Source: a virus. From it: DNA of 64,000 nt. The DNA lies in the IMG/VR virus record IMGVR_UViG_3300042008_000003, positions 1-64,000 of that record. One strand, 5' to 3'. Made by a program: the position numbers and the translations under genes. Numbering within the stretch: the first letter of the stretch is position 1; every line of letters begins with the position of its first letter. Shown one piece after another: positions 1 to 64,000 of this stretch. The notes under the pieces are model-generated. The model had not been told where the DNA came from. It made no database searches and saw only the letters and a program-made list of their open reading frames with translations.

Positions 1-47
1 CAGAAGTTTATCAAGCGGAATACTTAGCTTCAAATGAAAAATAAAGG

Positions 48-76
48 TTGCTTATGTTAGAAAATAACCCTATAAT
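48..76 (+). promoter_or_regulatory. sigma70-type early promoter
   Basis: TTGCTT(48-53)-N17-TATAAT(71-76) with an A-rich UP-like tract upstream. Confidence 0.75.
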
Positions 77-110
77 CTGTACATACCCAACCAGCACAGA
101 GATAACCAAC

Positions 111-323
111 ATGAACACAACCAAGATTGAGAAACAAGCCCGCGACTTAGCAATGAAAGCTAAACCGGGGTTTCTTAAGATTGAGGGTAAGCTCTACACT
201 TTCGAGTTTGACCAAAACTCATGGGTTTATAATGTGTATGAAGATGGCTTTCTGATGATCCGGTTCAACACTAAAACCCTTCCTAAAGCTAAAACAATGC
301 TTAAAGAATGGCTTGATAGCTAA
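111..323 (+). CDS. early hypothetical protein
   Basis: ORF; start moved to ATG 111 (MNTTK) because the TTG at 48 lies in the promoter. Confidence 0.7.
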   Translation: MNTTKIEKQARDLAMKAKPGFLKIEGKLYTFEFDQNSWVYNVYEDGFLMIRFNTKTLPKAKTMLKEWLDS

Positions 324-741
324 GCACTACTAAGCAGGCTGCATAATGCCCATCAAATGATGGGCATAGGTGTATCAACAAGATTAATAGTGTGGGAAAT
401 AAACAATCCTCTGGTTGATAGTAGAATTTCCTATGGAAGCCTCATAAAATCTAGTCAAAATGACTACAGGAAGTAAGCTGATTGGTGGACTTTTAGTCGA
501 TGTGAGGATGAGTGAAGATACCTTGTGATGTTAAGCTCACTACTACTTTCCTCCAACATTCCCCCATCCCAATATATGAACACAGTCATTTCCCCCCAAT
601 AAACATTAGCTTCTTCACACTCTAGCTACAAATAATCCTGTACAAATGTCTTAAACAATGTTATCTGAACACGATAGGTTTTCTCTACTGTTAGCCAAGA
701 GTGTGATAGAAATCTTTGTTAGATAATGTTGGAAATAACTC

Positions 742-769
742 TTGCACAGAGTGTTGGATGAAGTATACT
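742..769 (+). promoter_or_regulatory. sigma70-type early promoter
   Basis: TTGCAC-N16-TATACT. Confidence 0.55.
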
Positions 770-809
770 GAACACAAGAAAGCAAAACAACCAAGACAGG
801 AATACAATC

Positions 810-977
810 ATGCACTCTTACAAAGTCACTATGAAAGATCACCACACTGAGGAACTCTTCTTCCTTGAGATTCAAGCACACTCTATGGAAGATGCTACTA
901 TCCAAGCTGCTTTAGCTTGGGAGGATGATACTGTTGAGGATGTCTTGTACATCACTGAAGTAGTAGGAGGCTTGTAA
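810..977 (+). CDS. small acidic early protein (55 aa; not in ORF track)
   Basis: AGGA RBS; MHSYKVTMKDHH...VVGGL*; abuts next gene. Confidence 0.65.
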   Translation: MHSYKVTMKDHHTEELFFLEIQAHSMEDATIQAALAWEDDTVEDVLYITEVVGGL

Positions 978-978
978 T

Positions 979-1212
979 ATGCTCACTACAGCCCTCATCC
1001 TTAGCTTCTGCACTACCACTATCTGTGAAGAGTATGTCATTGACCACAATCTCACTAAGAGTGATTGCATCGAACGTAAGAAAGAAGAGACAGTAGACAT
1101 GAAAGGTGAATCCTTTGATCAACTCTACAAGGATGCTGTAGACCGCTATCAGGCTGTAGCTATGACTGGTAAGATTGTTGATGTAAGCCTTAAGTGTGTG
1201 ATGGATTATTGA
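979..1212 (+). CDS. hypothetical protein with hydrophobic N-terminus
   Basis: strong AGGAGG RBS. Confidence 0.7.
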   Translation: MLTTALILSFCTTTICEEYVIDHNLTKSDCIERKKEETVDMKGESFDQLYKDAVDRYQAVAMTGKIVDVSLKCVMDY

Positions 1213-1236
1213 CTAATACTTATTGAGGATTGACAA

Positions 1237-1452
1237 ATGCAAAACAAATACTCTGTACCAGAAGACATGATCAAGACTATCATTAAATACTATGGCGCTA
1301 AAGGTCTAGCAATTGCTATCAACAATGCCTGTGCTCATGGTGAAGTCTTCCTAGAAGCTGACCTTAATCTAGGTGATGACGATGTACTGCTGAACAGTTG
1401 GTTCAAAGGTGTAGAGACACTACTAGATGTAGGTAAGAAGATCGATAGGTAG
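1237..1452 (+). CDS. hypothetical protein
   Basis: GAGGA RBS; followed by terminator. Confidence 0.7.
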   Translation: MQNKYSVPEDMIKTIIKYYGAKGLAIAINNACAHGEVFLEADLNLGDDDVLLNSWFKGVETLLDVGKKIDR

Positions 1453-1518
1453 GCTAGTATTATCCCCTCCTAGCAACGTTAGCTGTCTAGTAGTACACAG
1501 TGTTAGCTTGATCAATAG

Positions 1519-1539
1519 GCCCTCTTACTGAGGGCTTTT
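1519..1539 (+). terminator. rho-independent terminator
   Basis: GCCCTC-ttact-GAGGGC followed by TTTT. Confidence 0.65.
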
Positions 1540-1861
1540 CTATGCCTGTTGTTTATCTATCTTGTACACTAACTATTAATAGACTAACATCCTTTGTGCA
1601 AGACATTGGTGTGTACAGGCTATGACTACATCACTATCTATCAAGATAGCTTAGGTGATAGATTGTGTTAATGATTAGGGGAAGCTATTGGGTAAGAGGT
1701 GTTGATGAATTCTTCTGGATATTTTGATATTATGGTTGACGTATGATTGGCGGGGTAGTACCCTTGCTTGACACATGGGCTAACTATCTGGGTTTTCTGG
1801 GGACAGCATCCCTTATAAATAAAGGCTTTCAGAACACTCTTGATATTTTCTATATGTAAAT

Positions 1862-1888
1862 AAAAAGGGCTGCTATAAAAGCCAGCCC
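1862..1888 (-). terminator. rho-independent terminator
   Basis: GGGCTG...CAGCCC stem with an A-tract on the left, downstream of the leftward gene. Confidence 0.55.
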
Positions 1889-1910
1889 CTAAATTTATGG
1901 GGGTTTGGGA

Positions 1911-3083
1911 CTAGGGCATTTTGAAATTATATAATTTATCCAACACCCGTTTATCTAGTACGTCTTTAAACTCATCTGCCATCTGCCTAGCATGATTTTC
2001 TTTAAAGGTTTTGTAGAAACTACTTGCTTCTTCAGGAGTAGGAAATCCAGTTTGAGTCTTTACCCCGCCAGCAGTAGTATTCGCAAAGTATTGTCTGCCA
2101 CTCTTTGTTACTCCTGAAGGTAATTCCCTATCCCCTTGTACTGGCAATGTAGCATAGAAAGAGTTAATACACACAGGGACGAAACAACATGTCTCAGGGC
2201 CATATATTTTATTACCATCTACCAATATATCTTTTTCTAAGTGCCAACCTTTTAGTTTAAACGTTGCTTCCCACCAACTAGCAAAGTTTTGAAACTCTAA
2301 CCAATCATCACAAACTCTTACTCCTCTAGCACCATACTGATTGTAGGACTTTCTACTAGTGTTGTAACACCTAGACAACATACCATCCCATACTCGGTAA
2401 CAATCTGTCGTGACTCTATCGACAATACCAAGGATAGGGTAGTTAACAAAATTACCAACTCCATACTTCCTATACTCTAATCTTTCTTGTAAGTACTTCT
2501 CACCTGTAACTTTCTTCTCTAGCTCCCTCAAAGCCCTGTTCTCAGCTAGCATCATGTTACGTTTATTTGTTTGTGCCTTATAATATTCAGCAGATGTTGG
2601 ATACCAATGTAACTCATCTGTATACCCCTCACCTTTATAAGACAACCAACCTAGAACACATTCCACTGTTGTCCAACCATTACGAAGTCTTAGCTTTGTT
2701 GTCTTTTTATCCGCACTACAGAGGTTAGTAAAGTCCTCTAAAGGAATACTCTTACCCATGTACTCAACGAATTTCACTTCCTTAGGAACTGGTTCAGGTT
2801 TTACTTTCTTTGCTTTCCAATATTGATTGGCAGCAGAAGTATTTAATTTATCACCAAACTGTGCCACCAGATAAGCTCCCTCTGGATTGGGTATAAATGC
2901 AATTGCAACCAGTCTATGGACCTTACATAAGGAACTCTTACCATAGTCAGAAATTAAATTAGTGCACCAAAATCCACCGTTGATGGTTTGAGGCATTACA
3001 CGTCCTGTCTGCTTCTCTTTTACAATTCCTGTGTTTGACACCATATAACTTGTATAACCCTCTACTTCTTTCCACTCTTCCAT
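1911..3083 (-). CDS. homing endonuclease (NUMOD4/HNH-like N-terminus plus second HNH-related domain)
   Basis: EEWKEVEGY..Y.VSN.G.V, VHRLVA.AFIPNP; C-terminal W.EFQNF..W..LEKDIL..GNK.YGPETC.FVP. Confidence 0.8.
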   Translation of the reverse strand: MEEWKEVEGYTSYMVSNTGIVKEKQTGRVMPQTINGGFWCTNLISDYGKSSLCKVHRLVAIAFIPNPEGAYLVAQFGDKLNTSAANQYWKAKKVKPEPVPKEVKFVEYMGKSIPLEDFTNLCSADKKTTKLRLRNGWTTVECVLGWLSYKGEGYTDELHWYPTSAEYYKAQTNKRNMMLAENRALRELEKKVTGEKYLQERLEYRKYGVGNFVNYPILGIVDRVTTDCYRVWDGMLSRCYNTSRKSYNQYGARGVRVCDDWLEFQNFASWWEATFKLKGWHLEKDILVDGNKIYGPETCCFVPVCINSFYATLPVQGDRELPSGVTKSGRQYFANTTAGGVKTQTGFPTPEEASSFYKTFKENHARQMADEFKDVLDKRVLDKLYNFKMP

Positions 3084-3123
3084 CTATAAACAACTCCTAT
3101 ATATTATACCGGATTAATTAAAT

Positions 3124-3546
3124 CTAGATATAGATCCTATTCTGTTCACCATAGCCTAAATCGATACCTTGCTGTTCAGTGACAATAGTCTGTCTGGGAT
3201 ATTTCATCCTCAGTATTTCTCTATCTTCCAATGAACGCTTTAGGAATCTGTAACAGAGGGAGCAAGCCTTAACATATAAAATAGCCTGACTCTTCCTCAT
3301 CTCAAGAAGCTCCATAACACTTTCCGTGGATATTTCCTTTAGGAACAGAAAGCACTTAATGATATTCAGAGTAGATAGTGGTATTTGATTTGGTTTATCT
3401 CCATACCAATCAAGACGTGCTACACCAGATACAATATCATCAATCCACACAGGCCATGTATCTGGCTCATCTTTACCATACCACTGTTCACAGAAGTCAT
3501 ACTTAATATCATTCACAAGTACAATAGGTTTACGTCCCCTTGTCAT
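3124..3546 (-). CDS. conserved-looking phage hypothetical protein
   Basis: 140-aa ORF in leftward operon. Confidence 0.7.
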   Translation of the reverse strand: MTRGRKPIVLVNDIKYDFCEQWYGKDEPDTWPVWIDDIVSGVARLDWYGDKPNQIPLSTLNIIKCFLFLKEISTESVMELLEMRKSQAILYVKACSLCYRFLKRSLEDREILRMKYPRQTIVTEQQGIDLGYGEQNRIYI

Positions 3547-3738
3547 TTAGTTTCTCTTACTCAAGTTTACGAACAGCTTCCTTCTGTTCTAGTTCAGTCA
3601 TATTTGCTTTCTTCCTTCGTTGCCTCATCCACTCTTTAACTCCAATAGCTGCAAGGGCATCAGCGTTAGCTTCTACCCTTTGTGCAATCTCAGATGTTAA
3701 GTCTGGAATCTAAGATTCCTTTACCTGCATCCAACCTC

Positions 3739-4140
3739 CTATGGTTCGTAGTGCTCACAATGCTTTGTTTGCAGATGATCGACAAACTGTAGTGCTTTAA
3801 TCAATTGAGGGATATTAGGGTAATACAAGTAACCTTTGCACCCCTCTTCTTTGTCGTAGATATTAAAATACATATGCCTAGCACCATCATAAAATGCAGC
3901 TAAGTGAAATACCACCTCAACTTCTGTTTCCTCTTTAGGTTCATCTGATCCTTGACTCATATCAGAAGTAAACACCGCTTCAAAGCCACTCCCGTCTTCC
4001 CAGATAGAATAGTTAACTCTACTACCCCACTTAGCATTCCCTGAAATCTGATAAACATCCCAATCCCAAATCTTTTTTGATTTACTACTTTGTGGGTATT
4101 GTGCTTCAATTTCTTTAAGCTTTATTTGATCACTCATCAC
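3739..4140 (-). CDS. hypothetical protein
   Basis: ORF with start/stop overlap to upstream gene. Confidence 0.7.
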   Translation of the reverse strand: MMSDQIKLKEIEAQYPQSSKSKKIWDWDVYQISGNAKWGSRVNYSIWEDGSGFEAVFTSDMSQGSDEPKEETEVEVVFHLAAFYDGARHMYFNIYDKEEGCKGYLYYPNIPQLIKALQFVDHLQTKHCEHYEP

Positions 4141-4325
4141 TTCTTTTCCCTCCTAGGTAATTCCTCAAGATATTCTAACTCATTCTCATACATAAGTCTA
4201 TTCTCCTCCCAATCCTTTTCTTCCCAATTGAATAGATCGTCTTCAGCACACACAGGACACCACTCATAACACTTCACTGGTGGATCATGTTCATCACACC
4301 AGTATGACTCATTGTAGTCTGTCAT
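4137..4325 (-). CDS. small acidic Cys-containing protein
   Basis: GGAGG RBS before MTDY; CPVC motif. Confidence 0.6.
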   Translation of the reverse strand: MTDYNESYWCDEHDPPVKCYEWCPVCAEDDLFNWEEKDWEENRLMYENELEYLEELPRREKK

Positions 4326-4484
4326 CAATCCTCCCAATAAACATAGTCACTCCAATCAGCATCACAACCACACTCTGACGGCTCATATAAGTGTGACTGA
4401 AATAAAGATTACCAACGAACACTCCGTTCATCTCATCAATATCCAGAATCCAATTCTTTACTTCCTGAAAATCTTTAAAATCTT

Positions 4485-4769
4485 TCATTTATCTCTCCAA
4501 TCCAAATAAGCTTTCTCAGGAGTTACTCCGTGTCCAATCTTATGCTCAAAAGAATTATCTAATTCGTCAAAGCTAATAGACTTATCAATAAGATATTTTA
4601 ATGTGTCTTTATACGTAACATAAAACCAAGAACCTTTGTGTTTCCTGATGAGGGGTTTATTCAACTCCCAACCATATCGGCCTATCTTGGAAAACGCCCG
4701 TGCCAGAATGTTCAGGGCACCCTTTATTGACGCAGTAGTAGATGTAGTCTTCACAATCAAATTCCTCAA
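4485..4769 (-). CDS. hypothetical protein (start uncertain)
   Basis: ORF; overlaps neighbouring ORF. Confidence 0.45.
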   Translation of the reverse strand: MRNLIVKTTSTTASIKGALNILARAFSKIGRYGWELNKPLIRKHKGSWFYVTYKDTLKYLIDKSISFDELDNSFEHKIGHGVTPEKAYLDWRDK

Positions 4770-4863
4770 GACGTGTGTTATTAGCTATCCATACTACAGA
4801 GCTTTTGCAAGCAATGCAATAGCCGTCTACAAATCCACTGTCACACTGTAAATAATCAGACAT
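4657..4863 (-). CDS. small Cys-rich (Zn-binding?) protein
   Basis: CIAC and CVNKGC motifs; coupled to upstream stop. Confidence 0.55.
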   Translation of the reverse strand: MSDYLQCDSGFVDGYCIACKSSVVWIANNTRLEEFDCEDYIYYCVNKGCPEHSGTGVFQDRPIWLGVE

Positions 4864-5120
4864 TATTTTGATCCTCTGGGAACTAACAGAGAAGTACATT
4901 CTTTAATAATATTTACCAAGTCTCGTTTAGTAAGCTCATCCCCAATAGCAGAAAGAAGAGCTTTTGCAAACCCTTCGCTATCTTTTTCATAATCACAATT
5001 GCCCAACTGACCCTGCACTTCTTCTGAGAAGTAGTCTAAGGTTTGGTGCCTAATTAAGAATCTATCAGTTAACCCCGTTTTTACAGTCCACTCTTTTTTG
5101 TCTTCCCACCCCCAACTCAT
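4863..5120 (-). CDS. hypothetical protein
   Basis: ORF, coupled, AAGGAG RBS. Confidence 0.65.
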   Translation of the reverse strand: MSWGWEDKKEWTVKTGLTDRFLIRHQTLDYFSEEVQGQLGNCDYEKDSEGFAKALLSAIGDELTKRDLVNIIKECTSLLVPRGSK

Positions 5121-5335
5121 TTTGGTAACTCCTTTCCAAAGTATTTATTTCTTATTTGTTCGTCTGTATCAAAATCATTGAACTCTACGCCTTCTTTTTG
5201 AGCAAGGTATCTAAGAAAATATCCTGTTGCGGTTCTAGGGTCAAGTTCGTAATCAATAGATCTAACCTGTGCCTCAAACGTAGTAGAGCTTTTTAGACTG
5301 ACGTCATGATGGAACAGTTGGCAATTAATTTTCAC
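5117..5335 (-). CDS. hypothetical protein
   Basis: ORF, AGGAGAG RBS. Confidence 0.65.
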   Translation of the reverse strand: MKINCQLFHHDVSLKSSTTFEAQVRSIDYELDPRTATGYFLRYLAQKEGVEFNDFDTDEQIRNKYFGKELPK

Positions 5336-5510
5336 TGTTCTCTCCTAAATATTTAAAATACAAATCCTCATACTCTTTGAACTGTGCACACCAAGACATA
5401 TGCGGATGTTCAGGATTCCTACCATTCATTGTATGAGCGTAGCCACCACAATTACAATATTCTTTGTAAGAATTTACACCTTTATTTTTTAACCACTCTA
5501 GATATGTCAT
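5325..5510 (-). CDS. hypothetical protein
   Basis: ORF with CNC/H/C residues. Confidence 0.6.
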   Translation of the reverse strand: MTYLEWLKNKGVNSYKEYCNCGGYAHTMNGRNPEHPHMSWCAQFKEYEDLYFKYLGENSEN

Positions 5511-5684
5511 TGCTTTGATCCTTTAAATACCCAACTCCACGGGTCACCATAAACTATACCTCCAAAGAATGGATAGGAAAGCACTGATATACAGAGTGTA
5601 AATAATAGGAAGCTCATTTTTCAATCCTCACATTAAACTCACTAACCAATTTAAGAAATGAATCATTAATTGCCAGTATCTGTG

Positions 5685-6026
5685 TCACTCTTCATCCTCC
5701 AACCTAAGTTCAATTAGTTTATCAGTGTCTTGCGTTGCCTTACAAGCACACCTGGGGCGAAAACGACTAAGAATGTAACGATCAATCTCTGTTGTAAATA
5801 CAGATTTGAGAAAAACACCATCGTATACATGACCTTGAATTTTAGCTACATCTTTAAAATCTTTAATTACTATAAACCTAATCTTATTACCGAAAGATTC
5901 AATAGTCAAATCCTTTTGTTTAAGTTTTACATTTCCCCCGTCATCATATTTTGACATAAGATTAAACAAATCAACCGCATAACTTTTTGCAGTTTCACGG
6001 TTATCAAAGAAATAAGCAATATTCAT
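5685..6026 (-). CDS. mini terminase-ATPase-like fragment lacking catalytic motifs
   Basis: hand alignment to this window's TerL: KDL.I...G..I.F-x7-D-x4-QG..Y..V....FT.E...Y...R.R; GAGGAG RBS. Confidence 0.6.
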   Translation of the reverse strand: MNIAYFFDNRETAKSYAVDLFNLMSKYDDGGNVKLKQKDLTIESFGNKIRFIVIKDFKDVAKIQGHVYDGVFLKSVFTTEIDRYILSRFRPRCACKATQDTDKLIELRLEDEE

Positions 6027-6036
6027 TTTTCACTCC

Positions 6037-6315
6037 TCAACAATAAGCTGAACACTTCCTACATGGACAACTCAGCCCCATAGGCTTCATACGATCTTCT
6101 ACAGGGATGCTATCCCACAGGCACTTGGTATCCCCAATCTGCCCACTGCGAAACTTACTAACATCTCCGTGTGTGAAAGGATAGTATGGCATCTTCTCAT
6201 CATTCTCTACAGTCTTATACCGTGCAATACTCTCTTCCATTTCTTTGCGAAGTTGTTTAAGCTCATCTTCTACGTTCTGCATACGCTCTTCTAGTGTGAT
6301 ATTCACCATTTCCAC
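6037..6315 (-). CDS. coiled-coil protein with C-terminal CPCxxC motif
   Basis: translation. Confidence 0.65.
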   Translation of the reverse strand: MEMVNITLEERMQNVEDELKQLRKEMEESIARYKTVENDEKMPYYPFTHGDVSKFRSGQIGDTKCLWDSIPVEDRMKPMGLSCPCRKCSAYC

Positions 6316-6500
6316 TCCTTTAATAGTTTCAACATCCCATCAAGATCCCCTCCTGAAACCTCTTCTATACGAGTGTTCCATAGTAACTCTAAAGCCCTAT
6401 TACCAGCATTCAAAGCATCTAGGGTATCCATTCCTACAAGGTCTAATTTAACTGTGCTTGCAAAATTATCACAAGCATTGTCCATCTTAGTCATACTCAT
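6303..6500 (-). CDS. hypothetical protein
   Basis: ORF, AGGAG RBS. Confidence 0.6.
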   Translation of the reverse strand: MSMTKMDNACDNFASTVKLDLVGMDTLDALNAGNRALELLWNTRIEEVSGGDLDGMLKLLKEWKW

Positions 6501-6511
6501 TGTTCTTTCTC

Positions 6512-6712
6512 CTATTTAAATTTCTTCCCACGATTATAGCTAGCCTTCTTCCACTTGTACAGCAATCTTTCCTCTTCTTTCTGATAATCATCAGCATATT
6601 TTAAATATTGACTTGCTAGAAGTGGTGTATCTGGATGATCTGGGTTAAGAGAAGCTGCTAGCTTTCTGTAGTAGGCTGGAACACTTGGTTGTTTTAGGTC
6701 TCTTTTAGCCAT
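6512..6712 (-). CDS. hypothetical protein
   Basis: ORF in operon. Confidence 0.6.
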   Translation of the reverse strand: MAKRDLKQPSVPAYYRKLAASLNPDHPDTPLLASQYLKYADDYQKEEERLLYKWKKASYNRGKKFK

Positions 6713-6911
6713 TTAACTCAATAACCATTTCAAGCATAATCAAAGCTAACTCTTTATTCTTATGCTGGCTGCGTTCATTCATACTGACAACACCTAATCG
6801 TGTAGGCTTATGCATGATCAACACTCCTGAACTTGTAAGGCCTACGTGTTGACCACCTTTAGATTTAATATCTGGGTAGGTTGACACCTCAATATCTTCT
6901 GGTTTAATCAT
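6705..6911 (-). CDS. stand-alone class I release factor GGQ (peptidyl-tRNA hydrolase) domain
   Basis: DIEV.T....KGGQHV...SSGV.I.H.PT.L.V....ERSQHKNK..A...L, matching RF domain 3. Confidence 0.85.
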   Translation of the reverse strand: MIKPEDIEVSTYPDIKSKGGQHVGLTSSGVLIMHKPTRLGVVSMNERSQHKNKELALIMLEMVIELNG

Positions 6912-7204
6912 ATTCTCTCCTTAATTGTTTAGTATACAATGCATAACTTAGTATTTTCCAGAAATGCACTGTATTTAATACTTTTCTCTTAATTTACTAA
7001 TCTTCAACCATCTCCAATCTTTCTTATGAAACCCAATCCACCAATCAATACTCAGCCTAATTTTCTGTCTCTGCACAGTTTTCACAATAAGCTTTATTAT
7101 CTAGGAACTCTTTTAAGGTTATCGTCCTATCTCCTGTGTGATCTTTTACACTTGGACCATACCAGTACCCCGCAATTTGACCACATTTACATCTTGGTCT
7201 CATA

Positions 7205-7441
7205 TTAACTCACCTTAAAAATAATATAACCTTTCTCGATAGCGTCAGCAAGCTTCACAAGCTGCATATTTCTCTGTGGAAGGTATGTGTAATACTCCCC
7301 GTCTTTCTTAACGATAGTGAACACACTATCAGCTACATCTGCAAAGCGAATAGATGAGATTGATTTCAATACAACCCCATCTTGTGCTGTGTAGAATGAT
7401 GTCACTCCATTAATTGTACGTACTTTGATGTGATTGCTCAT
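7205..7441 (-). CDS. hypothetical protein
   Basis: ORF, AAGGAG RBS. Confidence 0.6.
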   Translation of the reverse strand: MSNHIKVRTINGVTSFYTAQDGVVLKSISSIRFADVADSVFTIVKKDGEYYTYLPQRNMQLVKLADAIEKGYIIFKVS

Positions 7442-7926
7442 TTGTATAACTCCTTAAGTTCATTTCGTGTATCTCGGATGCGCCTGTCTTCACGAATCTT
7501 GTCTAATTTTGTTTTACGATCAATTCGATAGTTCATGATGCTTGAGATTTCTTTGATTAGATATTCTTTTTCGTCTTCTGTGAGGAAGAATACATGTTCA
7601 TAATGACAAAACTTGAGACTTGATCTATCATACTCTAACAAAAACACTGAAGACCCAATCCACCTAGAACCTTTAACGTACCAACCAACACTCAGATCTT
7701 TATCCCAAATCTTGTACGCCTTGTAGTCTGGTATTTCTTCAATAGAGTGTACAAGATAAGTACTGCAATCAACTCCAACTTTAAACCTCTTTGGATTTTC
7801 ACGAACAGTTTTCAGAAAGGAAATAACAGGCTCAGAGATATTCGGGAGTTTCACCACCAAATGCTTTGGATTATACTCTTCTGATGATCTATCACCAAAC
7901 AAACTCTCTTTAATCCACTTGAACAT
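7438..7926 (-). CDS. hypothetical protein
   Basis: ORF; start taken at MFKW after AAGGGG. Confidence 0.65.
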   Translation of the reverse strand: MFKWIKESLFGDRSSEEYNPKHLVVKLPNISEPVISFLKTVRENPKRFKVGVDCSTYLVHSIEEIPDYKAYKIWDKDLSVGWYVKGSRWIGSSVFLLEYDRSSLKFCHYEHVFFLTEDEKEYLIKEISSIMNYRIDRKTKLDKIREDRRIRDTRNELKELYK

Positions 7927-8125
7927 AATAAATCCCCTTCTCTCGTCGTTCATTATCAGCATCAAATACGCCCTTCCAATAAGCATTGGTAAACATCATC
8001 CAGCTTGTTTGGGTATTAAGGTCTTGGAAATACTTATCCAATGTAGGGTGTAGCTCAACATCCATTCCCCAAGACTGTGCAAGGGAGAGGAATGTCTGGA
8101 ATTGATCTTCGTGTGATTTAACCAT
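7910..8125 (-). CDS. hypothetical protein
   Basis: ORF; start taken at MVKS. Confidence 0.55.
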   Translation of the reverse strand: MVKSHEDQFQTFLSLAQSWGMDVELHPTLDKYFQDLNTQTSWMMFTNAYWKGVFDADNERREKGIYYVQVD

Positions 8126-8300
8126 TTTCTTTGTCCTGCATCTTGTAAACTGAAATAATGGCAAGAGGAACACTGACAGGGAAGAACAAAGCTGCGATAA
8201 AGCTTCCTTTCAAGTTAAATTTATGCTTGGCTGCATAGCAACACAGAGCATCGTTGTGGATTGTTAACAGAACACCTACAACATAGATTATAAATAACAT
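8118..8300 (-). CDS. small membrane protein (2 TM)
   Basis: hydrophobic segments; AGGAGAG RBS. Confidence 0.65.
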   Translation of the reverse strand: MLFIIYVVGVLLTIHNDALCCYAAKHKFNLKGSFIAALFFPVSVPLAIISVYKMQDKENG

Positions 8301-8343
8301 ATTTCTCTCCTAAAACAGTCGCTAAAATTCATAGAACAAACAT

Positions 8344-8372
8344 AGTGTATCATACGAAGCTATACAATGCAA
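8344..8372 (-). promoter_or_regulatory. sigma70-type promoter (extended -10)
   Basis: minus strand TTGCAT-N17-TACACT with TG upstream of the -10. Confidence 0.6.
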
Positions 8373-8418
8373 CTCCTTTACTGTTAAAGCGTCTGGAACA
8401 TACTAAAACTCCGCATAA

Positions 8419-8763
8419 CTATTCACTTTGCTGCGAGAATTCAAGCACCAATCCCACCATAGCTACAGCAGTCCATGTATAATTAGCATTTACCAGCTGA
8501 TTTAGATTAGTAAAACCCGTTGATTCGATAAATGCCTCTATATCCACTCCAGTCTTCTTGCAAGCTCGGCGGATATACTTGGTAGCTGATGCTGGGATAT
8601 ACCAATGTGGCATGGTTAGTTTATATTTTGAGGCAATTTCACGCCAATATGGTTCATCTGTGTATGTAGTCTTCAGATTAGCTTTAGCATATTCTTGATC
8701 AGCAATACGCTTCTGTTTAATTTGTTCTCGTTGTTCTTCTGTCATTGGCACTAGATGTGTCAT
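8419..8763 (-). CDS. hypothetical protein
   Basis: ORF; start at MTHL. Confidence 0.65.
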   Translation of the reverse strand: MTHLVPMTEEQREQIKQKRIADQEYAKANLKTTYTDEPYWREIASKYKLTMPHWYIPASATKYIRRACKKTGVDIEAFIESTGFTNLNQLVNANYTWTAVAMVGLVLEFSQQSE

Positions 8764-8999
8764 TTTGTCACCCCTTTGTCTGAATAATACTGTTCTTCTG
8801 TCTTGCCTGTATAGGCTAACCACATATCTTTGTTTACAGAATCCCAATAACTAAATTGTGATTTAAAATAAGGCAGTTTTTTATTAAAGATATTAGTTTG
8901 CCGCAGATCAAAGTGTCCAGGCACCTCATTTAATTTACCATACACAAAATCTTTAGCTGCCTGTACAGCTTCTTTATATTTAATCTTACTGGGGGACAT
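8760..8999 (-). CDS. hypothetical protein
   Basis: ORF; AGGAG RBS before MSPS. Confidence 0.6.
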   Translation of the reverse strand: MSPSKIKYKEAVQAAKDFVYGKLNEVPGHFDLRQTNIFNKKLPYFKSQFSYWDSVNKDMWLAYTGKTEEQYYSDKGVTK

Positions 9000-9273
9000 T
9001 TTATCTCCTAATGCATTATTTTGCACGATCTTCATCAGTCATTACTGTGAAGTTATGATTGTTCATCTTACACTCCCTTTGTATAAATCATATGTACACT
9101 GACTACCCATCACCCTAACAGTCAATGCGTCTAGCAGATCAGGCTTACCAGCGCACAATACAATCCATAGTGTAATAAACCCAAGCCAACACAAATCATT
9201 TTTATTCATATATTCTCCTTACGCATTCTTTTGCACATCTTAGACGATTTTAGCCGACGATCTGCACTATATT

Positions 9274-9546
9274 TCACTTAACTAGTTCTAAATATGGTTT
9301 ATCTGTAAAAAGTAGGTACTGATCATACTCAATTCCGTCAAAAACTAGCTCAGAAAACTCTGCTTTTCTTTTAAACTTTTTACAAATATTGGTTATTGTC
9401 TCTTTGTTACATTTCAAAACTGTTCTATTATCTGAGACAACCCTGCGTTCCATGTCCATATGGATCATCCCACATTCATATCCAGCTGTAAAATTAACAG
9501 ACTGGTCTTCAAATTTAATTACTAATCCAAATTCTGCACTTTCCAT
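9274..9546 (-). CDS. hypothetical protein
   Basis: ORF with RBS. Confidence 0.65.
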   Translation of the reverse strand: MESAEFGLVIKFEDQSVNFTAGYECGMIHMDMERRVVSDNRTVLKCNKETITNICKKFKRKAEFSELVFDGIEYDQYLLFTDKPYLELVK

Positions 9547-9557
9547 TAAGATACCCC

Positions 9558-9842
9558 TTAAATCGTTATCCCGCTATTTATAGAACACTTCTTAACCAAA
9601 TAAGTGTGAATATCTTTAATTGTTTCCTCTGTAAAGCTATACCCTTCCTTAGACTCCTCAATCACAAGCTCTCGTGTAACATCCCAAGCTTTAGATTGAC
9701 ATTCTTTGAACACAGCATCATGCCATCTGTTATACATTGGCGATGTGATGACAACATTCTGCTTTGGTGGAGCAATTGTACAACCTGTTATCACAACAGT
9801 CAAGGATATTGTCAGGATAAGCTTTACAGAAGAAATATTCAT
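9558..9842 (-). CDS. putative lipoprotein
   Basis: signal peptide ending in lipobox-like VITGC. Confidence 0.6.
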   Translation of the reverse strand: MNISSVKLILTISLTVVITGCTIAPPKQNVVITSPMYNRWHDAVFKECQSKAWDVTRELVIEESKEGYSFTEETIKDIHTYLVKKCSINSGITI

Positions 9843-10033
9843 TTTGGTTTGTCCTTGAGGGGCTTCCTCAGTGAGACTTAGTTAATTTATCAAACTCTAC
9901 ACATTTAACTTCCTTTGTTCCATCATCTTTAAACACTCCAATCACTTGCATCTTTGTAAAGTCTAATTGATTGCATTTACGATCTGCGTGTTTACATTCA
10001 CAACACATGAAGCCTCTAGGGATGTGTGTGGGT

Positions 10034-10222
10034 TCAGCCATTTCTCTCCTCCTTTAGTGATTCAATATAATCCAATACATCTTGAGTCTGTTGTACAGCA
10101 TAAGAAATAAGTTCATTAGGTTCTACACCACAAGCTTTAGATATTTTTGTGCAACGATTATTGCACTTTTGTAGGTCTTTGTGCAATAATTCTAGCTGTT
10201 TTACAAGTTGATCCTTGTTCAC
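10034..10222 (-). CDS. hypothetical protein
   Basis: GAGGAGG RBS. Confidence 0.6.
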   Translation of the reverse strand: MNKDQLVKQLELLHKDLQKCNNRCTKISKACGVEPNELISYAVQQTQDVLDYIESLKEERNG

Positions 10223-10352
10223 TCCAGATCCTCCTCAATAATCTCTGGAAAATTATAACCCTCATAAATATATAGGTCACAAGACCAATTCATACTGGAC
10301 CATCGACATAAAGCCATAAAACCTCCTAATTAATTTATAAATATATAATAAC

Positions 10353-10388
10353 AAAAAGAGCAGCTAACCCGCAAGGACTAGCTGCTCT
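10353..10388 (-). terminator. rho-independent terminator
   Basis: AGAGCAGCTA/TAGCTGCTCT 10-bp stem with A-tract on the left. Confidence 0.7.
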
Positions 10389-10396
10389 AATTCTTT

Positions 10397-10579
10397 CTAT
10401 TGATTAAACAATTCTGATACATTTTCCTCATAGTACTCTCTAACCATCTGATTAATATCCCTATCAGACCAGTTCATTCCCACAATAATCTCTACAGCAT
10501 TCTCTGGGCTCCCAGATTGCCAATCAAACATACCCACCCAGCACCAATTACCATTAGGGAATAGATAAATTCTGTCCAT
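10397..10579 (-). CDS. hypothetical protein
   Basis: ORF, GAGGA RBS. Confidence 0.6.
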   Translation of the reverse strand: MDRIYLFPNGNWCWVGMFDWQSGSPENAVEIIVGMNWSDRDINQMVREYYEENVSELFNQ

Positions 10580-10588
10580 AGATATTCC

Positions 10589-10999
10589 TCACAGATATTT
10601 AGAATAAAGCATGTATTCATATTCTTTATCAAGAAAATTTACGAGATTACTTGAGACGTAAATATGACCAGTTTTCTTATTCAACTGTAGGCTAACAATA
10701 TTCACAATTTTAGCAGCCCGTGCTTTACGAACCTTATATGGGCTGAAGTCAAATGGAACTTTGTAGAAATAGCCACTATGATCGGCATAGTGATTATTAT
10801 GCAATTTCACAGCAGTGTGTATCGAAATGCTCCGGCGAGCTTTATTCTCGTAGTCATAGCTTACAAAGTGTGGGGAACCGAATAGACGACCTTCGTATTC
10901 ATAACTAAGTCCATGCATGAATTCTGTTAAAGACTTGAATTGAAGCTTATATGTGTCAATGATTTCTTCTGGTAGAAGGATGTTCTCTGTAGCTGTCAT
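10589..10999 (-). CDS. hypothetical protein
   Basis: ORF, AAGGAG RBS. Confidence 0.7.
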   Translation of the reverse strand: MTATENILLPEEIIDTYKLQFKSLTEFMHGLSYEYEGRLFGSPHFVSYDYENKARRSISIHTAVKLHNNHYADHSGYFYKVPFDFSPYKVRKARAAKIVNIVSLQLNKKTGHIYVSSNLVNFLDKEYEYMLYSKYL

Positions 11000-11010
11000 T
11001 TAGGTTCTCC

Positions 11011-11343
11011 TTATGGGTATTTAATATACTTGATAGTAGGTGTATATTCAGATTCATCGAATAGCTTATGATACTCATCAATCTGAGCTTTAGCCCAATC
11101 CAAGCCCTTAACGTCATCTAGTTCACAATTATTAATACAATTGACATCCGCTTGGTAAGCAAGTTCTCCTTTTTGAGTATCACAAAACATGTATTCAAGC
11201 AATGTTGCATAAGGCACTTCAACAAAATCAACCCATGTTGTAATCTTGGTAAGAGGATAACGATATTCTACCTGTGCTTTATAATTTACTGAGTTTAGTT
11301 TTTCAGTGACTTGAATTCGTGTGTTCCGTGTATATGGCATCAT
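11011..11343 (-). CDS. hypothetical protein
   Basis: ORF, AAGGAG RBS. Confidence 0.7.
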   Translation of the reverse strand: MMPYTRNTRIQVTEKLNSVNYKAQVEYRYPLTKITTWVDFVEVPYATLLEYMFCDTQKGELAYQADVNCINNCELDDVKGLDWAKAQIDEYHKLFDESEYTPTIKYIKYP

Positions 11344-11352
11344 TACTCTCCT

Positions 11353-11760
11353 TTAAATTTTGATTACTTCAACACCTTGACTTTTGAGGTATGCTAAACC
11401 CTCAACTGTCCTATATTCGTTACGATACCACACTCTTTTAATCTTTGCAGCTACTATCTTCAAACTACAATTCAAACAAGGGCTATGACTTACGAACATC
11501 TCAGCACCTTCTGATGTTTCAGTGCTTAGGTACAACTTCTCTAATGCAGCAGCTTCAGCGTGTCTTACAGTAGGCAATGTTTGCCCATATTCATCCTCAC
11601 AAATCTCTGTTTCCCACTTAGGTGGTTGACCATTTGTCCCAAGGCTTATGCAAGAATCATTTTTATAAATCATTGCACCAACCTTTAGCCTCTGTGCTTC
11701 TGAAGTTTCTCCAAACCTGCAAGTCATATCCATTAAAGCTAATGCGTATTTTTCTTTCAT
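11353..11760 (-). CDS. dCMP deaminase
   Basis: RLKVGA, HAE and PCxxC zinc-deaminase motifs. Confidence 0.92.
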   Translation of the reverse strand: MKEKYALALMDMTCRFGETSEAQRLKVGAMIYKNDSCISLGTNGQPPKWETEICEDEYGQTLPTVRHAEAAALEKLYLSTETSEGAEMFVSHSPCLNCSLKIVAAKIKRVWYRNEYRTVEGLAYLKSQGVEVIKI

Positions 11761-12068
11761 TGTGTCTTCTTCAATTGGCTTGCAAAACCCTTTCTACTAT
11801 TAGAACCGTAGGCGCTATATCCACCATCTTCACGACTAGATTTAGTCTTGATGGTCTTCGATGTCTTCACTGTATAAAAGTTTTCCCCGTATCGCTCATT
11901 ACAAGCTCGTTGAGCCTCTGATCGATCTGATGTGTGGAAATAAACATAATTTTGCATACTGTCCATGCAGAAGTATGTGGCAGGCTCAATGAATGAGTAA
12001 TCAGTGTATGTGATGTAATCTACAACCGTGATTTTAACTTCCTTAACCTTCTTTTCACTCATTGCCAA
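11757..12068 (-). CDS. hypothetical protein
   Basis: ORF with RBS. Confidence 0.65.
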   Translation of the reverse strand: MAMSEKKVKEVKITVVDYITYTDYSFIEPATYFCMDSMQNYVYFHTSDRSEAQRACNERYGENFYTVKTSKTIKTKSSREDGGYSAYGSNSRKGFASQLKKTQ

Positions 12069-12258
12069 TCTCCCTGAGCGTATTCTAGGTCAACCTCCAT
12101 ATTCCAGAAAGGGTCTACATCAAAGTTGTGCTCATGTATACACAAAAAATCCTCGTAGTCATCGCCAAGCTCATAAAGCAAGTCATTCAAATTCATTCTA
12201 TTCTCCTTTGTGTTAATCTGTCGCTATTGTAAGCCGACAGATTGGGGTCAGTCAATAA

Positions 12259-13029
12259 CTATTTTACAATTACTTCGCCACGGTATGGTTTGACAGGTTT
12301 TGGTTTAGATAGCTTCTTCTCTTTAGCCTCCCGTGCAGCAAGGGCTTTCTTAACACCAGCCTCTACAGCTTTCTCAATGATTTCTTCTAGGCTGAACTCT
12401 GGGGAATCTTCATCTTCTAGAGCCAGACTCTGATTGCGAGGACAGCTTTCGTCTCCACAATTACACGGCTGTGAGTTCCGATATTCATAAAAACCTTCCA
12501 TACGGCGTTCCAGCTCTTTTGCACCGAACCAGAACTCTTTACCATCATTACATAAAAGGATTTCATCGTCATTTAACAGACCCTTATATGTTGAGGTGAT
12601 TTCCTCCTCAAGCTGTTTAATACCAAACTCAGTCTGGGATTTCACATCAGGATTCTTACCGATAGACCCCCAAAAGGCACAATGCGCCATAAACTGGATA
12701 TGGTCAGCCCAATCATGCTGTTTACACGCCAAAAATACCCCTGTTGCAGCGCTCATGCAGTCATATTCAATAAATCCAACTACGTTAGCTTGAGATTCTT
12801 GAATTGCATTAATGATCATTCGTTCAGATGATACTGCACCACCTCTACTATTGATACGAATAATCACCTCGTCCTGTGGGCCACTGGTGCGAAGAGTGTT
12901 GCATAGGCTTACGTAATTTTCAGGTTCTGTAATAGGACCAGTAAGGTAGTAAGTATGTTGCTGTCCACGTACTTCTGTTGTAAAGACGTTCTGTGGTGGG
13001 AACATCGGAATAAAACTTTCTTCGCTCAT
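12259..13029 (-). CDS. ClpP-like ATP-dependent protease proteolytic subunit
   Basis: IRINSRGG, CMSAAT (catalytic Ser), FMAH; typical neighbour of phoH. Confidence 0.8.
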   Translation of the reverse strand: MSEESFIPMFPPQNVFTTEVRGQQHTYYLTGPITEPENYVSLCNTLRTSGPQDEVIIRINSRGGAVSSERMIINAIQESQANVVGFIEYDCMSAATGVFLACKQHDWADHIQFMAHCAFWGSIGKNPDVKSQTEFGIKQLEEEITSTYKGLLNDDEILLCNDGKEFWFGAKELERRMEGFYEYRNSQPCNCGDESCPRNQSLALEDEDSPEFSLEEIIEKAVEAGVKKALAAREAKEKKLSKPKPVKPYRGEVIVK

Positions 13030-13796
13030 AGGATAGTCTCCGGGACAGTATAGTTAATAAATGCTTGGTATGCACGTTCGTCTAACACATCTTTATACTT
13101 TTCAGCCCTTTCCTTTACAAGACATTCCTTGAACTCTTTATATACAGCAAATGCCTCAGTTGCACACTTATAGCGGCCTAAGTTTTTGTTTTTACCATTA
13201 ATTGCACAAGAAACAATATACTTCTGCGCACTGGTTTGGAAAGAAATACCCGCTGGTGTGCCTTTACCCGGCTTCACTTGTGTAACAATAATAGAATTTA
13301 GTTCTGGGGGCACAAATACGCACGTTTCAGGACCATAAACTTTATTACCTTGCACCAACACGTCCTTATCAAGTACATGTCCCATATTGTGTCCCGGTTG
13401 CCACTGGCACCATTCAGCAAACTCCTGAAAATTATGCCATTGTTCGTCTACTGAACATCCAACATAGGTTGGGAAACGTTGATGATATCCTTCATAATAG
13501 CTTCTTGTTAACATACTGGACCAATGAACATACTCGGGCGTTGTATCTATACCCTCCTTTGCTTTATATGGCCCAACCCCAAAGAATCCAATCCCTCTTA
13601 CTTGTGGATGAAAAGGATTTTTCACCCTACCAGTTAAAAGCTCTTGTGTAGCTGTAATTTTTTCATGGCCAGCGTAATCAATAAACTTTACTGTAATTTT
13701 ATTACATGCTTCATATTTTATGACTTCTACAGTACAACCTTGTCTTGTAGGGAACTTATCCCCAGCTTTAATTTTAGTTGAAAATACACCACCCAC
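13026..13796 (-). CDS. HNH-related homing endonuclease
   Basis: WSSMLTR, W.NFQ.FA.W, LDKD.L..GNK.YGPETC.FVP, C-terminal AP2-like NLGRY. Confidence 0.8.
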   Translation of the reverse strand: MGGVFSTKIKAGDKFPTRQGCTVEVIKYEACNKITVKFIDYAGHEKITATQELLTGRVKNPFHPQVRGIGFFGVGPYKAKEGIDTTPEYVHWSSMLTRSYYEGYHQRFPTYVGCSVDEQWHNFQEFAEWCQWQPGHNMGHVLDKDVLVQGNKVYGPETCVFVPPELNSIIVTQVKPGKGTPAGISFQTSAQKYIVSCAINGKNKNLGRYKCATEAFAVYKEFKECLVKERAEKYKDVLDERAYQAFINYTVPETIL

Positions 13797-14596
13797 TAAA
13801 CTTCTCCTTTTTCTTCTTTACGATATGCAATGATCCAGTCTTTGCACTGTTTGCTACGAACAATGTCATTGATATTATCAAAATCTACAAAACCAACATC
13901 AAGATGTGGATGTTTTTGAACCATATCTGTTAAATGACGCAGCCCACTGTTCTGATTTAACTCACTCTGTCCAACATCACCGGCAAGAATAAGCTTACAG
14001 TTCTTGCCTTGTCGGGTTACAAGCTTTTTAGCTTCATCCCGAGAAACGTCTTCTGCCTCGTCCACGATAAACCAGCAATTTTCTGCACTGAAGCCTTTAA
14101 TAGTTTCAAGAGGAAGAAAAATAATCTGTCCATGCTTCAAAGCAATTTCAAGTGCAGCTACTCCAATACGCTCATTTAAGATTGAAATTACTGGAGCAAG
14201 CCATTGAGTCATCTTTTCTTCAGCTGACCCTTTGAACATACCCAACGATTTACTATTGGAAATATTAGGACGACTAAAAATAATACGATCAATCTTGCCC
14301 AAGCGGAACAAATCACAAGCCATCATTGTAGGAATAAAGGTCTTCGATGTTCCCGGAAGGCCAGTCGCTATAACCATATCCTTTTCATTAAGTAGTCGAA
14401 TGTATTCAGCTTGCTTTTCATTCATAGGTTTGAGTGGTGCAAGCTTTTGTACGTGTTCGCGCTCCTCTTTAAACTTTGTAGCACTAATTGTTGCTTCTGG
14501 TTTCCCACCCTGCCTTGTGCGACGAGTCTTTTTACGGGGCTGAATCACTTCAACACCGTCCACTACTTCGATGAAACCGCGAGCATGACCACCCAT
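13796..14596 (-). CDS. phoH: PhoH-like ATPase
   Basis: N.KQ..Y, GLPGTSKT Walker A, IVDEAE, TRQG.N.K.IL.GD..QS.L. Confidence 0.93.
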   Translation of the reverse strand: MGGHARGFIEVVDGVEVIQPRKKTRRTRQGGKPEATISATKFKEEREHVQKLAPLKPMNEKQAEYIRLLNEKDMVIATGLPGTSKTFIPTMMACDLFRLGKIDRIIFSRPNISNSKSLGMFKGSAEEKMTQWLAPVISILNERIGVAALEIALKHGQIIFLPLETIKGFSAENCWFIVDEAEDVSRDEAKKLVTRQGKNCKLILAGDVGQSELNQNSGLRHLTDMVQKHPHLDVGFVDFDNINDIVRSKQCKDWIIAYRKEEKGEV

Positions 14597-14688
14597 AGTA
14601 TATTTCCCTTCTCTAGTTAAGTTTCAAAACTACTTCACTTTGTATGACCATAACCTAACACTTCTTGCTACTCTGTATGCCTATACAC

Positions 14689-14877
14689 TTACAGATCCTT
14701 CATCTCTGTCTCAATCGTCGCAATAGCCTTCTCAAAAGAGACATCACCCTCCACTAGTGTAGCAACTGTCGCAATGATATTCAAGAGATATTCTTTACCA
14801 TCACCCACATAATACACTAAACCAGATTCTGATGTGTATACTCCGTTTGATAGGGTTCCTCGTGTATTACCGACCAT
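14689..14877 (-). CDS. hypothetical protein
   Basis: ORF in operon. Confidence 0.55.
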   Translation of the reverse strand: MVGNTRGTLSNGVYTSESGLVYYVGDGKEYLLNIIATVATLVEGDVSFEKAIATIETEMKDL

Positions 14878-15070
14878 CTAGTTTATCTCCTTGCTCACCA
14901 CACCATTGATAATAAGACTCCAGCAACCCTTGGGCTTTTTGAAGTTTCTTTTTCATGTTCTTGGGTGCCTTTTCTCCTACGGGATGATTTAACAATTCTC
15001 TTTCAATTAGCACCTGAATTACAAATGTTGTGTGTAAAGCTTCATGATAATGGAATTTGTCTAACTTCAT
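14867..15070 (-). CDS. hypothetical protein
   Basis: AGGAGAG RBS. Confidence 0.65.
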   Translation of the reverse strand: MKLDKFHYHEALHTTFVIQVLIERELLNHPVGEKAPKNMKKKLQKAQGLLESYYQWCGEQGDKLDGR

Positions 15071-15081
15071 ATTATCTCTCC

Positions 15082-15417
15082 TTAAAAGTCTTCAACGATC
15101 TGCTGATAACTAGCAGCATTCTTCAACACAGATTCTAGCACTTTCCCTTGATAAGTCAAGCCATTATGAATAATCACTAAGAATTCTTTTTCAAATGGCA
15201 CTTGCAAGCAATTATCTGTGTACTTAAGTCTCTTCAAAGGCAACCCTTCAGTATTCCCATACTTTGCATCAAAGGCTATTACGCCTGATACGCTACGGAT
15301 ATTACCTTCATAGAAATGTAAAAATCCACTCTTGCAGCGAAAGACAAGTGATGTACGCTCATCGTTAATGATTAGGCTGTCTAGTGTTTCTCGTTTAAGT
15401 TCTTTGAAATCTGTCAC
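15082..15417 (-). CDS. hypothetical protein
   Basis: ORF, coupled. Confidence 0.65.
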   Translation of the reverse strand: MTDFKELKRETLDSLIINDERTSLVFRCKSGFLHFYEGNIRSVSGVIAFDAKYGNTEGLPLKRLKYTDNCLQVPFEKEFLVIIHNGLTYQGKVLESVLKNAASYQQIVEDF

Positions 15418-15677
15418 TCTTTAATTACCTCAAAATCTGTGATAGAAAAGTCCCAACATGCTGGATATATGCATTGACCATACTCCGTATATTCCCCGTT
15501 ATCCCTATCTACATCTAAACTATATAACCCGTCACCATTAGTTAGAATATCTGCTTCATACTCAATAAGCTCTTTTTCAATATCTTCTAGACCACAAACT
15601 GTGATTTTACCATTTATTTCATAAATAAATGTGTCCACATCTCCAAACTTCATGACCTTAATTTTAATACTCATCAT
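15414..15677 (-). CDS. hypothetical protein
   Basis: ORF, coupled. Confidence 0.65.
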   Translation of the reverse strand: MMSIKIKVMKFGDVDTFIYEINGKITVCGLEDIEKELIEYEADILTNGDGLYSLDVDRDNGEYTEYGQCIYPACWDFSITDFEVIKE

Positions 15678-15922
15678 TTATCCTCATGATTTGGTAGTAC
15701 ATTCTCTCTAGTGTAGAGGTTATTGGCCTTCAAGACTGAGGATAGCACACGATTCTCTTCTGTCAAAGCTTTCTTTTCCTCCAATGTCTGTTTCACCAAA
15801 TATTCCAATGCCTTGTAGTAAGGCATGTCCAGGATATTTGGGCGCATAAGTAATTCCTGAATCGTTCCCGACAGGCGATCTGGATCAAGATTCAACAACC
15901 AACGTATCTCGTTTTCTTTCAT
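15674..15922 (-). CDS. hypothetical protein
   Basis: GAGGA RBS. Confidence 0.65.
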   Translation of the reverse strand: MKENEIRWLLNLDPDRLSGTIQELLMRPNILDMPYYKALEYLVKQTLEEKKALTEENRVLSSVLKANNLYTRENVLPNHEDK

Positions 15923-15950
15923 GTGTTTTCCTCGGTAATTCTGGATTTAT

Positions 15951-16259
15951 TCATACTTCCCTGCCGTGTGCACAAATGCACCAATCAATAAAACTCTGAT
16001 ACTCGGCTTGATCTATTGAAATCAGCTCTGCTTGAGAAATAGCATACTCAACATCACCACGAATGTAGTCATTAAACCATTGAGTAAGATGGCCTTCATC
16101 ACTAATCATCTTATCCTTAAGCTGTTCATGAGTCTGCGGTTCAGTGATATCATCCTCACGCCGCCACTGAATAGCTGTATCTGCATAATCCTCAGCTATT
16201 CGTTCAGGAGACCATCGGTAGGTGTGTCCAAAGTTAGTCTTAACAATAAATTCTTTCAT
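15951..16259 (-). CDS. hypothetical protein
   Basis: GGAGGGG RBS before MKEF. Confidence 0.65.
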   Translation of the reverse strand: MKEFIVKTNFGHTYRWSPERIAEDYADTAIQWRREDDITEPQTHEQLKDKMISDEGHLTQWFNDYIRGDVEYAISQAELISIDQAEYQSFIDWCICAHGREV

Positions 16260-16600
16260 TTTAATCCCCTCCATAAAATTTAAAGTGTTCCTTAATTTCC
16301 TCAAGCAACTGTTTCTCAAGACTTCCTCTGAAGAACTGCCCTGAATCTATATCTATACTATAGTACAACCTAAACAAAAGCTCCTGTGCTTGCTCAGCTT
16401 CTTGTAATATTGTCACAAGTGATTTTAATTCCATCAAACCCTCCAGCAGCTATTCATGTTATAAGGCGGTACAAGGTAAATTTCAGCAAATGCGTTCGCA
16501 GATTCTCTTGTGGAGAACTCAGCTAGCTTCTCACGTTTGTAAAATATTGCAAAGCGTTTCTTGCCATAGGGTTTTTCTATTAGTTTTAGTTTTGTCATTA

Positions 16601-16792
16601 CTAAATACCCTCCCTTTGCTTGGAAATATTACCCCTCTCAAGCAAAATAACACTTTCTATATTTTTTAGTATAGACAATAAACTCTTAACTCTCCCTTTC
16701 TTTCCAGAGTTCATTGCTAATTCTAGCTGACCTCTAGTAAAAGCTCTTGCTATACATAGCCCTTCGATTACACCTTCATTCCAAATAGTCAT
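16601..16792 (-). CDS. hypothetical protein (first gene of leftward operon)
   Basis: directly downstream of promoter. Confidence 0.55.
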   Translation of the reverse strand: MTIWNEGVIEGLCIARAFTRGQLELAMNSGKKGRVKSLLSILKNIESVILLERGNISKQREGI

Positions 16793-16822
16793 ATCTTCTC
16801 TACTTCTGTATTTGATAGAAGA

Positions 16823-16851
16823 ATCATAGCATAGTGATCCATGGATTGCAA
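16823..16851 (-). promoter_or_regulatory. sigma70-type promoter driving leftward operon
   Basis: minus strand TTGCAA-N17-TATGAT with extended TG. Confidence 0.65.
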
Positions 16852-17055
16852 TAGTATTTTTGAGTAATTTATTTATGGTTAGATTTTATTGGAATAGGTG
16901 GTTGACATAGAACATTTTGTATGACAGTATGATTGGACATTGTGCTTCAGAGAAGGCACATAAATCAAACTATGATAGCTGGGATCTGGCTGTAGGCCAC
17001 ATACTGCCTAGCTTGTAGATAAATTAGACCCCCATATGGTAGAGAGGAGATATAG

Positions 17056-18315
17056 GTGGAGGAGGAAGAGGAGAATGTGAGTACAAGACTACTAACATAC
17101 AATATTAAGGTTGGAGTAGTAGCGAGTAACAAGGTAAGAGCTATGGAGGTTAAATATCCTTCTGTAATGGGTGTAATTATAACCAATATGTTAGCTTGCC
17201 TTAAGAAACAAGATAGATTGATGTACTCAAGACGTAAGCAGTACAAACCTAATGTCAATTCAAACAAGAAGAACATAAATCCAACACAAGTAATTAAATG
17301 TGTTGATATTCTTGTAGAATTAGGATATGCTATCAACGTTATTGGTAATGCACATAGCAACAAGGAGAATAGAACAATGAGCTACATTGTACCTACTGAT
17401 GAATTTATTAAAGAGTTCTGCACAGACGAAGAACAAGCAGAAATAGCTTATAATAGCTACATGTCTGCGTACCAAACGATCCAGCTACGTGATGAGAAGG
17501 GGCTAGATACTAACTTCTTTAATACACAGAGGCTTAAAGAAGCTTCGGAGCTTGTACAGAACTTAAACAAGATCAACGAAGGTTGTGTTATTCGTGTTGG
17601 ATATGCTAAACCTCTAACTAATTTCTACTGCCGTATCTTTAACACTGATATGGATCATGGTGGCAGGTTCTATAAGTCTGACGTACTACGCATTAAAAAT
17701 AAAAAGACCTCCACTCGCCTAGATATTACTATTGATGGTGAGGAGATTGTTGAGGTAGATTATAACTCACTGCATTTCCGTATCTGCGCAGCAAAGGAAG
17801 GTATTGACACATTCAGTCTGCCTAAAGATGTATATATGGATATCCTACCGGATGACGAAAAGACAGACATGAATCGTCTCATCGTAAAGCTTGCAGTTAA
17901 TATCATGTTCAACGCAAAAGATAAGAAGTCTGCACAGAAAGCTATTCAGGAGGAAGTTAACAAATACAAAGATGATCCTGATATGAGCTTTACAAAAGGC
18001 GCATATGTTCACTTTCTTATCATGGAGGCGTTCCCTAAATTCTCAAAGTATTTCTGCCGGGATGATAGCTATGGTCTTCGCTTACAGAACGATGACAGTT
18101 GGCTAGCTCATAAAGTCTTGAAGCATTTCGTTGATCAAGGTAAGCCATGTCTTCCAGTGCATGACAGTTTTATTGTCAAACGAAGTGATATTGATTTACT
18201 GACTAAAGCAATGGGTGACAGCTTCCGTGAACAGTTTGGGGTAGAAGAATGGGTTCCAGTCACTATCAACTGGAAAGACGAAGATGAAATTTACAAGAAG
18301 AGTGTAGTGGTATGA
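17056..18315 (+). CDS. minimal family-A-type (PolA / single-subunit RNAP superfamily) polymerase
   Basis: DxxGGRFY, motif A EVDYNSLHFRI, motif B RLIVKLAVNIMFN, motif C PVHDSF; no exonuclease domains. Confidence 0.75.
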   Translation: MEEEEENVSTRLLTYNIKVGVVASNKVRAMEVKYPSVMGVIITNMLACLKKQDRLMYSRRKQYKPNVNSNKKNINPTQVIKCVDILVELGYAINVIGNAHSNKENRTMSYIVPTDEFIKEFCTDEEQAEIAYNSYMSAYQTIQLRDEKGLDTNFFNTQRLKEASELVQNLNKINEGCVIRVGYAKPLTNFYCRIFNTDMDHGGRFYKSDVLRIKNKKTSTRLDITIDGEEIVEVDYNSLHFRICAAKEGIDTFSLPKDVYMDILPDDEKTDMNRLIVKLAVNIMFNAKDKKSAQKAIQEEVNKYKDDPDMSFTKGAYVHFLIMEAFPKFSKYFCRDDSYGLRLQNDDSWLAHKVLKHFVDQGKPCLPVHDSFIVKRSDIDLLTKAMGDSFREQFGVEEWVPVTINWKDEDEIYKKSVVV

Positions 18316-18536
18316 ATAACACAAATACTTGGTGGTATGGCTTTAAAGAAGCGGAACAACTTTACTATGAGGGTTTTGTTCCTGACTACAGTGATTTTCT
18401 TAGTGATTATATTTATTTTGTCAAGGACTACTGTATGCTGGGTATACCACTGAAACACAAAGAACGAAAAGCTGGAGTTTTAGATTATATTAAGTACTTT
18501 GAAACCAATGAGAAATATATTTCCAAAACCTATTGA
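18312..18536 (+). CDS. hypothetical protein
   Basis: ATGA-coupled to polymerase gene. Confidence 0.6.
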   Translation: MNNTNTWWYGFKEAEQLYYEGFVPDYSDFLSDYIYFVKDYCMLGIPLKHKERKAGVLDYIKYFETNEKYISKTY

Positions 18537-18560
18537 CATTCACTATTCAATAGTGATACT
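18533..18560 (+). promoter_or_regulatory. promoter with palindromic spacer
   Basis: TTGACA-N16-GATACT; TCACTATT-c-AATAGTGA inverted repeat inside. Confidence 0.5.
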
Positions 18561-18593
18561 CTTTATATTATAAATCAAAGAAGGGGTCCACTT

Positions 18594-18770
18594 ATGGGCG
18601 AGATTCATTTCTGTTCCCAGTGTGGACGGATTAACAACTATTGTGTATGTGATATTGAGGTAGAATACCTAGAGGATAGCATTGAAGTGTTTAGGACAGA
18701 ATATTCATTTGAAAGCCTTACTGATCCAGATTTCAGTGTTTACAAAACTATTTTACCTAAATATGAATAA
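18594..18770 (+). CDS. small Cys-rich protein (58 aa; not in ORF track)
   Basis: AAGGGG RBS; MGEIHFCSQCGRINNYCVC...PKYE*. Confidence 0.55.
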   Translation: MGEIHFCSQCGRINNYCVCDIEVEYLEDSIEVFRTEYSFESLTDPDFSVYKTILPKYE

Positions 18771-18774
18771 ATGC

Positions 18775-18803
18775 TTGACAAACAATCAAAAACATGCGAT
18801 GAT
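18775..18803 (+). promoter_or_regulatory. putative promoter for ncRNA/tRNA cluster
   Basis: TTGACA-N17-GATGAT with extended TG. Confidence 0.5.
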
Positions 18804-18810
18804 TAGATAT

Positions 18811-19356
18811 ATTCAGTCGTAAAGCTGAATCACGTAATAAAAGCCTTGGTGATATGGCACGACTCTATCGATTTCCATATGTTTGTCGGTAGGGTGCGAG
18901 CAAGGCTTAAGGTTCACATATTACAAAAGATGCTTAGGCTGAGTATGTGTGACGCTGCATAGGCAGTCTTGTTCAGCCAAGATTTCAGATAGCTTAGGTT
19001 ACTGATAGTGCCAGACTCCCGACATAGTTAATTCTATGGCTCCAGAGACCACTGGTTTAAAGAGGAGTCGAGTGAAGAACACATTCAATCTTGACGAAGA
19101 TTGTCTAATTCCCTTTAAGGGGCTTGAAGAATTCTGACGAGAGTTTAAAGTCTTCCCTTTGTGTGACGGGGAGCAATGACTTACGCAAGGCACTCTGGAT
19201 AGTACAGAGTAATCAGTAAAGAGAGAACTTGATTGGTACTGGTAGAAAGTTACCTAAACGAGCAGTCAAGAAGTGAGGCTGGTGATGTACAGGTGAAGCT
19301 GTGCGGAGTATCTTAGCTGATCAAGACATAAAACGAGGCGACTCTACGCGCCTATC
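18811..19356 (+). ncRNA. large structured ncRNA candidate (ROOL/GOLLD-like context)
   Basis: ORF-free on + strand; more than 12 helices, including long-range 18966-18983/19310-19327; directly upstream of tRNAs. Confidence 0.7.
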
Positions 19357-19401
19357 TCTTACATTGTTGGTAATCAATCCAACCCTTGCACCTATTTATA
19401 T

Positions 19402-19477
19402 TCCGAAGTAGCTCAGCAGGCAGAGCGGCAAACTGTTAATTTGCATGTCGGTGGATCGTACCCACCCTTCGGAGCCA
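19402..19477 (+). tRNA. tRNA-Asn(GTT)
   Basis: full cloverleaf TCCGAAG/CTTCGGA, anticodon loop CTGTTAA, encoded CCA. Confidence 0.92.
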
Positions 19478-19483
19478 ATTTAA

Positions 19484-19559
19484 GCCTTTGTACCGTATCG
19501 CTCAACGGATCAACCTTGTAAGTTGAAAGCAGTCAGTTGGACTCTGACCGAAGGCTCCA
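19484..19559 (+). tRNA. tRNA-Thr(TGT), non-canonical D/T loops
   Basis: GCCTTTG/CGAAGGC acceptor, TCAAC-CTTGTAA-GTTGA, T-loop TTGGACT, CCA. Confidence 0.82.
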
Positions 19560-19562
19560 AAT

Positions 19563-19639
19563 ATTCCCGTAATTCAATTGGATAGAATATCTGTCTTCTA
19601 AACAGAACGTTGCTGGATCGTACCCAGCCGGGAATACCA
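19563..19639 (+). tRNA. tRNA-Arg(TCT)
   Basis: ATTCCCG/CGGGAAT, TCTGT-CTTCTAA-ACAGA, CCA. Confidence 0.92.
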
Positions 19640-19708
19640 AACAAGCAGTAGGCTTGTAAGTGGCAACTTTGCCAAAACTGAAGATCCTGAATGGATCGGA
19701 GAAATAAA

Positions 19709-19996
19709 ATGATTAAATTTAAAAACGTTGAGCCAGAAAACCTTAACCATAAAGTTGAGTTTGTTGTACGTCCAGTAACTCGTTATATTGTTACCCGGTA
19801 CAGTAAGACCGAGACTACAGGAAACTCCGAAAATTGTGGGGAGTTTCCAAACGTTGGCCTAGCCAATCGTACAGCTCACGCCTTATCACTGGCTGAGCTT
19901 AAACACAACCCTTTTGACGAAGTTTATTACAAACTTTACAGTCACGATTATGACGAGCTTGAGTATCCAAACAATGGATACATTCAAGTTAGTTAA
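19709..19996 (+). CDS. hypothetical protein within tRNA region
   Basis: GGAG RBS before MIKF. Confidence 0.65.
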   Translation: MIKFKNVEPENLNHKVEFVVRPVTRYIVTRYSKTETTGNSENCGEFPNVGLANRTAHALSLAELKHNPFDEVYYKLYSHDYDELEYPNNGYIQVS

Positions 19997-20048
19997 AAGT
20001 TTCACCTACAATCACTAAGATTAAGTCTAAAAAGATTGTGGTATTCAC

Positions 20049-20184
20049 GCTGTCATTTTCCTCTCCTTACGACAGCACTTAAGATATTCTCTGTTCCTCC
20101 TCTCTCCTCACAGATAATATCTTCTGGCCTTGGATAGATTATAAGAGTCCTCTCCTTCTCGTATAATCTTCGCTAACAGGGCCA
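20049..20184. ncRNA. candidate sRNA: three tandem hairpins with CCUCUCCU (or AGGAGAGG) loops
   Basis: three unrelated stems sharing a TCCTCTCCT-type loop. Confidence 0.55.
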
Positions 20185-20274
20185 TTTCTTAAAATTCCTG
20201 TGACTGATTAGTTATTATTGCAAGTGGACTTGTCAGGAATTTTAAGAAATCATTTATTCATAGGAATATACATT

Positions 20275-20673
20275 ATGACTACCAAGAATAAAAATCCTAG
20301 TCCAGCGACAAGATTTGATGGTCCTAAATCAAACCGTAAAACCACTGGCGGTAACAGTAAACGCATCACTAAAAGCAAGCTTCGTATTCTAGAAGAACAA
20401 TTGCTTGAGATGAAAGATAAAGCTCTTGAGAATATCAAGAAGAGTATCAACGGCGAACAGATTGACACTGAACAGCTTGGTTCAAGTAAGTGGTTGGTTA
20501 ACAGCATCGTAACAGTGTCAAAATCAGCTAATGCTGAAGAAATTTCTTACAACAAGCTTAAGTTTGAAGTGAAGGATTCTCTGGAATCTGGTGAACAGAC
20601 TCCTTCTGAAATTAAAGCAGAATTAAAGCCTCGTTTGAGTCTAGTCTACACAGAGCCTGACCAAGACGAGTAA
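20275..20673 (+). CDS. hypothetical protein, possibly terminase small subunit
   Basis: AGGA RBS; basic N-terminus, helical core, acidic tail; upstream of terL. Function by analogy only. Confidence 0.4.
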   Translation: MTTKNKNPSPATRFDGPKSNRKTTGGNSKRITKSKLRILEEQLLEMKDKALENIKKSINGEQIDTEQLGSSKWLVNSIVTVSKSANAEEISYNKLKFEVKDSLESGEQTPSEIKAELKPRLSLVYTEPDQDE

Positions 20674-20752
20674 TTAACACGGCCTTGGTCTGTGTATCTG
20701 AGAACTTTGCCTAGTTCTTCGGACGCCCCTAACCAACAGGGGCAACTATTCT

Positions 20753-20841
20753 GCAACAGACGCCAGTATTAGTTTGCTGGCACTCGCCTCATAAGCGAGA
20801 GTCCTAGACCGTTGTGAGTGCAATTCTCACCTGTTGCCCCA
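20753..20841 (+). tRNA. atypical tRNA with CAT anticodon (Met/Ile2-like)
   Basis: GCAACAG/CTGTTGC acceptor, CTCGC-CTCATAA-GCGAG, GTGAG-TGCAATT-CTCAC, CCA; extended D-stem and 14-nt variable region. Confidence 0.7.
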
Positions 20842-20980
20842 ATTATACTCATAAAAATAATTGAGTATAAAGTTAAAAGACATAGATACTTACTCCTTTT
20901 ATTATCTATGTCCTATTTTCTCTCGTTATTGAGAGATGCAGAGGTAAGCTGATACTTACCAACTCAGGAAAGGTGACTTT

Positions 20981-21973
20981 GTGTATTACACAGACCCCCT
21001 TACTACTGAGCTTGTAATGCCTGTTGAAGATCCTATTGTTGTCAATACAGAAATCGGGGAGTTACATATCTCTGATCCTGTTGTTGTAATGGAACCCTCA
21101 ACAAAACAACACAAGCATAAAAATAAGAAACGACATAAAAGGAAAAAGAAAATGGCTAGCGTAGAAACTCCAACCTTCTTGGCAACTGGCGGTAATGAAG
21201 GTGCAGGTATTGGCGGGATTGGTGGTGTACTTGTAGGTGCCCTACTCGCTCGTGGTGGTTTGCTTGGTAATGATCGTGGTGTTGTAGGGGAAGGTTGTGT
21301 TACCCCAGCTACTTTCACTGCTGGTATTACTGGTGTCACTGATGCAATTCAAAACACTGAAGTTATGAGTTCTCTTGGTGATATTAAGGCAGCTATTCCA
21401 TTAGCTGAAGCACAAGTTCAATTGGCTCTGGCTGTAACTCAATCTGAACTTGCTGGTCAAATCAACACAGCTAATATTGCTAACTTGGTTGGTCAGGCTG
21501 CTATCAACAAAAATATAAGTGAAGCTATTGCTGCCTCACTTGCATCGCAAAACAACATCAACGTTAATGTGCTGCAAACTGGCACCGCAAACTTGATGGC
21601 AACAAAAGATGCACAATTTGCTCTGTCTAATATTGTTAAAGAAGATGGTGAGAAGACTCGTGCTCTCATTACTTCCAATCAGATTAGCGAGCTTCAACGT
21701 CTGGCTGCTGAACGTCAAGATGAGATTATTGAACTTCGCAATGGCTCTGCTCGTGATAGAGACCGCCATGGTATTGAAATCAATATGATCAACAATCAGA
21801 ACCAAAACCAAATGCAATTCCAACAACAAGCCCAAGCTCTTGTGAGTCTTGGTCACTGCTTGGCCGATGTAAGTCAACTTGCTCGTGCAACCAATACCAA
21901 CCTAATTGTTGGTAATACTGGTGCTGTTGCAACTGGCCCACAAACAGCCAACCCTGTGAACGTTAAAGCGTAA
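20981..21973 (+). CDS. Gly/Ala/Asn/Gln-rich coiled-coil protein (alternative start ATG 21152)
   Basis: long ORF, codon usage like the capsid genes; EDGEKTRALI motif. Confidence 0.75.
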   Translation: MYYTDPLTTELVMPVEDPIVVNTEIGELHISDPVVVMEPSTKQHKHKNKKRHKRKKKMASVETPTFLATGGNEGAGIGGIGGVLVGALLARGGLLGNDRGVVGEGCVTPATFTAGITGVTDAIQNTEVMSSLGDIKAAIPLAEAQVQLALAVTQSELAGQINTANIANLVGQAAINKNISEAIAASLASQNNINVNVLQTGTANLMATKDAQFALSNIVKEDGEKTRALITSNQISELQRLAAERQDEIIELRNGSARDRDRHGIEINMINNQNQNQMQFQQQAQALVSLGHCLADVSQLARATNTNLIVGNTGAVATGPQTANPVNVKA

Positions 21974-21983
21974 AAAGGATAAT

Positions 21984-22325
21984 ATGGCTGACGCATTTCA
22001 GATTCAAAGGATGTTAGAAAACCTGCAATCCCAAGTTAAAATGGTGGAAGCTTATGCTGCCCCCTACGTTAATAAGCTAGGAAACCCACAAAACGGAATA
22101 GAACCTCCCCAAGAGAGTACTATTAGCCAGGAGTCGGTAGTACAGCAAAGTAACGAACAGTTGTCAACAATTAATGATCTTCAAAATCTCCCTCTGCCAA
22201 AGCAGCAAGAGATGTTGTTGAAAATGTATGATGAGTTCGCTATCACAGATGATGGTAAGGCATTAGCCGCAAACTTTAGTAAGTTTGCAAGGTTTATCCA
22301 ATCTAAGGTTGCGAAGCAGTCATAG
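21984..22325 (+). CDS. Gln-rich hypothetical protein
   Basis: AAGGA RBS. Confidence 0.7.
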   Translation: MADAFQIQRMLENLQSQVKMVEAYAAPYVNKLGNPQNGIEPPQESTISQESVVQQSNEQLSTINDLQNLPLPKQQEMLLKMYDEFAITDDGKALAANFSKFARFIQSKVAKQS

Positions 22326-22508
22326 TATTCAAGTAGTGTTTTAGAATGCCTTCCACAAGAGGGCATTCTCTAAAGATTATTTATAGGGTCTAGACGACTC
22401 TTTTTCAAAGCAGACGAGGCTGCCTCACCAAAAGCCTGTGCTGTCTGTCTACAGGCTATAATACCTCAGAACAAGACACCTAAAATAAATACAATATAAG
22501 GTGTTGCA

Positions 22509-22772
22509 ATGTCAGATACAATTGCAGATGTTATCTTAGATAACGTGAGCTATCAAAATGTTAATCTTCTTTCAGGGATTCCTGTAGGAACTAAAGTTCT
22601 TTTACAGTTCAAGGGCAGCGGTAACGTAAGGGTGCAACTTAAACCCTTTCAACCAGCTAGTTCATCCCTTGATGGCTTACAGCTAATTACTGTAGAAATG
22701 TATATGATCGACCAAGGAGAGTCCATCATATGGGCTAAGGGCTCTGGTCGTCTTTGCGTACAGGTGGCTTGA
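22509..22772 (+). CDS. small beta-rich protein, probable partner of the downstream fibre
   Basis: AAGGTG RBS; adjacent to fibre gene. Confidence 0.65.
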   Translation: MSDTIADVILDNVSYQNVNLLSGIPVGTKVLLQFKGSGNVRVQLKPFQPASSSLDGLQLITVEMYMIDQGESIIWAKGSGRLCVQVA

Positions 22773-22773
22773 T

Positions 22774-23808
22774 ATGCCAGTACGTCCAATGTTTCCCGGT
22801 GAAGGAAATGGAACAAGCGCTGTAAATTCTGTGAATGGTGAGCAAGGTGATGTAATTATCACTGCTGAAGATGTCAACGCTCAGCCAATGTCTACGATAC
22901 TTACAGACATCGCTGCTATTACAATGCCAAATAACAGTTTGTTGATGGTAGATAACTCAGGTGAATTTACCGCAACATCTTGCATGCCTGCGGCTGTGGC
23001 TTGGTTATCATACACCACTGTTGACCAACAAAAAGATCATTTGGCATTAGCTGAAGTAGCAAGTTCTGGTGACTATAATGATTTGGTCAACAAACCTGCA
23101 TCAGTTAGTGTACCGACTAAGACTAGTGATCTGACTAATGACAGTGGATTTATCACTGCTGGTGCCATTCCTGCCCAAGTTAACTCTGATTGGAACAGTA
23201 CATCAGGTAAGAGTCAAATTCTCAATAAGCCTATTTTGTTTTCAGGCTCTTATGCTGACTTGACAGGAAAACCTACACTATTTAGTGGTAGTTACTCTGA
23301 TCTTACAAACAAACCTACGATTCCTTCGGTCAATTACCCAGTTACATCGGTAAATGCAAAGGTAGGCGCTGTAGTATTGACTAACGCTGATGTTGGTGCA
23401 GCAGCTTCTGTTCACACTCATACAATCAGTGACATTACTGGTCTACAAAGTTCTCTTGACAGTAAAGCTAGTACAGCCTCTCTGTCAGGCTATGCGACCA
23501 CAGGCGCTTTAGCTACTGCAACCACAGGTTTGAGGAAAGTTGAGACTTTCCTTGGCACAACTGACGCCAGCGGGAACCTTACAATTACATTTGCAAACAC
23601 TTACACAACACCACCAGATATTCAGCCACAGATAATTGGCGGTACGTTCAATCAGTCTGTAAGAGTTGTATCGGTAAGTAATAGTGGTTGTGTGCTACAA
23701 GCCGCCCAGAGGAACTTGGTAACATTGCTTTCTATAGAAGTGTTATTGGGAGCTACAGTTAACCTTGTAGGTGCTTCTGTGACTGTTCAAGTTACACCAA
23801 GGACATAA
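22774..23808 (+). CDS. accessory virion fibre-like protein
   Basis: V.SVNG..G.V..T..DV repeats, SG.Y.DL..KP repeats, HTHTISDI.GL fibre motif. Confidence 0.7.
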   Translation: MPVRPMFPGEGNGTSAVNSVNGEQGDVIITAEDVNAQPMSTILTDIAAITMPNNSLLMVDNSGEFTATSCMPAAVAWLSYTTVDQQKDHLALAEVASSGDYNDLVNKPASVSVPTKTSDLTNDSGFITAGAIPAQVNSDWNSTSGKSQILNKPILFSGSYADLTGKPTLFSGSYSDLTNKPTIPSVNYPVTSVNAKVGAVVLTNADVGAAASVHTHTISDITGLQSSLDSKASTASLSGYATTGALATATTGLRKVETFLGTTDASGNLTITFANTYTTPPDIQPQIIGGTFNQSVRVVSVSNSGCVLQAAQRNLVTLLSIEVLLGATVNLVGASVTVQVTPRT

Positions 23809-23885
23809 TAGTTTTACAAATGACCTTTGAAATATAGGGTCATTCAATAAAACTGTAAAATAGTTAAAATAAATTAGAGAAATAC

Positions 23886-23914
23886 TTGACTTATTATAGT
23901 TGAATTGCTACACT
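23886..23914 (+). promoter_or_regulatory. sigma70-type promoter of HNH gene
   Basis: TTGACT-N17-TACACT with extended TG. Confidence 0.65.
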
Positions 23915-23945
23915 AACCCCTTATTTGTAAGTTAAGGGGTTTAAA

Positions 23946-24698
23946 ATGTTGCGTGATAATGAAAGGTGGGTGCCAGGCCTAGAGAGCAAGTATGCTGCTG
24001 ATACAGATGGGAATATTATTTCCTATATTAAGAAGCGAATTGTTATGGTCGGAGGTGTTCTCTATGACCGTAAACGTGGCTACAGAACTTATAGAATATT
24101 TACCTATAAAGTGTCAGGTAAGTCTAAGCTAGAGTACTTTCATAGGTGTATAGCTAAAGCATTCCTAGATAATCCTGAAAATAAGCCATACGTCAATCAT
24201 ATTGATGGGAACAAGCTGAACAATAGATTGTCAAATCTTGAATGGGCTACTCCTACAGAAAATGCACAACACGCTTGGGATACAGGTTTGATGCAAGGCG
24301 TTCTAGATTTCCACTCAAACTATGATGCATTTGTCCGCGCTGGCCTCCACCGCGAAAAAGTTATTGATAAGTACTTACAAACAGGCTTATGTGAAGATGG
24401 GATCACAAATTTCACGATAGAAAACTATTTGATGAGTTATGACTTCAAGAGAAACCACATCCCTCCTGAATTTGAGGGGACTAGTATTAAAAATGGTTCT
24501 TATCTGAATGAGTGGTATTTTAGGTTTGCTGTTATGTCTTTATTAGAGAATTCTAGCTATACACTAACGGAAATAAGTTCAAAGGTGAAGCTTGATCTTA
24601 CGATGGTGTCTAGAATCAAAAATAAAATTCGTTGGCAAGACTCTTGGGATGTCTACAATAAATATAAAAACAATACTTGGTATAATCCACTTATTTAA
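23946..24698 (+). CDS. HNH homing endonuclease
   Basis: HR.IA.AFL.NPENKPYVNHIDGNKLNN..SNLEW.T..EN..HA. Confidence 0.92.
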   Translation: MLRDNERWVPGLESKYAADTDGNIISYIKKRIVMVGGVLYDRKRGYRTYRIFTYKVSGKSKLEYFHRCIAKAFLDNPENKPYVNHIDGNKLNNRLSNLEWATPTENAQHAWDTGLMQGVLDFHSNYDAFVRAGLHREKVIDKYLQTGLCEDGITNFTIENYLMSYDFKRNHIPPEFEGTSIKNGSYLNEWYFRFAVMSLLENSSYTLTEISSKVKLDLTMVSRIKNKIRWQDSWDVYNKYKNNTWYNPLI

Positions 24699-24717
24699 TA
24701 TTTATTTTCACCAACTA

Positions 24718-24747
24718 TTGACAGGAAGCTTTAATTGGTGATACACT
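24718..24747 (+). promoter_or_regulatory. sigma70-type promoter
   Basis: TTGACA-N18-TACACT with extended TG. Confidence 0.55.
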
Positions 24748-24782
24748 CTCTTTTATGAATTGAACACAACAGGAGAGATTAA

Positions 24783-25127
24783 ATGAATGAGTACAAGATT
24801 CTTGTTACAGGTAATGATAGTATTGGCTATAACTTCATTAAGAATGTTGTTGAGCTAGCCAGTATGGGTGCTACCCTTGAAGATGGTAAAGTGCCAACAA
24901 TGCGCTTCCCTTTCTCAGCTTGGATGTATTTGAAGACTGATAAGCTTATGGAAAGTAAACCGGGATTTCAGTTTCAGATTATGCAAGAGAACTTTACTAA
25001 AGAACAGCTTGATGAACTAGAATGGTCAGAGTTCAAAGCTGTAGTCAAGAAGAAGCATGGTATTGGAGGTCGCGACCGTCAGGTTATGACTCAGCAGTAT
25101 TTGAAAGCAAGTGGTCAAGTAGAGTAA
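24783..25127 (+). CDS. hypothetical protein upstream of terminase
   Basis: AGGAGAG RBS. Confidence 0.7.
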   Translation: MNEYKILVTGNDSIGYNFIKNVVELASMGATLEDGKVPTMRFPFSAWMYLKTDKLMESKPGFQFQIMQENFTKEQLDELEWSEFKAVVKKKHGIGGRDRQVMTQQYLKASGQVE

Positions 25128-25137
25128 CGAAGTACAA

Positions 25138-25214
25138 TGAGAGCGAACGGATGGCCATCCCCGCTAACTGCCAACTCGGTTAGCTAGTTCTCACCCTATT
25201 TAATCTAGTTGGAG
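25138..25214 (+). promoter_or_regulatory. structured 5' leader (three-way junction plus RBS pseudoknot)
   Basis: TGAGAGC/GTTCTCA and GCTAACTG/CGGTTAGC stems; loop CCAACT complementary to AGTTGG at the RBS. Confidence 0.55.
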
Positions 25215-25224
25215 ATACAAAAGT

Positions 25225-26190
25225 TTGAACTACACTAAAATTTACAATGCTTTGGTGGAAAAAGTTAAGATTCGTGGTCTCGATAAGAGTCAACATGAAG
25301 GTTATTATGAAATTCATCATATTCTTCCTAAATGTTTAGGTGGTAGTGATGATAAGAGTAATTTGGTAATGTTTACCGCTAGGGAGCATTATATTGCTCA
25401 CATCCTATTGTGGAAAATGAACCCCGGACATGTGGGTTTGTTCACTGCTGCTTTCTTTATGAGTAAAAAGAGACTGTTTAAGTTCAGCTCGAAAATTTAC
25501 GAAGTTTTAAAAATAGAGCAAGCCAAACAACTAGCTGAATTTAATTCTAAGAATTCTGGATTCAATAGTCCTGTATTTAAAGATTTAACCGGGGAGGTTC
25601 GTGGGAGACTCACCGTAGTTTCTTTTGATGATTGGGTAATTCAATCTAACGGCCAAAGAACTTCAACTTGGACATGTCTTTGTACTTGTGGTAATTATTC
25701 AACGGTACGTGCTGGAAATCTGACCAAGAATAGTGGTACAAGATCTTGTGGATGTGATCGTATTGAAAAGACTAAAGCCAATACTGGAGAAAATAATAAA
25801 TTCTTCGGTAGAGTGCACTCAGATCAAGCAAAAGCGATAATGAGAGAGAAGAAACTAGGTCGTGCTGAATGGAACAAAGGCTTAGTACGATCAGATGAAA
25901 ATAAGATTAAAATTTCCGAGGGATTGAAAGCCAGAAATCGACCTGCATGGGAAGCTGGTACAGTCCTTACAAAAGATGAACAGTTAACTAAGTGGTTGAT
26001 GGCTGACTATTACTACGAATTATATCTTACTAATACCACACTAACTTCTGCAAAGTTCACCACTCTGTATAATCGGCTACATAACGATAATTTGCCAGCA
26101 AGAGCTTTTACTGCAATGCACAGAGAATTTGTTAAAGGTTGGATTCCTTTAGAAGATGAAAGGTGGATTAAGTTTTCTAAGGAATATTAA
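25225..26190 (+). CDS. HNH homing endonuclease with Cys-rich and NUMOD3-like domains
   Basis: E.HHILP.C.GG.D..SNLV..TAREH..AH; W.C.C.CG; SCGC; HS...K..M. Confidence 0.9.
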   Translation: MNYTKIYNALVEKVKIRGLDKSQHEGYYEIHHILPKCLGGSDDKSNLVMFTAREHYIAHILLWKMNPGHVGLFTAAFFMSKKRLFKFSSKIYEVLKIEQAKQLAEFNSKNSGFNSPVFKDLTGEVRGRLTVVSFDDWVIQSNGQRTSTWTCLCTCGNYSTVRAGNLTKNSGTRSCGCDRIEKTKANTGENNKFFGRVHSDQAKAIMREKKLGRAEWNKGLVRSDENKIKISEGLKARNRPAWEAGTVLTKDEQLTKWLMADYYYELYLTNTTLTSAKFTTLYNRLHNDNLPARAFTAMHREFVKGWIPLEDERWIKFSKEY

Positions 26191-27698
26191 TGTCAGAAGA
26201 ACAGGAAATTATTGGGCCTAGTAGTGCTAAACAATCCCTAATGTTGAATCAGCAAGCTGATACGGCTATTCTAGGGGGGGCTATGGGCTCAGGAAAATCA
26301 TTCATTTCATTGCTTTATCCTTTGAAATTTGCTGACGATCCTCACCTTCGCGGTATTATCTTCCGTAAGACCACTGGTGAAATCACCGCTCAAGGTGGTC
26401 TTTGGGAGAATGCTTGTGAAATCTATTCTAAAGTCTATGGTAATGCTGAAGAACTAAGGAAACAAGGCAAGAAAGGTGGTATCAAGATTCATATCAAAGA
26501 TCTTAAAATTACCTTTCCTTCTGGCGGTTCAATTAAGTTCTCTTACCTAGAAAATTCCCGTGATTTGCTCCGACACCAAGGGGCAGCTTACACTTTTGTG
26601 CTATTTGACGAAGCCACACACTTTACTCAAGAAATGATTGAGTACCTTATTAAGCGTATGCGTTCGGCCCGCGCAAAACACAAGAAGCAAATGGTTCTCA
26701 CTTGTAACCCAGATCCAGACTGGTTTGGTCTTGAGTGGATTAAACCTTATCTCACAGAAGATGGTACACCTAATACTGATAATGACGGAAAGATGCGTTA
26801 TTATGCAGTAGATAACGGTGACTACGTTTGGTCAGATAGTCGTGAAGAATTAGAAGCCATTTATGGTGAAGGAACAGATTCTGGTATTCGCAGTTTCACC
26901 TTTGTGAGCGCGAATTGCATGGACAATATTCCACTTATGACTGCCGACCCAACATATCTATCTAATTTGAAAGCTCAGAGTACCGTAGATGTCCAACGCT
27001 ACCTCTATGGTAACTGGTTTGTAAGGCCAACTAACTCAACCATGATACGTCGTGAGTGGTTTGTCGAAAAAGATCAAGAACCTGCATGGACAGAGATAGT
27101 TAAAACAGTTAGGGCATATGACTTTGCTTTCGTTTTACGTTCAGATAAGAATAGTTCTCCTGATTATACTGTATCGGTTAAGATGAGTAAGTTGAAAGAT
27201 GGTAATTACTTTATTCATGACATCCGAAGAACTCGTATTCTACCCGGAGATTGGATGAAGTTTATTTTAGACGCAGCTCTAGCTGACGGACCTAAAGTAG
27301 AAATTGTATTGCCTCTTGACCCTCAAACTCGTTATAGCAACACATTCATATCTAAAGACCTGTCATCTAAAGGTTTTCATGTACGTCAGTTCAAAACTAC
27401 AGGACACAAAGAAGATCGCTTCAAACCGTTTACATCTATTGTTATGAATGGTGGAATGCAGATTCTAAAGGATTGTGGTGCTGACTATGAAAATGGAGTT
27501 TATGACGATCTTAACTTTTTCTATAAAGAGTTAGAGTCTTATGAGGGTGGTAAAAGATCCTCTGGTACTCGCCACGACGATCTTTGTGATGCTTGTAGCG
27601 ATTCATTTGCTGCGGTAGCCTCTAGTAAGACTATACCAAACTTCCTTGCTGGTTTAAAAGGCGCAAACCTTTCATATAATAATCCCTTCAATCAATAG
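26190..27698 (+). CDS. terL: terminase large subunit
   Basis: GGAMGSGKS Walker A, VLFDEA Walker B, TCNP coupling motif, RAYD and HDD.CD nuclease motifs. Confidence 0.96.
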   Translation: MSEEQEIIGPSSAKQSLMLNQQADTAILGGAMGSGKSFISLLYPLKFADDPHLRGIIFRKTTGEITAQGGLWENACEIYSKVYGNAEELRKQGKKGGIKIHIKDLKITFPSGGSIKFSYLENSRDLLRHQGAAYTFVLFDEATHFTQEMIEYLIKRMRSARAKHKKQMVLTCNPDPDWFGLEWIKPYLTEDGTPNTDNDGKMRYYAVDNGDYVWSDSREELEAIYGEGTDSGIRSFTFVSANCMDNIPLMTADPTYLSNLKAQSTVDVQRYLYGNWFVRPTNSTMIRREWFVEKDQEPAWTEIVKTVRAYDFAFVLRSDKNSSPDYTVSVKMSKLKDGNYFIHDIRRTRILPGDWMKFILDAALADGPKVEIVLPLDPQTRYSNTFISKDLSSKGFHVRQFKTTGHKEDRFKPFTSIVMNGGMQILKDCGADYENGVYDDLNFFYKELESYEGGKRSSGTRHDDLCDACSDSFAAVASSKTIPNFLAGLKGANLSYNNPFNQ

Positions 27699-27706
27699 GA
27701 GATACA

Positions 27707-29230
27707 ATGGCTGATGAAGAAGATGTCTCCTTAGATGTCGGGAACTTGCAAGCTGGTTCAAATGATATCCCTCCTCTAGCCCTTGGTGAACAAGGGTTTG
27801 GTGGGTTGACAGTTTTAGGGGGTCGCATACTCGAAGAGTGCAGTCACGAACTGCGCTGGCCTGAGTGTATTCAGACTTATAAGCGAATGGCTAAAGATGG
27901 TGCAATTGCTCCCGCTCTCGACCTCGTTGAAATGATGATAGCCCGCGTACCTTGGACTGTCAAGGTTCCTGAAGGCTATGAAGAAAAACTTAAATTCCAA
28001 GCTAACTATCTTCGTCAAGTGAAAGATGACATGGACCATTCTTGGGATTCTGCAATTAAGCAAATTGTAAGCTTTAATCGCTACGGTTTCGCTTGTGTAG
28101 AAAAGGTTTATGGGTATCGCGAGAAGGCTAAGGGTAGTAAGTATGACGACGGCTTGGTTCGCGTTAAGAAACTAGCTCTCCGTCCACAAGACACTATTGA
28201 AAGCTGGGTATACAAGAACAAGGGTCGTGATCTTGCTGGCTTGAATCAGTGCGTTGTACTACCAACTAACTCTACTATCAACGGCAGGGATTTTGTAAAC
28301 AATCCCGGTCTTGTAGACTCAGGTTGGAACACAGCAACTAAGTTTCTTAAACGAGCTAAGTTCATGCTGTTCCGCCAAGGCTCTTTGAAAGACTCTCCTG
28401 AAGGTACAAGCCCATTGAATGGTGCTTGGCAAGCTTGGAAGTATAAACAAGCTTATCAAGAGTCGGAAGCTATTGCTGTAGCACAAGATAGTAATGGATT
28501 CAAGGTACTCTACCTTCCTCCTCAATATATGGCAGCTGATGCCTCTGAAGAGGACAAGGCGGTATTTGAAGAGTACAAAAAGATCTTGGCTAACATGCAC
28601 CAAGCTAAGCAGTCAGGTATGATCCTCCCACTTATCCTAGATGAATCTGGGAATAAGATGTTTGAATTTGATATCAAAAGTATCACAGGTCAAAAGTCGT
28701 ATGACACTAATGCAATCATTGGTCGATATACTTCTGAGATTCTAACTGCACTCTTTGCTGACTTCCTTGCACTTGGCTCTAATGGCTCTGGTTCGTTCAG
28801 TCTTGCTGAAACTAAAGTAAGCATCATTGAGATGACACTTGAGTCTAAATTGAATGAGATTAAAGATCAGTTAAATAATGATTTGGTTCGCCAATTATGG
28901 GAACTGAATGGTTGGGACGCAGATGTCACGCCTTATTTTGACTATGGCAGTATTTCTAAGGAATCTCTTGACGAGATTGGCAAGTTTGTGCAGCGAGTTG
29001 CCGCAGTATCGATGCTACCAAAAGCACCTGAGGTGGTTAACTGGATTATGAAACAAGCTGATATCCCATATCATGTAGATGAAGGATTGAGTCCAGAAGA
29101 ACTTTCAGAACAGCTTACACCAATGACTAGTGGCGCAGCACAAGGAATGACATCTGGTCTTCCATCAGGAACTGGTGATAATACAGGATCTAGTGGCGAC
29201 TCTTCCACATCAAATAACGAAAACGTTTAG
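27707..29230 (+). CDS. portal protein
   Basis: 507 aa directly after terL; SP.G.SPL, GS.SLAE portal-type motifs. Confidence 0.9.
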   Translation: MADEEDVSLDVGNLQAGSNDIPPLALGEQGFGGLTVLGGRILEECSHELRWPECIQTYKRMAKDGAIAPALDLVEMMIARVPWTVKVPEGYEEKLKFQANYLRQVKDDMDHSWDSAIKQIVSFNRYGFACVEKVYGYREKAKGSKYDDGLVRVKKLALRPQDTIESWVYKNKGRDLAGLNQCVVLPTNSTINGRDFVNNPGLVDSGWNTATKFLKRAKFMLFRQGSLKDSPEGTSPLNGAWQAWKYKQAYQESEAIAVAQDSNGFKVLYLPPQYMAADASEEDKAVFEEYKKILANMHQAKQSGMILPLILDESGNKMFEFDIKSITGQKSYDTNAIIGRYTSEILTALFADFLALGSNGSGSFSLAETKVSIIEMTLESKLNEIKDQLNNDLVRQLWELNGWDADVTPYFDYGSISKESLDEIGKFVQRVAAVSMLPKAPEVVNWIMKQADIPYHVDEGLSPEELSEQLTPMTSGAAQGMTSGLPSGTGDNTGSSGDSSTSNNENV

Positions 29231-29238
29231 GAGGCTGT

Positions 29239-30603
29239 ATGGCCCACAGTCTTCTCAGACTGAAAGAAAAGATTTGTAATACTCCTCACTTGATGCACCC
29301 TGCATCTTTTGAAATTGTTATTCAATATCTTAACGAACGAAACAATGAAGACTTCAAACTGGATACAGCAGTTGAAGACAATCGTGAAAGTAATTCCCGA
29401 TATTCTTTTAACAAAGATATCGGGGTTGCTGTTCTCAACATTGACGGCCCTCTCAGTTATAAGCCTGTCACTATGATGGGCTTTGATTGTGGTGGTGCGT
29501 CTTATCAGCAGATTAAAGAAGACTTCACTTACCTTGTAGACAGTGGTGCTAAGACTATTGCATTTAGTGTCTCCAGTGGTGGTGGCGAAGCCTTCCAGAT
29601 GATGCCAACTGCTAATTACATGCGTAAATTAGCTAGTGAAAACGACGTTCGTATCATCACCTATGTAGATGGTCTGTCTGCTTCAGCAGCCTATGGATTG
29701 TCTGTAATTGCTGATGAATTGATCATGGCTCCAAGCTCGGAGGTTGGTAGTGTTGGTGTTCTGGTTCGTTTGATGAACGACTCTAAAGCACTTGAAAAAG
29801 AAGGCTACGAACGTACCTTTATCTCTGCTGGTGATGACAAAATTCCATTTGACGCTGACGGTAATTTCCGTAAAGAGTTCTTGGAAGATATTCAAGGTAA
29901 AGTTGATACACTTTACGAAGAGTTTACTGGGTTTGTTGCAGAACATCGCAACTTGTCAGTAGAAGCAGTGAAGTCCACACAGGCGCGTACCTTCTTGCCA
30001 AAAGAAGCTATTGAGCTTGGACTAGCTGACCGTGTTATGACTCTTGAGGAGTTTTACACACATTTGGCTGATACAGCTCAAAAACAAGAAGGTGGTATGT
30101 TAAAAACCAAACTGTTTGCCCAATTTAATAAAACCGAGGAAACTCTAGAAATGACTCAACTTGCCGAACTGCAAGAACAACTTCAGGGCGCTCAATTGAG
30201 TGTTGCTGATCTTACCTCTAAATTTGAAGCCGCTTCTTTGCTGCTCAATGAAAAAGAAACTGCTCTCGCTGCTGCACTCTCTGAAGTTGCACAGATGAGA
30301 GAAGCTGTAGCCTCTGCTGAAGCTGCCGCTGTAGCCGTTAAAATGGACGCTCGTAAGTCCAAACTTGCTGCTGTTATGTCTGCTGACAAAGTGGAAGGCG
30401 TTTCTGCTTCCTTGTCCAGCCTAGACGACAGTGCATTTGAAACCGTTCTGAGTGGTTTTACTGCACAGAAACAAGCTCTTGAAGCATCTGATATGTTTAC
30501 AGAACTTGGCGACCAAGGTACAGAAGTAGTTCCTGAAGCTAAAGCTTCTAAGTCTAAAGATGTTACCGAAGACCTTATCAAACAAAAACTAGGTTTGAAA
30601 TAA
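29239..30603 (+). CDS. prohead protease (S49 family) with C-terminal scaffold
   Basis: SGGGE, ASAAY, VGSVGV motifs; Ala/Glu coiled-coil tail. Confidence 0.9.
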   Translation: MAHSLLRLKEKICNTPHLMHPASFEIVIQYLNERNNEDFKLDTAVEDNRESNSRYSFNKDIGVAVLNIDGPLSYKPVTMMGFDCGGASYQQIKEDFTYLVDSGAKTIAFSVSSGGGEAFQMMPTANYMRKLASENDVRIITYVDGLSASAAYGLSVIADELIMAPSSEVGSVGVLVRLMNDSKALEKEGYERTFISAGDDKIPFDADGNFRKEFLEDIQGKVDTLYEEFTGFVAEHRNLSVEAVKSTQARTFLPKEAIELGLADRVMTLEEFYTHLADTAQKQEGGMLKTKLFAQFNKTEETLEMTQLAELQEQLQGAQLSVADLTSKFEAASLLLNEKETALAAALSEVAQMREAVASAEAAAVAVKMDARKSKLAAVMSADKVEGVSASLSSLDDSAFETVLSGFTAQKQALEASDMFTELGDQGTEVVPEAKASKSKDVTEDLIKQKLGLK

Positions 30604-30642
30604 TTAGCCTTAGCTAATCTCTCTATTTTAAAGGAATCAAAT

Positions 30643-31107
30643 ATGCCTTTCGTTGCTGAAACTTTCACCCAACGCTTCTCTGATCTTGTTGTGCATGAGC
30701 TTGACCCATCTGTTGGTTATAGCCGCCGTGACCTCAACATCACCCCTATTACTCCAGCTATCCGCCTCGGCACTGTAGTTTATCGCGCTAAAAATGCTGA
30801 TCTAACTGCTGCTTGGACCGTACTGGCCTCTGCTACCCCTTTGGTACTTACCAACGAATTCGCTGTTGTTTATGGCGATCACTTTAGCTTCAATCCTTCT
30901 TTCGTACCTCGTGCAATTGCCGCTAACCGTTATAACGCTGTTGGCTTTGTTGGTACTTCTGGTGCTCTGCAACTGAAAGAATACTACATCAAACAAGTTG
31001 CCAAGTCTACCGCTGCTACTGGTGGTGCTGATTTGACTGATGCTCAAGTTGAAACCCTGAAAGGTTTGCTTGAACAACAAGGCATCCAAGTACTTAAAAC
31101 AGTTTAA
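30643..31107 (+). CDS. head decoration protein
   Basis: position between protease and capsid; strong codon bias. Confidence 0.7.
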   Translation: MPFVAETFTQRFSDLVVHELDPSVGYSRRDLNITPITPAIRLGTVVYRAKNADLTAAWTVLASATPLVLTNEFAVVYGDHFSFNPSFVPRAIAANRYNAVGFVGTSGALQLKEYYIKQVAKSTAATGGADLTDAQVETLKGLLEQQGIQVLKTV

Positions 31108-31151
31108 GACACTGTTTAACAAACTCTTTAAGCTAAGGAAACATAAATAAT

Positions 31152-32219
31152 ATGGCTATTGTACTAGATCGTCAGAACCTCGGTAAAGTTGTTGACCGTA
31201 CCGATTCCCTGATTGTAATCCCCAACACCGTAGGCATCACCAATGCTCTGGGTCTGTTTGAGGATGTATACTCCACCCAAAAGACTATTGAGATTACTCG
31301 TAGCACTCGTAAATCCCATCTGCTTGAAGATCGTAACTGGGATGAGCGTAACCAAACTATCGCTGGTCGTGAACAAGACAGCCTGTTGCTGAAAATCCCT
31401 CACTTCCCACTGGATGATGCAATCACTCCAAACGATGTTGACGGTATTGCTCGTGCTGGCTCTCTGGCTGAGTTTGCTGAACTGGAAACTGTTGCTGGTG
31501 TTCGTGCGGACAAGTTGATCGACGTTCGTGAAGCTCACGCACTGACTCTTGAAGCAGCTCGTATGCAGCTTATCACCAATGGTACTGTATATGCTCCACG
31601 CGGCACCGTAGTTACTAACTTCTACACTGAATTTGGTATTACTCGTACTGAGATTGTTACTGACCTCTCTGCCGCCGCTGATCCACGTACTGTATTCAAC
31701 GAAGCTAAGAAAGCTACCCGTAATGCTCTGCGTGATGGTCAAGCTGGTACTGTCCGTGCTTTCGTCGTACTGTGCTCTGATTCGTACTACAACGCTGTTC
31801 AACAGAACGCTTATGTAACCGATGCGTTCAAGTATGTGGACCAAGGTCAAGCCACCCGTATCCTTCTGGGTGCTGGTGGTGTTGATGTTCCTGGCCTAGA
31901 TGCTCGCTTTGAAATGATGAGTGTGTTTGGTATCACCTTTATCAATGCTGGTGCTGCTGGTTACGAGAATGCTGCTGGTACTTTCGTACCGTTCATTCCA
32001 GAAGGTGATGCTTACATGATGCCTGTTGGTATCCGTAACTTCCTGAAAACCTACTACGCCCCGGCTAACCGTTTTGGTAGCATCAACCGTCGCGCCCAGG
32101 GTAGCTACTTCTTTGAATATCTGAATGAAAAAGACGATATCATTGAAATCATGACCGAACAGAATTTCCTGAACGCCATGCTCAACCCTGGTGCTATCCT
32201 GCGTCTGTCCTTGACCTAA
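31152..32219 (+). CDS. major capsid protein (gpE-like)
   Basis: IPHFP.DD.I.P.D, YAPAN motifs; size, position, codon bias. Confidence 0.92.
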   Translation: MAIVLDRQNLGKVVDRTDSLIVIPNTVGITNALGLFEDVYSTQKTIEITRSTRKSHLLEDRNWDERNQTIAGREQDSLLLKIPHFPLDDAITPNDVDGIARAGSLAEFAELETVAGVRADKLIDVREAHALTLEAARMQLITNGTVYAPRGTVVTNFYTEFGITRTEIVTDLSAAADPRTVFNEAKKATRNALRDGQAGTVRAFVVLCSDSYYNAVQQNAYVTDAFKYVDQGQATRILLGAGGVDVPGLDARFEMMSVFGITFINAGAAGYENAAGTFVPFIPEGDAYMMPVGIRNFLKTYYAPANRFGSINRRAQGSYFFEYLNEKDDIIEIMTEQNFLNAMLNPGAILRLSLT

Positions 32220-32246
32220 TTATTAAGTTAAGAACTAAATAAAGAA

Positions 32247-32272
32247 AGGGGCTTGAAATATAGCCCCAAATT
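32247..32272 (+). terminator. hairpin after major capsid gene
   Basis: GGGGCT-tgaaatat-AGCCCC. Confidence 0.45.
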
Positions 32273-32287
32273 CTTAGGAGTATAAAG

Positions 32288-32515
32288 ATGGCTGTAACAA
32301 CTAAAAATGGTTGGATCTTCGCGGCTCGTGAGCTTGATGGTCGTATCACAGGCGCTACGGTTCCTGCCGCAACCACTACTGTAGCTGGTAAAGTAAAACA
32401 AATTACTTTCACTGCACAGCAAGGTACAACATTTGCTGACTTGGCTGCTGTAACCACAGCATACAACGCATTGCTTACTAAATTGATTGCTGCTGGTATT
32501 ATGCCTGCTGCGTAA
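32288..32515 (+). CDS. head fibre-like small protein
   Basis: PAAT...AG.VKQ and NALL.KL.AAG.M motifs. Confidence 0.65.
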   Translation: MAVTTKNGWIFAARELDGRITGATVPAATTTVAGKVKQITFTAQQGTTFADLAAVTTAYNALLTKLIAAGIMPAA

Positions 32516-32593
32516 GTATAGATGGTGGTTAATTCTGCCCTTGTAATATAAGATATTTTGTGATAAGCTATTCAGTCAAATTTAACTAGGAGA

Positions 32594-33073
32594 TTGAGAA
32601 TGCATCACAACGCAAAACATGGTAAATACAAAACAAAGACTTACGCTTCTTATCGAGCAATGATTCAAAGGGTTACGGATGAAAATCATAAAACTTTTGA
32701 ACACACTGGAGGTAGGGGTATTAAGATTTGTGATCGTTGGCTTGATCCTGTTAATGGAGTTTTAAACTTCTTTGAGGATATGGGTGAACGCCCTGAAGGA
32801 ACCACATTAGACCGTAAAGATGTTAATGGGGACTATTCCTTAGAAAATTGCAGGTGGACAACTTACTCTGAACAGAACTTCAACCAGACTCTTAAGTCCC
32901 ATAATACATCAGGTAAAACTGGAGTTAGTTGGAACAAAGAAAAAGAGAAATGGGAAGTTTATATTTCAAAGAATAAGAAAGTAATCAAACTTGGTTATTT
33001 TAAATCTTTGGAAGAAGCTATCAAGGTAAGACAGGAAGCCGAACTAGAATACTATGGTTACACAAAGGAATAG
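32594..33073 (+). CDS. HNH/AP2 homing endonuclease
   Basis: GGRGI.IC.RW, DMGERP...TLDR.D.NG.Y..ENCRW, SG..GV.W, LGYF. Confidence 0.9.
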   Translation: MRMHHNAKHGKYKTKTYASYRAMIQRVTDENHKTFEHTGGRGIKICDRWLDPVNGVLNFFEDMGERPEGTTLDRKDVNGDYSLENCRWTTYSEQNFNQTLKSHNTSGKTGVSWNKEKEKWEVYISKNKKVIKLGYFKSLEEAIKVRQEAELEYYGYTKE

Positions 33074-33075
33074 TT

Positions 33076-33513
33076 ATGGCATTAACTCCTGTCGAACAGG
33101 TTAGACTCCTTATAGGGGATATTCCAAGTAATCCGTTTTATCCCCTATATACCGATGAAGAAATACAGCAGTTTTTAGATTTAACGAATCAAAATGTCTT
33201 TCAAGCAGCAAGATTGGCAGCAATTTCAGCGTCTTTCACAGTTGCTGGTTATAGTACAAGGGAGCGTACAGGGGACATTGAAGTTGAAAATAATTACGCC
33301 AAGAACTATCTAGCAGCCCTTGGTAACTTCATCAATAATCCTACTTTCGCCATTCCCCCAGGTTTATTCCCTTGGTCCGCTAACAAATGTCCAAGTAAGC
33401 TTATGAATATTGAAGTATGCGATGGAGATAATTGCAGGGAAGCAATTTCTTGTGAAACTGGCTGTGGATGTAATGACTGTCATGCTGTTGGTGAGACATT
33501 TGTCTACCCTTAA
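33076..33513 (+). CDS. head-tail adaptor
   Basis: VRLLIGD...P...DEEI..FL; position. Confidence 0.7.
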   Translation: MALTPVEQVRLLIGDIPSNPFYPLYTDEEIQQFLDLTNQNVFQAARLAAISASFTVAGYSTRERTGDIEVENNYAKNYLAALGNFINNPTFAIPPGLFPWSANKCPSKLMNIEVCDGDNCREAISCETGCGCNDCHAVGETFVYP

Positions 33514-33522
33514 GGAGTTGAA

Positions 33523-33897
33523 ATGTTAAAACCTCAATTCCTCTTAACTCACAAAATACCACTAACAATCTTTCGTAAATCTGAAGGCTCTTATGTTAAT
33601 GGTAGGTGGGTAGAAGGGTCTTTAGTTGAGATTGTACTTCAAGTCAACATCCAACCTTTAAAACCTCATGAAATTATGATGTTTCCAGAGTCAGATAGAA
33701 CAAGAGCTTGGTTTAAGTTCTATTCAGCAGATTACGCCAGAACTTTGAAAGAAGGGACAAATGGTTGGTCTGCTGACGAATTTGTTTGGAAAGGTGACAG
33801 GTATAAAATTATGCGTGTTGATGATTGGACATCTGGAATGTCAATTTTGGAACACGTCAAAGTCTATGCTGCACGTATAGAACTAACACCAAACTAA
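33523..33897 (+). CDS. head closure protein
   Basis: G.YVNG.W, IQP, D.F.W.G..Y; position. Confidence 0.7.
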   Translation: MLKPQFLLTHKIPLTIFRKSEGSYVNGRWVEGSLVEIVLQVNIQPLKPHEIMMFPESDRTRAWFKFYSADYARTLKEGTNGWSADEFVWKGDRYKIMRVDDWTSGMSILEHVKVYAARIELTPN

Positions 33898-33906
33898 GAG
33901 GTATCT

Positions 33907-34410
33907 ATGTCATTTAAGCTAAAGATTGATACCTCTGTTTGGGATAACCTTAAAAAAAGTCTAAAGCAAGCTGAAATATATAACATTAACTTAGGTTGGT
34001 TTGAAGGACAAAACTATGGCCCTGATAACGATAATATCTCCTATGCTCAAGTTGCCCAGTGGAATAACGAAGGTCATGTAAACGGATCTAGTTCTCTAGT
34101 CCCCGGAGCAATAACCCCGCCGAGACCCTTTATGTCTGTTGGCTTACCAGGCGCTCTTAAAGCTGGTGCTAATAAAGATGATTTCAACAAAATGGTTGAA
34201 GCTATTCTAAATGGCAAATCCGTTCTAGTCGCGATGCAAAAGAGTACTAATAACTTTGAAAGGACTTTGCGCAAAGTGATGTTAGATTGGGACACACCTC
34301 GAAATGCCCCTCTTACTGTAGAAATAAAGGGATTCGACAACCCTTTGGTTAATTCTAGTGAATTGATTGCTAATGTTACTGCTAAAGTTGAAAAAAGGAC
34401 AACCGTCTAA
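33907..34410 (+). CDS. neck/tail completion protein
   Basis: PPRPF, NAPLT..IKGFD.PL motifs. Confidence 0.75.
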   Translation: MSFKLKIDTSVWDNLKKSLKQAEIYNINLGWFEGQNYGPDNDNISYAQVAQWNNEGHVNGSSSLVPGAITPPRPFMSVGLPGALKAGANKDDFNKMVEAILNGKSVLVAMQKSTNNFERTLRKVMLDWDTPRNAPLTVEIKGFDNPLVNSSELIANVTAKVEKRTTV

Positions 34411-34940
34411 TGAGCATTTACAGTGACGTAGCTGATGGATTGATACAAGCTGCAACATCAGCATTATCTGAGTTCACAGACCCTCTTGTGATACTTAGTC
34501 ATCAAAATGGTGCTGAATCTTCTCAAACTTATTGTGTTATTAACATTCTCAATATTCAGCAGCAAGGGCACCATAGTACTTCTTCTCAGACTAGAGCTAA
34601 CTTTGAATTAAACATCAGAGTTGTATATGAAGTTATGGCTCAGTTTAGTTTTATCGGTAGTCAGTCTGGGGATATGGCTCAAAGCTTTACACAACGTTTA
34701 AATAACAACCCTATTATGCTACAAACCCTCAAGAAAAATAATCTGGGGTTTATGCGTAAGAGTCAGATTAGAAGAGCCCCACAGAAAAGAGATACCCAGT
34801 GGGTAGAGTATCACAATATAGATGCAACATTTAACTACATTGTAAACACTACAGAAGTTAGTGATTATGTAGAATCTATTATTGTTGACTCAGAACAAAC
34901 AGGTGTTTTTACAGTACCTGAAGGTATCATAATTCCGTAA
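34410..34940 (+). CDS. tail terminator / neck protein
   Basis: position before sheath. Confidence 0.65.
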   Translation: MSIYSDVADGLIQAATSALSEFTDPLVILSHQNGAESSQTYCVINILNIQQQGHHSTSSQTRANFELNIRVVYEVMAQFSFIGSQSGDMAQSFTQRLNNNPIMLQTLKKNNLGFMRKSQIRRAPQKRDTQWVEYHNIDATFNYIVNTTEVSDYVESIIVDSEQTGVFTVPEGIIIP

Positions 34941-35010
34941 GAAGGCATTCGTATGCCGCAATTAAATATTAAAACAAGGATTAACGAATGTCTTTTAATT
35001 ATATCGAGGT

Positions 35011-36306
35011 GTGCCTGTGAGCGAACTTGACCAGATTGTAAATATTCAAATTACACGAGAGTCTACAGCAGTAGCTACAGCAAGCTTCCAGATTCCTCTT
35101 ATCCTCGCAACCTTTACAAACTTTTCTCAGCGTACTCGTACTTATACAGATATTACCTCACTTGGTGGTGACTTCGCATCAACTAGTAATGTCTACAAAA
35201 TTGGTGCGAAACTGTTTGGTCAATCATCTGTTGGTGCTGTACCTCCTTCCGTTGTTGTAGGTCGTCGCCAAGTAGATACTGTTAATGGTAGTGTTGCTGT
35301 AGCTAACTCGACCACTTATACTCTGACAATTAATGGCACAGCCTATAGCATCACATCTGATGCGTCGGCCACAGCTATTGAAATTGTTGCGGCCTTAGAT
35401 ACCGCGGTAGGCACCCCGGCTGGTATTACCTTCACTGACAATCTTGATGGTACATTTACTGTTTCTCCTACTACACCCGGTAGCCCGTGGAGTCTGACCA
35501 GTTCAAGTAATGTAGTGTTGGTCAATGCTGCCCCTACAGAAGATTGGGTAGAAGCTCTTGAAGCTGTTGAGCAAGAGAATAATGTCTGGTACGGTATTGT
35601 TGCAGAGACTCATGTAGTAGCCGATGTAGAAGCCCTCAGTGATGCCATTAACGCTCGCCGTAAGATTTACGGTACGTCTAGTGCTGACGTAGTTGTTCCT
35701 ACAACTGGTACGACTGATATTGCCACAATTCTAAGTAATAAAACTGCTGACCGTACATATGGTGTTTATCTCCCAACCGCTGATACTGAGTATCCAGAAG
35801 CAGCCTGGATGGGCTCCCAAATGGCATACACTCCAGGTTCAAATGACTGGGACTTTAAGCGTGCTGTCGGTGTAACTGTAAGTAAGATCACTGATACCCA
35901 ACGTGTTAATCTTCGTGCCAAAAACATGAACATGTACACTACAGTTGCTGGTGTGAACATCTTCCAAGATGGTGATACCTTCGGCGGCTCACCCATTGAT
36001 GAAGTTGTAGGTATTGACTGGTTATATGCACGGCTTCAAGAGGGTGTGTACTTCCGTCTAATCAATAGCCTTAAAGTACCAATGACAAATCCAGGTCTGG
36101 CTATTATTGAGAATGAAATCCGCTCTGTACTCTCTCAAGCTGAGGCTAATGGTTTGATTGATCGCGGATGGTCAGTCTCCACCCCAGATGTGTCCACAAT
36201 CCCCGCAAACCTTCGTGCACAACGTACGGCTGGCGTGTTTGTGTTCCGTGCTCGCCTTGCTGGCTCGATTAGACGCATTCAGATCAACGGCTTCTTGTCA
36301 GTATAA
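35011..36306 (+). CDS. tail sheath protein (DUF3383-type)
   Basis: IVNI.I.R, PGS..W.FK...GV, IDEV.GIDWL, AG.I..I.I.G. Confidence 0.88.
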   Translation: MPVSELDQIVNIQITRESTAVATASFQIPLILATFTNFSQRTRTYTDITSLGGDFASTSNVYKIGAKLFGQSSVGAVPPSVVVGRRQVDTVNGSVAVANSTTYTLTINGTAYSITSDASATAIEIVAALDTAVGTPAGITFTDNLDGTFTVSPTTPGSPWSLTSSSNVVLVNAAPTEDWVEALEAVEQENNVWYGIVAETHVVADVEALSDAINARRKIYGTSSADVVVPTTGTTDIATILSNKTADRTYGVYLPTADTEYPEAAWMGSQMAYTPGSNDWDFKRAVGVTVSKITDTQRVNLRAKNMNMYTTVAGVNIFQDGDTFGGSPIDEVVGIDWLYARLQEGVYFRLINSLKVPMTNPGLAIIENEIRSVLSQAEANGLIDRGWSVSTPDVSTIPANLRAQRTAGVFVFRARLAGSIRRIQINGFLSV

Positions 36307-36366
36307 ATACTTTACAGAAAACCTCTTAGATGGTATGATCTCAAGTCATTTTATTTAGGAGGTTTT

Positions 36367-37170
36367 ATGAAGAATTGCTATCTATACAAAATTGTTAATA
36401 AAGTTAATGGTAAGCTATATATTGGAATAACCTCTGACCCTAGAAAAAGAAAACAAAGACATTTTTCTAAAACGGGTCATAGTGCAGTTTCTCTTGTACG
36501 ACTTGCTATGGATAAATATGGAAGAGAGAACTTTTCTTTTGAAATTATCTGTCTTGGAAGTAAAGAATATATTCTTGATCTAGAAGTAAAAGCCATTTCT
36601 CTATACCGGACTTGTGAAAAGAAGTTTGGTTATAATATTAAACCTGGCGGTCAATCAGGGGCTGGCTACATGATAAACGGTAGCAAGAAAGACACCCCGG
36701 TTTTCGTAAGTGGTTGGTGGTTTCCTGTTCGACGTGTAGCAATTAAGGCCCTCAATATTACTACTCATATGTATAAAAACTACCAAAAGAATGGAACTTT
36801 AGGAGATATTGTACGTGGTAAAAGAGGTGCCGTTTATGTGGATGGTAATATTTACTCTCCGGTATATGTTGCTGATTTCTGGTTCACTAATCGTAAAACA
36901 GCCGCAGACAAATTAGGTCTGCCTTATTCCACAGTACAAAATAGAATTTACAAAGGTTTTACTGGAACTAAGAAGGGGCAAAAAGATCAGTACGGGAAAA
37001 ATAATAATTTCTTTGGCGTTGATCCAAAAGACCATCCAAGTTCAGTAGCAGTAATCATTAATGATATTAAATATGATAGTATTAAACAGGCCACGGAAGC
37101 TACGGGGTTTTCTAAATATATTATCAACTCAAGAATAAAAGAAAATCATATTGATTTTCGATACGCATAG
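36367..37170 (+). CDS. GIY-YIG homing endonuclease
   Basis: YLYKIVN.VNGKLYIGIT..P..R...H, KYG.ENF.FEII, GYN. Confidence 0.9.
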   Translation: MKNCYLYKIVNKVNGKLYIGITSDPRKRKQRHFSKTGHSAVSLVRLAMDKYGRENFSFEIICLGSKEYILDLEVKAISLYRTCEKKFGYNIKPGGQSGAGYMINGSKKDTPVFVSGWWFPVRRVAIKALNITTHMYKNYQKNGTLGDIVRGKRGAVYVDGNIYSPVYVADFWFTNRKTAADKLGLPYSTVQNRIYKGFTGTKKGQKDQYGKNNNFFGVDPKDHPSSVAVIINDIKYDSIKQATEATGFSKYIINSRIKENHIDFRYA

Positions 37171-37179
37171 GAAAATCTA

Positions 37180-37710
37180 ATGGCCGATAATTTTATTGGT
37201 AGCTACTCGCCGGATGACTTCACGATTGTACTGTCCAAGGGTAACTTTGTGCATACTATTACTGGGTATGCAGATGGTACTTTTGTTAGTATGGACAGAC
37301 TAGTACCATCTAGTACGCCTTATCAGGGAGTTGGTGGATCGCCATTTGGTCGGGTACGTCGAAGAGTAACAGCTATGAACGTTACTATAACTCTTCACCA
37401 GTATTCACCAAGTAATACTATTCTTCAACAACTACAAATTGCCGACGCTAATACAACTAATAACGATTTTGTATTTAATTGTATGCTCAAAGATCCTAGT
37501 GGGCAGACAGTTGCATCTTCCAATAGCGCAATCATTGTTGCCCCTCCAACAGTACAATTCAGTTCTGATACAAGTACCCGAGACTGGGCTATTTATCTGT
37601 TTGGTTCAGACTTGTTTATTGGTGGTAACATTCCACTGACTGATTCTGAAGTTGCTGCTGTGGAAGCTACTGGCGGTAATGTTGACCCTAGATGGCAGCT
37701 AAACCCATAA
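37180..37710 (+). CDS. tail tube protein (DUF3277-type)
   Basis: YSP....., I.G.ADG.F, TITL.Q.S.SN; follows sheath. Confidence 0.8.
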   Translation: MADNFIGSYSPDDFTIVLSKGNFVHTITGYADGTFVSMDRLVPSSTPYQGVGGSPFGRVRRRVTAMNVTITLHQYSPSNTILQQLQIADANTTNNDFVFNCMLKDPSGQTVASSNSAIIVAPPTVQFSSDTSTRDWAIYLFGSDLFIGGNIPLTDSEVAAVEATGGNVDPRWQLNP

Positions 37711-37716
37711 TTGAAT

Positions 37717-37762
37717 GGGCAGATTTGATCAGATTATAAATCTTATCTGCCCTCTCTTTTTA
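37717..37762 (+). terminator. rho-independent terminator
   Basis: GGGCAGAT...ATCTGCCC then T-rich tract. Confidence 0.5.
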
Positions 37763-37775
37763 TTAAGGAGCTTTT

Positions 37776-38279
37776 ATGGCAGGAATTTTTAACTACTGTC
37801 CTGATGATGTGGTCTGCCTGATTGGTGGGCTTCTTTCTGTAGAAGGTTTTGTAGACGGGACTTTCATATCTATCCGTAAAGACATTCTACCATTCACTTC
37901 TGGTAGAACTTCTGATGGGCAAGTTGGAAGACTCTACCAAAGCGATCAAACTTATACAATTACTTTGACTCTGCATGCTGGCTCTTTTTCTAATGATGTG
38001 CTGACTAAGTTTTGGCAATTAGATGAAATTAGTCAAAGAGGCAAGTTCCCCCTGCTGGTGAAGGATTCCTCTGGATCTGATTTATTCTTTAGTACCAATA
38101 CTTGGATTGAAGGTATTCCTACTCTCTCTAAGAGTGCTTCAGTTGACAGCAGAGTGTGGATCTTAAGAAGTTCTCAAGCAGTTATCAATATTGGCAGTAA
38201 TGCTAATGAGCAAAGTATTATTCAAGATCTTCTGAATATTGCTACAGGTGCACTTCCTATTTTAGAAGGAATCCTATAA
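37776..38279 (+). CDS. tail tube paralog
   Basis: Y.PDD, GF.DGTF.S, TITLTL..GS.SND.L shared with 37180 gene. Confidence 0.72.
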   Translation: MAGIFNYCPDDVVCLIGGLLSVEGFVDGTFISIRKDILPFTSGRTSDGQVGRLYQSDQTYTITLTLHAGSFSNDVLTKFWQLDEISQRGKFPLLVKDSSGSDLFFSTNTWIEGIPTLSKSASVDSRVWILRSSQAVINIGSNANEQSIIQDLLNIATGALPILEGIL

Positions 38280-38776
38280 TGGCTAATAGCTTCACTGTAA
38301 CGACATACTCCCCAAAAGATGTACAATTATCTATTGGTGGGTATCAAATTGTTGGTTGGGATAGTATTTCTATTGCTAGGAGTGTAAAAGGATTTACAAC
38401 AATTAGAGGAATTAGAGGTAAACATACAAGAGTTCCCAATGTGGACACATCTTGCACTATCACAATCCCTTTGATTCAATTCTCTCCTAGTAATGATGTC
38501 CTATCTTATATTCATAAATTAGACTTAGATAGAGGAACAGCCCGCATCTCTCTTACTTTAAAAGATAGATCAGGTGGTAGTGTATATTCATCTAATGAAG
38601 CCTATATTACAGGCTACCCTACAGCAACATACTCTGGACAGTTTGAGTACAGGAGTTGGGAGATTTTTGCACAAACTACCGATACTTACACTGTTGCAGG
38701 CAATACAAGACCATCTACTAGCATCTTTGATAGTATTGTCAATGAAGCTAGTGATTTTGTAAACAATTTAATCTGA
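38279..38776 (+). CDS. tail tube paralog
   Basis: YSP.D, TITI.L.Q.SPSND.L, LKD.SG shared with 37180 gene. Confidence 0.72.
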   Translation: MANSFTVTTYSPKDVQLSIGGYQIVGWDSISIARSVKGFTTIRGIRGKHTRVPNVDTSCTITIPLIQFSPSNDVLSYIHKLDLDRGTARISLTLKDRSGGSVYSSNEAYITGYPTATYSGQFEYRSWEIFAQTTDTYTVAGNTRPSTSIFDSIVNEASDFVNNLI

Positions 38777-38786
38777 GATAAAATAA

Positions 38787-39107
38787 ATGGCAGCTCCACA
38801 ATTTGAACTACCCGAACAAACTACTATCACTCTAGATGATATCGAATATCTTGTACAGGCAATGCCTGCCACAGAGGGTTTGAAGTTCTTAGAGAAACAC
38901 CAAGAATCTATTGATAGTGGTAAAGCAGATTTGAGTCAGATGAAACAAATCATCTGTAAGTATGTTTCTAAGAATAATCGTACTATTACAGCAGAAACTT
39001 TTGACTCTGCTTTCTCCCGTAAGTATGGTCATTTGCAAAAGCTCTACCAAGAAGTTCTTATGTATAACTTCGCTGATGTTTTTCAACAGCCCGATTCAGA
39101 AGAGTAA
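38787..39107 (+). CDS. tail assembly chaperone (G)
   Basis: position between tube genes and tape measure. Confidence 0.75.
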   Translation: MAAPQFELPEQTTITLDDIEYLVQAMPATEGLKFLEKHQESIDSGKADLSQMKQIICKYVSKNNRTITAETFDSAFSRKYGHLQKLYQEVLMYNFADVFQQPDSEE

Positions 39108-39355
39108 AGTCTGGGTCGGGAGATAAAAAGCCTCCTACACCACTTGAGAAGAATATTGATGAAACGTTCTCTCAGTCTTGGCAAATATATAGAATTGCTA
39201 TGCATGAAAAAGGTGGTCTTGAGATAGCTGCACAAATGGATTCTAAGTATTCAACTAGACAGCTTTATAAGATGCTAGAACTACTTGATGTGTATGATGC
39301 ACTTCAAGAACAATATGTGAACCAAGAAAAAGCAAAGAAAACTAAAAATAAATGA
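39080..39355 (+). CDS. tail assembly chaperone extension (GT) reached by -1 frameshift
   Basis: -1 frame open from GTTTTT(39078-83) to TGA 39353-55; 11-bp hairpin 39090-39120. Confidence 0.7.
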   Translation, partial: FSTARFRRVKSGSGDKKPPTPLEKNIDETFSQSWQIYRIAMHEKGGLEIAAQMDSKYSTRQLYKMLELLDVYDALQEQYVNQEKAKKTKNK

Positions 39356-39369
39356 CGGAGTAATGAACA

Positions 39370-41214
39370 TTGCAAATAAGTAAGTACTTCGCAAGTTTAG
39401 GTTTCGACATTGATAAAGCCTCTGTAAAAAGAGTAGATACGGCAATCAACAGACTTGAAGCAAGACTTAAGTCTTTTGGCAATATTGCCAACAAGCCCAT
39501 TACTCTTTCATTGGGTAAATTTGATGTAGACCAAAGACGCTTAAACTTAGCTCTTGGTACAGCACTAGATATTGCGTCAGCCAGGACCACCTTTCAAATC
39601 TCAAGATTTGTCGTAGACCAGAACTATCTTAATAGGGCTATGGTTGCTGCAACCACACAAGCTAGTAGAGTTGCAAGTCAATCAGCTACGATTAGGCCTA
39701 ATGTACATGCGCAAGGTGCTGGTGTCACTGGAAGACATGCTGCTGTTGCTGGTGGTATTGCTGGTGGTATATCAAGACTTTATGGACCAGCTTTAGCACT
39801 AGGGTTGGGCGGGTATGGTCTAGGGGCTTTAAACCAAAGAAACCAGCAAGTTGTTAGTGCTCAATTACAGTCGAGTGCAGTTGTACAACAAGCTGGTGGA
39901 ACTGCCGAGCAAGGTCAAGCATCTTTTGAATATCTTCGTAGTGAAGGTAATAGGATTGGCTTTAATTACCTTGATGCTTCTCAAGACTACAACAAACTTA
40001 TCTCAGGTTTGACAGGCGCAGGGTTTGGTGTAAAAGATAGCCAAAAAGTATTCTCGGGGTTTGCTGAGTTATCCCGTGTAAACAAACTAGATAAAGTTAC
40101 TCAGAATAGATTGTTTAGAGCTTTGTCTCAAGTTGCAGGCAAAGATCAGTTAATGGCTGAGGAATTGACAGGCCAAATCGCAGAAGCGCTTCCCGGAGGC
40201 GTTGCTTTATTTGCTCAGGCATATAAAAGGCAGACAGGACAAGATCTTGGGCTTGGTGATGTGAGTGCAAACAGTTCTGCTGATATCAAAAGGTTACTTG
40301 CAGCAACTAAAAATAGGGAAGTCCGAGGCGAGATTCTCATTGCAGCAGGGCAAATTGCATCTGAAAGAGCAAATAAAGGTGGGGCATTAACAGCCGCCTC
40401 AACAGCCTCACAGGCCGAACAAGCTAGGTATCAGAACACAGTAAATGACCTCGCAGTTGTAGCCTCAAACTCAGGAGTAGAAGAAGGTTTTGCCCGTATT
40501 TTCCGTACCTTAAATGGTGGGTTGAGTGAAAGCAATGGCCTAGTAAGGACTCTATCTGAGCAGTTCAATGAGGCTACCAAATTTGCCGATGATTTACTTC
40601 TTTTTCCGCAATCTTTCATTAGGGCATTGGAAGGTAAAGACAGTCTTGTAGCTGACTTCCTTGGTATTGAGCAGACTTCTCAACTTATTGAAGACTGGAA
40701 AACAATTCAAGGTCTTTTTACAAGTATTGGCTCAATCAAGTTTGACTTTCTACCTACACTAGAAGCTACAGCAAGAGAAATAGCTGCAATCATTAATACA
40801 ATTGCTGAGTTTCAGAATTGGAAAAATAACTTACTGGCTTCCCCCTCTCAACAGCAAGATGTAAGCTTTATTGACAGACCAATCACTGCAACTTATCAGA
40901 CGCTTGGTAGACTTTTCGGTGGTACTGGTGATGCTATTGATAGATCGCAAGAGAGAGGTAATGCTGTTTATGGAAACCCTGACTCAGCTTTTTATCAGAA
41001 CCCTTCAGATTATGATGATAATCTGAAAAACATGCTAGCAGACTTAGCAAATCAGCAAAAGTCTCAATCTCTAACAACATCGGTTAGTCTAACCATTAGT
41101 GTAGATCCTATTACTCTGGCTAATATGGATGTTGCAGCCCAGGCTGAAGACCTTGGCAATAGACTAGTAACAATGTTTGAACAAGTTAATGTGAACTTCC
41201 CAGTAGGAGAGTAA
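39370..41214 (+). CDS. tape measure protein
   Basis: FRALSQV.GK..LMAEEL.GQI.E.LPG tape-measure motif; Ala/Gln-rich. Confidence 0.88.
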   Translation: MQISKYFASLGFDIDKASVKRVDTAINRLEARLKSFGNIANKPITLSLGKFDVDQRRLNLALGTALDIASARTTFQISRFVVDQNYLNRAMVAATTQASRVASQSATIRPNVHAQGAGVTGRHAAVAGGIAGGISRLYGPALALGLGGYGLGALNQRNQQVVSAQLQSSAVVQQAGGTAEQGQASFEYLRSEGNRIGFNYLDASQDYNKLISGLTGAGFGVKDSQKVFSGFAELSRVNKLDKVTQNRLFRALSQVAGKDQLMAEELTGQIAEALPGGVALFAQAYKRQTGQDLGLGDVSANSSADIKRLLAATKNREVRGEILIAAGQIASERANKGGALTAASTASQAEQARYQNTVNDLAVVASNSGVEEGFARIFRTLNGGLSESNGLVRTLSEQFNEATKFADDLLLFPQSFIRALEGKDSLVADFLGIEQTSQLIEDWKTIQGLFTSIGSIKFDFLPTLEATAREIAAIINTIAEFQNWKNNLLASPSQQQDVSFIDRPITATYQTLGRLFGGTGDAIDRSQERGNAVYGNPDSAFYQNPSDYDDNLKNMLADLANQQKSQSLTTSVSLTISVDPITLANMDVAAQAEDLGNRLVTMFEQVNVNFPVGE

Positions 41215-41215
41215 T

Positions 41216-42013
41216 ATGTCTTTAGCCCTACGTTGGGGAAATGATAATGAGGAGGGTGGTGGCTTTATCTATATGGATTCTGTCACTGCCTACACTCAGA
41301 ATTATTCAGGTAAAGTTACTTCCCACCCTGTAGATGGTGGTGCTAATATCTCTGATCACTTTATTAAAGATAACACTAAGATTACTATTAGTGCTGTTAT
41401 CACAGGTGTAGATATTTCCACAGGGACTTATCTTATTCAAGATTTGGTTGGTAATGCTCCCTCTAACAGTGAGCAGGCCCCTAATGCTGTATCAGTTAAT
41501 TCCACAGACCAAAGCGTTCTAAAGAAATTTATTCCTGATAGTATTGGACAGTTCTTACCGGACAGCACACCAGAAGTTTTTGTTGATAGTAGACGTACGG
41601 ATCTCCTTGAACAGATCAGGCAAGCATTAATTGACTTAACTTCTGGGGTGCTCTTTAATGAAAAGACCAGACAGTTTGACCCTAATATTCAAGTAGTTCG
41701 TTTATTTGAATATGATAAGACATTACTTCGTAAATTTATTAATAACTTAGTAATGACCAATCTTATTTTCAAGGAAGATCCTAATACAGGATATGGTCTT
41801 TATTGTGATATGACTTTTGAGCAGATTACTTTTGCTTTCTTAAAGAAGACAACCATCCCCAAAGATATTGTAAATTCTCTCAAGAAGAAAGCATCTGATA
41901 AATCTTCTAAAGGTAAACAAGATAGTACCCCCCAGAATGTTGACGGTACTAATGCAGGAAGTAATGCTCCTAAAGATACAGACCCACTAAGGCAGGCAAG
42001 AGAAAATGGTTGA
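41216..42013 (+). CDS. baseplate/tail initiator (Dit-like)
   Basis: VTSHPV..G..ISDH motif; after tape measure. Confidence 0.72.
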   Translation: MSLALRWGNDNEEGGGFIYMDSVTAYTQNYSGKVTSHPVDGGANISDHFIKDNTKITISAVITGVDISTGTYLIQDLVGNAPSNSEQAPNAVSVNSTDQSVLKKFIPDSIGQFLPDSTPEVFVDSRRTDLLEQIRQALIDLTSGVLFNEKTRQFDPNIQVVRLFEYDKTLLRKFINNLVMTNLIFKEDPNTGYGLYCDMTFEQITFAFLKKTTIPKDIVNSLKKKASDKSSKGKQDSTPQNVDGTNAGSNAPKDTDPLRQARENG

Positions 42014-42335
42014 TAAGTATATTTCGCTGCCTTTGTTTGCTGATCCTTACTATTCTTATCCTATTGCCTTGCAAGGTAACTCTTATATTTTAGAGTTTAT
42101 CTATAACGAAAGAACTCAACTTTATTCGTTGAGTTTATACGATTCTGAAAGTAATCCAATAGTTTTAGGTGAAGCCTTAGTTCCTAATTATCCAATATTT
42201 AAAGATTATGCAATCTTCCCTCTTACTGGATTCTTCTGGATGGAAGAGAAAGCGGATATACTTAGTGAGCCCTATAAAGTGTATCCCGATTCTTTGGATC
42301 AGTACTATTCAATGTATTACATGTATTCTGAGTGA
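42006..42335 (+). CDS. baseplate plug-like virion protein
   Basis: L.G..Y...F.YN.R...Y.L.L.D; position. Confidence 0.65.
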   Translation: MVDKYISLPLFADPYYSYPIALQGNSYILEFIYNERTQLYSLSLYDSESNPIVLGEALVPNYPIFKDYAIFPLTGFFWMEEKADILSEPYKVYPDSLDQYYSMYYMYSE

Positions 42336-42340
42336 GCTAA

Positions 42341-43237
42341 ATGGAACTTAACCTAAGACAATCAAATCGACAGTATGAACTGATAATTGGTGACTCCCAA
42401 ACTGGCGATGGTCTTAGTATAACGGACCTTCAAGTACAATTTGATATCAGTAAAAGTACAGATAACAAGAAACGTACTAACTCAGCATCTATTGAAGTTA
42501 CAAACCTTTCCCTTGAACATCTCAAAGCCTTAGACACAGATTATCCAGCCGCTGCCTTCTCTGCTGGGTATCTTGATACAGGTGGACCGAAACGTTTATT
42601 TGGTGGGCAAGTTACCCACGTAAGTACACGCAAGTCTGGTACAGACAGAGTTACACAGATTACTCTTGGATCGGGTTACACTGAGATAAATCACCAAGTG
42701 TTATCTAGTATTGTTGCTCCCGGACAAACTGTCAGAGAAGTTGCTGAGACTTTGAGACAAGCCCTCCCAGGCGTCTCTCGCGGTGTTTACAATGGCACTA
42801 ATCTGAACAATGAGATTCTTTATGGCTACCCTTTGATGGGTACTCCTAAAGAGATGTTAGATGAGTTATCTAATAAGTATGCATTGGATTGGCAGGTTGA
42901 CGACGATACTTTGTATATTCATGACAATGATAGGGCAACTACAGAGAACTTTCAAGAAGCTTATGTAATCTCAAAGTATACAGGTCTTGTAGAAAGTGCC
43001 TACAGGGTATCTGGAGATAGACAACGGTCTACTAAAGATAAGGCCAAGAAGCCTAGTATTCAGATGAAAGTGTTGCTCAATCCTGATATTAAGGCTGGGG
43101 ATATTATTCGTCTTGAAGATACCTTAATTACTGGATGGCTTAGGGTTGATTCCCTCAGGCACACAGGAGGATGGCGTTCAGCAAACTGGTACACTGAGAT
43201 CAAAGCATCTAGCTTAGAAAAGGTTATAAAGTCTTGA
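42341..43237 (+). CDS. baseplate hub
   Basis: F.I.K, N.A.I...NL, AGY, F.G.V, LLNP.I; position. Confidence 0.75.
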   Translation: MELNLRQSNRQYELIIGDSQTGDGLSITDLQVQFDISKSTDNKKRTNSASIEVTNLSLEHLKALDTDYPAAAFSAGYLDTGGPKRLFGGQVTHVSTRKSGTDRVTQITLGSGYTEINHQVLSSIVAPGQTVREVAETLRQALPGVSRGVYNGTNLNNEILYGYPLMGTPKEMLDELSNKYALDWQVDDDTLYIHDNDRATTENFQEAYVISKYTGLVESAYRVSGDRQRSTKDKAKKPSIQMKVLLNPDIKAGDIIRLEDTLITGWLRVDSLRHTGGWRSANWYTEIKASSLEKVIKS

Positions 43238-43247
43238 GGAGTTTAAA

Positions 43248-44024
43248 GTGACAGCAGAAGCTATTCAAGATGTATTAGTATCTTCTTTCCAAAGTCAGAT
43301 GCAGAATGTCCATACAATCTTACCATGTATTGTTGTTGGTGTAAGAGATGGCTTAAATGGGCAGATGGTTGATATTCAACCCACCATTAATCAGAAGTAT
43401 CAGGATGGCACTGTTAAAGAACGACCACCAATTCTAGGTGTTCCTGTAGCATTTCAAGTATCTAAGAAAGCTGGGTTTACTTTCCCAATTGAAGTTGGGG
43501 ATACAGGCACAGCCCTGTTCTCAATGAGAAACATGGATGCTTGGAAGTCTGGTAATGGTAGACCATCTACCCCAGCAAACTTCGCTAAGATGGATAAGGG
43601 AGACGCTATTTTCCTCCCTGGAATCCAACCTCCAGGGATTGCTGTGAACAATCCAGCAAAACATATCTTAGCACATGATACTAAGGACACTGTTTTATTC
43701 GCTAATCTTGGTGGTGTTGAGAGCGAAGTGAGGTTGAAAGTTGATGGTAGTGTTGAAATAAATACTTCCAGTCAACCAGTGGTTATTAACTGCTCGCAGG
43801 CCACAATTAATGCCTCTGAAAGTATTAACCTAAACACTCCCTCAATGGTTGTGGATGCTCAAAATACCCAATGGATAGGGAATATCAATCTTCAAGGAAA
43901 TCTTGTACAGATTGGTAATTATACACTTACTGGTGTTGCCACCTTCAACGGCATCCCGTTCGACACACACAAACACCTCGGGGTCCAAACCGGGAGTGGA
44001 ACTTCGGGTAATCCTACAGCTTAA
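43248..44024 (+). CDS. baseplate spike (gpV/gp45-like)
   Basis: VDIQP, FPI..GD.G, C-terminal H.H.GV..G. Confidence 0.85.
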   Translation: MTAEAIQDVLVSSFQSQMQNVHTILPCIVVGVRDGLNGQMVDIQPTINQKYQDGTVKERPPILGVPVAFQVSKKAGFTFPIEVGDTGTALFSMRNMDAWKSGNGRPSTPANFAKMDKGDAIFLPGIQPPGIAVNNPAKHILAHDTKDTVLFANLGGVESEVRLKVDGSVEINTSSQPVVINCSQATINASESINLNTPSMVVDAQNTQWIGNINLQGNLVQIGNYTLTGVATFNGIPFDTHKHLGVQTGSGTSGNPTA

Positions 44025-44035
44025 GGTGATGAATA

Positions 44036-44410
44036 ATGGACTTCAAATTAGACCCTCTTGAGCATGACATTCTCTGGAAAAACGGACCTTTGACCAAAGA
44101 TTGTACCACTCAACCCTACACTGAAACAGTTGGTCAACGATTAAAGATTAGACTTCTAACATTCATGGGTGAATGGTTTCTTGATACAACATATGGCGTC
44201 CCGTACTGGCAGAGATTGTTAGGTATCAAGCAAACATCTAAGGCTGCTATTGACCTTATATTTCAACAACAAATCTTAGCAGAGTCCGGAGTAAAAGAGA
44301 TTGTAAGCTTTGATTCCACTTTTAAAAACAGACAATATTCACTTAGTTTTAGGGTGAAGGTTGTTACAGGTCAGATCACAGCACCTATTATTGTTCAGCC
44401 GGTTAATTAA
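44036..44410 (+). CDS. baseplate wedge subunit (gp25/DUF2634-like)
   Basis: QRLKIRL..F.GEWFLD...GVPY. Confidence 0.8.
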   Translation: MDFKLDPLEHDILWKNGPLTKDCTTQPYTETVGQRLKIRLLTFMGEWFLDTTYGVPYWQRLLGIKQTSKAAIDLIFQQQILAESGVKEIVSFDSTFKNRQYSLSFRVKVVTGQITAPIIVQPVN

Positions 44411-44453
44411 TACCCTCTGTACAGACAAGTAACCAAATTCTTAAGGAAATAAA

Positions 44454-44558
44454 ATGGCGGGTATTTCTGACCAAGGCTTTACAATTAAAAGAATGACAGA
44501 GATACTTTCAGACTTACGTGCTGAAGCTACCTCTTTATTTCAAGATTGTGAGGAGTAG
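44454..44558 (+). pseudogene. orphaned 5' end of baseplate J gene
   Basis: AAGGA RBS; MAGISDQGFTIKRMTEILSDLRAEATSLFQD shares 22/31 aa with the N-terminus of 45489..46931. Confidence 0.8.
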
Positions 44559-44562
44559 CAAA

Positions 44563-45501
44563 ATGCTCTTGTCAGAATACTACTCCACGAGTAAACACAG
44601 CCTTAATGGTAATTCCTATGAAATATTATCTTATGGTAAGAATCAAAGATCTGTTTTCTTATTAAAATGTATCGTTTGTGGCGAAGAAGTAAGCATAAGA
44701 CCTGCATCTGTGTTGTCTGGAAGAAAACCTTGTTCGTGTAATAATCTAGCATCATCCCCAGAAAAGAAAATTAAACGTTTACTTCCTATCTTAAAACAGA
44801 AAAATTTAAAACTCTTGTCTGTTGAGATTCAAAGAGCCAAAGACCCTATTCAGATAGAATGTCTTGTCTGTAATAATACTTGGTCAGGTACTTATAACGG
44901 ATTAGTTTTAAAGGGAACTGGTTGTAAATTCTGCGCGAATAATGTAAGACCAACAGAAGAGCAATTTCAAGAGCAGATCGAAAAATTAGGTAGAAGTTTA
45001 GATTTTAGTTTTATTAGCATGGAATACTCCACAGACGTAAAACTTAGAAAAGTTCCAATTAAGCTAAATTGTTTGAAATGTAAAAAATCTTGGATAACTA
45101 CATCTGCAAGTATTAGAAAAGGGAGTACTTGTCCGCAATGTGCGTACTCTGGATTTAATCCATTAAAACCCGCCAAGTTATATATCCTTAAAGTCATTTC
45201 CTCAGATAATATCTTACAAGGCTATAAGTACGGGATAACTTGTGATATAGAAAGAAGACTGTATGAGCATCATAGAGATTGTAAAAGTTTAGGTTTAAAA
45301 TTTGAAGTTTCCTATATCTGGCAGTATGAAAACGGTGACTTGGCTCAATTTCACGAACGTTTAATTAAGTCTAAATTCGGAAGTTACTTTAACCTACAAG
45401 AACTTCCAAGTGGATTTACAGAATCTGTCCCAATATACAGCTTATCAGAATTGGTTGACTTTCAGTCCCAACAATACAGGAAGGAATTATGGCTGGATTA
45501 A
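44563..45501 (+). CDS. Zn-ribbon-repeat homing endonuclease with C-terminal GIY-YIG/T5orf172-like domain
   Basis: multiple CxxC; GFNP.KP..LY, YKYGIT..I.RR...H; GAGGAG RBS before ATG 44563. Confidence 0.78.
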   Translation: MLLSEYYSTSKHSLNGNSYEILSYGKNQRSVFLLKCIVCGEEVSIRPASVLSGRKPCSCNNLASSPEKKIKRLLPILKQKNLKLLSVEIQRAKDPIQIECLVCNNTWSGTYNGLVLKGTGCKFCANNVRPTEEQFQEQIEKLGRSLDFSFISMEYSTDVKLRKVPIKLNCLKCKKSWITTSASIRKGSTCPQCAYSGFNPLKPAKLYILKVISSDNILQGYKYGITCDIERRLYEHHRDCKSLGLKFEVSYIWQYENGDLAQFHERLIKSKFGSYFNLQELPSGFTESVPIYSLSELVDFQSQQYRKELWLD

Positions 45502-46931
45502 CTAATTCAGGTTTTGAAATAAAAAGGATGACTCAAATCTTGTCAGATTTGAGGGCAGAAGCTGTAACTTTATTTACGGATTTGCTGGAACCCGGCGATC
45601 AGGTCGATACATCTAGTAGTTCGGCCCTAGGTCGCCTTGTGGCTCTTGTTAGCCCAAGTCTAGCAGATTTATGGGAAGTGGCACAAGCTGATTACCAGGC
45701 ATTTGATCCCAACTCTGCTACAGGTATTGCTCTGGATAATCTTGTAGCTCTTGGTGGTATCACCAGACAAGAACAGACATACTCCACGGCACAAGTAGTT
45801 GTCTCAGGGGATAACGGTACTTTGGTATCCTCGGGCCTTACTATAGGCAGCTCAATTGACAGCAGTCAGTGGACAATTCTATCACCTGTAGCACTTTCCC
45901 CTTCTCAAGCTGTCGGTATTACAGTTACTCCTGTAACAGTTTCTAACACAAGTGTTTATAGCATAACTTATACATCTATCACCACATCAAACACTATCAA
46001 CTACACTAGTGATGCTTCGGCTACAGCTGCTGAGATTGTGGCTGGTTTGAATGCTACAATTATTGCAAGCCACCCAAGCCTTGTCAGCAGCATTGAAGGA
46101 ACAAGCCTTAAGATTAGTCGTGTTGATGAATTCTCAGCAGTAACCTTCACGGTAACATCTAACCTTGGTATTACAAAAGTACAAAAACTTGGTGAGGTTC
46201 GTAGTAGTGTAGTTGGAGAAGTTAACGCTGAAGCCGGTACACTCACTGTTATCCTTACACCTCAACTTGGTTGGGATAGTGTAACAAACCCACAAGCTGC
46301 AAGTCCAGGGCGTAATCTTGAGACTGATGAAGAACTACGTTTAAGGTTCAGAGAGACTAAGTTTGAGAGAGCATCTAATATCCTAGAAGCTCTATACTCA
46401 GCCCTGATCAACCTTGAGGGTGTTGAGGAAGTGCGTATCTATGAGAATGATACTGATGTTATAGATGCTTTTGGTGTCCCTGCACACAGCTTCATGCCAA
46501 TTATTCTTGGTGGTGTAAGTATAGATATAGCTAATACCATATGGGAAAATAAGCCAATGGGTATCAGAAGCTATGGTGATACCATAGTTGTAATCTTTGA
46601 TACTCAAGGTTTCTCTCATAATATTGGTTTTGAAAGACCAGATCCACAGCCTGTTTATATTACTGTTAATTTAACAACAGATAGTGATTTCCCAGGAACT
46701 GGTGTTGATGATATCAAATCTGCATTAATAGCATACTTTAATTCTAATCTTGGTATTGGTGATGATGTTATTTGGAGCAGGTTATTCACACCTATTAATA
46801 CAGTGAAAGGTCATGAGGTAGATAGTTTGTTTATTGGAACTTCTCCTAGCCCAACAGGTGTTGATAGTATCCCTATATCTTTTGATATGATCGCAAGTTT
46901 ATCCTCAGATAACATAATTGTGAATACATAA
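45489..46931 (+). CDS. baseplate J-like wedge protein
   Basis: ATG.ALD.L....GI.R, G...ETDEELR.R, YEN.T...D..G.P.HS. Confidence 0.9.
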   Translation: MAGLTNSGFEIKRMTQILSDLRAEAVTLFTDLLEPGDQVDTSSSSALGRLVALVSPSLADLWEVAQADYQAFDPNSATGIALDNLVALGGITRQEQTYSTAQVVVSGDNGTLVSSGLTIGSSIDSSQWTILSPVALSPSQAVGITVTPVTVSNTSVYSITYTSITTSNTINYTSDASATAAEIVAGLNATIIASHPSLVSSIEGTSLKISRVDEFSAVTFTVTSNLGITKVQKLGEVRSSVVGEVNAEAGTLTVILTPQLGWDSVTNPQAASPGRNLETDEELRLRFRETKFERASNILEALYSALINLEGVEEVRIYENDTDVIDAFGVPAHSFMPIILGGVSIDIANTIWENKPMGIRSYGDTIVVIFDTQGFSHNIGFERPDPQPVYITVNLTTDSDFPGTGVDDIKSALIAYFNSNLGIGDDVIWSRLFTPINTVKGHEVDSLFIGTSPSPTGVDSIPISFDMIASLSSDNIIVNT

Positions 46932-46943
46932 GAGGGGCATACA

Positions 46944-47759
46944 ATGTTAAACCCTTTTATCGAGCAAGACTATCTCAGTGAAGCCCGTGAGCGGGTGACA
47001 GAGCAATTCAAGTACGACCCTACAAGTGATACCGGGGCAAAAGTTTTTGATAAATATCTACAACTTCTTATTAATGCTCAAGTAGAGATACAGAAAGTAT
47101 TTAAAGACTTGATGCAACTAAGAAGTCTTGATACTGCCACCGGCGCTCAACTTGATGTTATTGGTAGGATTGTTGGTCAAGAACGTGTTCTTTTGAATGC
47201 TGACTTCTACGACTTCTTTGGTTTCCAAGGGGCAACTAAAGCTGCAAGTTTTGGTGAATTAGGTAATCCAACTGTTGGTGGTATGTTCTATGATTATGGT
47301 AAACCACTTGGTGGTAACATAGAACTTGACGACACTACTTACAGACTTTTCATAAAAGCTAAGATATTTAAAAACACCACCTCATCTACCCCAGAAGAAT
47401 TTTTAGCTGTAATTAACCTTGTTTTCGGGACCGATACGACAGTATTAACTGAGGAGGGTGATGCATCTATCACCGTTTTGTTGTCTAGGGCTCTGACTGA
47501 TTTTGAGCGGGCATTAATTTTCTATATTAGTAATGATCCCGGATATCCTTCAAGGTTAATCCCTAAAACAGTTGGAGTCAGGATAAATTTTGGTGAATAC
47601 AATGGAGATAGCTTCTTTGCATTTGAAGGTGTCCCTGGTGCTAAAGGCTTTGGGGAATTTACAGGAACATATGGGTATGGTCTTGGTTGGGGCTTAAGCT
47701 ATGGCGACAGCGATTTTATCATTACTGGAGATGGCGGAACCTTCGCCACCCTATTTTAA
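46944..47759 (+). CDS. baseplate wedge protein (DUF2612-type)
   Basis: LDTATG.QLD.IG.IVG..R, L.D..YR..IKAKI..N. Confidence 0.85.
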   Translation: MLNPFIEQDYLSEARERVTEQFKYDPTSDTGAKVFDKYLQLLINAQVEIQKVFKDLMQLRSLDTATGAQLDVIGRIVGQERVLLNADFYDFFGFQGATKAASFGELGNPTVGGMFYDYGKPLGGNIELDDTTYRLFIKAKIFKNTTSSTPEEFLAVINLVFGTDTTVLTEEGDASITVLLSRALTDFERALIFYISNDPGYPSRLIPKTVGVRINFGEYNGDSFFAFEGVPGAKGFGEFTGTYGYGLGWGLSYGDSDFIITGDGGTFATLF

Positions 47760-47790
47760 AGATTTTATTAACTATCTAGGATAAACTTTT

Positions 47791-48681
47791 ATGGCTGAGA
47801 TTACCAAGCCTTCTGACATTAACAAAATTTGGGCTTCGGCAGGTGATGTCCTAGCTCCATCTGATAGTAAGATTGCGACAGGCTGGGCCGTTGAGATTCC
47901 GCCCCGTCAGTGGTTTAATTACATTGATCAAAAACAAGATCAAGCCATTGCTCACATCAACCAGCACGGTATTCCTGTCTGGGACAACACCACAGAATAT
48001 CAATACAGTCTCAGCGGTACTAAATCAATCTGCATGGGCTCTGACGGCACAATCTATCGTGCAAAACAAGTTAGTATAAACCAAAACCCAGTTACAGATA
48101 CTTCTGATACTTATTGGGAAATTGCTTTTGCTAACGTTGCAGACTTCTACACTCAAACACAAAGTGATGCAAGATATCTACAAAAATCTGCAAATTTATC
48201 CGATTTAACAAACACAGCAACAGCTCGTACAAATCTGTCTGTTTATTCTCAAGCTCAGACTTACACAAAGACAGAAGTTGATGCTAAAACTACAGTAGCG
48301 TCAACCGCACAGGCCCAAGCTCAATCTAGCAACACTGTGTTAATTAGCGCACTACGGCTTGCTGAATCTTTTATGGGGGCAAATCAACTACTTACTGGCG
48401 CAGGCTATCAGAAACTACCCGGCGGCTTGATACTACAATGGAAAGCAGGTGTGTTTACAACTACAGGTGATAGTACCCAGACTATCACCTTCCCAATTGC
48501 TTTCCCAAACCAAACGCTTATGGTTGTTCCATCTACTATTGCTGGTAACTCAGTTACTTCTGACCTATGGGCGGCAGTATTATCCACGACCCAAACTTCC
48601 GCACTGATCTCTATGCAATGGAACGGCTCAGGGTCAATTGCCGGTGGTGCAACACCCCAAATTCTTGCTATAGGTTTTTAA
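47791..48681 (+). CDS. tail fibre protein
   Basis: WA..G, PP.QWFN, NLSDL.N...AR.NL, GYQKLPGGLILQW, FPIAFPN. Confidence 0.85.
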   Translation: MAEITKPSDINKIWASAGDVLAPSDSKIATGWAVEIPPRQWFNYIDQKQDQAIAHINQHGIPVWDNTTEYQYSLSGTKSICMGSDGTIYRAKQVSINQNPVTDTSDTYWEIAFANVADFYTQTQSDARYLQKSANLSDLTNTATARTNLSVYSQAQTYTKTEVDAKTTVASTAQAQAQSSNTVLISALRLAESFMGANQLLTGAGYQKLPGGLILQWKAGVFTTTGDSTQTITFPIAFPNQTLMVVPSTIAGNSVTSDLWAAVLSTTQTSALISMQWNGSGSIAGGATPQILAIGF

Positions 48682-48690
48682 GGAATTCTA

Positions 48691-50850
48691 ATGACTCAAT
48701 TAACATCTCCTTTTGTTGATAGTAAATATGGTTGGAATTATGGAGAGAGTGGGTGGAACACAGGGATGGACGAAAATCTTTTAAAGTTTTCCTACCTGTT
48801 TGATAGAAATATTACTTCTATTGTTAACTCATTACCCTCAGCAGTGAACGGCCAATCTTATTTCCTCACTACAGATAATAGACTATACTTTGCAATAAAT
48901 AATACATACTATTCATCCCCAACTCCTAAATGGTTTACTTTTTTTATAAGGTCTTCTGGGGACACCTACCAGTTTAATGGTACAGCAGCAGTACAGATAC
49001 CCAGCGCCAGCTCGGTCGGCTCAAGACTTGATACTGTTGAACTAACCTTGTCCACATTAGGTACAGCAGCATTTCAGAACTCCACCGCATTTGCTACCCC
49101 ATCCCAGCTTGATATTGTAGCAGGACAGTCTCAAACTTATACAGATTCAGCAGTAAACCTTCGGGTTTTAAAAACTGATCTTAGTAACACAGCAGATCCA
49201 ACTAAAGGTGCTGCTCTTGTTGGTAATGCTACAAGACAAGTGGCTACAATAGCTGTGCTAAGGACTCAGGCTGGATTATTCTCTGGTGAGCAAGTACTTC
49301 TAAAACAATACTCAACGGCTGCTGTTTCTGGTGGTGGCGGTTTTTGGTGGGATTCTGCAAGTACACAGGCTGATAACAGCGGTACAATTATTGCTGTAAC
49401 TGGTGTACCTACAGGTAGGTGGAAACGTATCTTCACTAAACACTTAGAGTTCAACGCGACAGATTTTGGTGTGGTTGGTAATGCTTTTTATAGAGACGCA
49501 GTAAATAAAGTATTTTGGCAGGACGCTGCAAAAACCTTAGCCCCAACAGACGACACAGCGGCAATGACCGCTTTGTTTGCAGCTGCTCACACCTTGACAA
49601 CATCTGTACCAGATAAAATTTGGATTGATCTTAATGGAAGATCTTGCTATATTACTGATAATATCGTTATCAGTAAAAGCTACATTGGTGTAAAGAATGG
49701 TAGCATCAAGCAAGGTACTGAGGCAAAAGATGCGCTCCAAATTGGGGGATCAGTTGCAGGTGTGCAATTACAGTATAATACTCTTGATGGCGTATCTTTG
49801 CATAAATGCCACTCAACTGTTGGAGCTGGGGTACTACTTAACCTCTTAACAAATGGTGTAGGTAATTTTATATGGAACTCTTATAATAATATTAATGAGG
49901 GTGGTTTTAACGGGTTCAAGATGTATGGTTCATGTTTTATGATGGATCTTAACAATATCTGGATTAATGATACCTATAGCTCCGCTTTCTATATGCCTGG
50001 TGGTGGTGGTACGACACAACCTCCTGTACAATTGGGCGGCAGTACCACCACAGTAATGCGCAGGCCCTATGTAACTAATGTAAGAACCAAAGACCCTGCC
50101 TTTGATATAGGTACAGGATATGATGGTATTACAATGGTTTCTCCCGCAGCAGATCATATTACTCAGTTTGGACGATTTAAAGTTAACGGACTTAAAATCG
50201 TTGGTATTGGTTACTCTGAGAATATTCGTAAGCCTATTGAAGGTGCTGCTCTTGTTGACCATAAATTTCTAGAAATTCAGAACGCTTCTGGCTTTTCTAT
50301 TGATGGGTTTTATGCTTCAATGGCAGGTGATTTTGGTACATCGCCAACAGGTATTAAAGCATTTTTGGATGCTGATTTTATTCCTGGTAGTATTGGAATG
50401 GTCCGTGGAGGATTCCCTACTGACTACTCTTTCGTCCGCACACAAGGGGGTAATGTTGAGTATTTCAATCTACTCCCAGGAATAACTACAAATACAGAGC
50501 TGTCTAATGGGAGAGCACTACTTAAGTTCAGAAGCCCTCTTAAGTTTTTTGGTACTTATGGAGGCACTGGGGCAGTTGCTATATTCACGATCCCCGGACT
50601 CGCGGCGGTATCTGAGGCACATACTTACCTTGTGACAAAAACATACAGTTTCGCAGGAAAATATGTGTCTAATACTTGGCTAGTTTCCGCAGGCAATGGT
50701 AAGTCGGTAGTTACTCAGCTACAAGCCGGTCCTGATGAACCTACAGCGTTTACTTTAACGGTTGCTTCAACTGGTGTTGTAACGTTAAATAACACAGGGC
50801 CCAACAACTTGTCTGGTCCGTGGACTGCTGTTGAGTTCAACGTTTTCTAG
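48691..50850 (+). CDS. tail spike / depolymerase (beta-helix)
   Basis: GGG.F.WD....AD..GTII...GRWKR, DFG..G...DDTAA pectate-lyase-like start, Gly/Asn-rich body. Confidence 0.78.
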   Translation: MTQLTSPFVDSKYGWNYGESGWNTGMDENLLKFSYLFDRNITSIVNSLPSAVNGQSYFLTTDNRLYFAINNTYYSSPTPKWFTFFIRSSGDTYQFNGTAAVQIPSASSVGSRLDTVELTLSTLGTAAFQNSTAFATPSQLDIVAGQSQTYTDSAVNLRVLKTDLSNTADPTKGAALVGNATRQVATIAVLRTQAGLFSGEQVLLKQYSTAAVSGGGGFWWDSASTQADNSGTIIAVTGVPTGRWKRIFTKHLEFNATDFGVVGNAFYRDAVNKVFWQDAAKTLAPTDDTAAMTALFAAAHTLTTSVPDKIWIDLNGRSCYITDNIVISKSYIGVKNGSIKQGTEAKDALQIGGSVAGVQLQYNTLDGVSLHKCHSTVGAGVLLNLLTNGVGNFIWNSYNNINEGGFNGFKMYGSCFMMDLNNIWINDTYSSAFYMPGGGGTTQPPVQLGGSTTTVMRRPYVTNVRTKDPAFDIGTGYDGITMVSPAADHITQFGRFKVNGLKIVGIGYSENIRKPIEGAALVDHKFLEIQNASGFSIDGFYASMAGDFGTSPTGIKAFLDADFIPGSIGMVRGGFPTDYSFVRTQGGNVEYFNLLPGITTNTELSNGRALLKFRSPLKFFGTYGGTGAVAIFTIPGLAAVSEAHTYLVTKTYSFAGKYVSNTWLVSAGNGKSVVTQLQAGPDEPTAFTLTVASTGVVTLNNTGPNNLSGPWTAVEFNVF

Positions 50851-50859
50851 TGAGAGACT

Positions 50860-50937
50860 ATGATAAACTATTCAGAAGCTGCAAAGCTCTTGGGTGTAGA
50901 GGAGGCAGCCGTAAAGGCTGTCGCTTCTTTTAAATAG
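50860..50937 (+). pseudogene. N-terminal remnant of an N-acetylmuramidase (DUF3380-type) endolysin
   Basis: MINYSEAAKLLGVEEAAVKAVAS, truncated just before the expected VES. Confidence 0.6.
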
Positions 50938-50948
50938 AGAGGCGGTAT

Positions 50949-51467
50949 ATGGCTGAGACTAAATCCAGTCTAACAAAGAAGCTCTTAGCATATGGATTTA
51001 CAGCAGCCGTGGCTATGAGTGGTGGTTATCTTGTTGCCCCGAATGAGGGTAAAGTAAATTCCACTTACCTTGATCCTGTAGGCATTGCAACCAGTTGTTA
51101 TGGACATACAGGTCCAGAACTTAAGCTTGGTCAGAAGTATACAGATACAGAATGTCTAGACCAGCTTGCTAAAGACCTTTCAAGTCACGATAAGCAAATG
51201 ATGAACCTTATCCGTGTACCCCTTACTGATTACCAACATGCTGCATTTTTAAGTTTTACTTACAATGTTGGTGTTAGTAACTTTAAGAGTTCTACACTTC
51301 TTAGGAAATTAAACTCCAAAGATTATAACGGAGCTTGTCAAGAATTGGTGAAATGGGTGTATGCAAAAGGTAAGAAATTAAATGGACTTGTGAATAGGCG
51401 TCAGGATGAGTTGAGCATGTGTCTTGGAGAAACCAAAATTGAGATTACAAAAACCAACCCTAGTTGA
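50949..51467 (+). CDS. endolysin, GH24 lysozyme with SAR-like N-terminus
   Basis: EG....YLDPVG..T.CYGHT, SF.YNVG...F..STL.RKLN, GL.NRR; weakly hydrophobic Ala/Gly N-terminus. Confidence 0.92.
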   Translation: MAETKSSLTKKLLAYGFTAAVAMSGGYLVAPNEGKVNSTYLDPVGIATSCYGHTGPELKLGQKYTDTECLDQLAKDLSSHDKQMMNLIRVPLTDYQHAAFLSFTYNVGVSNFKSSTLLRKLNSKDYNGACQELVKWVYAKGKKLNGLVNRRQDELSMCLGETKIEITKTNPS

Positions 51468-51699
51468 AGGCTGGAAGAAGTTATGGAAGTCTTATTCTGT
51501 AATATTCAGTTTGGCTAATATCCTTCAAGCTATATCTGTCTCAGCCCTATCTATCCTAGGTGTTATAAACGTTTACTTTGCATTTAAAGTCGTTATTGGA
51601 TTAGCTATTTTATTTGGTTTATTAGGCCTTGCTGGCAGGCTTCTGAGACAAGGTGTTCTTGTTAAAGATCCAGATGTGGAGAATACAGATGTTCAGTAA
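51424..51699 (+). CDS. holin
   Basis: W.K.WKS.S, two TM helices, GRL..Q tail; in lysis cassette. Confidence 0.7.
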   Translation: MEKPKLRLQKPTLVEGWKKLWKSYSVIFSLANILQAISVSALSILGVINVYFAFKVVIGLAILFGLLGLAGRLLRQGVLVKDPDVENTDVQ

Positions 51700-52132
51700 C
51701 CTGTTCTCTGGCGCTACGCTCTACATTATCATAGCCCTATTAGCTTCAACAGCAGGGTTTGGCTATCTTTCGTACTCATTGTACGGCGACAGGGCTGTAG
51801 CAGTGGCTCAGCTTAAAGATGCTAATGATGCGATTGTAGGGTATCAAAACTCCCTTAACTTAAAGGAGTCTTCTTGTAAGATTGATGACACCTCAGTGGT
51901 TGAAGTTGAAACCGAGAAGAAAGACCTTCAAAATAAAGTTGATGCTGTATCTGACAAATTTGATAAGCTAAAAGTTATTACGGCCACTAAGCCTTCAGTC
52001 AAACAAGAGATAATTAACCATGAAACTAATGTCTTGCCTGATGATGGGATTCTTAGTCCTAACATTACAAGCTTGCTCAATGAAGGGTGGTGTGACTCCT
52101 TCCCCACAGATGACATATGTCGGGCCAAGTGA
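51689..52132 (+). CDS. i-spanin (Rz-like)
   Basis: N-terminal TM helix and coiled coil; GGAG RBS. Confidence 0.78.
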   Translation: MFSNLFSGATLYIIIALLASTAGFGYLSYSLYGDRAVAVAQLKDANDAIVGYQNSLNLKESSCKIDDTSVVEVETEKKDLQNKVDAVSDKFDKLKVITATKPSVKQEIINHETNVLPDDGILSPNITSLLNEGWCDSFPTDDICRAK

Positions 52133-52304
52133 CGCATTGTTGATGCGACCTTGCAAAGCTACTCCTGCTGGTGAAAGTCTTATTGATCTAGCTAAAGCTC
52201 AGAATAAGAATGTGTCATGCATCAGTATGTATCAGAAACAGTTAGACGCAATCAAAAAGAATAGAGACAAGCAAAAGGAATTGTATAATGTCAAACCCAA
52301 GTGA
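52020..52304 (+). CDS. o-spanin lipoprotein (Rz1-like)
   Basis: lipobox LQAC, Pro-rich, overlaps 3' end of i-spanin in another frame. Confidence 0.8.
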   Translation: MKLMSCLMMGFLVLTLQACSMKGGVTPSPQMTYVGPSDALLMRPCKATPAGESLIDLAKAQNKNVSCISMYQKQLDAIKKNRDKQKELYNVKPK

Positions 52305-52599
52305 TGCTGGGCATCGTATTAATAACTTAATGGAACGTTGTGCTATTGCATTGCTTGGACTTCTGTTTTCTATCCTCTTCACTGTTTATCAGTATCAACG
52401 AACTGACTTCAAAACTTTAGAAGAGAAAGTTTTAGTGATGCAGATGAACAAGGTAAACAAGGAAGATTTAAAAGATGTTGAGAGTAGATTAAATTTGAAA
52501 ATGGATGCAATGGCTATCAACATGAGTCAAGAGGTAAGAAACACTCGTGCTGATATCATTGACAGGATTGAACTGCTGTTTGGGAAAATAAAGAAGTAG
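52288..52599 (+). CDS. single-TM coiled-coil protein
   Basis: hydrophobic aa 18-35 followed by heptads. Confidence 0.7.
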   Translation: MSNPSDAGHRINNLMERCAIALLGLLFSILFTVYQYQRTDFKTLEEKVLVMQMNKVNKEDLKDVESRLNLKMDAMAINMSQEVRNTRADIIDRIELLFGKIKK

Positions 52600-52604
52600 G
52601 GGGA

Positions 52605-52952
52605 ATGTCAATGGGGTGGGTGATCATCAGAAGGGTTGCAGATTTATTGACGTTAGTACTGCTGATTATAATGATTTCCATCGTAATGACAAACAGTAAA
52701 AGCTCAGAAGATTTTGGTAACTTTGCATTAAAGCTTGATAAGTACAAACAAGAATCAGCTAAAGTTATGGCTTCAAATATTGAGTATATGGATAAAAGAG
52801 TTAACGGATTAGCTGAAACTCAAGATAGATATCAAGTTAGTACAGATCAAAGAGTGTATGTATTAGAACAAAGGATTCTTCAATTACTGTCTGATAAGAA
52901 AGCTAGCCAGAAAGTTATCAACAATAACATAAATACTCTAACCACTAACTAG
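52605..52952 (+). CDS. single-TM coiled-coil protein
   Basis: hydrophobic aa 13-29 followed by heptads. Confidence 0.7.
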   Translation: MSMGWVIIRRVADLLTLVLLIIMISIVMTNSKSSEDFGNFALKLDKYKQESAKVMASNIEYMDKRVNGLAETQDRYQVSTDQRVYVLEQRILQLLSDKKASQKVINNNINTLTTN

Positions 52953-53025
52953 AAAGAATAAAAATAAGTACTGCCCTAGCAGCAGACATTTGAGGTTACG
53001 CCATTAACCTTATCTTAGATACTTT

Positions 53026-53064
53026 AAAGCCCAGCTATCCGTTTAGGACGCTGGGCTTTCTTTT
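53026..53064. terminator. bidirectional terminator between convergent arms
   Basis: AAAGCCCAGC...GCTGGGCTTT followed by CTTTT. Confidence 0.75.
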
Positions 53065-53206
53065 ACCTGTTATTTATGTTTCTCAACTTCTACTTTAAAC
53101 TCAGACAAGAATGTAGATAACCGACTACGCAATTGTTGAGTATCTTTGAACTTCAGTACCAACTCTTTAAGTTCATTGACTTGTTCTCTGAATTCGTGGT
53201 CTTTCA

Positions 53207-53416
53207 TCATTCCTCCAAATTAGTAACTTTGACGCTGCTCTCGAAAGATTTTTCCAAATCCTTCAAACTCTTATCAATCACTTGTTTCTTCTGTTCGATT
53301 ACACTCACACCACGCTCAATCTGAGACTTCTTCCAGTCAAGCCAGAGGTATCCACCTAGTAGCACTGTGGCTAAGAGGAAGAGTGTGGCGGCGATGTCTG
53401 TCAATGGTGCTTTCAT
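53207..53416 (-). CDS. small membrane protein
   Basis: TM helix; GAGGAGG RBS. Confidence 0.65.
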   Translation of the reverse strand: MKAPLTDIAATLFLLATVLLGGYLWLDWKKSQIERGVSVIEQKKQVIDKSLKDLEKSFESSVKVTNLEE

Positions 53417-53426
53417 ACTATCCTCC

Positions 53427-54065
53427 TCAATTCCACCAAGACAGAAGCTTACGCTCCATCAATTTACAAGCCAATTCTAGATCATCCTTACGCTGTTGTC
53501 CAGTTAATTTGTAGAATTGTCGAGGCGTTCTATAGCTTGGAAGGGTGTTAGGTTTATTGGTGAACACACCCATGCCAAACCCATCCCCACGGCTGTAATC
53601 AAGCTTATCTTGCGTATAACTGTCATCACGTACACGTTCAAGGACATGAGCAAACACTTTCAATTCTTTAGCAGTCTTCAAATGTCCAACGTGATGGCCA
53701 TATTTCTCTTGAACCTCTGACATATCCTTAGCAGACGTAATCATGAAATTCATCATTCCTGAATAATCCCATGAGCGATAGTTCCAAAGACACTTACGGA
53801 ATAGCCATAAATTCTTGAAGAACTTCCAAATTGTAGCTGTGCGAATGTTGAACCAAAGGTCTGGGGCGAACATTACAACATTCTGTAGTTTGTCAAATCC
53901 CTTAGTGGTGATCCAATTAATGATTGGGGATTTCTCAGCAGATTCCTTCTTGTGTTTAGCCCAATCCTGTACAGACAGGGCATAAGGGTTGTCTAGTCCG
54001 AATTTAGTACGGATATATTTGGAGAATCGGCTAAGACTCCAGTACTGGTAACGTTGACGATACAT
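53427..54065 (-). CDS. conserved-looking Trp-rich phage protein
   Basis: AGGAG RBS before MYRQ. Confidence 0.7.
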   Translation of the reverse strand: MYRQRYQYWSLSRFSKYIRTKFGLDNPYALSVQDWAKHKKESAEKSPIINWITTKGFDKLQNVVMFAPDLWFNIRTATIWKFFKNLWLFRKCLWNYRSWDYSGMMNFMITSAKDMSEVQEKYGHHVGHLKTAKELKVFAHVLERVRDDSYTQDKLDYSRGDGFGMGVFTNKPNTLPSYRTPRQFYKLTGQQRKDDLELACKLMERKLLSWWN

Positions 54066-54143
54066 TTTATTTCTCCTAATCAAAAGAAAGCCCCAGCCAA
54101 TTGCTTGGACATGGGGCTAAGGATAGCACATCAGGTTATTTTG

Positions 54144-54656
54144 TCAAGCTTTTGTTAGGCAATTTTTACACATACAGACGTCATTCATTTCCAACCCTTT
54201 ACTCTGTACACAATAAGTCTGAATAACCCATTCAGCAAACAAAATAAGCTGCTCAGGATTAGCTGAACTCTTCATACAATTTGCAAGGTGGCTGATAACC
54301 TGAACATTTCCCTTGACATACCCAAGCTCGTTGTCAATCCTGTCAAGAGCAGGTGAATGGTTTTCTCCACCAGCCCTACCTTTGTGGACGACTAAAGGAA
54401 TTCCAAGAATAGGGCAGAATTCAGGAATGATAATATCTGACACTTCAATATCAAACGGCACACCAGACTTAACAACTCTAGACTTGGCACGTCTCCACAT
54501 TTTGATTTCTGGTGACTGACTCTTAACTCTACCGGAGTTACAGACGCCACAAAGAGTTACTGTAGGACTTGTTCTCTCGTAAATGACTAAACAATTTGTA
54601 CACTGTCTGTGTGTTTCATTTGTTAACCAACCTTCTCTGTTCTTAATTAATTCCAT
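54144..54656 (-). CDS. HNH-type endonuclease
   Basis: IPE.CPILGIPL, SP.LDRIDN..GYVKGNV.VIS..AN..K. Confidence 0.85.
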   Translation of the reverse strand: MELIKNREGWLTNETHRQCTNCLVIYERTSPTVTLCGVCNSGRVKSQSPEIKMWRRAKSRVVKSGVPFDIEVSDIIIPEFCPILGIPLVVHKGRAGGENHSPALDRIDNELGYVKGNVQVISHLANCMKSSANPEQLILFAEWVIQTYCVQSKGLEMNDVCMCKNCLTKA

Positions 54657-54701
54657 TTTAAACCTTAAATAAAAATAGCCCCACTTAAGGGGCTTTAAAA
54701 G

Positions 54702-56396
54702 TTACTGACAAGCTAGGCACTCATCCTTGTCACTTGAAGCTTGTACCCCTGCCATACTGTAAACATAATACAAACCAAGAATATTAGGGTCTAGGAATGC
54801 CGCCTTATGAACATCGTTGATGTAGCTTTCGTCTTCCCCGGCGGCGAAGAACAAATTCAACGATTGCCATTGATCCATAAACTTACCACGAGCAGCAGCT
54901 AGCCGTAAGATTGTGTGTTGATTAATTTCAAATGCTGTACGGAACACTAGTTTTTCTTCATCAGTCAGCCAATCAACATGCTGTACACTACCCATCTTGT
55001 CACGAATATCTTCCACATTCTTCTTACTGAATACTCCTTTTTCTTTCATTAATTTCAGAAGATAAGGATTAACTCGGTCAACTTCACCACCAGCACTTTT
55101 TTGTGTGTAAACCATAGCAGTATCAGGACTAATACCCTCACTAACACCACCCATAATCAACGCTGTAGATTTAGTTGGTGCAATTGCAATCAAGTGGGTA
55201 TTGGCACGACCATAACCTTTCATCCACTTCGGCTCACCCCAAACACTTGCAAGCCACTCAGAAGCTTTAATTGCTTCGTCTTGAATGTACTTAGCAATCT
55301 TATTGTTTAGCATATGAGCTTCAAAGCTTTCAAATGCAACCATCTTCTTTTGCATGTAAGAATGTAGACCACATTGCCCGAGCCCCAAAGCTCTAGAGTT
55401 CTTTGTGAATGCAACAGCTTTCTCAAGGCCCGGAATATTCTTAGCCCGTTCAATGAATTCTTGGCATACGGCATCAAGGAAGACAATAGCTGTGAATACC
55501 GCATCTGTACCTTGCCACTCATCAAACAGTTCATCGTTCATTGAGGCTAGAACACAAGTGTAAGTGTAATCCTTACTTGAGTGTAACATGATTTCATTAC
55601 AGAGCTGTGGAGCTTTCACATCAAGATTCTGATCTACATACCATTGTGGACGTTTACGTTCCGCTTTGCCTGGAAAGAAGAAATATCCTTTACCACTGAC
55701 CATCTTAGTCTTTAGTGCTTTACCATATCGACGAATAGCTTCCGGGTCTTTATCTTCCAGCTTCTGAATAAATTCATCTGAAATATTCCAACCAATGTTG
55801 TTACCGTCTGGATGTTGTTCTAGATAGGTACAGACTTCATCAAAATCTCCATGATCCATCGGTAGATAACCTGCCCAAGAACCACGTCTTGCTGTACCTT
55901 GAGCGACATACTCCATATCATCTTGGAAGCCCTCAATGACTTGTAAAACCCCAGTACTTTTACCCCCTACGCTGATAATAGAACCTCGTGGTCGGATATC
56001 ACCTAAATAACCAGCAGTACCAAATCCCATCTTAGTCAGCATTGCTGTTTCATGCTTTGCTTTATAGATACCATCTATGCTGTCTGGAATATAACTACCA
56101 GCACAACTTACTGGCAATCCACGATTAGTGCCCGTATTAGCTAAAATCGGAGTCGAAGGGCTCAACCAGCCTTTCCACATAATGTCAAAGAACTTCTCTT
56201 TCCACAAAGCTGGGTCAGGTGTATGTACAGCAAGAGTTGCAGCAATACGTTGGTACTGTTCTTTTGGGTTTGCAGCCTGATACAGATATTTATTCTTAAA
56301 TAATTGCCAAGATCCCGTAGACCAGTGTGCAGGCATAAGACCATCTTCTTGCAACTTCTTACGTTCATCACTTAATGCACGATAACTATTTGTCAC
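54702..56396 (-). CDS. nrdA: ribonucleotide reductase class Ia alpha subunit (short, no ATP cone)
   Basis: SPSTP.L.N, SC, LCNEI, CVLAS, AIAPT.S, DQ.QSLN, LYY, C-terminal CxxC. Confidence 0.95.
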   Translation of the reverse strand: MTNSYRALSDERKKLQEDGLMPAHWSTGSWQLFKNKYLYQAANPKEQYQRIAATLAVHTPDPALWKEKFFDIMWKGWLSPSTPILANTGTNRGLPVSCAGSYIPDSIDGIYKAKHETAMLTKMGFGTAGYLGDIRPRGSIISVGGKSTGVLQVIEGFQDDMEYVAQGTARRGSWAGYLPMDHGDFDEVCTYLEQHPDGNNIGWNISDEFIQKLEDKDPEAIRRYGKALKTKMVSGKGYFFFPGKAERKRPQWYVDQNLDVKAPQLCNEIMLHSSKDYTYTCVLASMNDELFDEWQGTDAVFTAIVFLDAVCQEFIERAKNIPGLEKAVAFTKNSRALGLGQCGLHSYMQKKMVAFESFEAHMLNNKIAKYIQDEAIKASEWLASVWGEPKWMKGYGRANTHLIAIAPTKSTALIMGGVSEGISPDTAMVYTQKSAGGEVDRVNPYLLKLMKEKGVFSKKNVEDIRDKMGSVQHVDWLTDEEKLVFRTAFEINQHTILRLAAARGKFMDQWQSLNLFFAAGEDESYINDVHKAAFLDPNILGLYYVYSMAGVQASSDKDECLACQ

Positions 56397-56406
56397 TTAA
56401 TTCCCC

Positions 56407-57390
56407 TTAAAATTTAAATCCTTCAGAATCCCAATCTCGTTGGTATTGGTTGCCTTGGCTGTTAAAAAAGTCAATAGAACTGTAACCATTAATACCTTTG
56501 TAAAACCAATCCGCAACGGGGTTGTATTCAACCTTGTAAAGATTTTCATAACCGAGATTACGGAGGCACAGGTTAATACGACTCTGAGCAAAGTGTTCAA
56601 GTTGTTTATCTGTAATCCCTTCAATACGCCCCTTCTCAAAGATCTTACCAATAATTGCTTTCTCATGCTCCATGACTGTTTCAGCAGCAAGGTAAATATC
56701 TTTCTTCAATTCTTCTTCAAATACATTGTCAATCAAACCTGCATCTTTCTTTTCTTTAAGCAGTGTTCGGAACAACCAAGCCGCTGCTTCAGAGTGTAGA
56801 TTCTCATCACGGGCGGAGAAGTTAATACCACTCACAACGTTAAGAAGTTTGTTTTTACCTTGGCTCTGAAAGTGCTTTAAGAAAGCAAAACTAGAGTAGA
56901 GAATAGCCCCTTCCCCGAAGGTAAAAGAACCTAGAGCCCGCAAGTCATCTTTATTACCAATACTTTCTTCCAAAAACTCTACACGAGCTTTAAGGTCTTC
57001 ATCTTCAAGATATTCATTATAGAATGAATCTGTAGCAAGACCAAGTTCTTCGTTCAGTGTACTATAGAATTTACCATGTACTGCCAATTCCATTGCACCA
57101 AACATTGCAGCCATTGGTTGAATATCAGCAGCACGTGGAAATTTGTTAAAGACAAAACCAAGCCAAAACTCATCCCCGATAATCTGTTCGTACTTAGTAA
57201 ACAGTTTGAGTGTTGTGATTGTACCGTGTCGTTCTGCCGGTGTCATGTTTACCAGAATGTCTTGCTTATCCTTGTGTACTTTTACTTCAAAGTGCGGCCA
57301 GAATACCGCAGCTTGTTGGTCAGTAAATTCGCAAGCCTCTGGATAGTCAACTGTAAACTCTGTCTTAGGCGTTTGAATTCGCGTTAGCAT
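56407..57390 (-). CDS. nrdB: ribonucleotide reductase class Ia beta subunit
   Basis: FW...E, E.AVH..FY, EG..LYSSF, RDE.LH, DFF..Q..Y. Confidence 0.95.
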   Translation of the reverse strand: MLTRIQTPKTEFTVDYPEACEFTDQQAAVFWPHFEVKVHKDKQDILVNMTPAERHGTITTLKLFTKYEQIIGDEFWLGFVFNKFPRAADIQPMAAMFGAMELAVHGKFYSTLNEELGLATDSFYNEYLEDEDLKARVEFLEESIGNKDDLRALGSFTFGEGAILYSSFAFLKHFQSQGKNKLLNVVSGINFSARDENLHSEAAAWLFRTLLKEKKDAGLIDNVFEEELKKDIYLAAETVMEHEKAIIGKIFEKGRIEGITDKQLEHFAQSRINLCLRNLGYENLYKVEYNPVADWFYKGINGYSSIDFFNSQGNQYQRDWDSEGFKF

Positions 57391-57402
57391 TATATCCCCT
57401 TA

Positions 57403-57774
57403 TTAATTATCTGACTGAATCCCATGCTTCTGAGCATAATCTAGCGAATCGCCTGTTGACCACATCTTACTCATATTCTTAAGGTCAATTCGTAGGTCTA
57501 AACTAGAGTGCTCCACAACGTTACTCCACGTCGCATTACCGCTACTAAGCCATTCAGGTGAGCTAAGTTCATGGCCTTGGTACATCAAACAATTAACCAC
57601 CTTACCTTGAAGGTTACGGTGTTGACAGACAACTTCCTCAACTCCCATAGACACATCAAACCCGTTCTGTTCAAGAATCTTATAGATGGTTTGTTTATCG
57701 TCTTTACCAAACGCTTCAGCAAAGTTATCCACTAGCATCAAGTCACTAAGTGAAAGATTAAATCCAATACTCAT
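57403..57774 (-). CDS. hypothetical protein
   Basis: ORF with GGAG RBS. Confidence 0.7.
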   Translation of the reverse strand: MSIGFNLSLSDLMLVDNFAEAFGKDDKQTIYKILEQNGFDVSMGVEEVVCQHRNLQGKVVNCLMYQGHELSSPEWLSSGNATWSNVVEHSSLDLRIDLKNMSKMWSTGDSLDYAQKHGIQSDN

Positions 57775-57943
57775 TCTTCACACTCCAAATGAACAACACT
57801 TAAAATAGCATCTTGTACATCATTGAAACTATCTGTTTCATGGAATGCATTTTCAATAGTTTTACGGTCAAGTCCGTGTTGAGCAAAAATGTCTAGGAAA
57901 CTATCCCAAGCTTCTTGTTGAACTTCTTGATATTTTTCGTAAT

Positions 57944-58135
57944 TCACTCTGTGTACTCCTCAAAAGCTTCTTGTGGTGAACTACCACCTTCATACAACTC
58001 AATAAATTCTACGATATTCTCTTGTACAACTAGCCAAGCATCCTCTTTCTTCATAAGGAAGCCACGCTTCTTTAGGATGTTGATTAAATCTGAAATCCAT
58101 GCAGATACATCATAGTCATCACGCTCAATAATCAT
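57944..58135 (-). CDS. small acidic hypothetical protein
   Basis: GGAG RBS before MIIE. Confidence 0.6.
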   Translation of the reverse strand: MIIERDDYDVSAWISDLINILKKRGFLMKKEDAWLVVQENIVEFIELYEGGSSPQEAFEEYTE

Positions 58136-58136
58136 T

Positions 58137-58898
58137 TTATTTCTCCACCAAAGCCTTATAAGAAACTGGGAACAACTGCTTAACAATCTCTGCTACTTGC
58201 TGTGCTACCAATCGCGTTTCATATTGAGTGTGTTCATCCAAACGTAATACTAGCATATCACAGAATGCCCCCAATGTTCCACTCCAGATCCATGTCGTCA
58301 TCATTGACTGGGGAAGAACTATGCGTGCTTCTTCGGCACAAACCCCGCTCTCAATCATAGAGTCATAGAGATTAAGTGCATCATCGGCTACACACTTATA
58401 GGCTTCAAATGGATCATGTCGTTTGGATGAATCATATTTAAGACAACTAATCTTTTTAACAGTCTGATCTTTACTGCTACCTTGCTTCACATTATCAGCA
58501 GCCTTCCGCCAAGATTCAGGAGTGTAAAATTCAGGTTCATCCTTTACATACCGCCGACTAACTTCATTCCAAGGCATAAACTTATGCTTTACAAGCTGAC
58601 GTGCTACAAACACTGGGGCTTTTACACGAACACTAATAAAGCTATGATTGAATGGTGAAAGATGCTTGTGTGTCGCAAGGTACTTAATCAACTTCTCATC
58701 TGATAGCTTTAGACGTTGAAAACCACCCAACTCATTCTTGTAAAACCGGCTCTCAGGGCTGGTATAATCTTCCTCAGGGAATTTTGATGGATATTCCCAA
58801 TTACTCTGTTTATCAAAAGAACACCTTGCCGCATCTACCACAGAAAGATCATCACCACAATGGTTAATATACTCTACTTCAATCTCACTCATCCCCAT
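58137..58898 (-). CDS. thyX: flavin-dependent thymidylate synthase
   Basis: VV.AAR.S, H.SPF, FVARQL.KH, NE.SRRY, E.AR.VLP, LRL..H.Q.E.R. Confidence 0.95.
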   Translation of the reverse strand: MGMSEIEVEYINHCGDDLSVVDAARCSFDKQSNWEYPSKFPEEDYTSPESRFYKNELGGFQRLKLSDEKLIKYLATHKHLSPFNHSFISVRVKAPVFVARQLVKHKFMPWNEVSRRYVKDEPEFYTPESWRKAADNVKQGSSKDQTVKKISCLKYDSSKRHDPFEAYKCVADDALNLYDSMIESGVCAEEARIVLPQSMMTTWIWSGTLGAFCDMLVLRLDEHTQYETRLVAQQVAEIVKQLFPVSYKALVEK

Positions 58899-59036
58899 TC
58901 TCCTCTAATTCTTCCAAGCACTCTTCCCAGCTAAGTGGCATCGAAGGATAAAGCTCCCAAGCTAACCCTGTAGCAACTAATTCATTATAGTATTCTTTTG
59001 TTCTTACGTCAACCTTCCAATTCATTGTGGGCTTAG

Positions 59037-59531
59037 TCATTGAAGTTCCTTTGGGATAAATTTATCTAGTTCTACAGCAACAAATCCTACGGGTTTAGCA
59101 ATTTTACCTGAAGGTTGTCGTACAGTGTAGAAAGAAAGATTATTCAAAACAGAAGTTTCAATATAATACTCTTTATCATCACGTTTTTCAAGTTTCTCTT
59201 TGGCTTCACAAGCTTCGCAGAAAGAGTTGAAAATCTTATTTTGATTGTTGTTAATGATTTGTTGAATACCACCCTCTACATCAAACCCAGCTTTCTCAAG
59301 CATATCTAGAAGTTTAGATAGGATAACGAAGACATCAACTGCACCATCCAACAACTCAGTCATATCTCCATACTTGATTGCATCGACTGTTTCTTGTGTC
59401 TCTTCAAGCAAAAGAGCAGTCTGTAGGATTACTGCACTATCCCAATCAATCGTCCCAAACTCATGATCTTTTACACCAGCTTTCTTGTTCCAGTCCACAA
59501 TTTGATTGTAGTAGTCTTGCAAGTTGTTCAC
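59037..59531 (-). CDS. MazG-like NTP pyrophosphohydrolase
   Basis: EE..E....., LDG..D, GK..KP motifs. Confidence 0.75.
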   Translation of the reverse strand: MNNLQDYYNQIVDWNKKAGVKDHEFGTIDWDSAVILQTALLLEETQETVDAIKYGDMTELLDGAVDVFVILSKLLDMLEKAGFDVEGGIQQIINNNQNKIFNSFCEACEAKEKLEKRDDKEYYIETSVLNNLSFYTVRQPSGKIAKPVGFVAVELDKFIPKELQ

Positions 59532-59730
59532 ACCTTCTCCTTAATTCAACGCTTCAAATACTGATTTCATAACTTCAATTGTATCATTAAAGTTCTCAAG
59601 TGTTGCATCAAAATCTTCTTCGTCCATGTCTGCATGAAGATCCATAAATAATTCTTTCTCGAACTCAACGAAGCTTACCAATTCTTCAGCTCGTTGTTTA
59701 CTAATGTTCATTACACTCATCTCACTCTCC

Positions 59731-60180
59731 TTAATTTAAATATTGATCACAGAAATCTTTCACACTGAAGCTTTCCCAATCTTTGTATTCACCTTTACCA
59801 AAAAGCACACGTTTTTCAGAATCAAACTTGACTAAATTATCCTCCAAATCGTCCACCATCGCAAGCAGTGAATCATTTAAAATATACTTTTCATGTGTAC
59901 CGACAAATCCAGCCATAAAGGGGAAATGTTTCTTTAGGAAGTATACCTTACTCCTATGATGATTTCCTTTCAGCCTTGACACAAACACAATATTAAAATA
60001 TTGACTCAAAGCCTCCAGCTTCTCTACAGCACCCTTCATTGGTTCTAGGTTATCGTAAAGAGTTTCATCACGCCAGAAGTCCAAGGGATCATCTAGGAAT
60101 GGTGAAGCTTTCTTGTAGAGAGTGAGAGTATCAACTACCACACCATCTACGTCAATTCCAATCTGGCGTTTGTTTGTCAT
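59731..60180 (-). CDS. HAD 5'(3')-deoxyribonucleotidase
   Basis: IGIDVDGVV, L.P..GA.E.L, K, VDD. Confidence 0.82.
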   Translation of the reverse strand: MTNKRQIGIDVDGVVVDTLTLYKKASPFLDDPLDFWRDETLYDNLEPMKGAVEKLEALSQYFNIVFVSRLKGNHHRSKVYFLKKHFPFMAGFVGTHEKYILNDSLLAMVDDLEDNLVKFDSEKRVLFGKGEYKDWESFSVKDFCDQYLN

Positions 60181-60686
60181 TTAATTTTACCAACCAAAGC
60201 AAGTTCTAGCAACGCAAGTACGTTGAACGCCTCGTGTGCAAGGTGGGTGATATTACTCTCTTCGTCGGTGCATTCTAGCAAATCTTCCCCAAAACTACGT
60301 TGCATATTCTGTTTTACACGATGTCGTGCTGCTGCACCTTTGAAGGCATTTTCTGCATTAGGAATGGTTTTCCAATCGTTATCTTTATAACCTTTATTCT
60401 CATTAGCCCAAGTCATTACTTTTGCAATTTCATATACTGCATTGGGGAATCCAGAATCAAAAAGTTCCATTCGCACCTTACCAATTTTACGTTCTTCTAG
60501 GCTAGGGCGTTGTATGCTTGGTTCTACCAAAGTTAAATCATCATAACCAAACTGAAATTCTTGCCCAGTTTCATCTACAACTAAAGCATAATTACAATTT
60601 AAATAACTCTTACCTTGATAGGTAAACTCTCCCATATAAGGTTCAAATGAACTGTAAACTTTATCCCCTACTTTAAACTTACTCAT
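60177..60686 (-). CDS. dATP/dGTP diphosphohydrolase-like (DUF5664) protein with N-terminal SH3-like domain
   Basis: K.R..L, A.VMTW...K.Y..N.W, A..RH, D.ES...HLAH.AFN.L.L. Confidence 0.72.
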   Translation of the reverse strand: MSKFKVGDKVYSSFEPYMGEFTYQGKSYLNCNYALVVDETGQEFQFGYDDLTLVEPSIQRPSLEERKIGKVRMELFDSGFPNAVYEIAKVMTWANENKGYKDNDWKTIPNAENAFKGAAARHRVKQNMQRSFGEDLLECTDEESNITHLAHEAFNVLALLELALVGKIK

Positions 60687-60854
60687 CAATCCTCTCCTCA
60701 TTCTGTTTAGCAATATTCTTCAATTTCTGTATTTGGTCGAGCATGTTCTCTTGTTGCTGTCTAATATTGTATAACTCTTTGGTCAATCCGTCAACCTCAA
60801 TCTGAAGCCGGTCAACGGTGCGTAGTAGCTTAAAGTTTTCTATTTCTGCTCTCC

Positions 60855-61763
60855 TTATACGATATTACGAAGTAAACTTTCTTTCTTTTCCTTGCTTAAC
60901 AGATTCTTATGACCTCGACGATACTGACCAGTTTTAATATTTCGGTATTGATCATATTTACCAAGATTGCTGTAAACAAATCCTTCTTTAACCCAGCCCG
61001 ACATATCCGCAACTTCATCTTCATAAACTTCAAAAACAGGCAAGGTAGTTGACCATGGTGCAATCAGTTCATAAAGTTCTTGCAATGAAACAACATCAAT
61101 AATGTTGTAATCTCGCATTTCTTGGATAGCTTCAGGATTTCCTTTACAGAACTCTTTCCATAAATTAAAGCCAGCAAACTTACCGTGATCTGATTTCTCA
61201 GTTTTACACAGCTTACGAGTAAGTGCAATAAGTTTGTTACTTGAGAATCCAAACTCTTTTTTACAAATCTCAAGCGTATCCAAAACACGAACAGGACTGT
61301 GGGGTGGCAGACCATAAGTGACCATGAAGCTTCTAATTTTTTTCATGTCAAAACGGCGGCCGTTATGGGCAATAATAAAATGTGCTTCATTCAAAAGTTC
61401 ATGGAGTTTTTCCAAAAGCTCTAGCTCTGTGTACTCACTTACATCAAAATACATAACCTCTTCATCCTCAATCCATTTGGCTGCAAATGAAAGCAAAGAA
61501 ATATCTTCTTCAATTTGATCTACAGAGAAGTTTTGATTAAATAAGCCAAATCCTTGTAGTGTCATGTACTTTGTTTCGATATCCAGTACAAGAACTCTTG
61601 GACCTTTTTTCTCTGCCGTTTGTTCAACAGTTTTAGAGAACATAGATTTAAAGAAGTCATTAACTTGAGACTTACTTTTACCAATGATATTGGCCACTGC
61701 ACGACCACTAAAACCTTTGTCACGAAGACTCAAAGCCTCTTTATGCCATTCTTTATTAATCAA
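60855..61763 (-). CDS. DEDD 3'-5' exonuclease (RNase H-like) with N-terminal HTH
   Basis: LDIET, AHNG..FD, DTL, YN..DV motifs. Confidence 0.85.
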   Translation of the reverse strand: MINKEWHKEALSLRDKGFSGRAVANIIGKSKSQVNDFFKSMFSKTVEQTAEKKGPRVLVLDIETKYMTLQGFGLFNQNFSVDQIEEDISLLSFAAKWIEDEEVMYFDVSEYTELELLEKLHELLNEAHFIIAHNGRRFDMKKIRSFMVTYGLPPHSPVRVLDTLEICKKEFGFSSNKLIALTRKLCKTEKSDHGKFAGFNLWKEFCKGNPEAIQEMRDYNIIDVVSLQELYELIAPWSTTLPVFEVYEDEVADMSGWVKEGFVYSNLGKYDQYRNIKTGQYRRGHKNLLSKEKKESLLRNIV

Positions 61764-61969
61764 TCCAATTTCCCCTTTAATTTCAAAACAAGTTCATATA
61801 ACTCGTTATTAATTTTCAAAACAGTATCCAGTGTCTGCTGCTTCTCCCACACTGAACTGGTTACAAAGCTATCAGAAATAATCTCATTCCTAGACAACCA
61901 GTAAGCTAGAGCTTCTTCACCAGTCTCAGCAACATATTTCTTAGGAAATAACTCTCTGACGTCTCCCAT
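61760..61969 (-). CDS. hypothetical protein
   Basis: ORF, coupled. Confidence 0.55.
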   Translation of the reverse strand: MGDVRELFPKKYVAETGEEALAYWLSRNEIISDSFVTSSVWEKQQTLDTVLKINNELYELVLKLKGKLD

Positions 61970-62117
61970 AGCTAAAACCCAAACAAATAAGTGTCAATGC
62001 AACTTAGCCACACATAAGCAAATGTATAATATTGAACCAGACTATTGATAACCAGATAATGTCCGTCAAAGTTATCAATCTGTGACATTGATAGAGTAAT
62101 GTTATCTTTAAGGGACA

Positions 62118-62348
62118 TTATTTATAAGCCTCATCAAATTCTTCACTACTGAGTTGCCTAAAATAGGCAATATTTTTATCTATGTCTTTTTCAGATAAAT
62201 TTCCTAGACCTTTAATTTCTAAAGGATCAACCATTACATTAAGCCTGTTTTCAAGGAGTAGTTCAAGGATCTTATCAACCTTGGCTTCTAATACACCAAT
62301 TAGAATACTCAGTTCTGTATACATGGTTTCTTTACTTAGCTTGCTCAT
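62118..62348 (-). CDS. hypothetical protein
   Basis: AGGAG RBS. Confidence 0.6.
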   Translation of the reverse strand: MSKLSKETMYTELSILIGVLEAKVDKILELLLENRLNVMVDPLEIKGLGNLSEKDIDKNIAYFRQLSSEEFDEAYK

Positions 62349-62883
62349 TGTATTTCTCCTGTTCTAGCACTTTACGAACAGCATCACGCCTACTTTTTGC
62401 ATTCTTAGCTACTACAACATTACGTTCTTTAAGCCAAGAATCAATCTGTGATGCTTTCAGTTTCATAATAATTAATACCTCTTTTTCAATGAATGCAGAT
62501 TTAATATCAATCCCCAACCTTTGACTAAGAGAGACAGCCGCATGGCAGTCAGGGCACAACTCTCTAATATCATCGAATGTGACCCATAGTATCATTTTAG
62601 ACCATTCACAGAAGCTTGTCCAGTCTTTAAATCCATATCCTCCGTGTAAATGATCCACTTCACAAGCTCTGTGCTGCTTACCACACATCTCGCAGTCACT
62701 TACAAACACCTCCTTGTTATTCTTTCCCACTGGAGCTTTATACCGTCTGGACATCTTATAAGCAATCTTCACTGGTGCTCGTGACCAAATGCGACGAATC
62801 TGAGAGCGTAGCCAATTAAAATAAGCTTTCTCGTCTTTAAATATGTGTGGTACATCCTCCCAAGGTTGACGCTGATTATCCAT
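62332..62883 (-). CDS. HNH-like endonuclease (core replication-region gene)
   Basis: WLRS.IRR.W...P.K, CEMC, EVDH, LCPDCH. Confidence 0.75.
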   Translation of the reverse strand: MDNQRQPWEDVPHIFKDEKAYFNWLRSQIRRIWSRAPVKIAYKMSRRYKAPVGKNNKEVFVSDCEMCGKQHRACEVDHLHGGYGFKDWTSFCEWSKMILWVTFDDIRELCPDCHAAVSLSQRLGIDIKSAFIEKEVLIIMKLKASQIDSWLKERNVVVAKNAKSRRDAVRKVLEQEKYNEQAK

Positions 62884-63397
62884 GGTTTGCGTACTCGCCA
62901 TGAAAATCCTCTCGTTTAGTCTTCAGAACTTCTTGAGCAGCCTCTACAGTCGAAAATAGCCCAAGATTGTGCATTACCTTGTCTACTTGGATTCTTGCTG
63001 CGTACTTACCAGTTGCTGGGTGGTAGGTTACACCCTTAACTCCTGTTTGACTATTATAATTAATCTTAGCGTTCTGTGCATTTTTACCTTGAGCTAAGCG
63101 AAGATTTGATTTTGAATTATCAGATCTGTCGGTATTTATATGATCAATTTCATCCTCTGGCAGCTCACCGTAGCAGAACAACCAAGCTAGACGGTGAGCT
63201 GCATATCGTTCACCATCAATTTGTATCCTATAATAACCGCTGCCCTTGTGTAGTTTATCAGCCCGTTGTCCAATCTTCACAGGAGAAAATTTACTTGATT
63301 TGTTTATCCAAGTAAACATCCCGGTGTATTCATCATAAGATAACAAGTACTTTAACCTATCTTCGGTTATACCTCTGAGTTTAATTTTATCCATCAA
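62876..63397 (-). CDS. HNH/AP2 homing endonuclease
   Basis: YD..TG.F.W, AHRLAW...YG..P...IDHIN..R.DN...NLR, GVKGV, LG.F. Confidence 0.92.
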   Translation of the reverse strand: MMDKIKLRGITEDRLKYLLSYDEYTGMFTWINKSSKFSPVKIGQRADKLHKGSGYYRIQIDGERYAAHRLAWLFCYGELPEDEIDHINTDRSDNSKSNLRLAQGKNAQNAKINYNSQTGVKGVTYHPATGKYAARIQVDKVMHNLGLFSTVEAAQEVLKTKREDFHGEYANHG

Positions 63398-64000
63398 TAA
63401 TCAATCCCCAATTTATCTAATGTTGTAAAAACATGATACATCTCACCTTCCTCCCTTCGCAGATACAGAAGCTGGGCACTATCTTGCAAGAAGTCTAGGT
63501 AGTCCCACATCAGACACTGCCCTGTGTGACTAACCAACTCTTGTTTCTCAATACCATAATAGCTCTTATAAGCTTCAACAACTCGCTCAAACAAATCCTT
63601 AATTGTCTCACAACTTTCAAGGTACTTCAGAGCAGTAGCCTTACCAATTCCACGAGTTCCACCTAACTTATATTTCTCTTGAATCTCTTTTGTAAAGTTA
63701 GGAAGTCCAAGAATATTGTCCGTAGAGAGATCCCCACTTAGACATTGGCTTGCAAAACATTTAGCAGCTTCAAACGGTGTTGGAATAATTACTTCTGGAA
63801 ACTGATCATCAAAGTTAAACTGAGGAGAAATTACTTGTTTGATATCTTTGTCCAAGAACCCAAGAACATATTTCCACTTGCCAGTTTTAAGAAAGTGTTT
63901 ATAGTTTTCGTAACCTTTGATTGAACACCAATCGTCAACTTCCTCATCATCAACTACAACAACTTTGTTTCGATACTTCTTGATGATAGCTTCTTTAATC
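63394..64000 (-). CDS. 5'-3' exonuclease (partial; 5' end outside window)
   Basis: frame open to window edge; EVDD, DKD, GD..DNI.GL, GIG..TA motifs. Confidence 0.85.
   Translation of the reverse strand, partial: IKEAIIKKYRNKVVVVDDEEVDDWCSIKGYENYKHFLKTGKWKYVLGFLDKDIKQVISPQFNFDDQFPEVIIPTPFEAAKCFASQCLSGDLSTDNILGLPNFTKEIQEKYKLGGTRGIGKATALKYLESCETIKDLFERVVEAYKSYYGIEKQELVSHTGQCLMWDYLDFLQDSAQLLYLRREEGEMYHVFTTLDKLGIDY

What the first reader, a model, noticed from the sequence alone, without database searches (positions are those of the whole stretch)
5685..6026. Early mini-protein resembling the phage's own terminase ATPase subdomain (candidate immune decoy)
Seen: KDLTIESFGNKIRFIVIKDFKDVAKIQGHVYDGVFLKSVFTTEIDRYILSRFR aligns by hand to TerL KDLKITFPSGGSIKFSYLENSRDLLRHQGAAYTFVLFDEATHFTQEMIEYLIKRMR (about 26490-26663). 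Spacing of F-x7-D-x4-QG-x2-Y-x2-V is identical, with roughly 18 identities in ~55 positions. Walker A is absent and the Walker B acidic pair DE is replaced by KS. The gene sits among small host-interaction genes 20 kb from terL. Known: Avs (STAND) anti-phage receptors sense large terminases. Inference: a catalytically dead decoy that titrates terminase-sensing immunity, or a dominant-negative inhibitor of packaging.
Basis: partly seen in the sequence, partly recalled or inferred. Interest (0 to 1): 0.72.

Follow-up and report, generated by a model that had tools for sequence, protein, structure and literature searches.

The report
Dead mini-copy of terminase ATPase core
A small phage gene encodes a stripped-down, catalytically dead relative of the phage's own DNA-packaging motor protein; it keeps the motor's "arginine finger" region, so it probably acts by binding rather than by burning ATP.

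Summary
The 113-aa ORF at 5685-6026 (minus strand) matches the phage's TerL (26190-27698) at residues 96-158. BLASTP gives 20/63 identities, E 1e-6 pairwise and 7e-5 against all 360 window ORFs.

Profile-profile comparison gives 91.5% probability, E 8.7e-7. A reversed control and 60 shuffled controls reach at most score 22, against 48 for the real pair. An AlphaFold model (pLDDT 82) finds terminase ATPases first in PDB, BFVD and the ESM Atlas.

The gene is real. It has a GAGGAG ribosome-binding site and dN/dS about 0.11. It belongs to a rare family of about 13 sequences.

It has no P-loop, and the Walker B Asp-Glu is Lys-Ser. Its invariant Arg88/Arg90 align with TerL's invariant Arg156/Arg158. 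Arg156 aligns with the proven trans-arginine finger of D6E TerL (PMC5727402).

Function is untested. My best guess is a non-catalytic TerL pseudo-subunit or surface mimic. The decoy idea is possible, but the published TerL-like small proteins (Ksap1, Ksap2, T4 vs.8) activate Avs2 rather than block it (PMC13601566). This family shows no sequence relation to those.

The parts
5685..6026 (-). Gene for the 113-aa mini-protein, a P-loop-less and Walker-B-less relative of the TerL ATPase core. Predicted elements are strand 2-7, helix 10-27, strands 33-36, 41-44 and 47-53, helix 57-63, strand 70-73 and helix 79-87. The tail from about residue 95 is disordered.
   Evidence: ORF. Family alignments. AF2 model with pLDDT 82.4 and pTM 0.71. 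dN/dS 0.11 against the copy in L002.
6033..6038 (-). GAGGAG Shine-Dalgarno sequence, 6 nt before the ATG. It overlaps the TGA stop of the upstream gene.
   Evidence: Upstream 40 nt printed. A GGGAGG sits at the same place in the relative L002.
6037..6315 (-). Upstream 92-aa gene of unknown function. It lies directly next to the mini-gene in both phages for which flanking DNA was available.
   Evidence: Homologue at L002:9810-10004 directly before the mini homologue (41% identity, E 2.5e-8; ORFs). No Pfam or PHROG hit. The upstream gene in phiPto-bp6g is not detectably similar.
26190..27698 (+). terL, the large terminase (502 aa): N-terminal ATPase plus C-terminal RNaseH-like nuclease.
   Evidence: The best named relative is Pseudomonas phage phiPMW TerL at 42% identity.
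26475..26663 (+). TerL residues 96-158, the segment matched by the mini-protein. It holds a beta-hairpin, the D125..Q130-G131 loop, the Walker B strand (D140, E141), the following helix and the invariant R156/R158.
   Evidence: TerL invariants. R156 aligns with D6E R158.

Best explanation
SHOWN: the gene encodes a conserved small protein that descends from, or shares ancestry with, the ATPase core of large terminases of this phage's TerL clade. It covers roughly the part between the P-loop helix and the C-motif strand.

It has lost everything needed for ATP binding and hydrolysis. It keeps the non-catalytic residues that are invariant in the TerL clade: I42/I107, F51/F117, D59/D125, G65/G131, R88/R156 and R90/R158. 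These include the position of the trans-acting arginine finger.

INFERRED: it works by binding, not by catalysis. The most likely mode is as a pseudo-subunit. It would present the finger face of a TerL protomer to the ATP face of a real TerL, while offering no ATP site of its own for the next protomer. That would cap, hold or shield TerL, whether the phage's own or that of a related competitor.

An analogous case, recalled and not checked here, is the clamp-loader delta-prime subunit. It does not bind ATP but donates an arginine finger.

The confidence of 0.4 is for the whole statement including the inferred pseudo-subunit mode. For the shown part alone (a catalytically dead TerL-ATPase-core homologue) I would give about 0.85-0.9.
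For: Homology:
- BLASTP E 1e-6, and E 7e-5 against all window ORFs.
- Six-frame HMMER on the genome, E 3e-5.
- hhalign Prob 91.5%, E 8.7e-7, with reversed and shuffled controls at or below score 22 against 48.
- The family HMM hits 61 of 121 clade TerLs at E<1e-3, always near residues 97-162.
- In a second phage (G001) the mini against its own TerL matches in register, E 0.013.

Fold:
- Foldseek PDB ranks 1-7 are all D6E TerL chains (E 0.012-0.05, TMq 0.58-0.62).
- VIA-align over 48,161 chains puts a herpesvirus terminase first (Z 8.7). Then come D6E TerL at Z 7.5 (rmsd 2.1 over 91 residues), P74-26 TerL at Z 6.9 and PhiV-1 TerL at Z 6.3. Nine of the top 27 rows are viral packaging ATPases.
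- BFVD gives 7 hits at E<=0.001: 2 small proteins and 5 proteins of 439-848 aa, two of them named Terminase-like.
- In the ESM Atlas, the four representative structural neighbours shown are terminase-family clusters, TM 0.69-0.71.

Real gene: SD site and dN/dS 0.11, plus conserved length and invariants in 12 sequences.

Finger retention: R88 and R90 are invariant in the mini family and align with R156 and R158, which are invariant in 28 TerLs. R156 aligns with D6E R158. [quoted passage not shown]

Decay from a TerL ancestor: P0012 and the phiPto-bp6g protein still carry Glu at the position aligned with TerL E141.
Against: No binding evidence of any kind was obtained.

The retained residues could serve folding or another ligand.

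The protein lacks the P-loop strand and the strands after the finger loop, so a native-like subunit interface may not form.

The gene lies 20 kb from the packaging module, in an arm that holds PhoH, a ClpP-like protein and a dCMP deaminase.

It is rare. Only 5 representatives were found among 1.84 billion proteins, against 227 or more TerL clusters. It is therefore an accessory gene, not a core packaging part.

Foldseek E-values against PDB are all above 0.001, and the Z scores lie in the range the tool calls middling.

The hhalign match of TerL to D6E that carries the finger equivalence is itself weak (Prob 12.7%, E 0.0023), although it is in register at Walker A, QG, DE and CNP.
Confidence: 0.4

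Rival explanations
1. Immune-sensor ligand. The mini-protein occupies the terminase-binding pocket of Avs-type or Upx-type sensors. It either blocks them without triggering oligomerisation, or it is an anti-defence protein that some sensors have learned to detect.
For: Ksap1, Ksap2 and T4 vs.8 are small non-terminase phage proteins with a TerL-ATPase-like fold. [quoted passage not shown]

The PhiV-1 TerL residues named as EcAvs2 contacts (Arg154, Trp179) and its Walker B Asp161 lie inside chain range 83-194. That is the range VIA aligned with the mini model.

The gene sits in an accessory arm.
Against: Every tested TerL-like small protein activates Avs2 and none inhibits it (PMC13601566; PMC11564622).

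EcAvs2 recognition uses the terminase-bound ATP and a bridging ATP, and SeAvs3 also binds the nuclease domain. The mini-protein has no P-loop and no nuclease domain.

The Upx models thread strands that include the P-loop strand, which is missing here.

There is no sequence relation to vs.8 (hhalign Prob 0.5%). There is none either to SECphi18 gp51, which I take to be Ksap1 from its length and position (Prob 0.2%).
Confidence: 0.2
2. Exapted scaffold. The protein comes from a TerL fragment but now does something unrelated to TerL or its sensors. It might bind a host protein or nucleic acid through the Arg/Lys-rich loops and the conserved C-terminal Cys-x-Cys.
For: Neighbours are small orphan genes. 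The close family has an extra conserved R-P-R-C-x-C tail that is absent from TerL. BFVD lists many phage proteins of about 100 aa and unknown function with a similar small alpha/beta fold.
Against: It would be a coincidence that the retained residues are exactly the invariant non-catalytic positions of the TerL clade, the finger position included. The Cys pair is missing in the distant members P0011, P0012 and P0008, so it is not the core function.
Confidence: 0.3
3. No true homology. This would be a generic small Rossmann-like phage protein that resembles TerL by chance or convergence, or a decaying gene fragment.
For: Pfam finds nothing. The family profile finds no PDB terminase by sequence; its best hit is a methyltransferase at E 0.54. 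Foldseek PDB E-values are above 0.001. Helicase and Toprim domains score nearly as well in VIA.
Against: Four independent sequence tests with controls argue against it. So does the in-register match in a second phage. Terminases come first in three structure libraries.

It is not a decaying fragment. dN/dS is 0.11, an SD site is present, and 12 intact homologues span 29-98% identity.
Confidence: 0.07

Closest known systems
[quoted passage not shown] 2026, PMC13601566)
   Same: A phage protein encoded outside the packaging module. It shows sequence homology to the ATPase domain of the phage's own large terminase and has no known function.
   Different: [quoted passage not shown] The window protein is 113 aa and has neither. 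No sequence relation was detected between the two families (hhalign Prob 0.5%).
Ksap1 / Ksap2 (KpAvs2-stimulating proteins; Béchon et al. 2024, PMC11564622; Evans et al. 2026)
   Same: Small lineage-restricted phage proteins (Ksap1 is 74 aa) of unknown function. They have a central beta-sheet flanked by helices, described as terminase-ATPase-like.
   Different: Their likeness to TerL is structural only. SECphi18 gp51, taken here as Ksap1, shows no similarity to its own TerL or to this family. The window protein has significant sequence similarity to TerL and keeps the arginine-finger positions. Whether it touches Avs2 is unknown.
Large terminase ATPase domain (Pfam Terminase_6N; solved examples D6E, P74-26, Sf6, T4 gp17)
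   Same: The same core fold and the same non-catalytic conserved positions, including the trans-arginine-finger site.
   Different: It lacks the P-loop, the catalytic Asp-Glu, the C-motif strand, the lid subdomain and the nuclease domain. It scores below every Pfam terminase threshold.
PLE Gpi (satellite-encoded inhibitor that binds ICP1 TerL; Boyd and Seed 2024, bioRxiv 10.1101/2024.04.22.590561, abstract read)
   Same: This is the only described small protein that blocks packaging by binding TerL. That is the activity proposed here.
   Different: Gpi is encoded by a satellite, not by the phage, and its abstract does not describe it as TerL-like. Binding by the window protein has not been shown.

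Membership tests
Large terminase ATPase domain (Terminase_6N, ASCE P-loop) | Walker A P-loop (G-x4-G-K-S/T) | tested here: not met
   No such motif occurs in any of the 12 aligned family members. TerL has it at residues 29-37.
Large terminase ATPase domain (Terminase_6N, ASCE P-loop) | Walker B hydrophobic strand ending in Asp-Glu | tested here: not met
   The strand is present, but D140-E141 align with K74-S75. Only P0012 and P0008 keep a Glu at the second position.
Large terminase ATPase domain (Terminase_6N, ASCE P-loop) | Sequence match over the Pfam gathering score | tested here: not met
   None of the 8 members scanned hits any terminase family, even at E 10.
Large terminase ATPase domain (Terminase_6N, ASCE P-loop) | Significant sequence or profile similarity to bona fide TerLs | tested here: met
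Large terminase ATPase domain (Terminase_6N, ASCE P-loop) | ASCE/RecA-like alpha/beta core superposable on solved TerL ATPases | tested here: met
   D6E Z 7.5 with rmsd 2.1 over 91 residues; P74-26 Z 6.9 with rmsd 1.9 over 89 residues. Foldseek top 7 are D6E TerL chains. The Z values are middling by the tool's own note.
Large terminase ATPase domain (Terminase_6N, ASCE P-loop) | Trans-acting arginine in the loop after the helix that follows Walker B (the D6E R158 position) | tested here: met
   Invariant R88/R90 align with the invariant TerL R156/R158. R156 aligns with D6E R158 (a weak but in-register alignment). The position is met; the activity is untested.
Large terminase ATPase domain (Terminase_6N, ASCE P-loop) | C-terminal RNaseH-like nuclease domain | tested here: not met
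   The protein ends at 113 aa and residues 104-113 are disordered.
Non-terminase TerL-like Avs2 activators (Ksap1, Ksap2, vs.8) | Small phage protein outside the packaging module with a TerL-ATPase-like fold | tested here: met
Non-terminase TerL-like Avs2 activators (Ksap1, Ksap2, vs.8) | Sequence relation to Ksap1 or vs.8 | tested here: not met
   hhalign Prob 0.5% against vs.8 and 0.2% against SECphi18 gp51. Ksap2 was not fetched.
Non-terminase TerL-like Avs2 activators (Ksap1, Ksap2, vs.8) | Binds and activates Avs2 | not testable with these tools
   This needs a co-expression toxicity or pull-down assay.
TerL-binding packaging inhibitors (PLE Gpi type) | Direct binding to TerL with a block of packaging | not testable with these tools
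   This needs a two-hybrid or pull-down assay and a packaging assay.

The most novel reading that the evidence does not exclude
The protein is a finger-only pseudo-subunit of the packaging motor. It is a catalytically dead TerL paralogue that docks its retained arginine-finger face onto the ATP site of a TerL monomer.

Depending on the target, this would do one of two things. It could hide the very surface that Avs2/Avs3-type sensors read until TerL assembles on the portal. That would make it the 'third partner' that Béchon et al. suggested might prevent terminase recognition during infection. Or it could cap the TerL ring of a co-infecting relative or satellite.

Either way it would be the first phage-encoded TerL paralogue known to regulate or protect TerL.
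Probability: 0.2. Interest if true: 0.85.

Novelty: new variant of a known kind. Interest (0 to 1): 0.6.

Why it matters
Large terminase is the phage protein most widely sensed by bacterial immunity (Avs1-3, Upx). In 2024-2026 three lineage-restricted small proteins with a TerL-like fold were found to engage the same sensors, and their function is an explicit open question (PMC13601566, discussion).

This family adds a case in which descent from TerL is visible in the sequence. The pattern of loss and retention is also clean: the ATP-binding and catalytic residues are gone, while the inter-subunit arginine-finger positions are invariant. That pattern yields a concrete hypothesis that can be tested by mutagenesis, namely a pseudo-subunit, shield or decoy. 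It also suggests that partial duplication of TerL is a recurrent way for phages to make TerL-surface mimics.

Tried and rejected
1. Default BLASTP against all window ORFs did not report TerL. The cause was seeding, not score: with one-hit or short-word seeding the same 32.7-bit alignment appears.

2. The family profile against PDB sequences found no terminase. The best hit was a methyltransferase at E 0.54. The TerL clade profile itself finds no PDB terminase either, so this clade is simply far from the solved TerLs.

3. The profile search of 1.84 billion representatives gave only 5 hits. One of them, P0010, is a 917-aa tandem-repeat protein matched in 12 short stretches. I treat it as spurious and left it out of all alignments.

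4. Complex prediction of TerL 1-290 with mini 1-96 returned 'no answer', with run scores 0.00, 0.50 and 0.01 and no controls run. I count this neither for nor against binding.

The contigs of P0002, P0005 and the other hits could therefore not be inspected. Context comes from only one related phage (G001) and from phiPto-bp6g.

6. The phiPto-bp6g record (26.5 kb) has no Terminase_6N match. Its mini-protein could not be compared with its own TerL.

7. The promoter scan was at chance level, 57 found against 57.6 expected. I make no claim about timing.

8. I considered that the gene might be an exon or half of a split terL. Ten relatives' TerL hits are C-terminal-only ORFs. I rejected the idea because the mini-protein spans the region on both sides of Walker B, is 32% identical rather than identical, and the window's terL is intact.

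9. I considered a relic of a homing-endonuclease-driven duplication, since earlier notes describe such duplications in this genome. I rejected it because of purifying selection and conservation across phages.

10. Literature searches for a described terminase-like decoy or phage-encoded TerL inhibitor turned up only Ksap1/2, vs.8 and PLE Gpi. In one search the 'decoy' hits I inspected, in two of the listed papers, were about mass-spectrometry target-decoy methods.

Supplementary Figs 13-16 of PMC13601566, which show the structural likeness of Ksap1/2 and vs.8 to TerL, were not seen.

12. Not done: RNA evidence (look-up of sequencing runs, read laying), a fold of TerL itself, and the pdb_via second look.

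Full report
WHAT IS THERE

The window is the first 64 kb of an 87,840-bp virus record. The flagged ORF lies on the minus strand at 5685-6026 and encodes 113 aa. A GAGGAG Shine-Dalgarno sequence sits 6 nt before its ATG and overlaps the stop codon of the upstream gene.

The large terminase gene is at 26190-27698 on the plus strand and encodes 502 aa. It matches Terminase_6N (E 1.8e-17), Terminase_6C (E 4.7e-8) and phrog_979 (E 1.8e-146). The phage is distant from named phages: its TerL is at best 42% identical to that of Pseudomonas phage phiPMW, and megablast of the region finds nothing.

IS THE RESEMBLANCE REAL?

BLASTP aligns mini residues 31-90 with TerL residues 96-158: 20/63 identities, 32.7 bits, E 1e-6 for the pair.

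- With default seeding BLAST misses TerL.
- With sensitive seeding TerL is the only non-self hit below E 1 (E 7e-5), and the next best scores 19.6 bits.
- A six-frame HMMER search of the whole genome returns only the gene itself and terL (E 3e-5).

At profile level, 12 family members against 28 diverse TerLs give hhalign Prob 91.5%, E 8.7e-7 over 60 columns. In my own rerun the score was 48.3. The reversed query scored 14.1, and the best of 60 column-shuffled queries scored 22.0.

The family HMM hits 61 of 121 TerLs of this clade at E<1e-3, always near TerL residues 97-162. Several of them score above the window's own TerL. The misses include about ten C-terminal-only TerL ORFs, which cannot match. 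In a second phage (G001, 93 kb), its mini-protein matches its own TerL in the same register (E 0.013). The likeness is therefore to the TerL clade, not specifically to the phage's own TerL.

FOLD

AlphaFold2 with the 8-sequence alignment gives pLDDT 82.4 and pTM 0.71. The model is a five-stranded sheet with three helices over residues 1-90, followed by a disordered tail.
- Foldseek against PDB finds nothing at E<=0.001. Ranks 1-7 are nevertheless all chains of the D6E large terminase (E 0.012-0.05, TMq 0.58-0.62, rmsd 2.7-3.2 over 93-94 columns). Sf6 gp2 appears at TMq 0.63.
- VIA-align against 48,161 representative chains ranks a herpesvirus terminase first (Z 8.7).
- In the same search D6E TerL is second (Z 7.5, rmsd 2.1 over 91 residues), P74-26 TerL fourth (Z 6.9, rmsd 1.9 over 89) and PhiV-1 TerL from the Avs3 complex eighth (Z 6.3).
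- Sf6, phi29, HK97 and T4 gp17 follow at Z 5.4-6.0, so nine of the top 27 rows are viral packaging ATPases. The rest are Toprim and helicase RecA-like domains. The tool warns that Z 7-8 is middling, so on its own this shows a common alpha/beta arrangement that is closest to terminases.
- BFVD gives 7 hits at E<=0.001: a 95-aa protein (31% identical, E 2e-8), a 109-aa Pseudomonas phage phiPsa315 protein, and five proteins of 439-848 aa, two of them named 'Terminase-like family'.
- The ESM Atlas's own model of this protein has terminase-family clusters as its four representative structural neighbours shown (TM 0.69-0.71). The nearest named clusters by features are all terminase fragments, but only at 0.85, which is lead level.

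Sequence and structure agree. I put homology with the TerL ATPase core at about 0.85-0.9.

A REAL, RARE GENE FAMILY

Seven close homologues (63-98% identical) exist among 5.8 billion proteins. One more lies on an IMG/VR contig (68%). Three distant ones (P0009, P0011, P0012) come from the exhaustive profile search, which found only 5 hits in 1.84 billion representatives. One is annotated as hypothetical in Pseudomonas phage phiPto-bp6g.

All are 85-114 aa and none carries a name other than 'hypothetical protein'.

Against the G001 copy, dN/dS is about 0.11, with dS near saturation.

Invariant across the 12 sequences are M1, I42, D59, K62, I63, G65, R88 and R90. Nearly invariant are I3, F7, D8, F51, I54, D69, F72, S87 and F89. 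P0011 even carries a T-I-N-S-P-S-G-S-I-K-F stretch, close to the TerL hairpin motif.

WHAT WAS KEPT AND WHAT WAS LOST

The mini-protein corresponds to the TerL core after the P-loop helix and before the C-motif strand. No member has a Walker A motif. The Walker B D140-E141 of TerL aligns with K74-S75. Only the Pseudomonas-phage branch (P0012, P0008) keeps a Glu at the second position, which looks like stepwise decay from a TerL ancestor.

In contrast, the non-catalytic positions that are invariant or nearly so in 28 TerLs are also conserved in the mini family:
- I107 / I42
- F117 / F51
- D125 / D59
- G131 / G65
- R156 / R88
- R158 / R90

For D6E TerL, mutagenesis and mixing assays identified R158, 15 residues after the catalytic E143, as the trans-acting arginine finger. 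It lies in the loop between helix 3 and strand 4 (PMC5727402, abstract and passages read). I fetched D6E TerL. hhalign aligns it with the TerL profile in register at Walker A, QG, DE and CNP, and puts window R156 on D6E R158. The score is weak (Prob 12.7%, E 0.0023). The spacing E141 to R156 is also 15.

The two invariant arginines of the mini-protein therefore sit at the finger position. The invariant K62 sits in the loop where P74-26 has its finger R139 (same paper). The alignments show this. That these residues still act as a finger is inference.

CONTEXT

The minus-strand arm from 14.6 kb down to the mini-gene holds PhoH, a ClpP-like protein, a dCMP deaminase, DUF7390 and many small orphan genes. 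It is collinear with the related phage G001: 12 ORFs in the same order, with two others (the GGQ gene and a zinc-ribbon-like gene) displaced.

The 92-aa gene just upstream of the mini-gene is its neighbour in both phages (E 2.5e-8). The upstream gene in phiPto-bp6g shows no similarity.

Timing of expression is unknown, because the promoter scan was at chance level.

HOW IT MOST LIKELY WORKS

The protein cannot bind or hydrolyse ATP in the TerL manner, so it must act by binding. The selective retention of the inter-subunit finger positions argues that the kept function is the one these residues have in TerL, which is contact with the ATP face of a neighbouring TerL protomer.

I therefore favour a pseudo-subunit (confidence 0.4). 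It would dock on TerL and offer no ATP site for the next protomer. That would cap the ring, hold TerL monomeric, or cover the active-site surface.

The rivals are:
- A ligand or decoy for terminase sensors (0.2).
- An exapted scaffold with an unrelated partner (0.3).
- No true homology (0.07).

LITERATURE

Evans et al. 2026 (PMC13601566; sections 6, 8, 9 and 10 read) report the following:
- The ATPase domain alone activates EcAvs2 and Upx.
- EcAvs2 reads the terminase-bound ATP through a bridging ATP.
- Upx is modelled as binding unfolded core strands.
- Ksap1, Ksap2 and T4 vs.8 are non-terminase proteins with a TerL-ATPase-like structure that sit in the same pocket and activate Avs2.
- vs.8 has sequence homology to T4 TerL, including Walker A and B.
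- The authors call the function of these proteins an open question and suggest they may be anti-defence proteins.

Béchon et al. 2024 (PMC11564622, passages read) note that some factor may prevent terminase recognition during SECphi18 infection.

Boyd and Seed 2024 (abstract read) describe PLE Gpi, a satellite protein that binds ICP1 TerL and blocks packaging.

I fetched vs.8 and SECphi18 gp51. I take gp51 to be Ksap1 from its 74-aa length and its position between the methyltransferase and phosphatase genes. Neither is related in sequence to this family, and gp51 shows no similarity to its own TerL.

The window protein is thus a new, independently derived family of the 'TerL-like small protein' kind. 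It differs in being P-loop-less and Walker-B-less while retaining the finger. My searches found no description of such a protein.

VERDICT

The finding is a new variant of a recently recognised kind, and I score interest at 0.6.

Noticed in passing
window 6705-6911 (-): A 68-aa stand-alone GGQ release-factor domain (Pfam RF-1, E 1.6e-13, over the cutoff; phrog_35727, E 2.8e-16). A 70%-identical copy lies in the related phage at L002:11564-11782, where it sits downstream of the mini-gene instead of upstream.
   Followed up: partly
window 25225-26190 (+): A 321-aa ORF whose stop abuts the terL start. It carries an HNH-like motif (seen by eye) and a NUMOD3 motif (E 1.5e-7), so it is a homing-endonuclease-type gene directly before terL. 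The 390-aa ORF at 1911-3083 (-) has NUMOD4 and is paralogous to 13026-13796 (-), judged from shared hits in phiPto-bp6g.
   Followed up: partly
TerL relatives P0049, P0053, P0055, P0066, P0068, P0073, P0108, P0125, P0130, P0132: Ten TerL homologues are ORFs of 337-366 aa that cover only the C-terminal 62-72% of TerL; nine carry Terminase_6C alone, and P0073 has no Pfam domain on record. Others are 629-817 aa. This suggests that terL is split or interrupted, or fused to an extra N-terminal domain, in several relatives.
   Followed up: no
window 10357-10388 (-): A strong terminator-like hairpin (14 pairs, 7 of them GC, followed by a T-run) lies inside the leftward arm. Promoter-like sites follow at 10280 and 9803 (-). 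The mini-gene may therefore belong to a transcription unit that starts near 10.3 kb.
   Followed up: no
window 11353-14596 (-): The same arm encodes PhoH (E 1.5e-44), a ClpP-like protein (E 1.2e-5) and a dCMP/cytidine deaminase (E 5.1e-15). The arm is collinear with the related 93-kb phage G001 (L002).
   Followed up: partly
BFVD hits of the mini model: Many uncharacterised phage proteins of about 85-135 aa have a similar small alpha/beta fold at E 1e-3 to 3e-2. They come from Acinetobacter phages Acj9 and 133, Stenotrophomonas phage Salva, Pectobacterium phage Wc4 and others. TerL-core-like mini-proteins may be more widespread than this one family.
   Followed up: no
P0010: A 917-aa protein built of about 12 near-identical repeats of roughly 56 aa scored E 4.9e-16 against the mini-family profile by adding up weak repeat matches. 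It is probably a spurious hit to a repetitive metagenomic ORF.
   Followed up: no

What the first reader, a model, noticed from the sequence alone, without database searches (positions are those of the whole stretch)
20049..20184. Three tandem hairpins displaying anti-Shine-Dalgarno loops (GGA loops on the other strand)
Seen: stem GCTGTC/GACAGC (20049-76) with loop ATTTTCCTCTCCTTAC; stem AAGATATTcTCTGT/ACAGAtAATATCTT (20081-123) with loop TCCTCCTCTCTCCTC; stem AGATTATAaGAG/CTCgTATAATCT (20136-69, outer TGGCCT/GGGCCA) with loop TCCTCTCCTT. The stems are unrelated but the loops share CTCTCCT, the complement of AGGAGAG, the RBS used by many genes of this phage. Known: C-rich loops pair with SD sequences (S. 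aureus RNAIII), and GGA loops sequester CsrA/RsmA (CsrB, RsmY/Z). Inference: a multivalent sRNA, either an RBS-blocking repressor (+ strand, co-oriented with the tRNAs) or a phage RsmA/CsrA sponge (- strand).
Basis: partly seen in the sequence, partly recalled or inferred. Interest (0 to 1): 0.8.

Follow-up and report, generated by a model that had tools for sequence, protein, structure and literature searches.

The report
Phage RNA with anti-Shine-Dalgarno hairpin loops
An uncultured 88-kb phage and its relatives keep, beside their tRNA genes, a folded RNA of about 250 bases whose three central hairpin tips always expose a pyrimidine motif that mirrors ribosome-binding sites, so it probably damps translation, though no transcript, target or effect has been shown.

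Summary
The three hairpins are real, at the stated coordinates. They form the core (H1-H3, 20049-20184) of a larger five-hairpin element (19999-20250).

I found the element in 22 viral or metagenome contigs. Stems differ and co-vary: 57 distinct stems among 62 unique hairpins. All 62 loops keep CUCC, and 47 of 62 keep CUCUCCU.

Context favours the + strand. tRNAs are co-oriented in 10 of 10 loci that have tRNA calls. The element starts 0-9 nt after a tRNA in three loci. Promoter-like sites lie upstream on that strand. G·U against A·C counts favour the + strand only modestly. The minus-strand RsmA/CsrA sponge reading finds no promoter, terminator, GacA box or Rfam support.

The closest known kind is the cuckoo/αr14 sRNA family: 2-4 hairpins with variable stems and CCUCCUCCC loops. 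NfeR1 of that family blocks ribosome-binding sites. Membership fails: ar14 scores 15.5 bits against a cut-off of 58.8, and none of the 62 loops carries that motif.

New here: Pseudomonas phages phiPMW and vB_PpS_SYP carry one CCCUCUCCU-loop hairpin behind the promoter-like site of their tRNA operons, which offers a cultured test system.

The function is untested. This scan had already flagged the same family on other genomes.

The parts
19999..20006 (+). Conserved 5' motif GTTTCACC that opens the element. In relatives it follows a tRNA 3' end by 0-9 nt.
   Evidence: Alignments. Gaps to the tRNA are 0 nt in L004, 9 nt in L002 and 1 nt in L052. It is not a repeated genome motif: 4 copies on the + strand and 0 on the - strand.
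20006..20041 (+). H0, an 8-bp stem with an A-rich branched loop. It carries no CU motif here.
   Evidence: Fold. There are 15 distinct arm pairs in 22 elements. Own arms give -8.3 kcal/mol against -1.4 for swapped arms.
20049..20076 (+). H1, stem GCTGTC/GACAGC with the 16-nt loop AUUUUCCUCUCCUUAC.
20081..20123 (+). H2, a 13-pair stem with the 15-nt loop UCCUCCUCUCUCCUC. The stem base AAGA/UCUU is conserved and the upper stem is variable.
20125..20184 (+). H3, an outer stem (UGGCCUUG/ACAGGGCCA) enclosing the inner hairpin 20136-20169 with loop UCCUCUCCUU.
   Evidence: In a subset of 16 hairpins chosen by eye, 6 of 6 pairs next to the loop show compensatory change. Single-hairpin model R1 scores 29.2 bits here.
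20185..20249 (+). H4, a long terminal hairpin. Its base UUUCUUAA/UUAAGAAA is conserved, its upper stem co-varies and its apical part keeps a UAUUGCAAG-like motif. No U-tract follows. It may mark the 3' boundary or a processing site (inference).
   Evidence: Upper stem own arms give -6.9 against -2.7 kcal/mol for swapped arms. The apical motif is not repeated in the genome.
19402..19639 (+). tRNA-Asn, tRNA-Thr and tRNA-Arg on the same strand, upstream. This is context: the likely co-transcription unit.
   Evidence: ARAGORN and Rfam tRNA hits.
18775..18803 (+). Sigma-70-like promoter site (TTGACA-17-GATGAT with TG) upstream of the non-coding region and tRNAs. A second site lies at 18533-18560. 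This is context.
   Evidence: These are consensus matches only.
20275..20673 (+). Conserved 132-aa ORF downstream of the element in this and many related contigs, but not in all. Its function is unknown.
   Evidence: 78-98% identity among 10 copies. No Pfam or PHROG family. The Atlas gives only unnamed viral clusters. The element is followed by other genes or by a tRNA in L008, L026 and others.

Best explanation
The DNA at 19999-20250 encodes a discrete, structured non-coding RNA of about 250 nt. It is made from the + strand as part of the phage's tRNA/RNA operon.

Its 5' end is probably freed by tRNA 3' processing. Its 3' side is probably bounded by the long hairpin H4. Both points are inferred.

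The three central hairpins hold pyrimidine-only loops with the core CUCUCC(U) single-stranded. The proposed mechanism is inferred by analogy with the cuckoo/αr14 sRNA NfeR1. Each loop would pair with purine-rich Shine-Dalgarno sequences of the AGGAG(A/G) type, and the loop U allows either A or G. That pairing would block 30S binding on several messages at once.

The best-matching ribosome-binding sites in this genome belong to the small-gene blocks outside the structural module. The RNA may therefore turn down early and middle phage messages, and perhaps host messages, as it accumulates.

Shown here: structure, conservation, covariation, complementarity and genomic context. Not shown: the transcript, its ends, any target and any effect.
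For: **Structure and conservation**
- The fold has z = -5.95 on the + strand.
- I collected 22 elements of 211-281 nt from viral and metagenome contigs.
- They hold 66 CU-loop hairpins. Twenty elements have 3, L006 has 4 and L009 has 2.
- Of these, 62 are unique and they carry 57 distinct stems.
- Duplex energy for a hairpin's own arms is -12.4 kcal/mol, against -3.0 for swapped arms.
- Loop letters are C 376, U 312, A 14 and G 1. CUCC is in 62 of 62 loops, UCUCC in 56 of 62 and CUCUCCU in 47 of 62.
- The neighbouring 132-aa protein stays 78-98% identical, so the stems change fast while pairing and loops are kept.

**Strand**
- All tRNA calls in 10 of 10 loci that have any lie on the CU-loop strand.
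- The whole element is more stable on the + strand in 19 of 22 cases.
- A strand-neutral stem count gives G·U-type 31 against A·C-type 16.
- Promoter-like sites lie 40-65 nt upstream on this strand in L016, phiPMW and SYP. The SYP site matches 12 of 12 consensus positions.

**Complementarity**
- Predicted loop-TIR duplexes average -8.4 kcal/mol, against -3.5 for random 25-mers.
- Duplexes of -10 kcal/mol or better occur in 22 of 42, 21 of 41 and 17 of 40 genes of the three non-structural blocks. Only 8 of 41 structural-block genes reach that level (Mann-Whitney p = 0.0026).

**Precedent**
- αr14/cuckoo sRNAs have the same build (PMC4615179).
- NfeR1 silences mRNAs through three redundant aSD loops (passages of PMC10746234).
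- Rfam ar14 aligns full-length to exactly H1-H3 on the + strand, but sub-threshold.

**Weak hint of RNA**
- Contigs from two metatranscriptome libraries (X24, X23) cover relatives' arrays.
Against: **No direct evidence of a transcript.** The runs laid are contigs. They carry no strand or end information, and DNA may be present in RNA libraries.

**The structural strand test is modest and depends on how stems are defined.**
- Hairpins defined on + strand folds give G·U 58 against 15.
- Hairpins defined on - strand folds give 27 (+) against 25 (-).
- The neutral count over all positions is 50 against 35, p = 0.13.
- Three of 22 elements are not more stable on the + strand.

**The complementarity says little on its own.** Any SD-bearing message pairs with such loops. 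The difference between gene blocks may only reflect SD strength. My gene calls are crude and pick starts partly by SD presence.

**The rest is open or circular.**
- A three-loop RNA would need very high abundance to affect many messages.
- The host is unknown.
- H4 has no U-tract, so the 3' end is undefined.
- The covariation subset was chosen by eye for symmetric hairpins, which makes that test partly circular.
Confidence: 0.45

Rival explanations
1. The RNA is a protein-binding platform rather than an antisense RNA. The + strand RNA would display multiple pyrimidine loops to capture a protein. Candidates are ribosomal protein S1, Rho (which binds YC-rich RNA), a factor that recognises the 16S 3' end, or a phage RNA-binding protein such as the conserved 132-aa neighbour.
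For: The display is multivalent, with 3-4 identical loops on unrelated stems. That is the same logic as protein sponges. The loops are almost pure C/U. A conserved small basic protein of unknown family lies next to the element in many loci. What S1 and Rho prefer to bind is recalled knowledge and was not tested here.
Against: The loop core is sequence-specific: UCUCC is in 56 of 62 loops, not merely pyrimidine-rich. The element also occurs without the 132-aa ORF beside it, in L008, L026 and others. No RNA-binding domain was found in the neighbours.
Confidence: 0.2
2. The element acts in cis on the tRNA operon transcript. It would serve processing, stability, termination or read-through control between the RNA island and the downstream genes, with no trans targets.
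For: - It sits directly after tRNAs, with gaps of 0-9 nt in L004, L052 and L002.
- In phiPMW and SYP the single hairpin lies in the operon leader, 40-65 nt after the promoter-like site.
- In L026 a tRNA follows 11 nt after H4.
- H4 is a long duplex of the sort RNase III cuts (recalled).
Against: A processing or stability hairpin does not need an invariant SD-complementary loop repeated three times on unrelated stems. A rut-like terminator ahead of tRNAs, as the position in phiPMW, SYP and L026 would imply, would be counter-productive.
Confidence: 0.15
3. The functional RNA is the minus strand. It would display GGA-containing purine loops (AAGGAGAGGA) and act as a sponge for host RsmA/CsrA, like RsmY/RsmZ/CsrB.
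For: - Each loop complement holds one or two GGA motifs in an A(N)GGA context (sequence).
- The - strand also folds, with z = -3.09.
- The nearest cultured relatives infect Pseudomonas, which uses Rsm. That last point is recalled.
- A promoter-like site on the - strand lies about 600 nt downstream, at 20871-20842.
- Hairpins defined on - strand folds show no G·U disadvantage, 25 against 27.
Against: - It would be antisense to every neighbouring gene and tRNA, in 10 of 10 loci.
- No Csr/Rsm Rfam match appears at E up to 10.
- GacA-box-like matches are at chance level.
- No terminator-like site lies on the - strand within or just beyond the element.
- Fewer hairpins survive on - strand folds, 48 against 62.
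- The neutral count favours the + strand, 31 against 16.
- In phiPMW and SYP the hairpin lies just downstream of a strong promoter-like site that reads the CU strand.
Confidence: 0.07
4. The element works at the DNA level. The hairpins would be extruded in single-stranded or supercoiled DNA and serve replication, packaging or an unusual promoter.
For: Pairing is kept on both strands by construction. A·C-type positions are not rare, 16-35 in the neutral counts.
Against: The GC-skew switch is at about 16.5 kb, not at the array. The element has a fixed orientation relative to tRNAs in all loci, and the loop motif always lies on the transcribed strand. The element motifs are not repeated elsewhere in the genome.
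Confidence: 0.03

Closest known systems
Cuckoo / αr14 sRNA family of Alphaproteobacteria (Rfam RF02344 ar14; RSs0680 = CcsR1-4 of Rhodobacter, NfeR1 = SmelC397 of Sinorhizobium)
   Same: - It has 2-4 adjacent hairpins with highly variable stems and one conserved pyrimidine loop motif that resembles an anti-SD (PMC4615179, abstract and section 6).
- The three loops of NfeR1 are redundant seeds that occlude ribosome-binding sites (PMC10746234, passages).
- CcsR RNAs are processed out of a longer transcript by RNase E (PMC8034643, abstract only). That parallels the proposed release of this element from a tRNA operon.
   Different: - The loop motif here is CCUCUCCU/CUCUCC. None of the 62 loops holds CCUCCUCCC.
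- The ar14 model scores 15.5 bits against a gathering score of 58.8.
- This element has extra conserved flanking hairpins, H0 and H4, and a 5' motif.
- It is encoded by a virulent-type phage inside a tRNA cluster, not on an alphaproteobacterial replicon.
- No DUF1127 gene is found beside it.
CsrB / RsmY / RsmZ protein-sponge sRNAs
   Same: Several hairpins display one short motif. On the minus strand the loops would carry GGA.
   Different: The strand context points the other way. There is no Rfam match, no GacA box and no terminator on that strand. The loops are 8-20 nt of homopurine, not the short A(N)GGA loops typical of these sRNAs (the latter is recalled).
C-rich-loop antisense sRNAs of Gram-positives (S. 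aureus RNAIII, RsaE, IsrR; M. tuberculosis 6C)
   Same: C-rich unpaired loops target G-rich SD regions of several mRNAs. For 6C and IsrR I saw only the title and the start of the abstract in the listing. For RNAIII stem-loop 13 I saw a passage of the review PMC12197685.
   Different: They have different motifs (CCCC/UCCC), are unrelated in sequence, are chromosomal and are not linked to tRNAs. This is resemblance of mechanism only.
Phage translational shut-off of early genes by proteins (T4 RegA)
   Same: The proposed outcome is the same: early messages are silenced at their ribosome-binding sites. RegA is described in this way in a passage of PMC5587285.
   Different: RegA is a protein. Here the proposed effector is an RNA. 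No RegA-like gene was looked for.
c4 antisense RNA of phages P1/P7
   Same: It is a phage-encoded structured RNA whose loop sequences pair around a ribosome-binding site (review passage).
   Different: c4 has one specific target operon and its own complementary sites. It is not a generic SD complement and not a hairpin array.

Membership tests
Cuckoo / αr14 (Rfam RF02344) | 2-4 adjacent hairpins with variable stems | tested here: met
   Three adjacent CU-loop hairpins here. Across the 22 elements there are 3 in 20, 4 in L006 and 2 in L009, with 57 distinct stems.
Cuckoo / αr14 (Rfam RF02344) | Every loop carries CCUCCUCCC (PMC4615179 abstract) | tested here: not met
   None of the 62 unique loops holds CCUCCUCCC, and 8 of 62 hold CCUCCUC. 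The core here is CUCUCC.
Cuckoo / αr14 (Rfam RF02344) | Covariance-model score at or above Rfam's gathering score | tested here: not met
   ar14 aligns to 20041-20173 on the + strand at 15.5 bits, against 58.8, with E = 0.79 in a 301-base search. It was not listed at E up to 1 in the 4-kb search.
Cuckoo / αr14 (Rfam RF02344) | Trans-acting repression through aSD loops pairing at translation initiation regions | not testable with these tools
   I have only predicted duplex energies. The experimental precedent is for NfeR1.
CsrB/RsmY/RsmZ-type RsmA/CsrA sponge | GGA motifs in loops of the transcribed strand | tested here: inconclusive
   The GGA loops exist only on the - strand. Context and the neutral wobble count of 31 against 16 favour + strand transcription. 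No strand-specific reads were available.
CsrB/RsmY/RsmZ-type RsmA/CsrA sponge | Match to a curated Csr/Rsm RNA family | tested here: not met
   No Csr/Rsm family appears among the 4 matches at E up to 10.
CsrB/RsmY/RsmZ-type RsmA/CsrA sponge | Own promoter with a GacA/UvrY box, and an intrinsic terminator on that strand (motif recalled) | tested here: not met
   The box pattern gives 40 matches with up to 3 mismatches, against 42.8 expected, and none lies next to the element. No - strand terminator-like site lies at the element.
Intrinsic terminator (for H4) | G+C-rich stem followed by a U-tract | tested here: not met
   No terminator-like site at 20185-20260 on either strand. The stem is A+U-rich and is followed by UCAUUUAUUCAU.

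The most novel reading that the evidence does not exclude
A virulent phage uses its tRNA operon to mass-produce a multivalent anti-Shine-Dalgarno RNA that acts as a global translational timer. This would be an RNA counterpart of T4 RegA. As it accumulates it would mask AGGAG(A/G)-type ribosome-binding sites of early and middle phage messages and of host messages, handing ribosomes to the weaker-SD late genes. The copy number of the loop module, one in phiPMW and SYP and three or four in this clade, would tune its strength.
Probability: 0.3. Interest if true: 0.8.

Novelty: new variant of a known kind. Interest (0 to 1): 0.6.

Why it matters
Regulatory RNAs of virulent phages are little explored. 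A 2025 review of phage-derived sRNAs has no passage on lytic phages, tRNAs or CsrA. Its single Shine-Dalgarno mention concerns a bacterial sRNA.

If this element works as proposed, it would show that the architecture of variable stems with a fixed anti-SD loop arose or spread outside Alphaproteobacteria. It would also show that phages can control translation globally with an RNA made alongside their tRNAs.

The single-hairpin versions in phiPMW (host Pseudomonas putida) and vB_PpS_SYP (host P. plecoglossicida) make the idea testable in culture.

Tried and rejected
**Searches that found nothing useful**
- BLAST of the element and of the 132-aa ORF against 50,697 phage records gave no match. Megablast of 19300-21000 hit only a 73-nt stretch outside the element.
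- The leaders of phiPMW and SYP match other phages only in their tRNA parts.
- Pfam, PHROGs and the ESM Atlas gave nothing for the neighbouring ORFs.

**Alignment-based structure prediction failed**
- RNAalifold on a MAFFT alignment of 20 elements recovered only 4 pairs. MAFFT cannot put unrelated stems in register. I used arm-swap tests and a fixed-width hairpin alignment instead.

**Ideas tested and dropped**
- H4's apical motif, or GTTTCACC, as a repeated phage promoter: neither is repeated in the genome.
- DNA-level origin: the skew switch is at 16.5 kb.
- GacA box: matches are at chance level.
- The vB_PsaM_M1 intergenic stretch L182:4646-4858 has one CU-loop hairpin but folds no better than shuffles, z = -1.06. 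I do not count it as a member.

**Host not settled**
- The sigma-70-type scan of 1-19000 is not enriched over shuffles.
- One 3.5-kb contig binned in a Pedobacter MAG carries the 132-aa ORF without the array. That is too weak to name a host.

**Sequencing runs**
- Only the probable source run holds the full stretch.
- The runs laid (X24, X23, X20, X2) are contigs of relatives. Gaps in their cover and their depths say nothing about expression.

**The 3x CTCTCCT scan**
It mostly returned unrelated tandem repeats.

**Literature**
- Searches, and the review, gave no description of such a phage RNA.
They could hold phage sRNA lists that I did not see.

Full report
**What is there**

The window is the first 64 kb of an 87,840-bp viral record that is about 99% complete. 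Its G+C content is 39.3%.

The flagged stretch lies in a 279-nt gap between a 101-aa ORF (19691-19996) and a conserved 132-aa ORF (20275-20673). It is downstream of tRNA-Asn, tRNA-Thr and tRNA-Arg (19402-19639, + strand).

Folded as + strand RNA, the gap gives five hairpins with z = -5.95. None of 200 shuffles folds as well. The hairpins are:
- H0, 20006-20041
- H1, 20049-20076
- H2, 20081-20123
- H3, 20125-20184, with its inner hairpin at 20136-20169
- H4, 20185-20249, a long terminal hairpin

CTCTCCT sits in each loop. A scan of the whole genome for hairpins with pyrimidine-run loops finds no second cluster.

**Conservation**

I used the 132-aa ORF and two DNA patterns as handles. This yielded 22 copies of the element, 211-281 nt long, from contigs that are mostly 84-93 kb.

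All copies share the same order of parts:
- a 5' motif, (G)TTTCACC
- H0
- three CU-loop hairpins (four in L006; two plus a CU loop in H0 in L009)
- H4, with a conserved UUUCUUAA/UUAAGAAA base

The 66 CU-loop hairpins reduce to 62 unique ones with 57 distinct stems.
- A hairpin's own arms pair at -12.4 kcal/mol on average, against -3.0 when arms are swapped between hairpins.
- H0 has 15 distinct arm pairs, -8.3 against -1.4. The upper stem of H4 gives -6.9 against -2.7.
- I chose 16 symmetric CCUCUCCU hairpins by eye from 25, so the following test is partly circular. All 6 pairs next to the loop show compensatory changes. 83% of cells are paired, against 51% in shuffles (0 of 500 as high) and 22-41% with slid partners.

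The loops are nearly pure pyrimidine: C 376, U 312, A 14, G 1. They hold CUCC in 62 of 62 cases, UCUCC in 56 of 62, CUCUCCU in 47 of 62 and CCUCC in only 11 of 62.

Meanwhile the adjacent protein is 78-98% identical among 10 copies. So stems turn over quickly while pairing and loops are held. Hairpin modules are also reshuffled between relatives. For example, this window shares H3 with L003 and H4 with L004.

**Which strand**

Context is the stronger argument.
- In 10 of 10 loci with any ARAGORN call, every tRNA is on the CU-loop strand. The other 12 fetched stretches held no tRNA.
- The element begins 0 nt after tRNA-Arg in L004, 1 nt after tRNA-Thr in L052 and 9 nt after tRNA-Arg in L002.
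- In L026 a tRNA-Gln follows H4 by 11 nt.
- A promoter-like site lies 46 nt upstream on this strand in L016.

The structural evidence is modest.
- The whole element is more stable on the + strand in 19 of 22 cases.
- Hairpins defined on + strand folds give G·U 58 against 15.
- Hairpins defined on - strand folds give 27 (+) against 25 (-), and only 48 hairpins survive there.
- A strand-neutral stem finder gives G·U-type 31 against A·C-type 16 when flanked by Watson-Crick pairs (p = 0.04; sequences not independent). Over all positions it gives 50 against 35, p = 0.13.

For the - strand I found only one promoter-like site, about 600 nt away. There is no terminator-like site at the element, no Csr/Rsm family match at E up to 10, and GacA-box-like matches are at chance level.

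**Cultured relatives**

The large terminase is 42% identical to that of Pseudomonas phage phiPMW. It is 39% and 38% identical to those of vB_PpS_SYP and vB_PsaM_M1.

I built a covariance model of the single hairpin (R1).
- In this genome it hits only the array at good scores.
- In 146.6 kb of relatives' loci it gives 24 hits at E up to 1, and 23 of them lie in arrays. Most of those are its own training sequences.
- It finds one hit in SYP (18.1 bits, E = 0.005) and one in phiPMW (14.6 bits, E = 0.09).

Both hits are hairpins with a CCCUCUCCU loop on different stems. Each is followed by a shared ATTGGAT(G/A)AAG. Each lies 40-65 nt downstream of a TTGACA-N17/18-TATAAT/TAATAT site, at the head of the tRNA cluster and on the tRNA strand. 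The SYP site matches 12 of 12 consensus positions.

The scores alone are borderline. The shared context is what persuades me. This extends the hairpin module to cultured Pseudomonas phages. It also puts the module just behind sigma-70-type promoter-like sites that read the CU strand.

**What it may do**

The loops complement AGGAGAG(G). The U opposite the sixth position would also pair with G, so both AGGAGA and AGGAGG sites fit.

In a crude call of 191 ORFs, 58 have AGGAG upstream. Of these, 38 read AGGAGA, 9 AGGAGG and 13 AGGAGAG.

Predicted loop-TIR duplexes average -8.4 kcal/mol, against -3.5 for random 25-mers. Counts of genes with a duplex of -10 kcal/mol or better, by block:

| Gene block | Genes at -10 kcal/mol or better |
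|---|---|
| Left, - strand, 0-17 kb | 22 of 42 |
| Middle, - strand, 53-75 kb | 21 of 41 |
| Right, + strand, 75-88 kb | 17 of 40 |
| Structural, + strand, 20.9-53 kb | 8 of 41 |

The structural block differs from the other three with Mann-Whitney p = 0.0026. This fits an RNA that masks early and middle ribosome-binding sites. It may equally reflect only SD strength by gene class, and my start-codon choice used SD presence.

No transcript was shown. Contigs from two metatranscriptome libraries cover relatives' arrays. One is a 1439-nt contig that joins tRNA-Arg directly to the array and the ORF. These contigs carry no strand information and may be DNA.

**Comparison with known families**

Earlier notes of this scan on related genomes pointed me to the cuckoo/αr14 family. 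I checked that lead myself.
- The family is defined as 2-4 adjacent hairpins with variable stems, each loop carrying CCUCCUCCC (PMC4615179, abstract and section 6).
- NfeR1 uses three redundant aSD loops to occlude ribosome-binding sites (PMC10746234, passages).
- CcsR RNAs are cut from a longer transcript by RNase E (PMC8034643, abstract only).

The architecture and the likely mechanism match. Membership does not.
- None of the 62 loops carries the family motif.
- Rfam's ar14 model aligns to exactly H1-H3 on the + strand, but at 15.5 bits against a cut-off of 58.8.
- The element has extra conserved parts: H0, H4 and the 5' motif.
- It lives in a phage tRNA cluster.

I file it as a new variant of a known kind.

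Full-text searches and a 2025 review read by passages gave no description of it. Supplements were closed.

**Verdict**

| Claim | My estimate |
|---|---|
| The observation | Confirmed |
| The element is a structured RNA made from the + strand | About 0.85 |
| It acts by masking Shine-Dalgarno sites | About 0.45 |
| Rival: protein-binding platform | 0.2 |
| Rival: cis-acting operon element | 0.15 |
| Rival: minus-strand RsmA sponge | 0.07 |
| Rival: DNA-level role | 0.03 |

This scan had already reported the same family on several other genomes, with the same reading. New in this report are the strand controls, the H0 and H4 covariation, the module mosaicism and the single-hairpin versions in phiPMW and SYP.

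Noticed in passing
window 18811-19394: A roughly 600-nt non-coding stretch lies between a TTGACA-17-GATGAT site (18775-18803) and the tRNAs. Its last 73 nt (19322-19394) are 94.5% identical to vB_PsaM_M1 39117-39189. That stretch likewise lies upstream of the M1 tRNA cluster and is annotated there as a hypothetical protein on the opposite strand. No Rfam family matches at E up to 1. It is probably a second conserved phage RNA.
   Followed up: partly
window 19639-19997: A 359-bp segment carrying the 101-aa ORF (19691-19996) is a polymorphic insertion between tRNA-Arg and the element. L004 lacks it (tRNA-to-element gap of 0 nt). Contigs of runs X24 and X20 join 19638 directly to 19998, while X2 and X23 contigs hold it.
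   Followed up: partly
L186:1091-1185 (phiPMW 43390-43484) and L187:1026-1118 on the - strand (vB_PpS_SYP 81725-81817): Each cultured Pseudomonas phage has one CCCUCUCCU-loop hairpin in the leader of its tRNA operon, 40-65 nt after a sigma-70-type promoter-like site. The stems differ and both are followed by a shared ATTGGAT(G/A)AAG. Neither record annotates it.
   Followed up: partly
window 20049-20249 compared with L002, L003, L004, L031: The hairpins behave as exchangeable cassettes. This window shares its H3 stem with L003 and its H4 with L004, while L002, L003 and L031 share another H4. The flanking 132-aa protein is 92-98% identical in these loci. This suggests recombination at the conserved junctions.
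   Followed up: partly
window 20879-20912 and 16676-16716: Two further single hairpins have CUCC-containing loops on the + strand. The first follows the aberrant tRNA(CAT) and is followed by CTATTTTCTCTC, so it may end the RNA island. The second lies in the divergent control region.
   Followed up: no
window 20753-20841: ARAGORN alone calls an 89-nt tRNA-Met(CAT). Rfam's tRNA model does not report it at E up to 1. Relatives have a tRNA-Met call at the same relative place.
   Followed up: no
window 20275-20673: The 132-aa ORF has a basic N-terminus and is 78-98% identical in 10 contigs. It has no Pfam or PHROG family and no match in 50,697 phage records. It often, but not always, lies next to the element.
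   Followed up: partly
L183 (3.5-kb contig binned in a Pedobacter MAG): It carries an 88%-identical copy of the 132-aa ORF directly behind a structural-type gene, with no array and no tRNA. This is too short a contig to support a host assignment. The phage's strong SD usage argues against a Bacteroidota host (that last point is recalled knowledge).
   Followed up: no
window 17056-18315: A 419-aa ORF heads the rightward RNA island. It has only a PHROG of unknown function (phrog_4756, E = 6e-60) and no Pfam family. In vB_PsaM_M1 the gene in the corresponding place is annotated as DNA polymerase.
   Followed up: no
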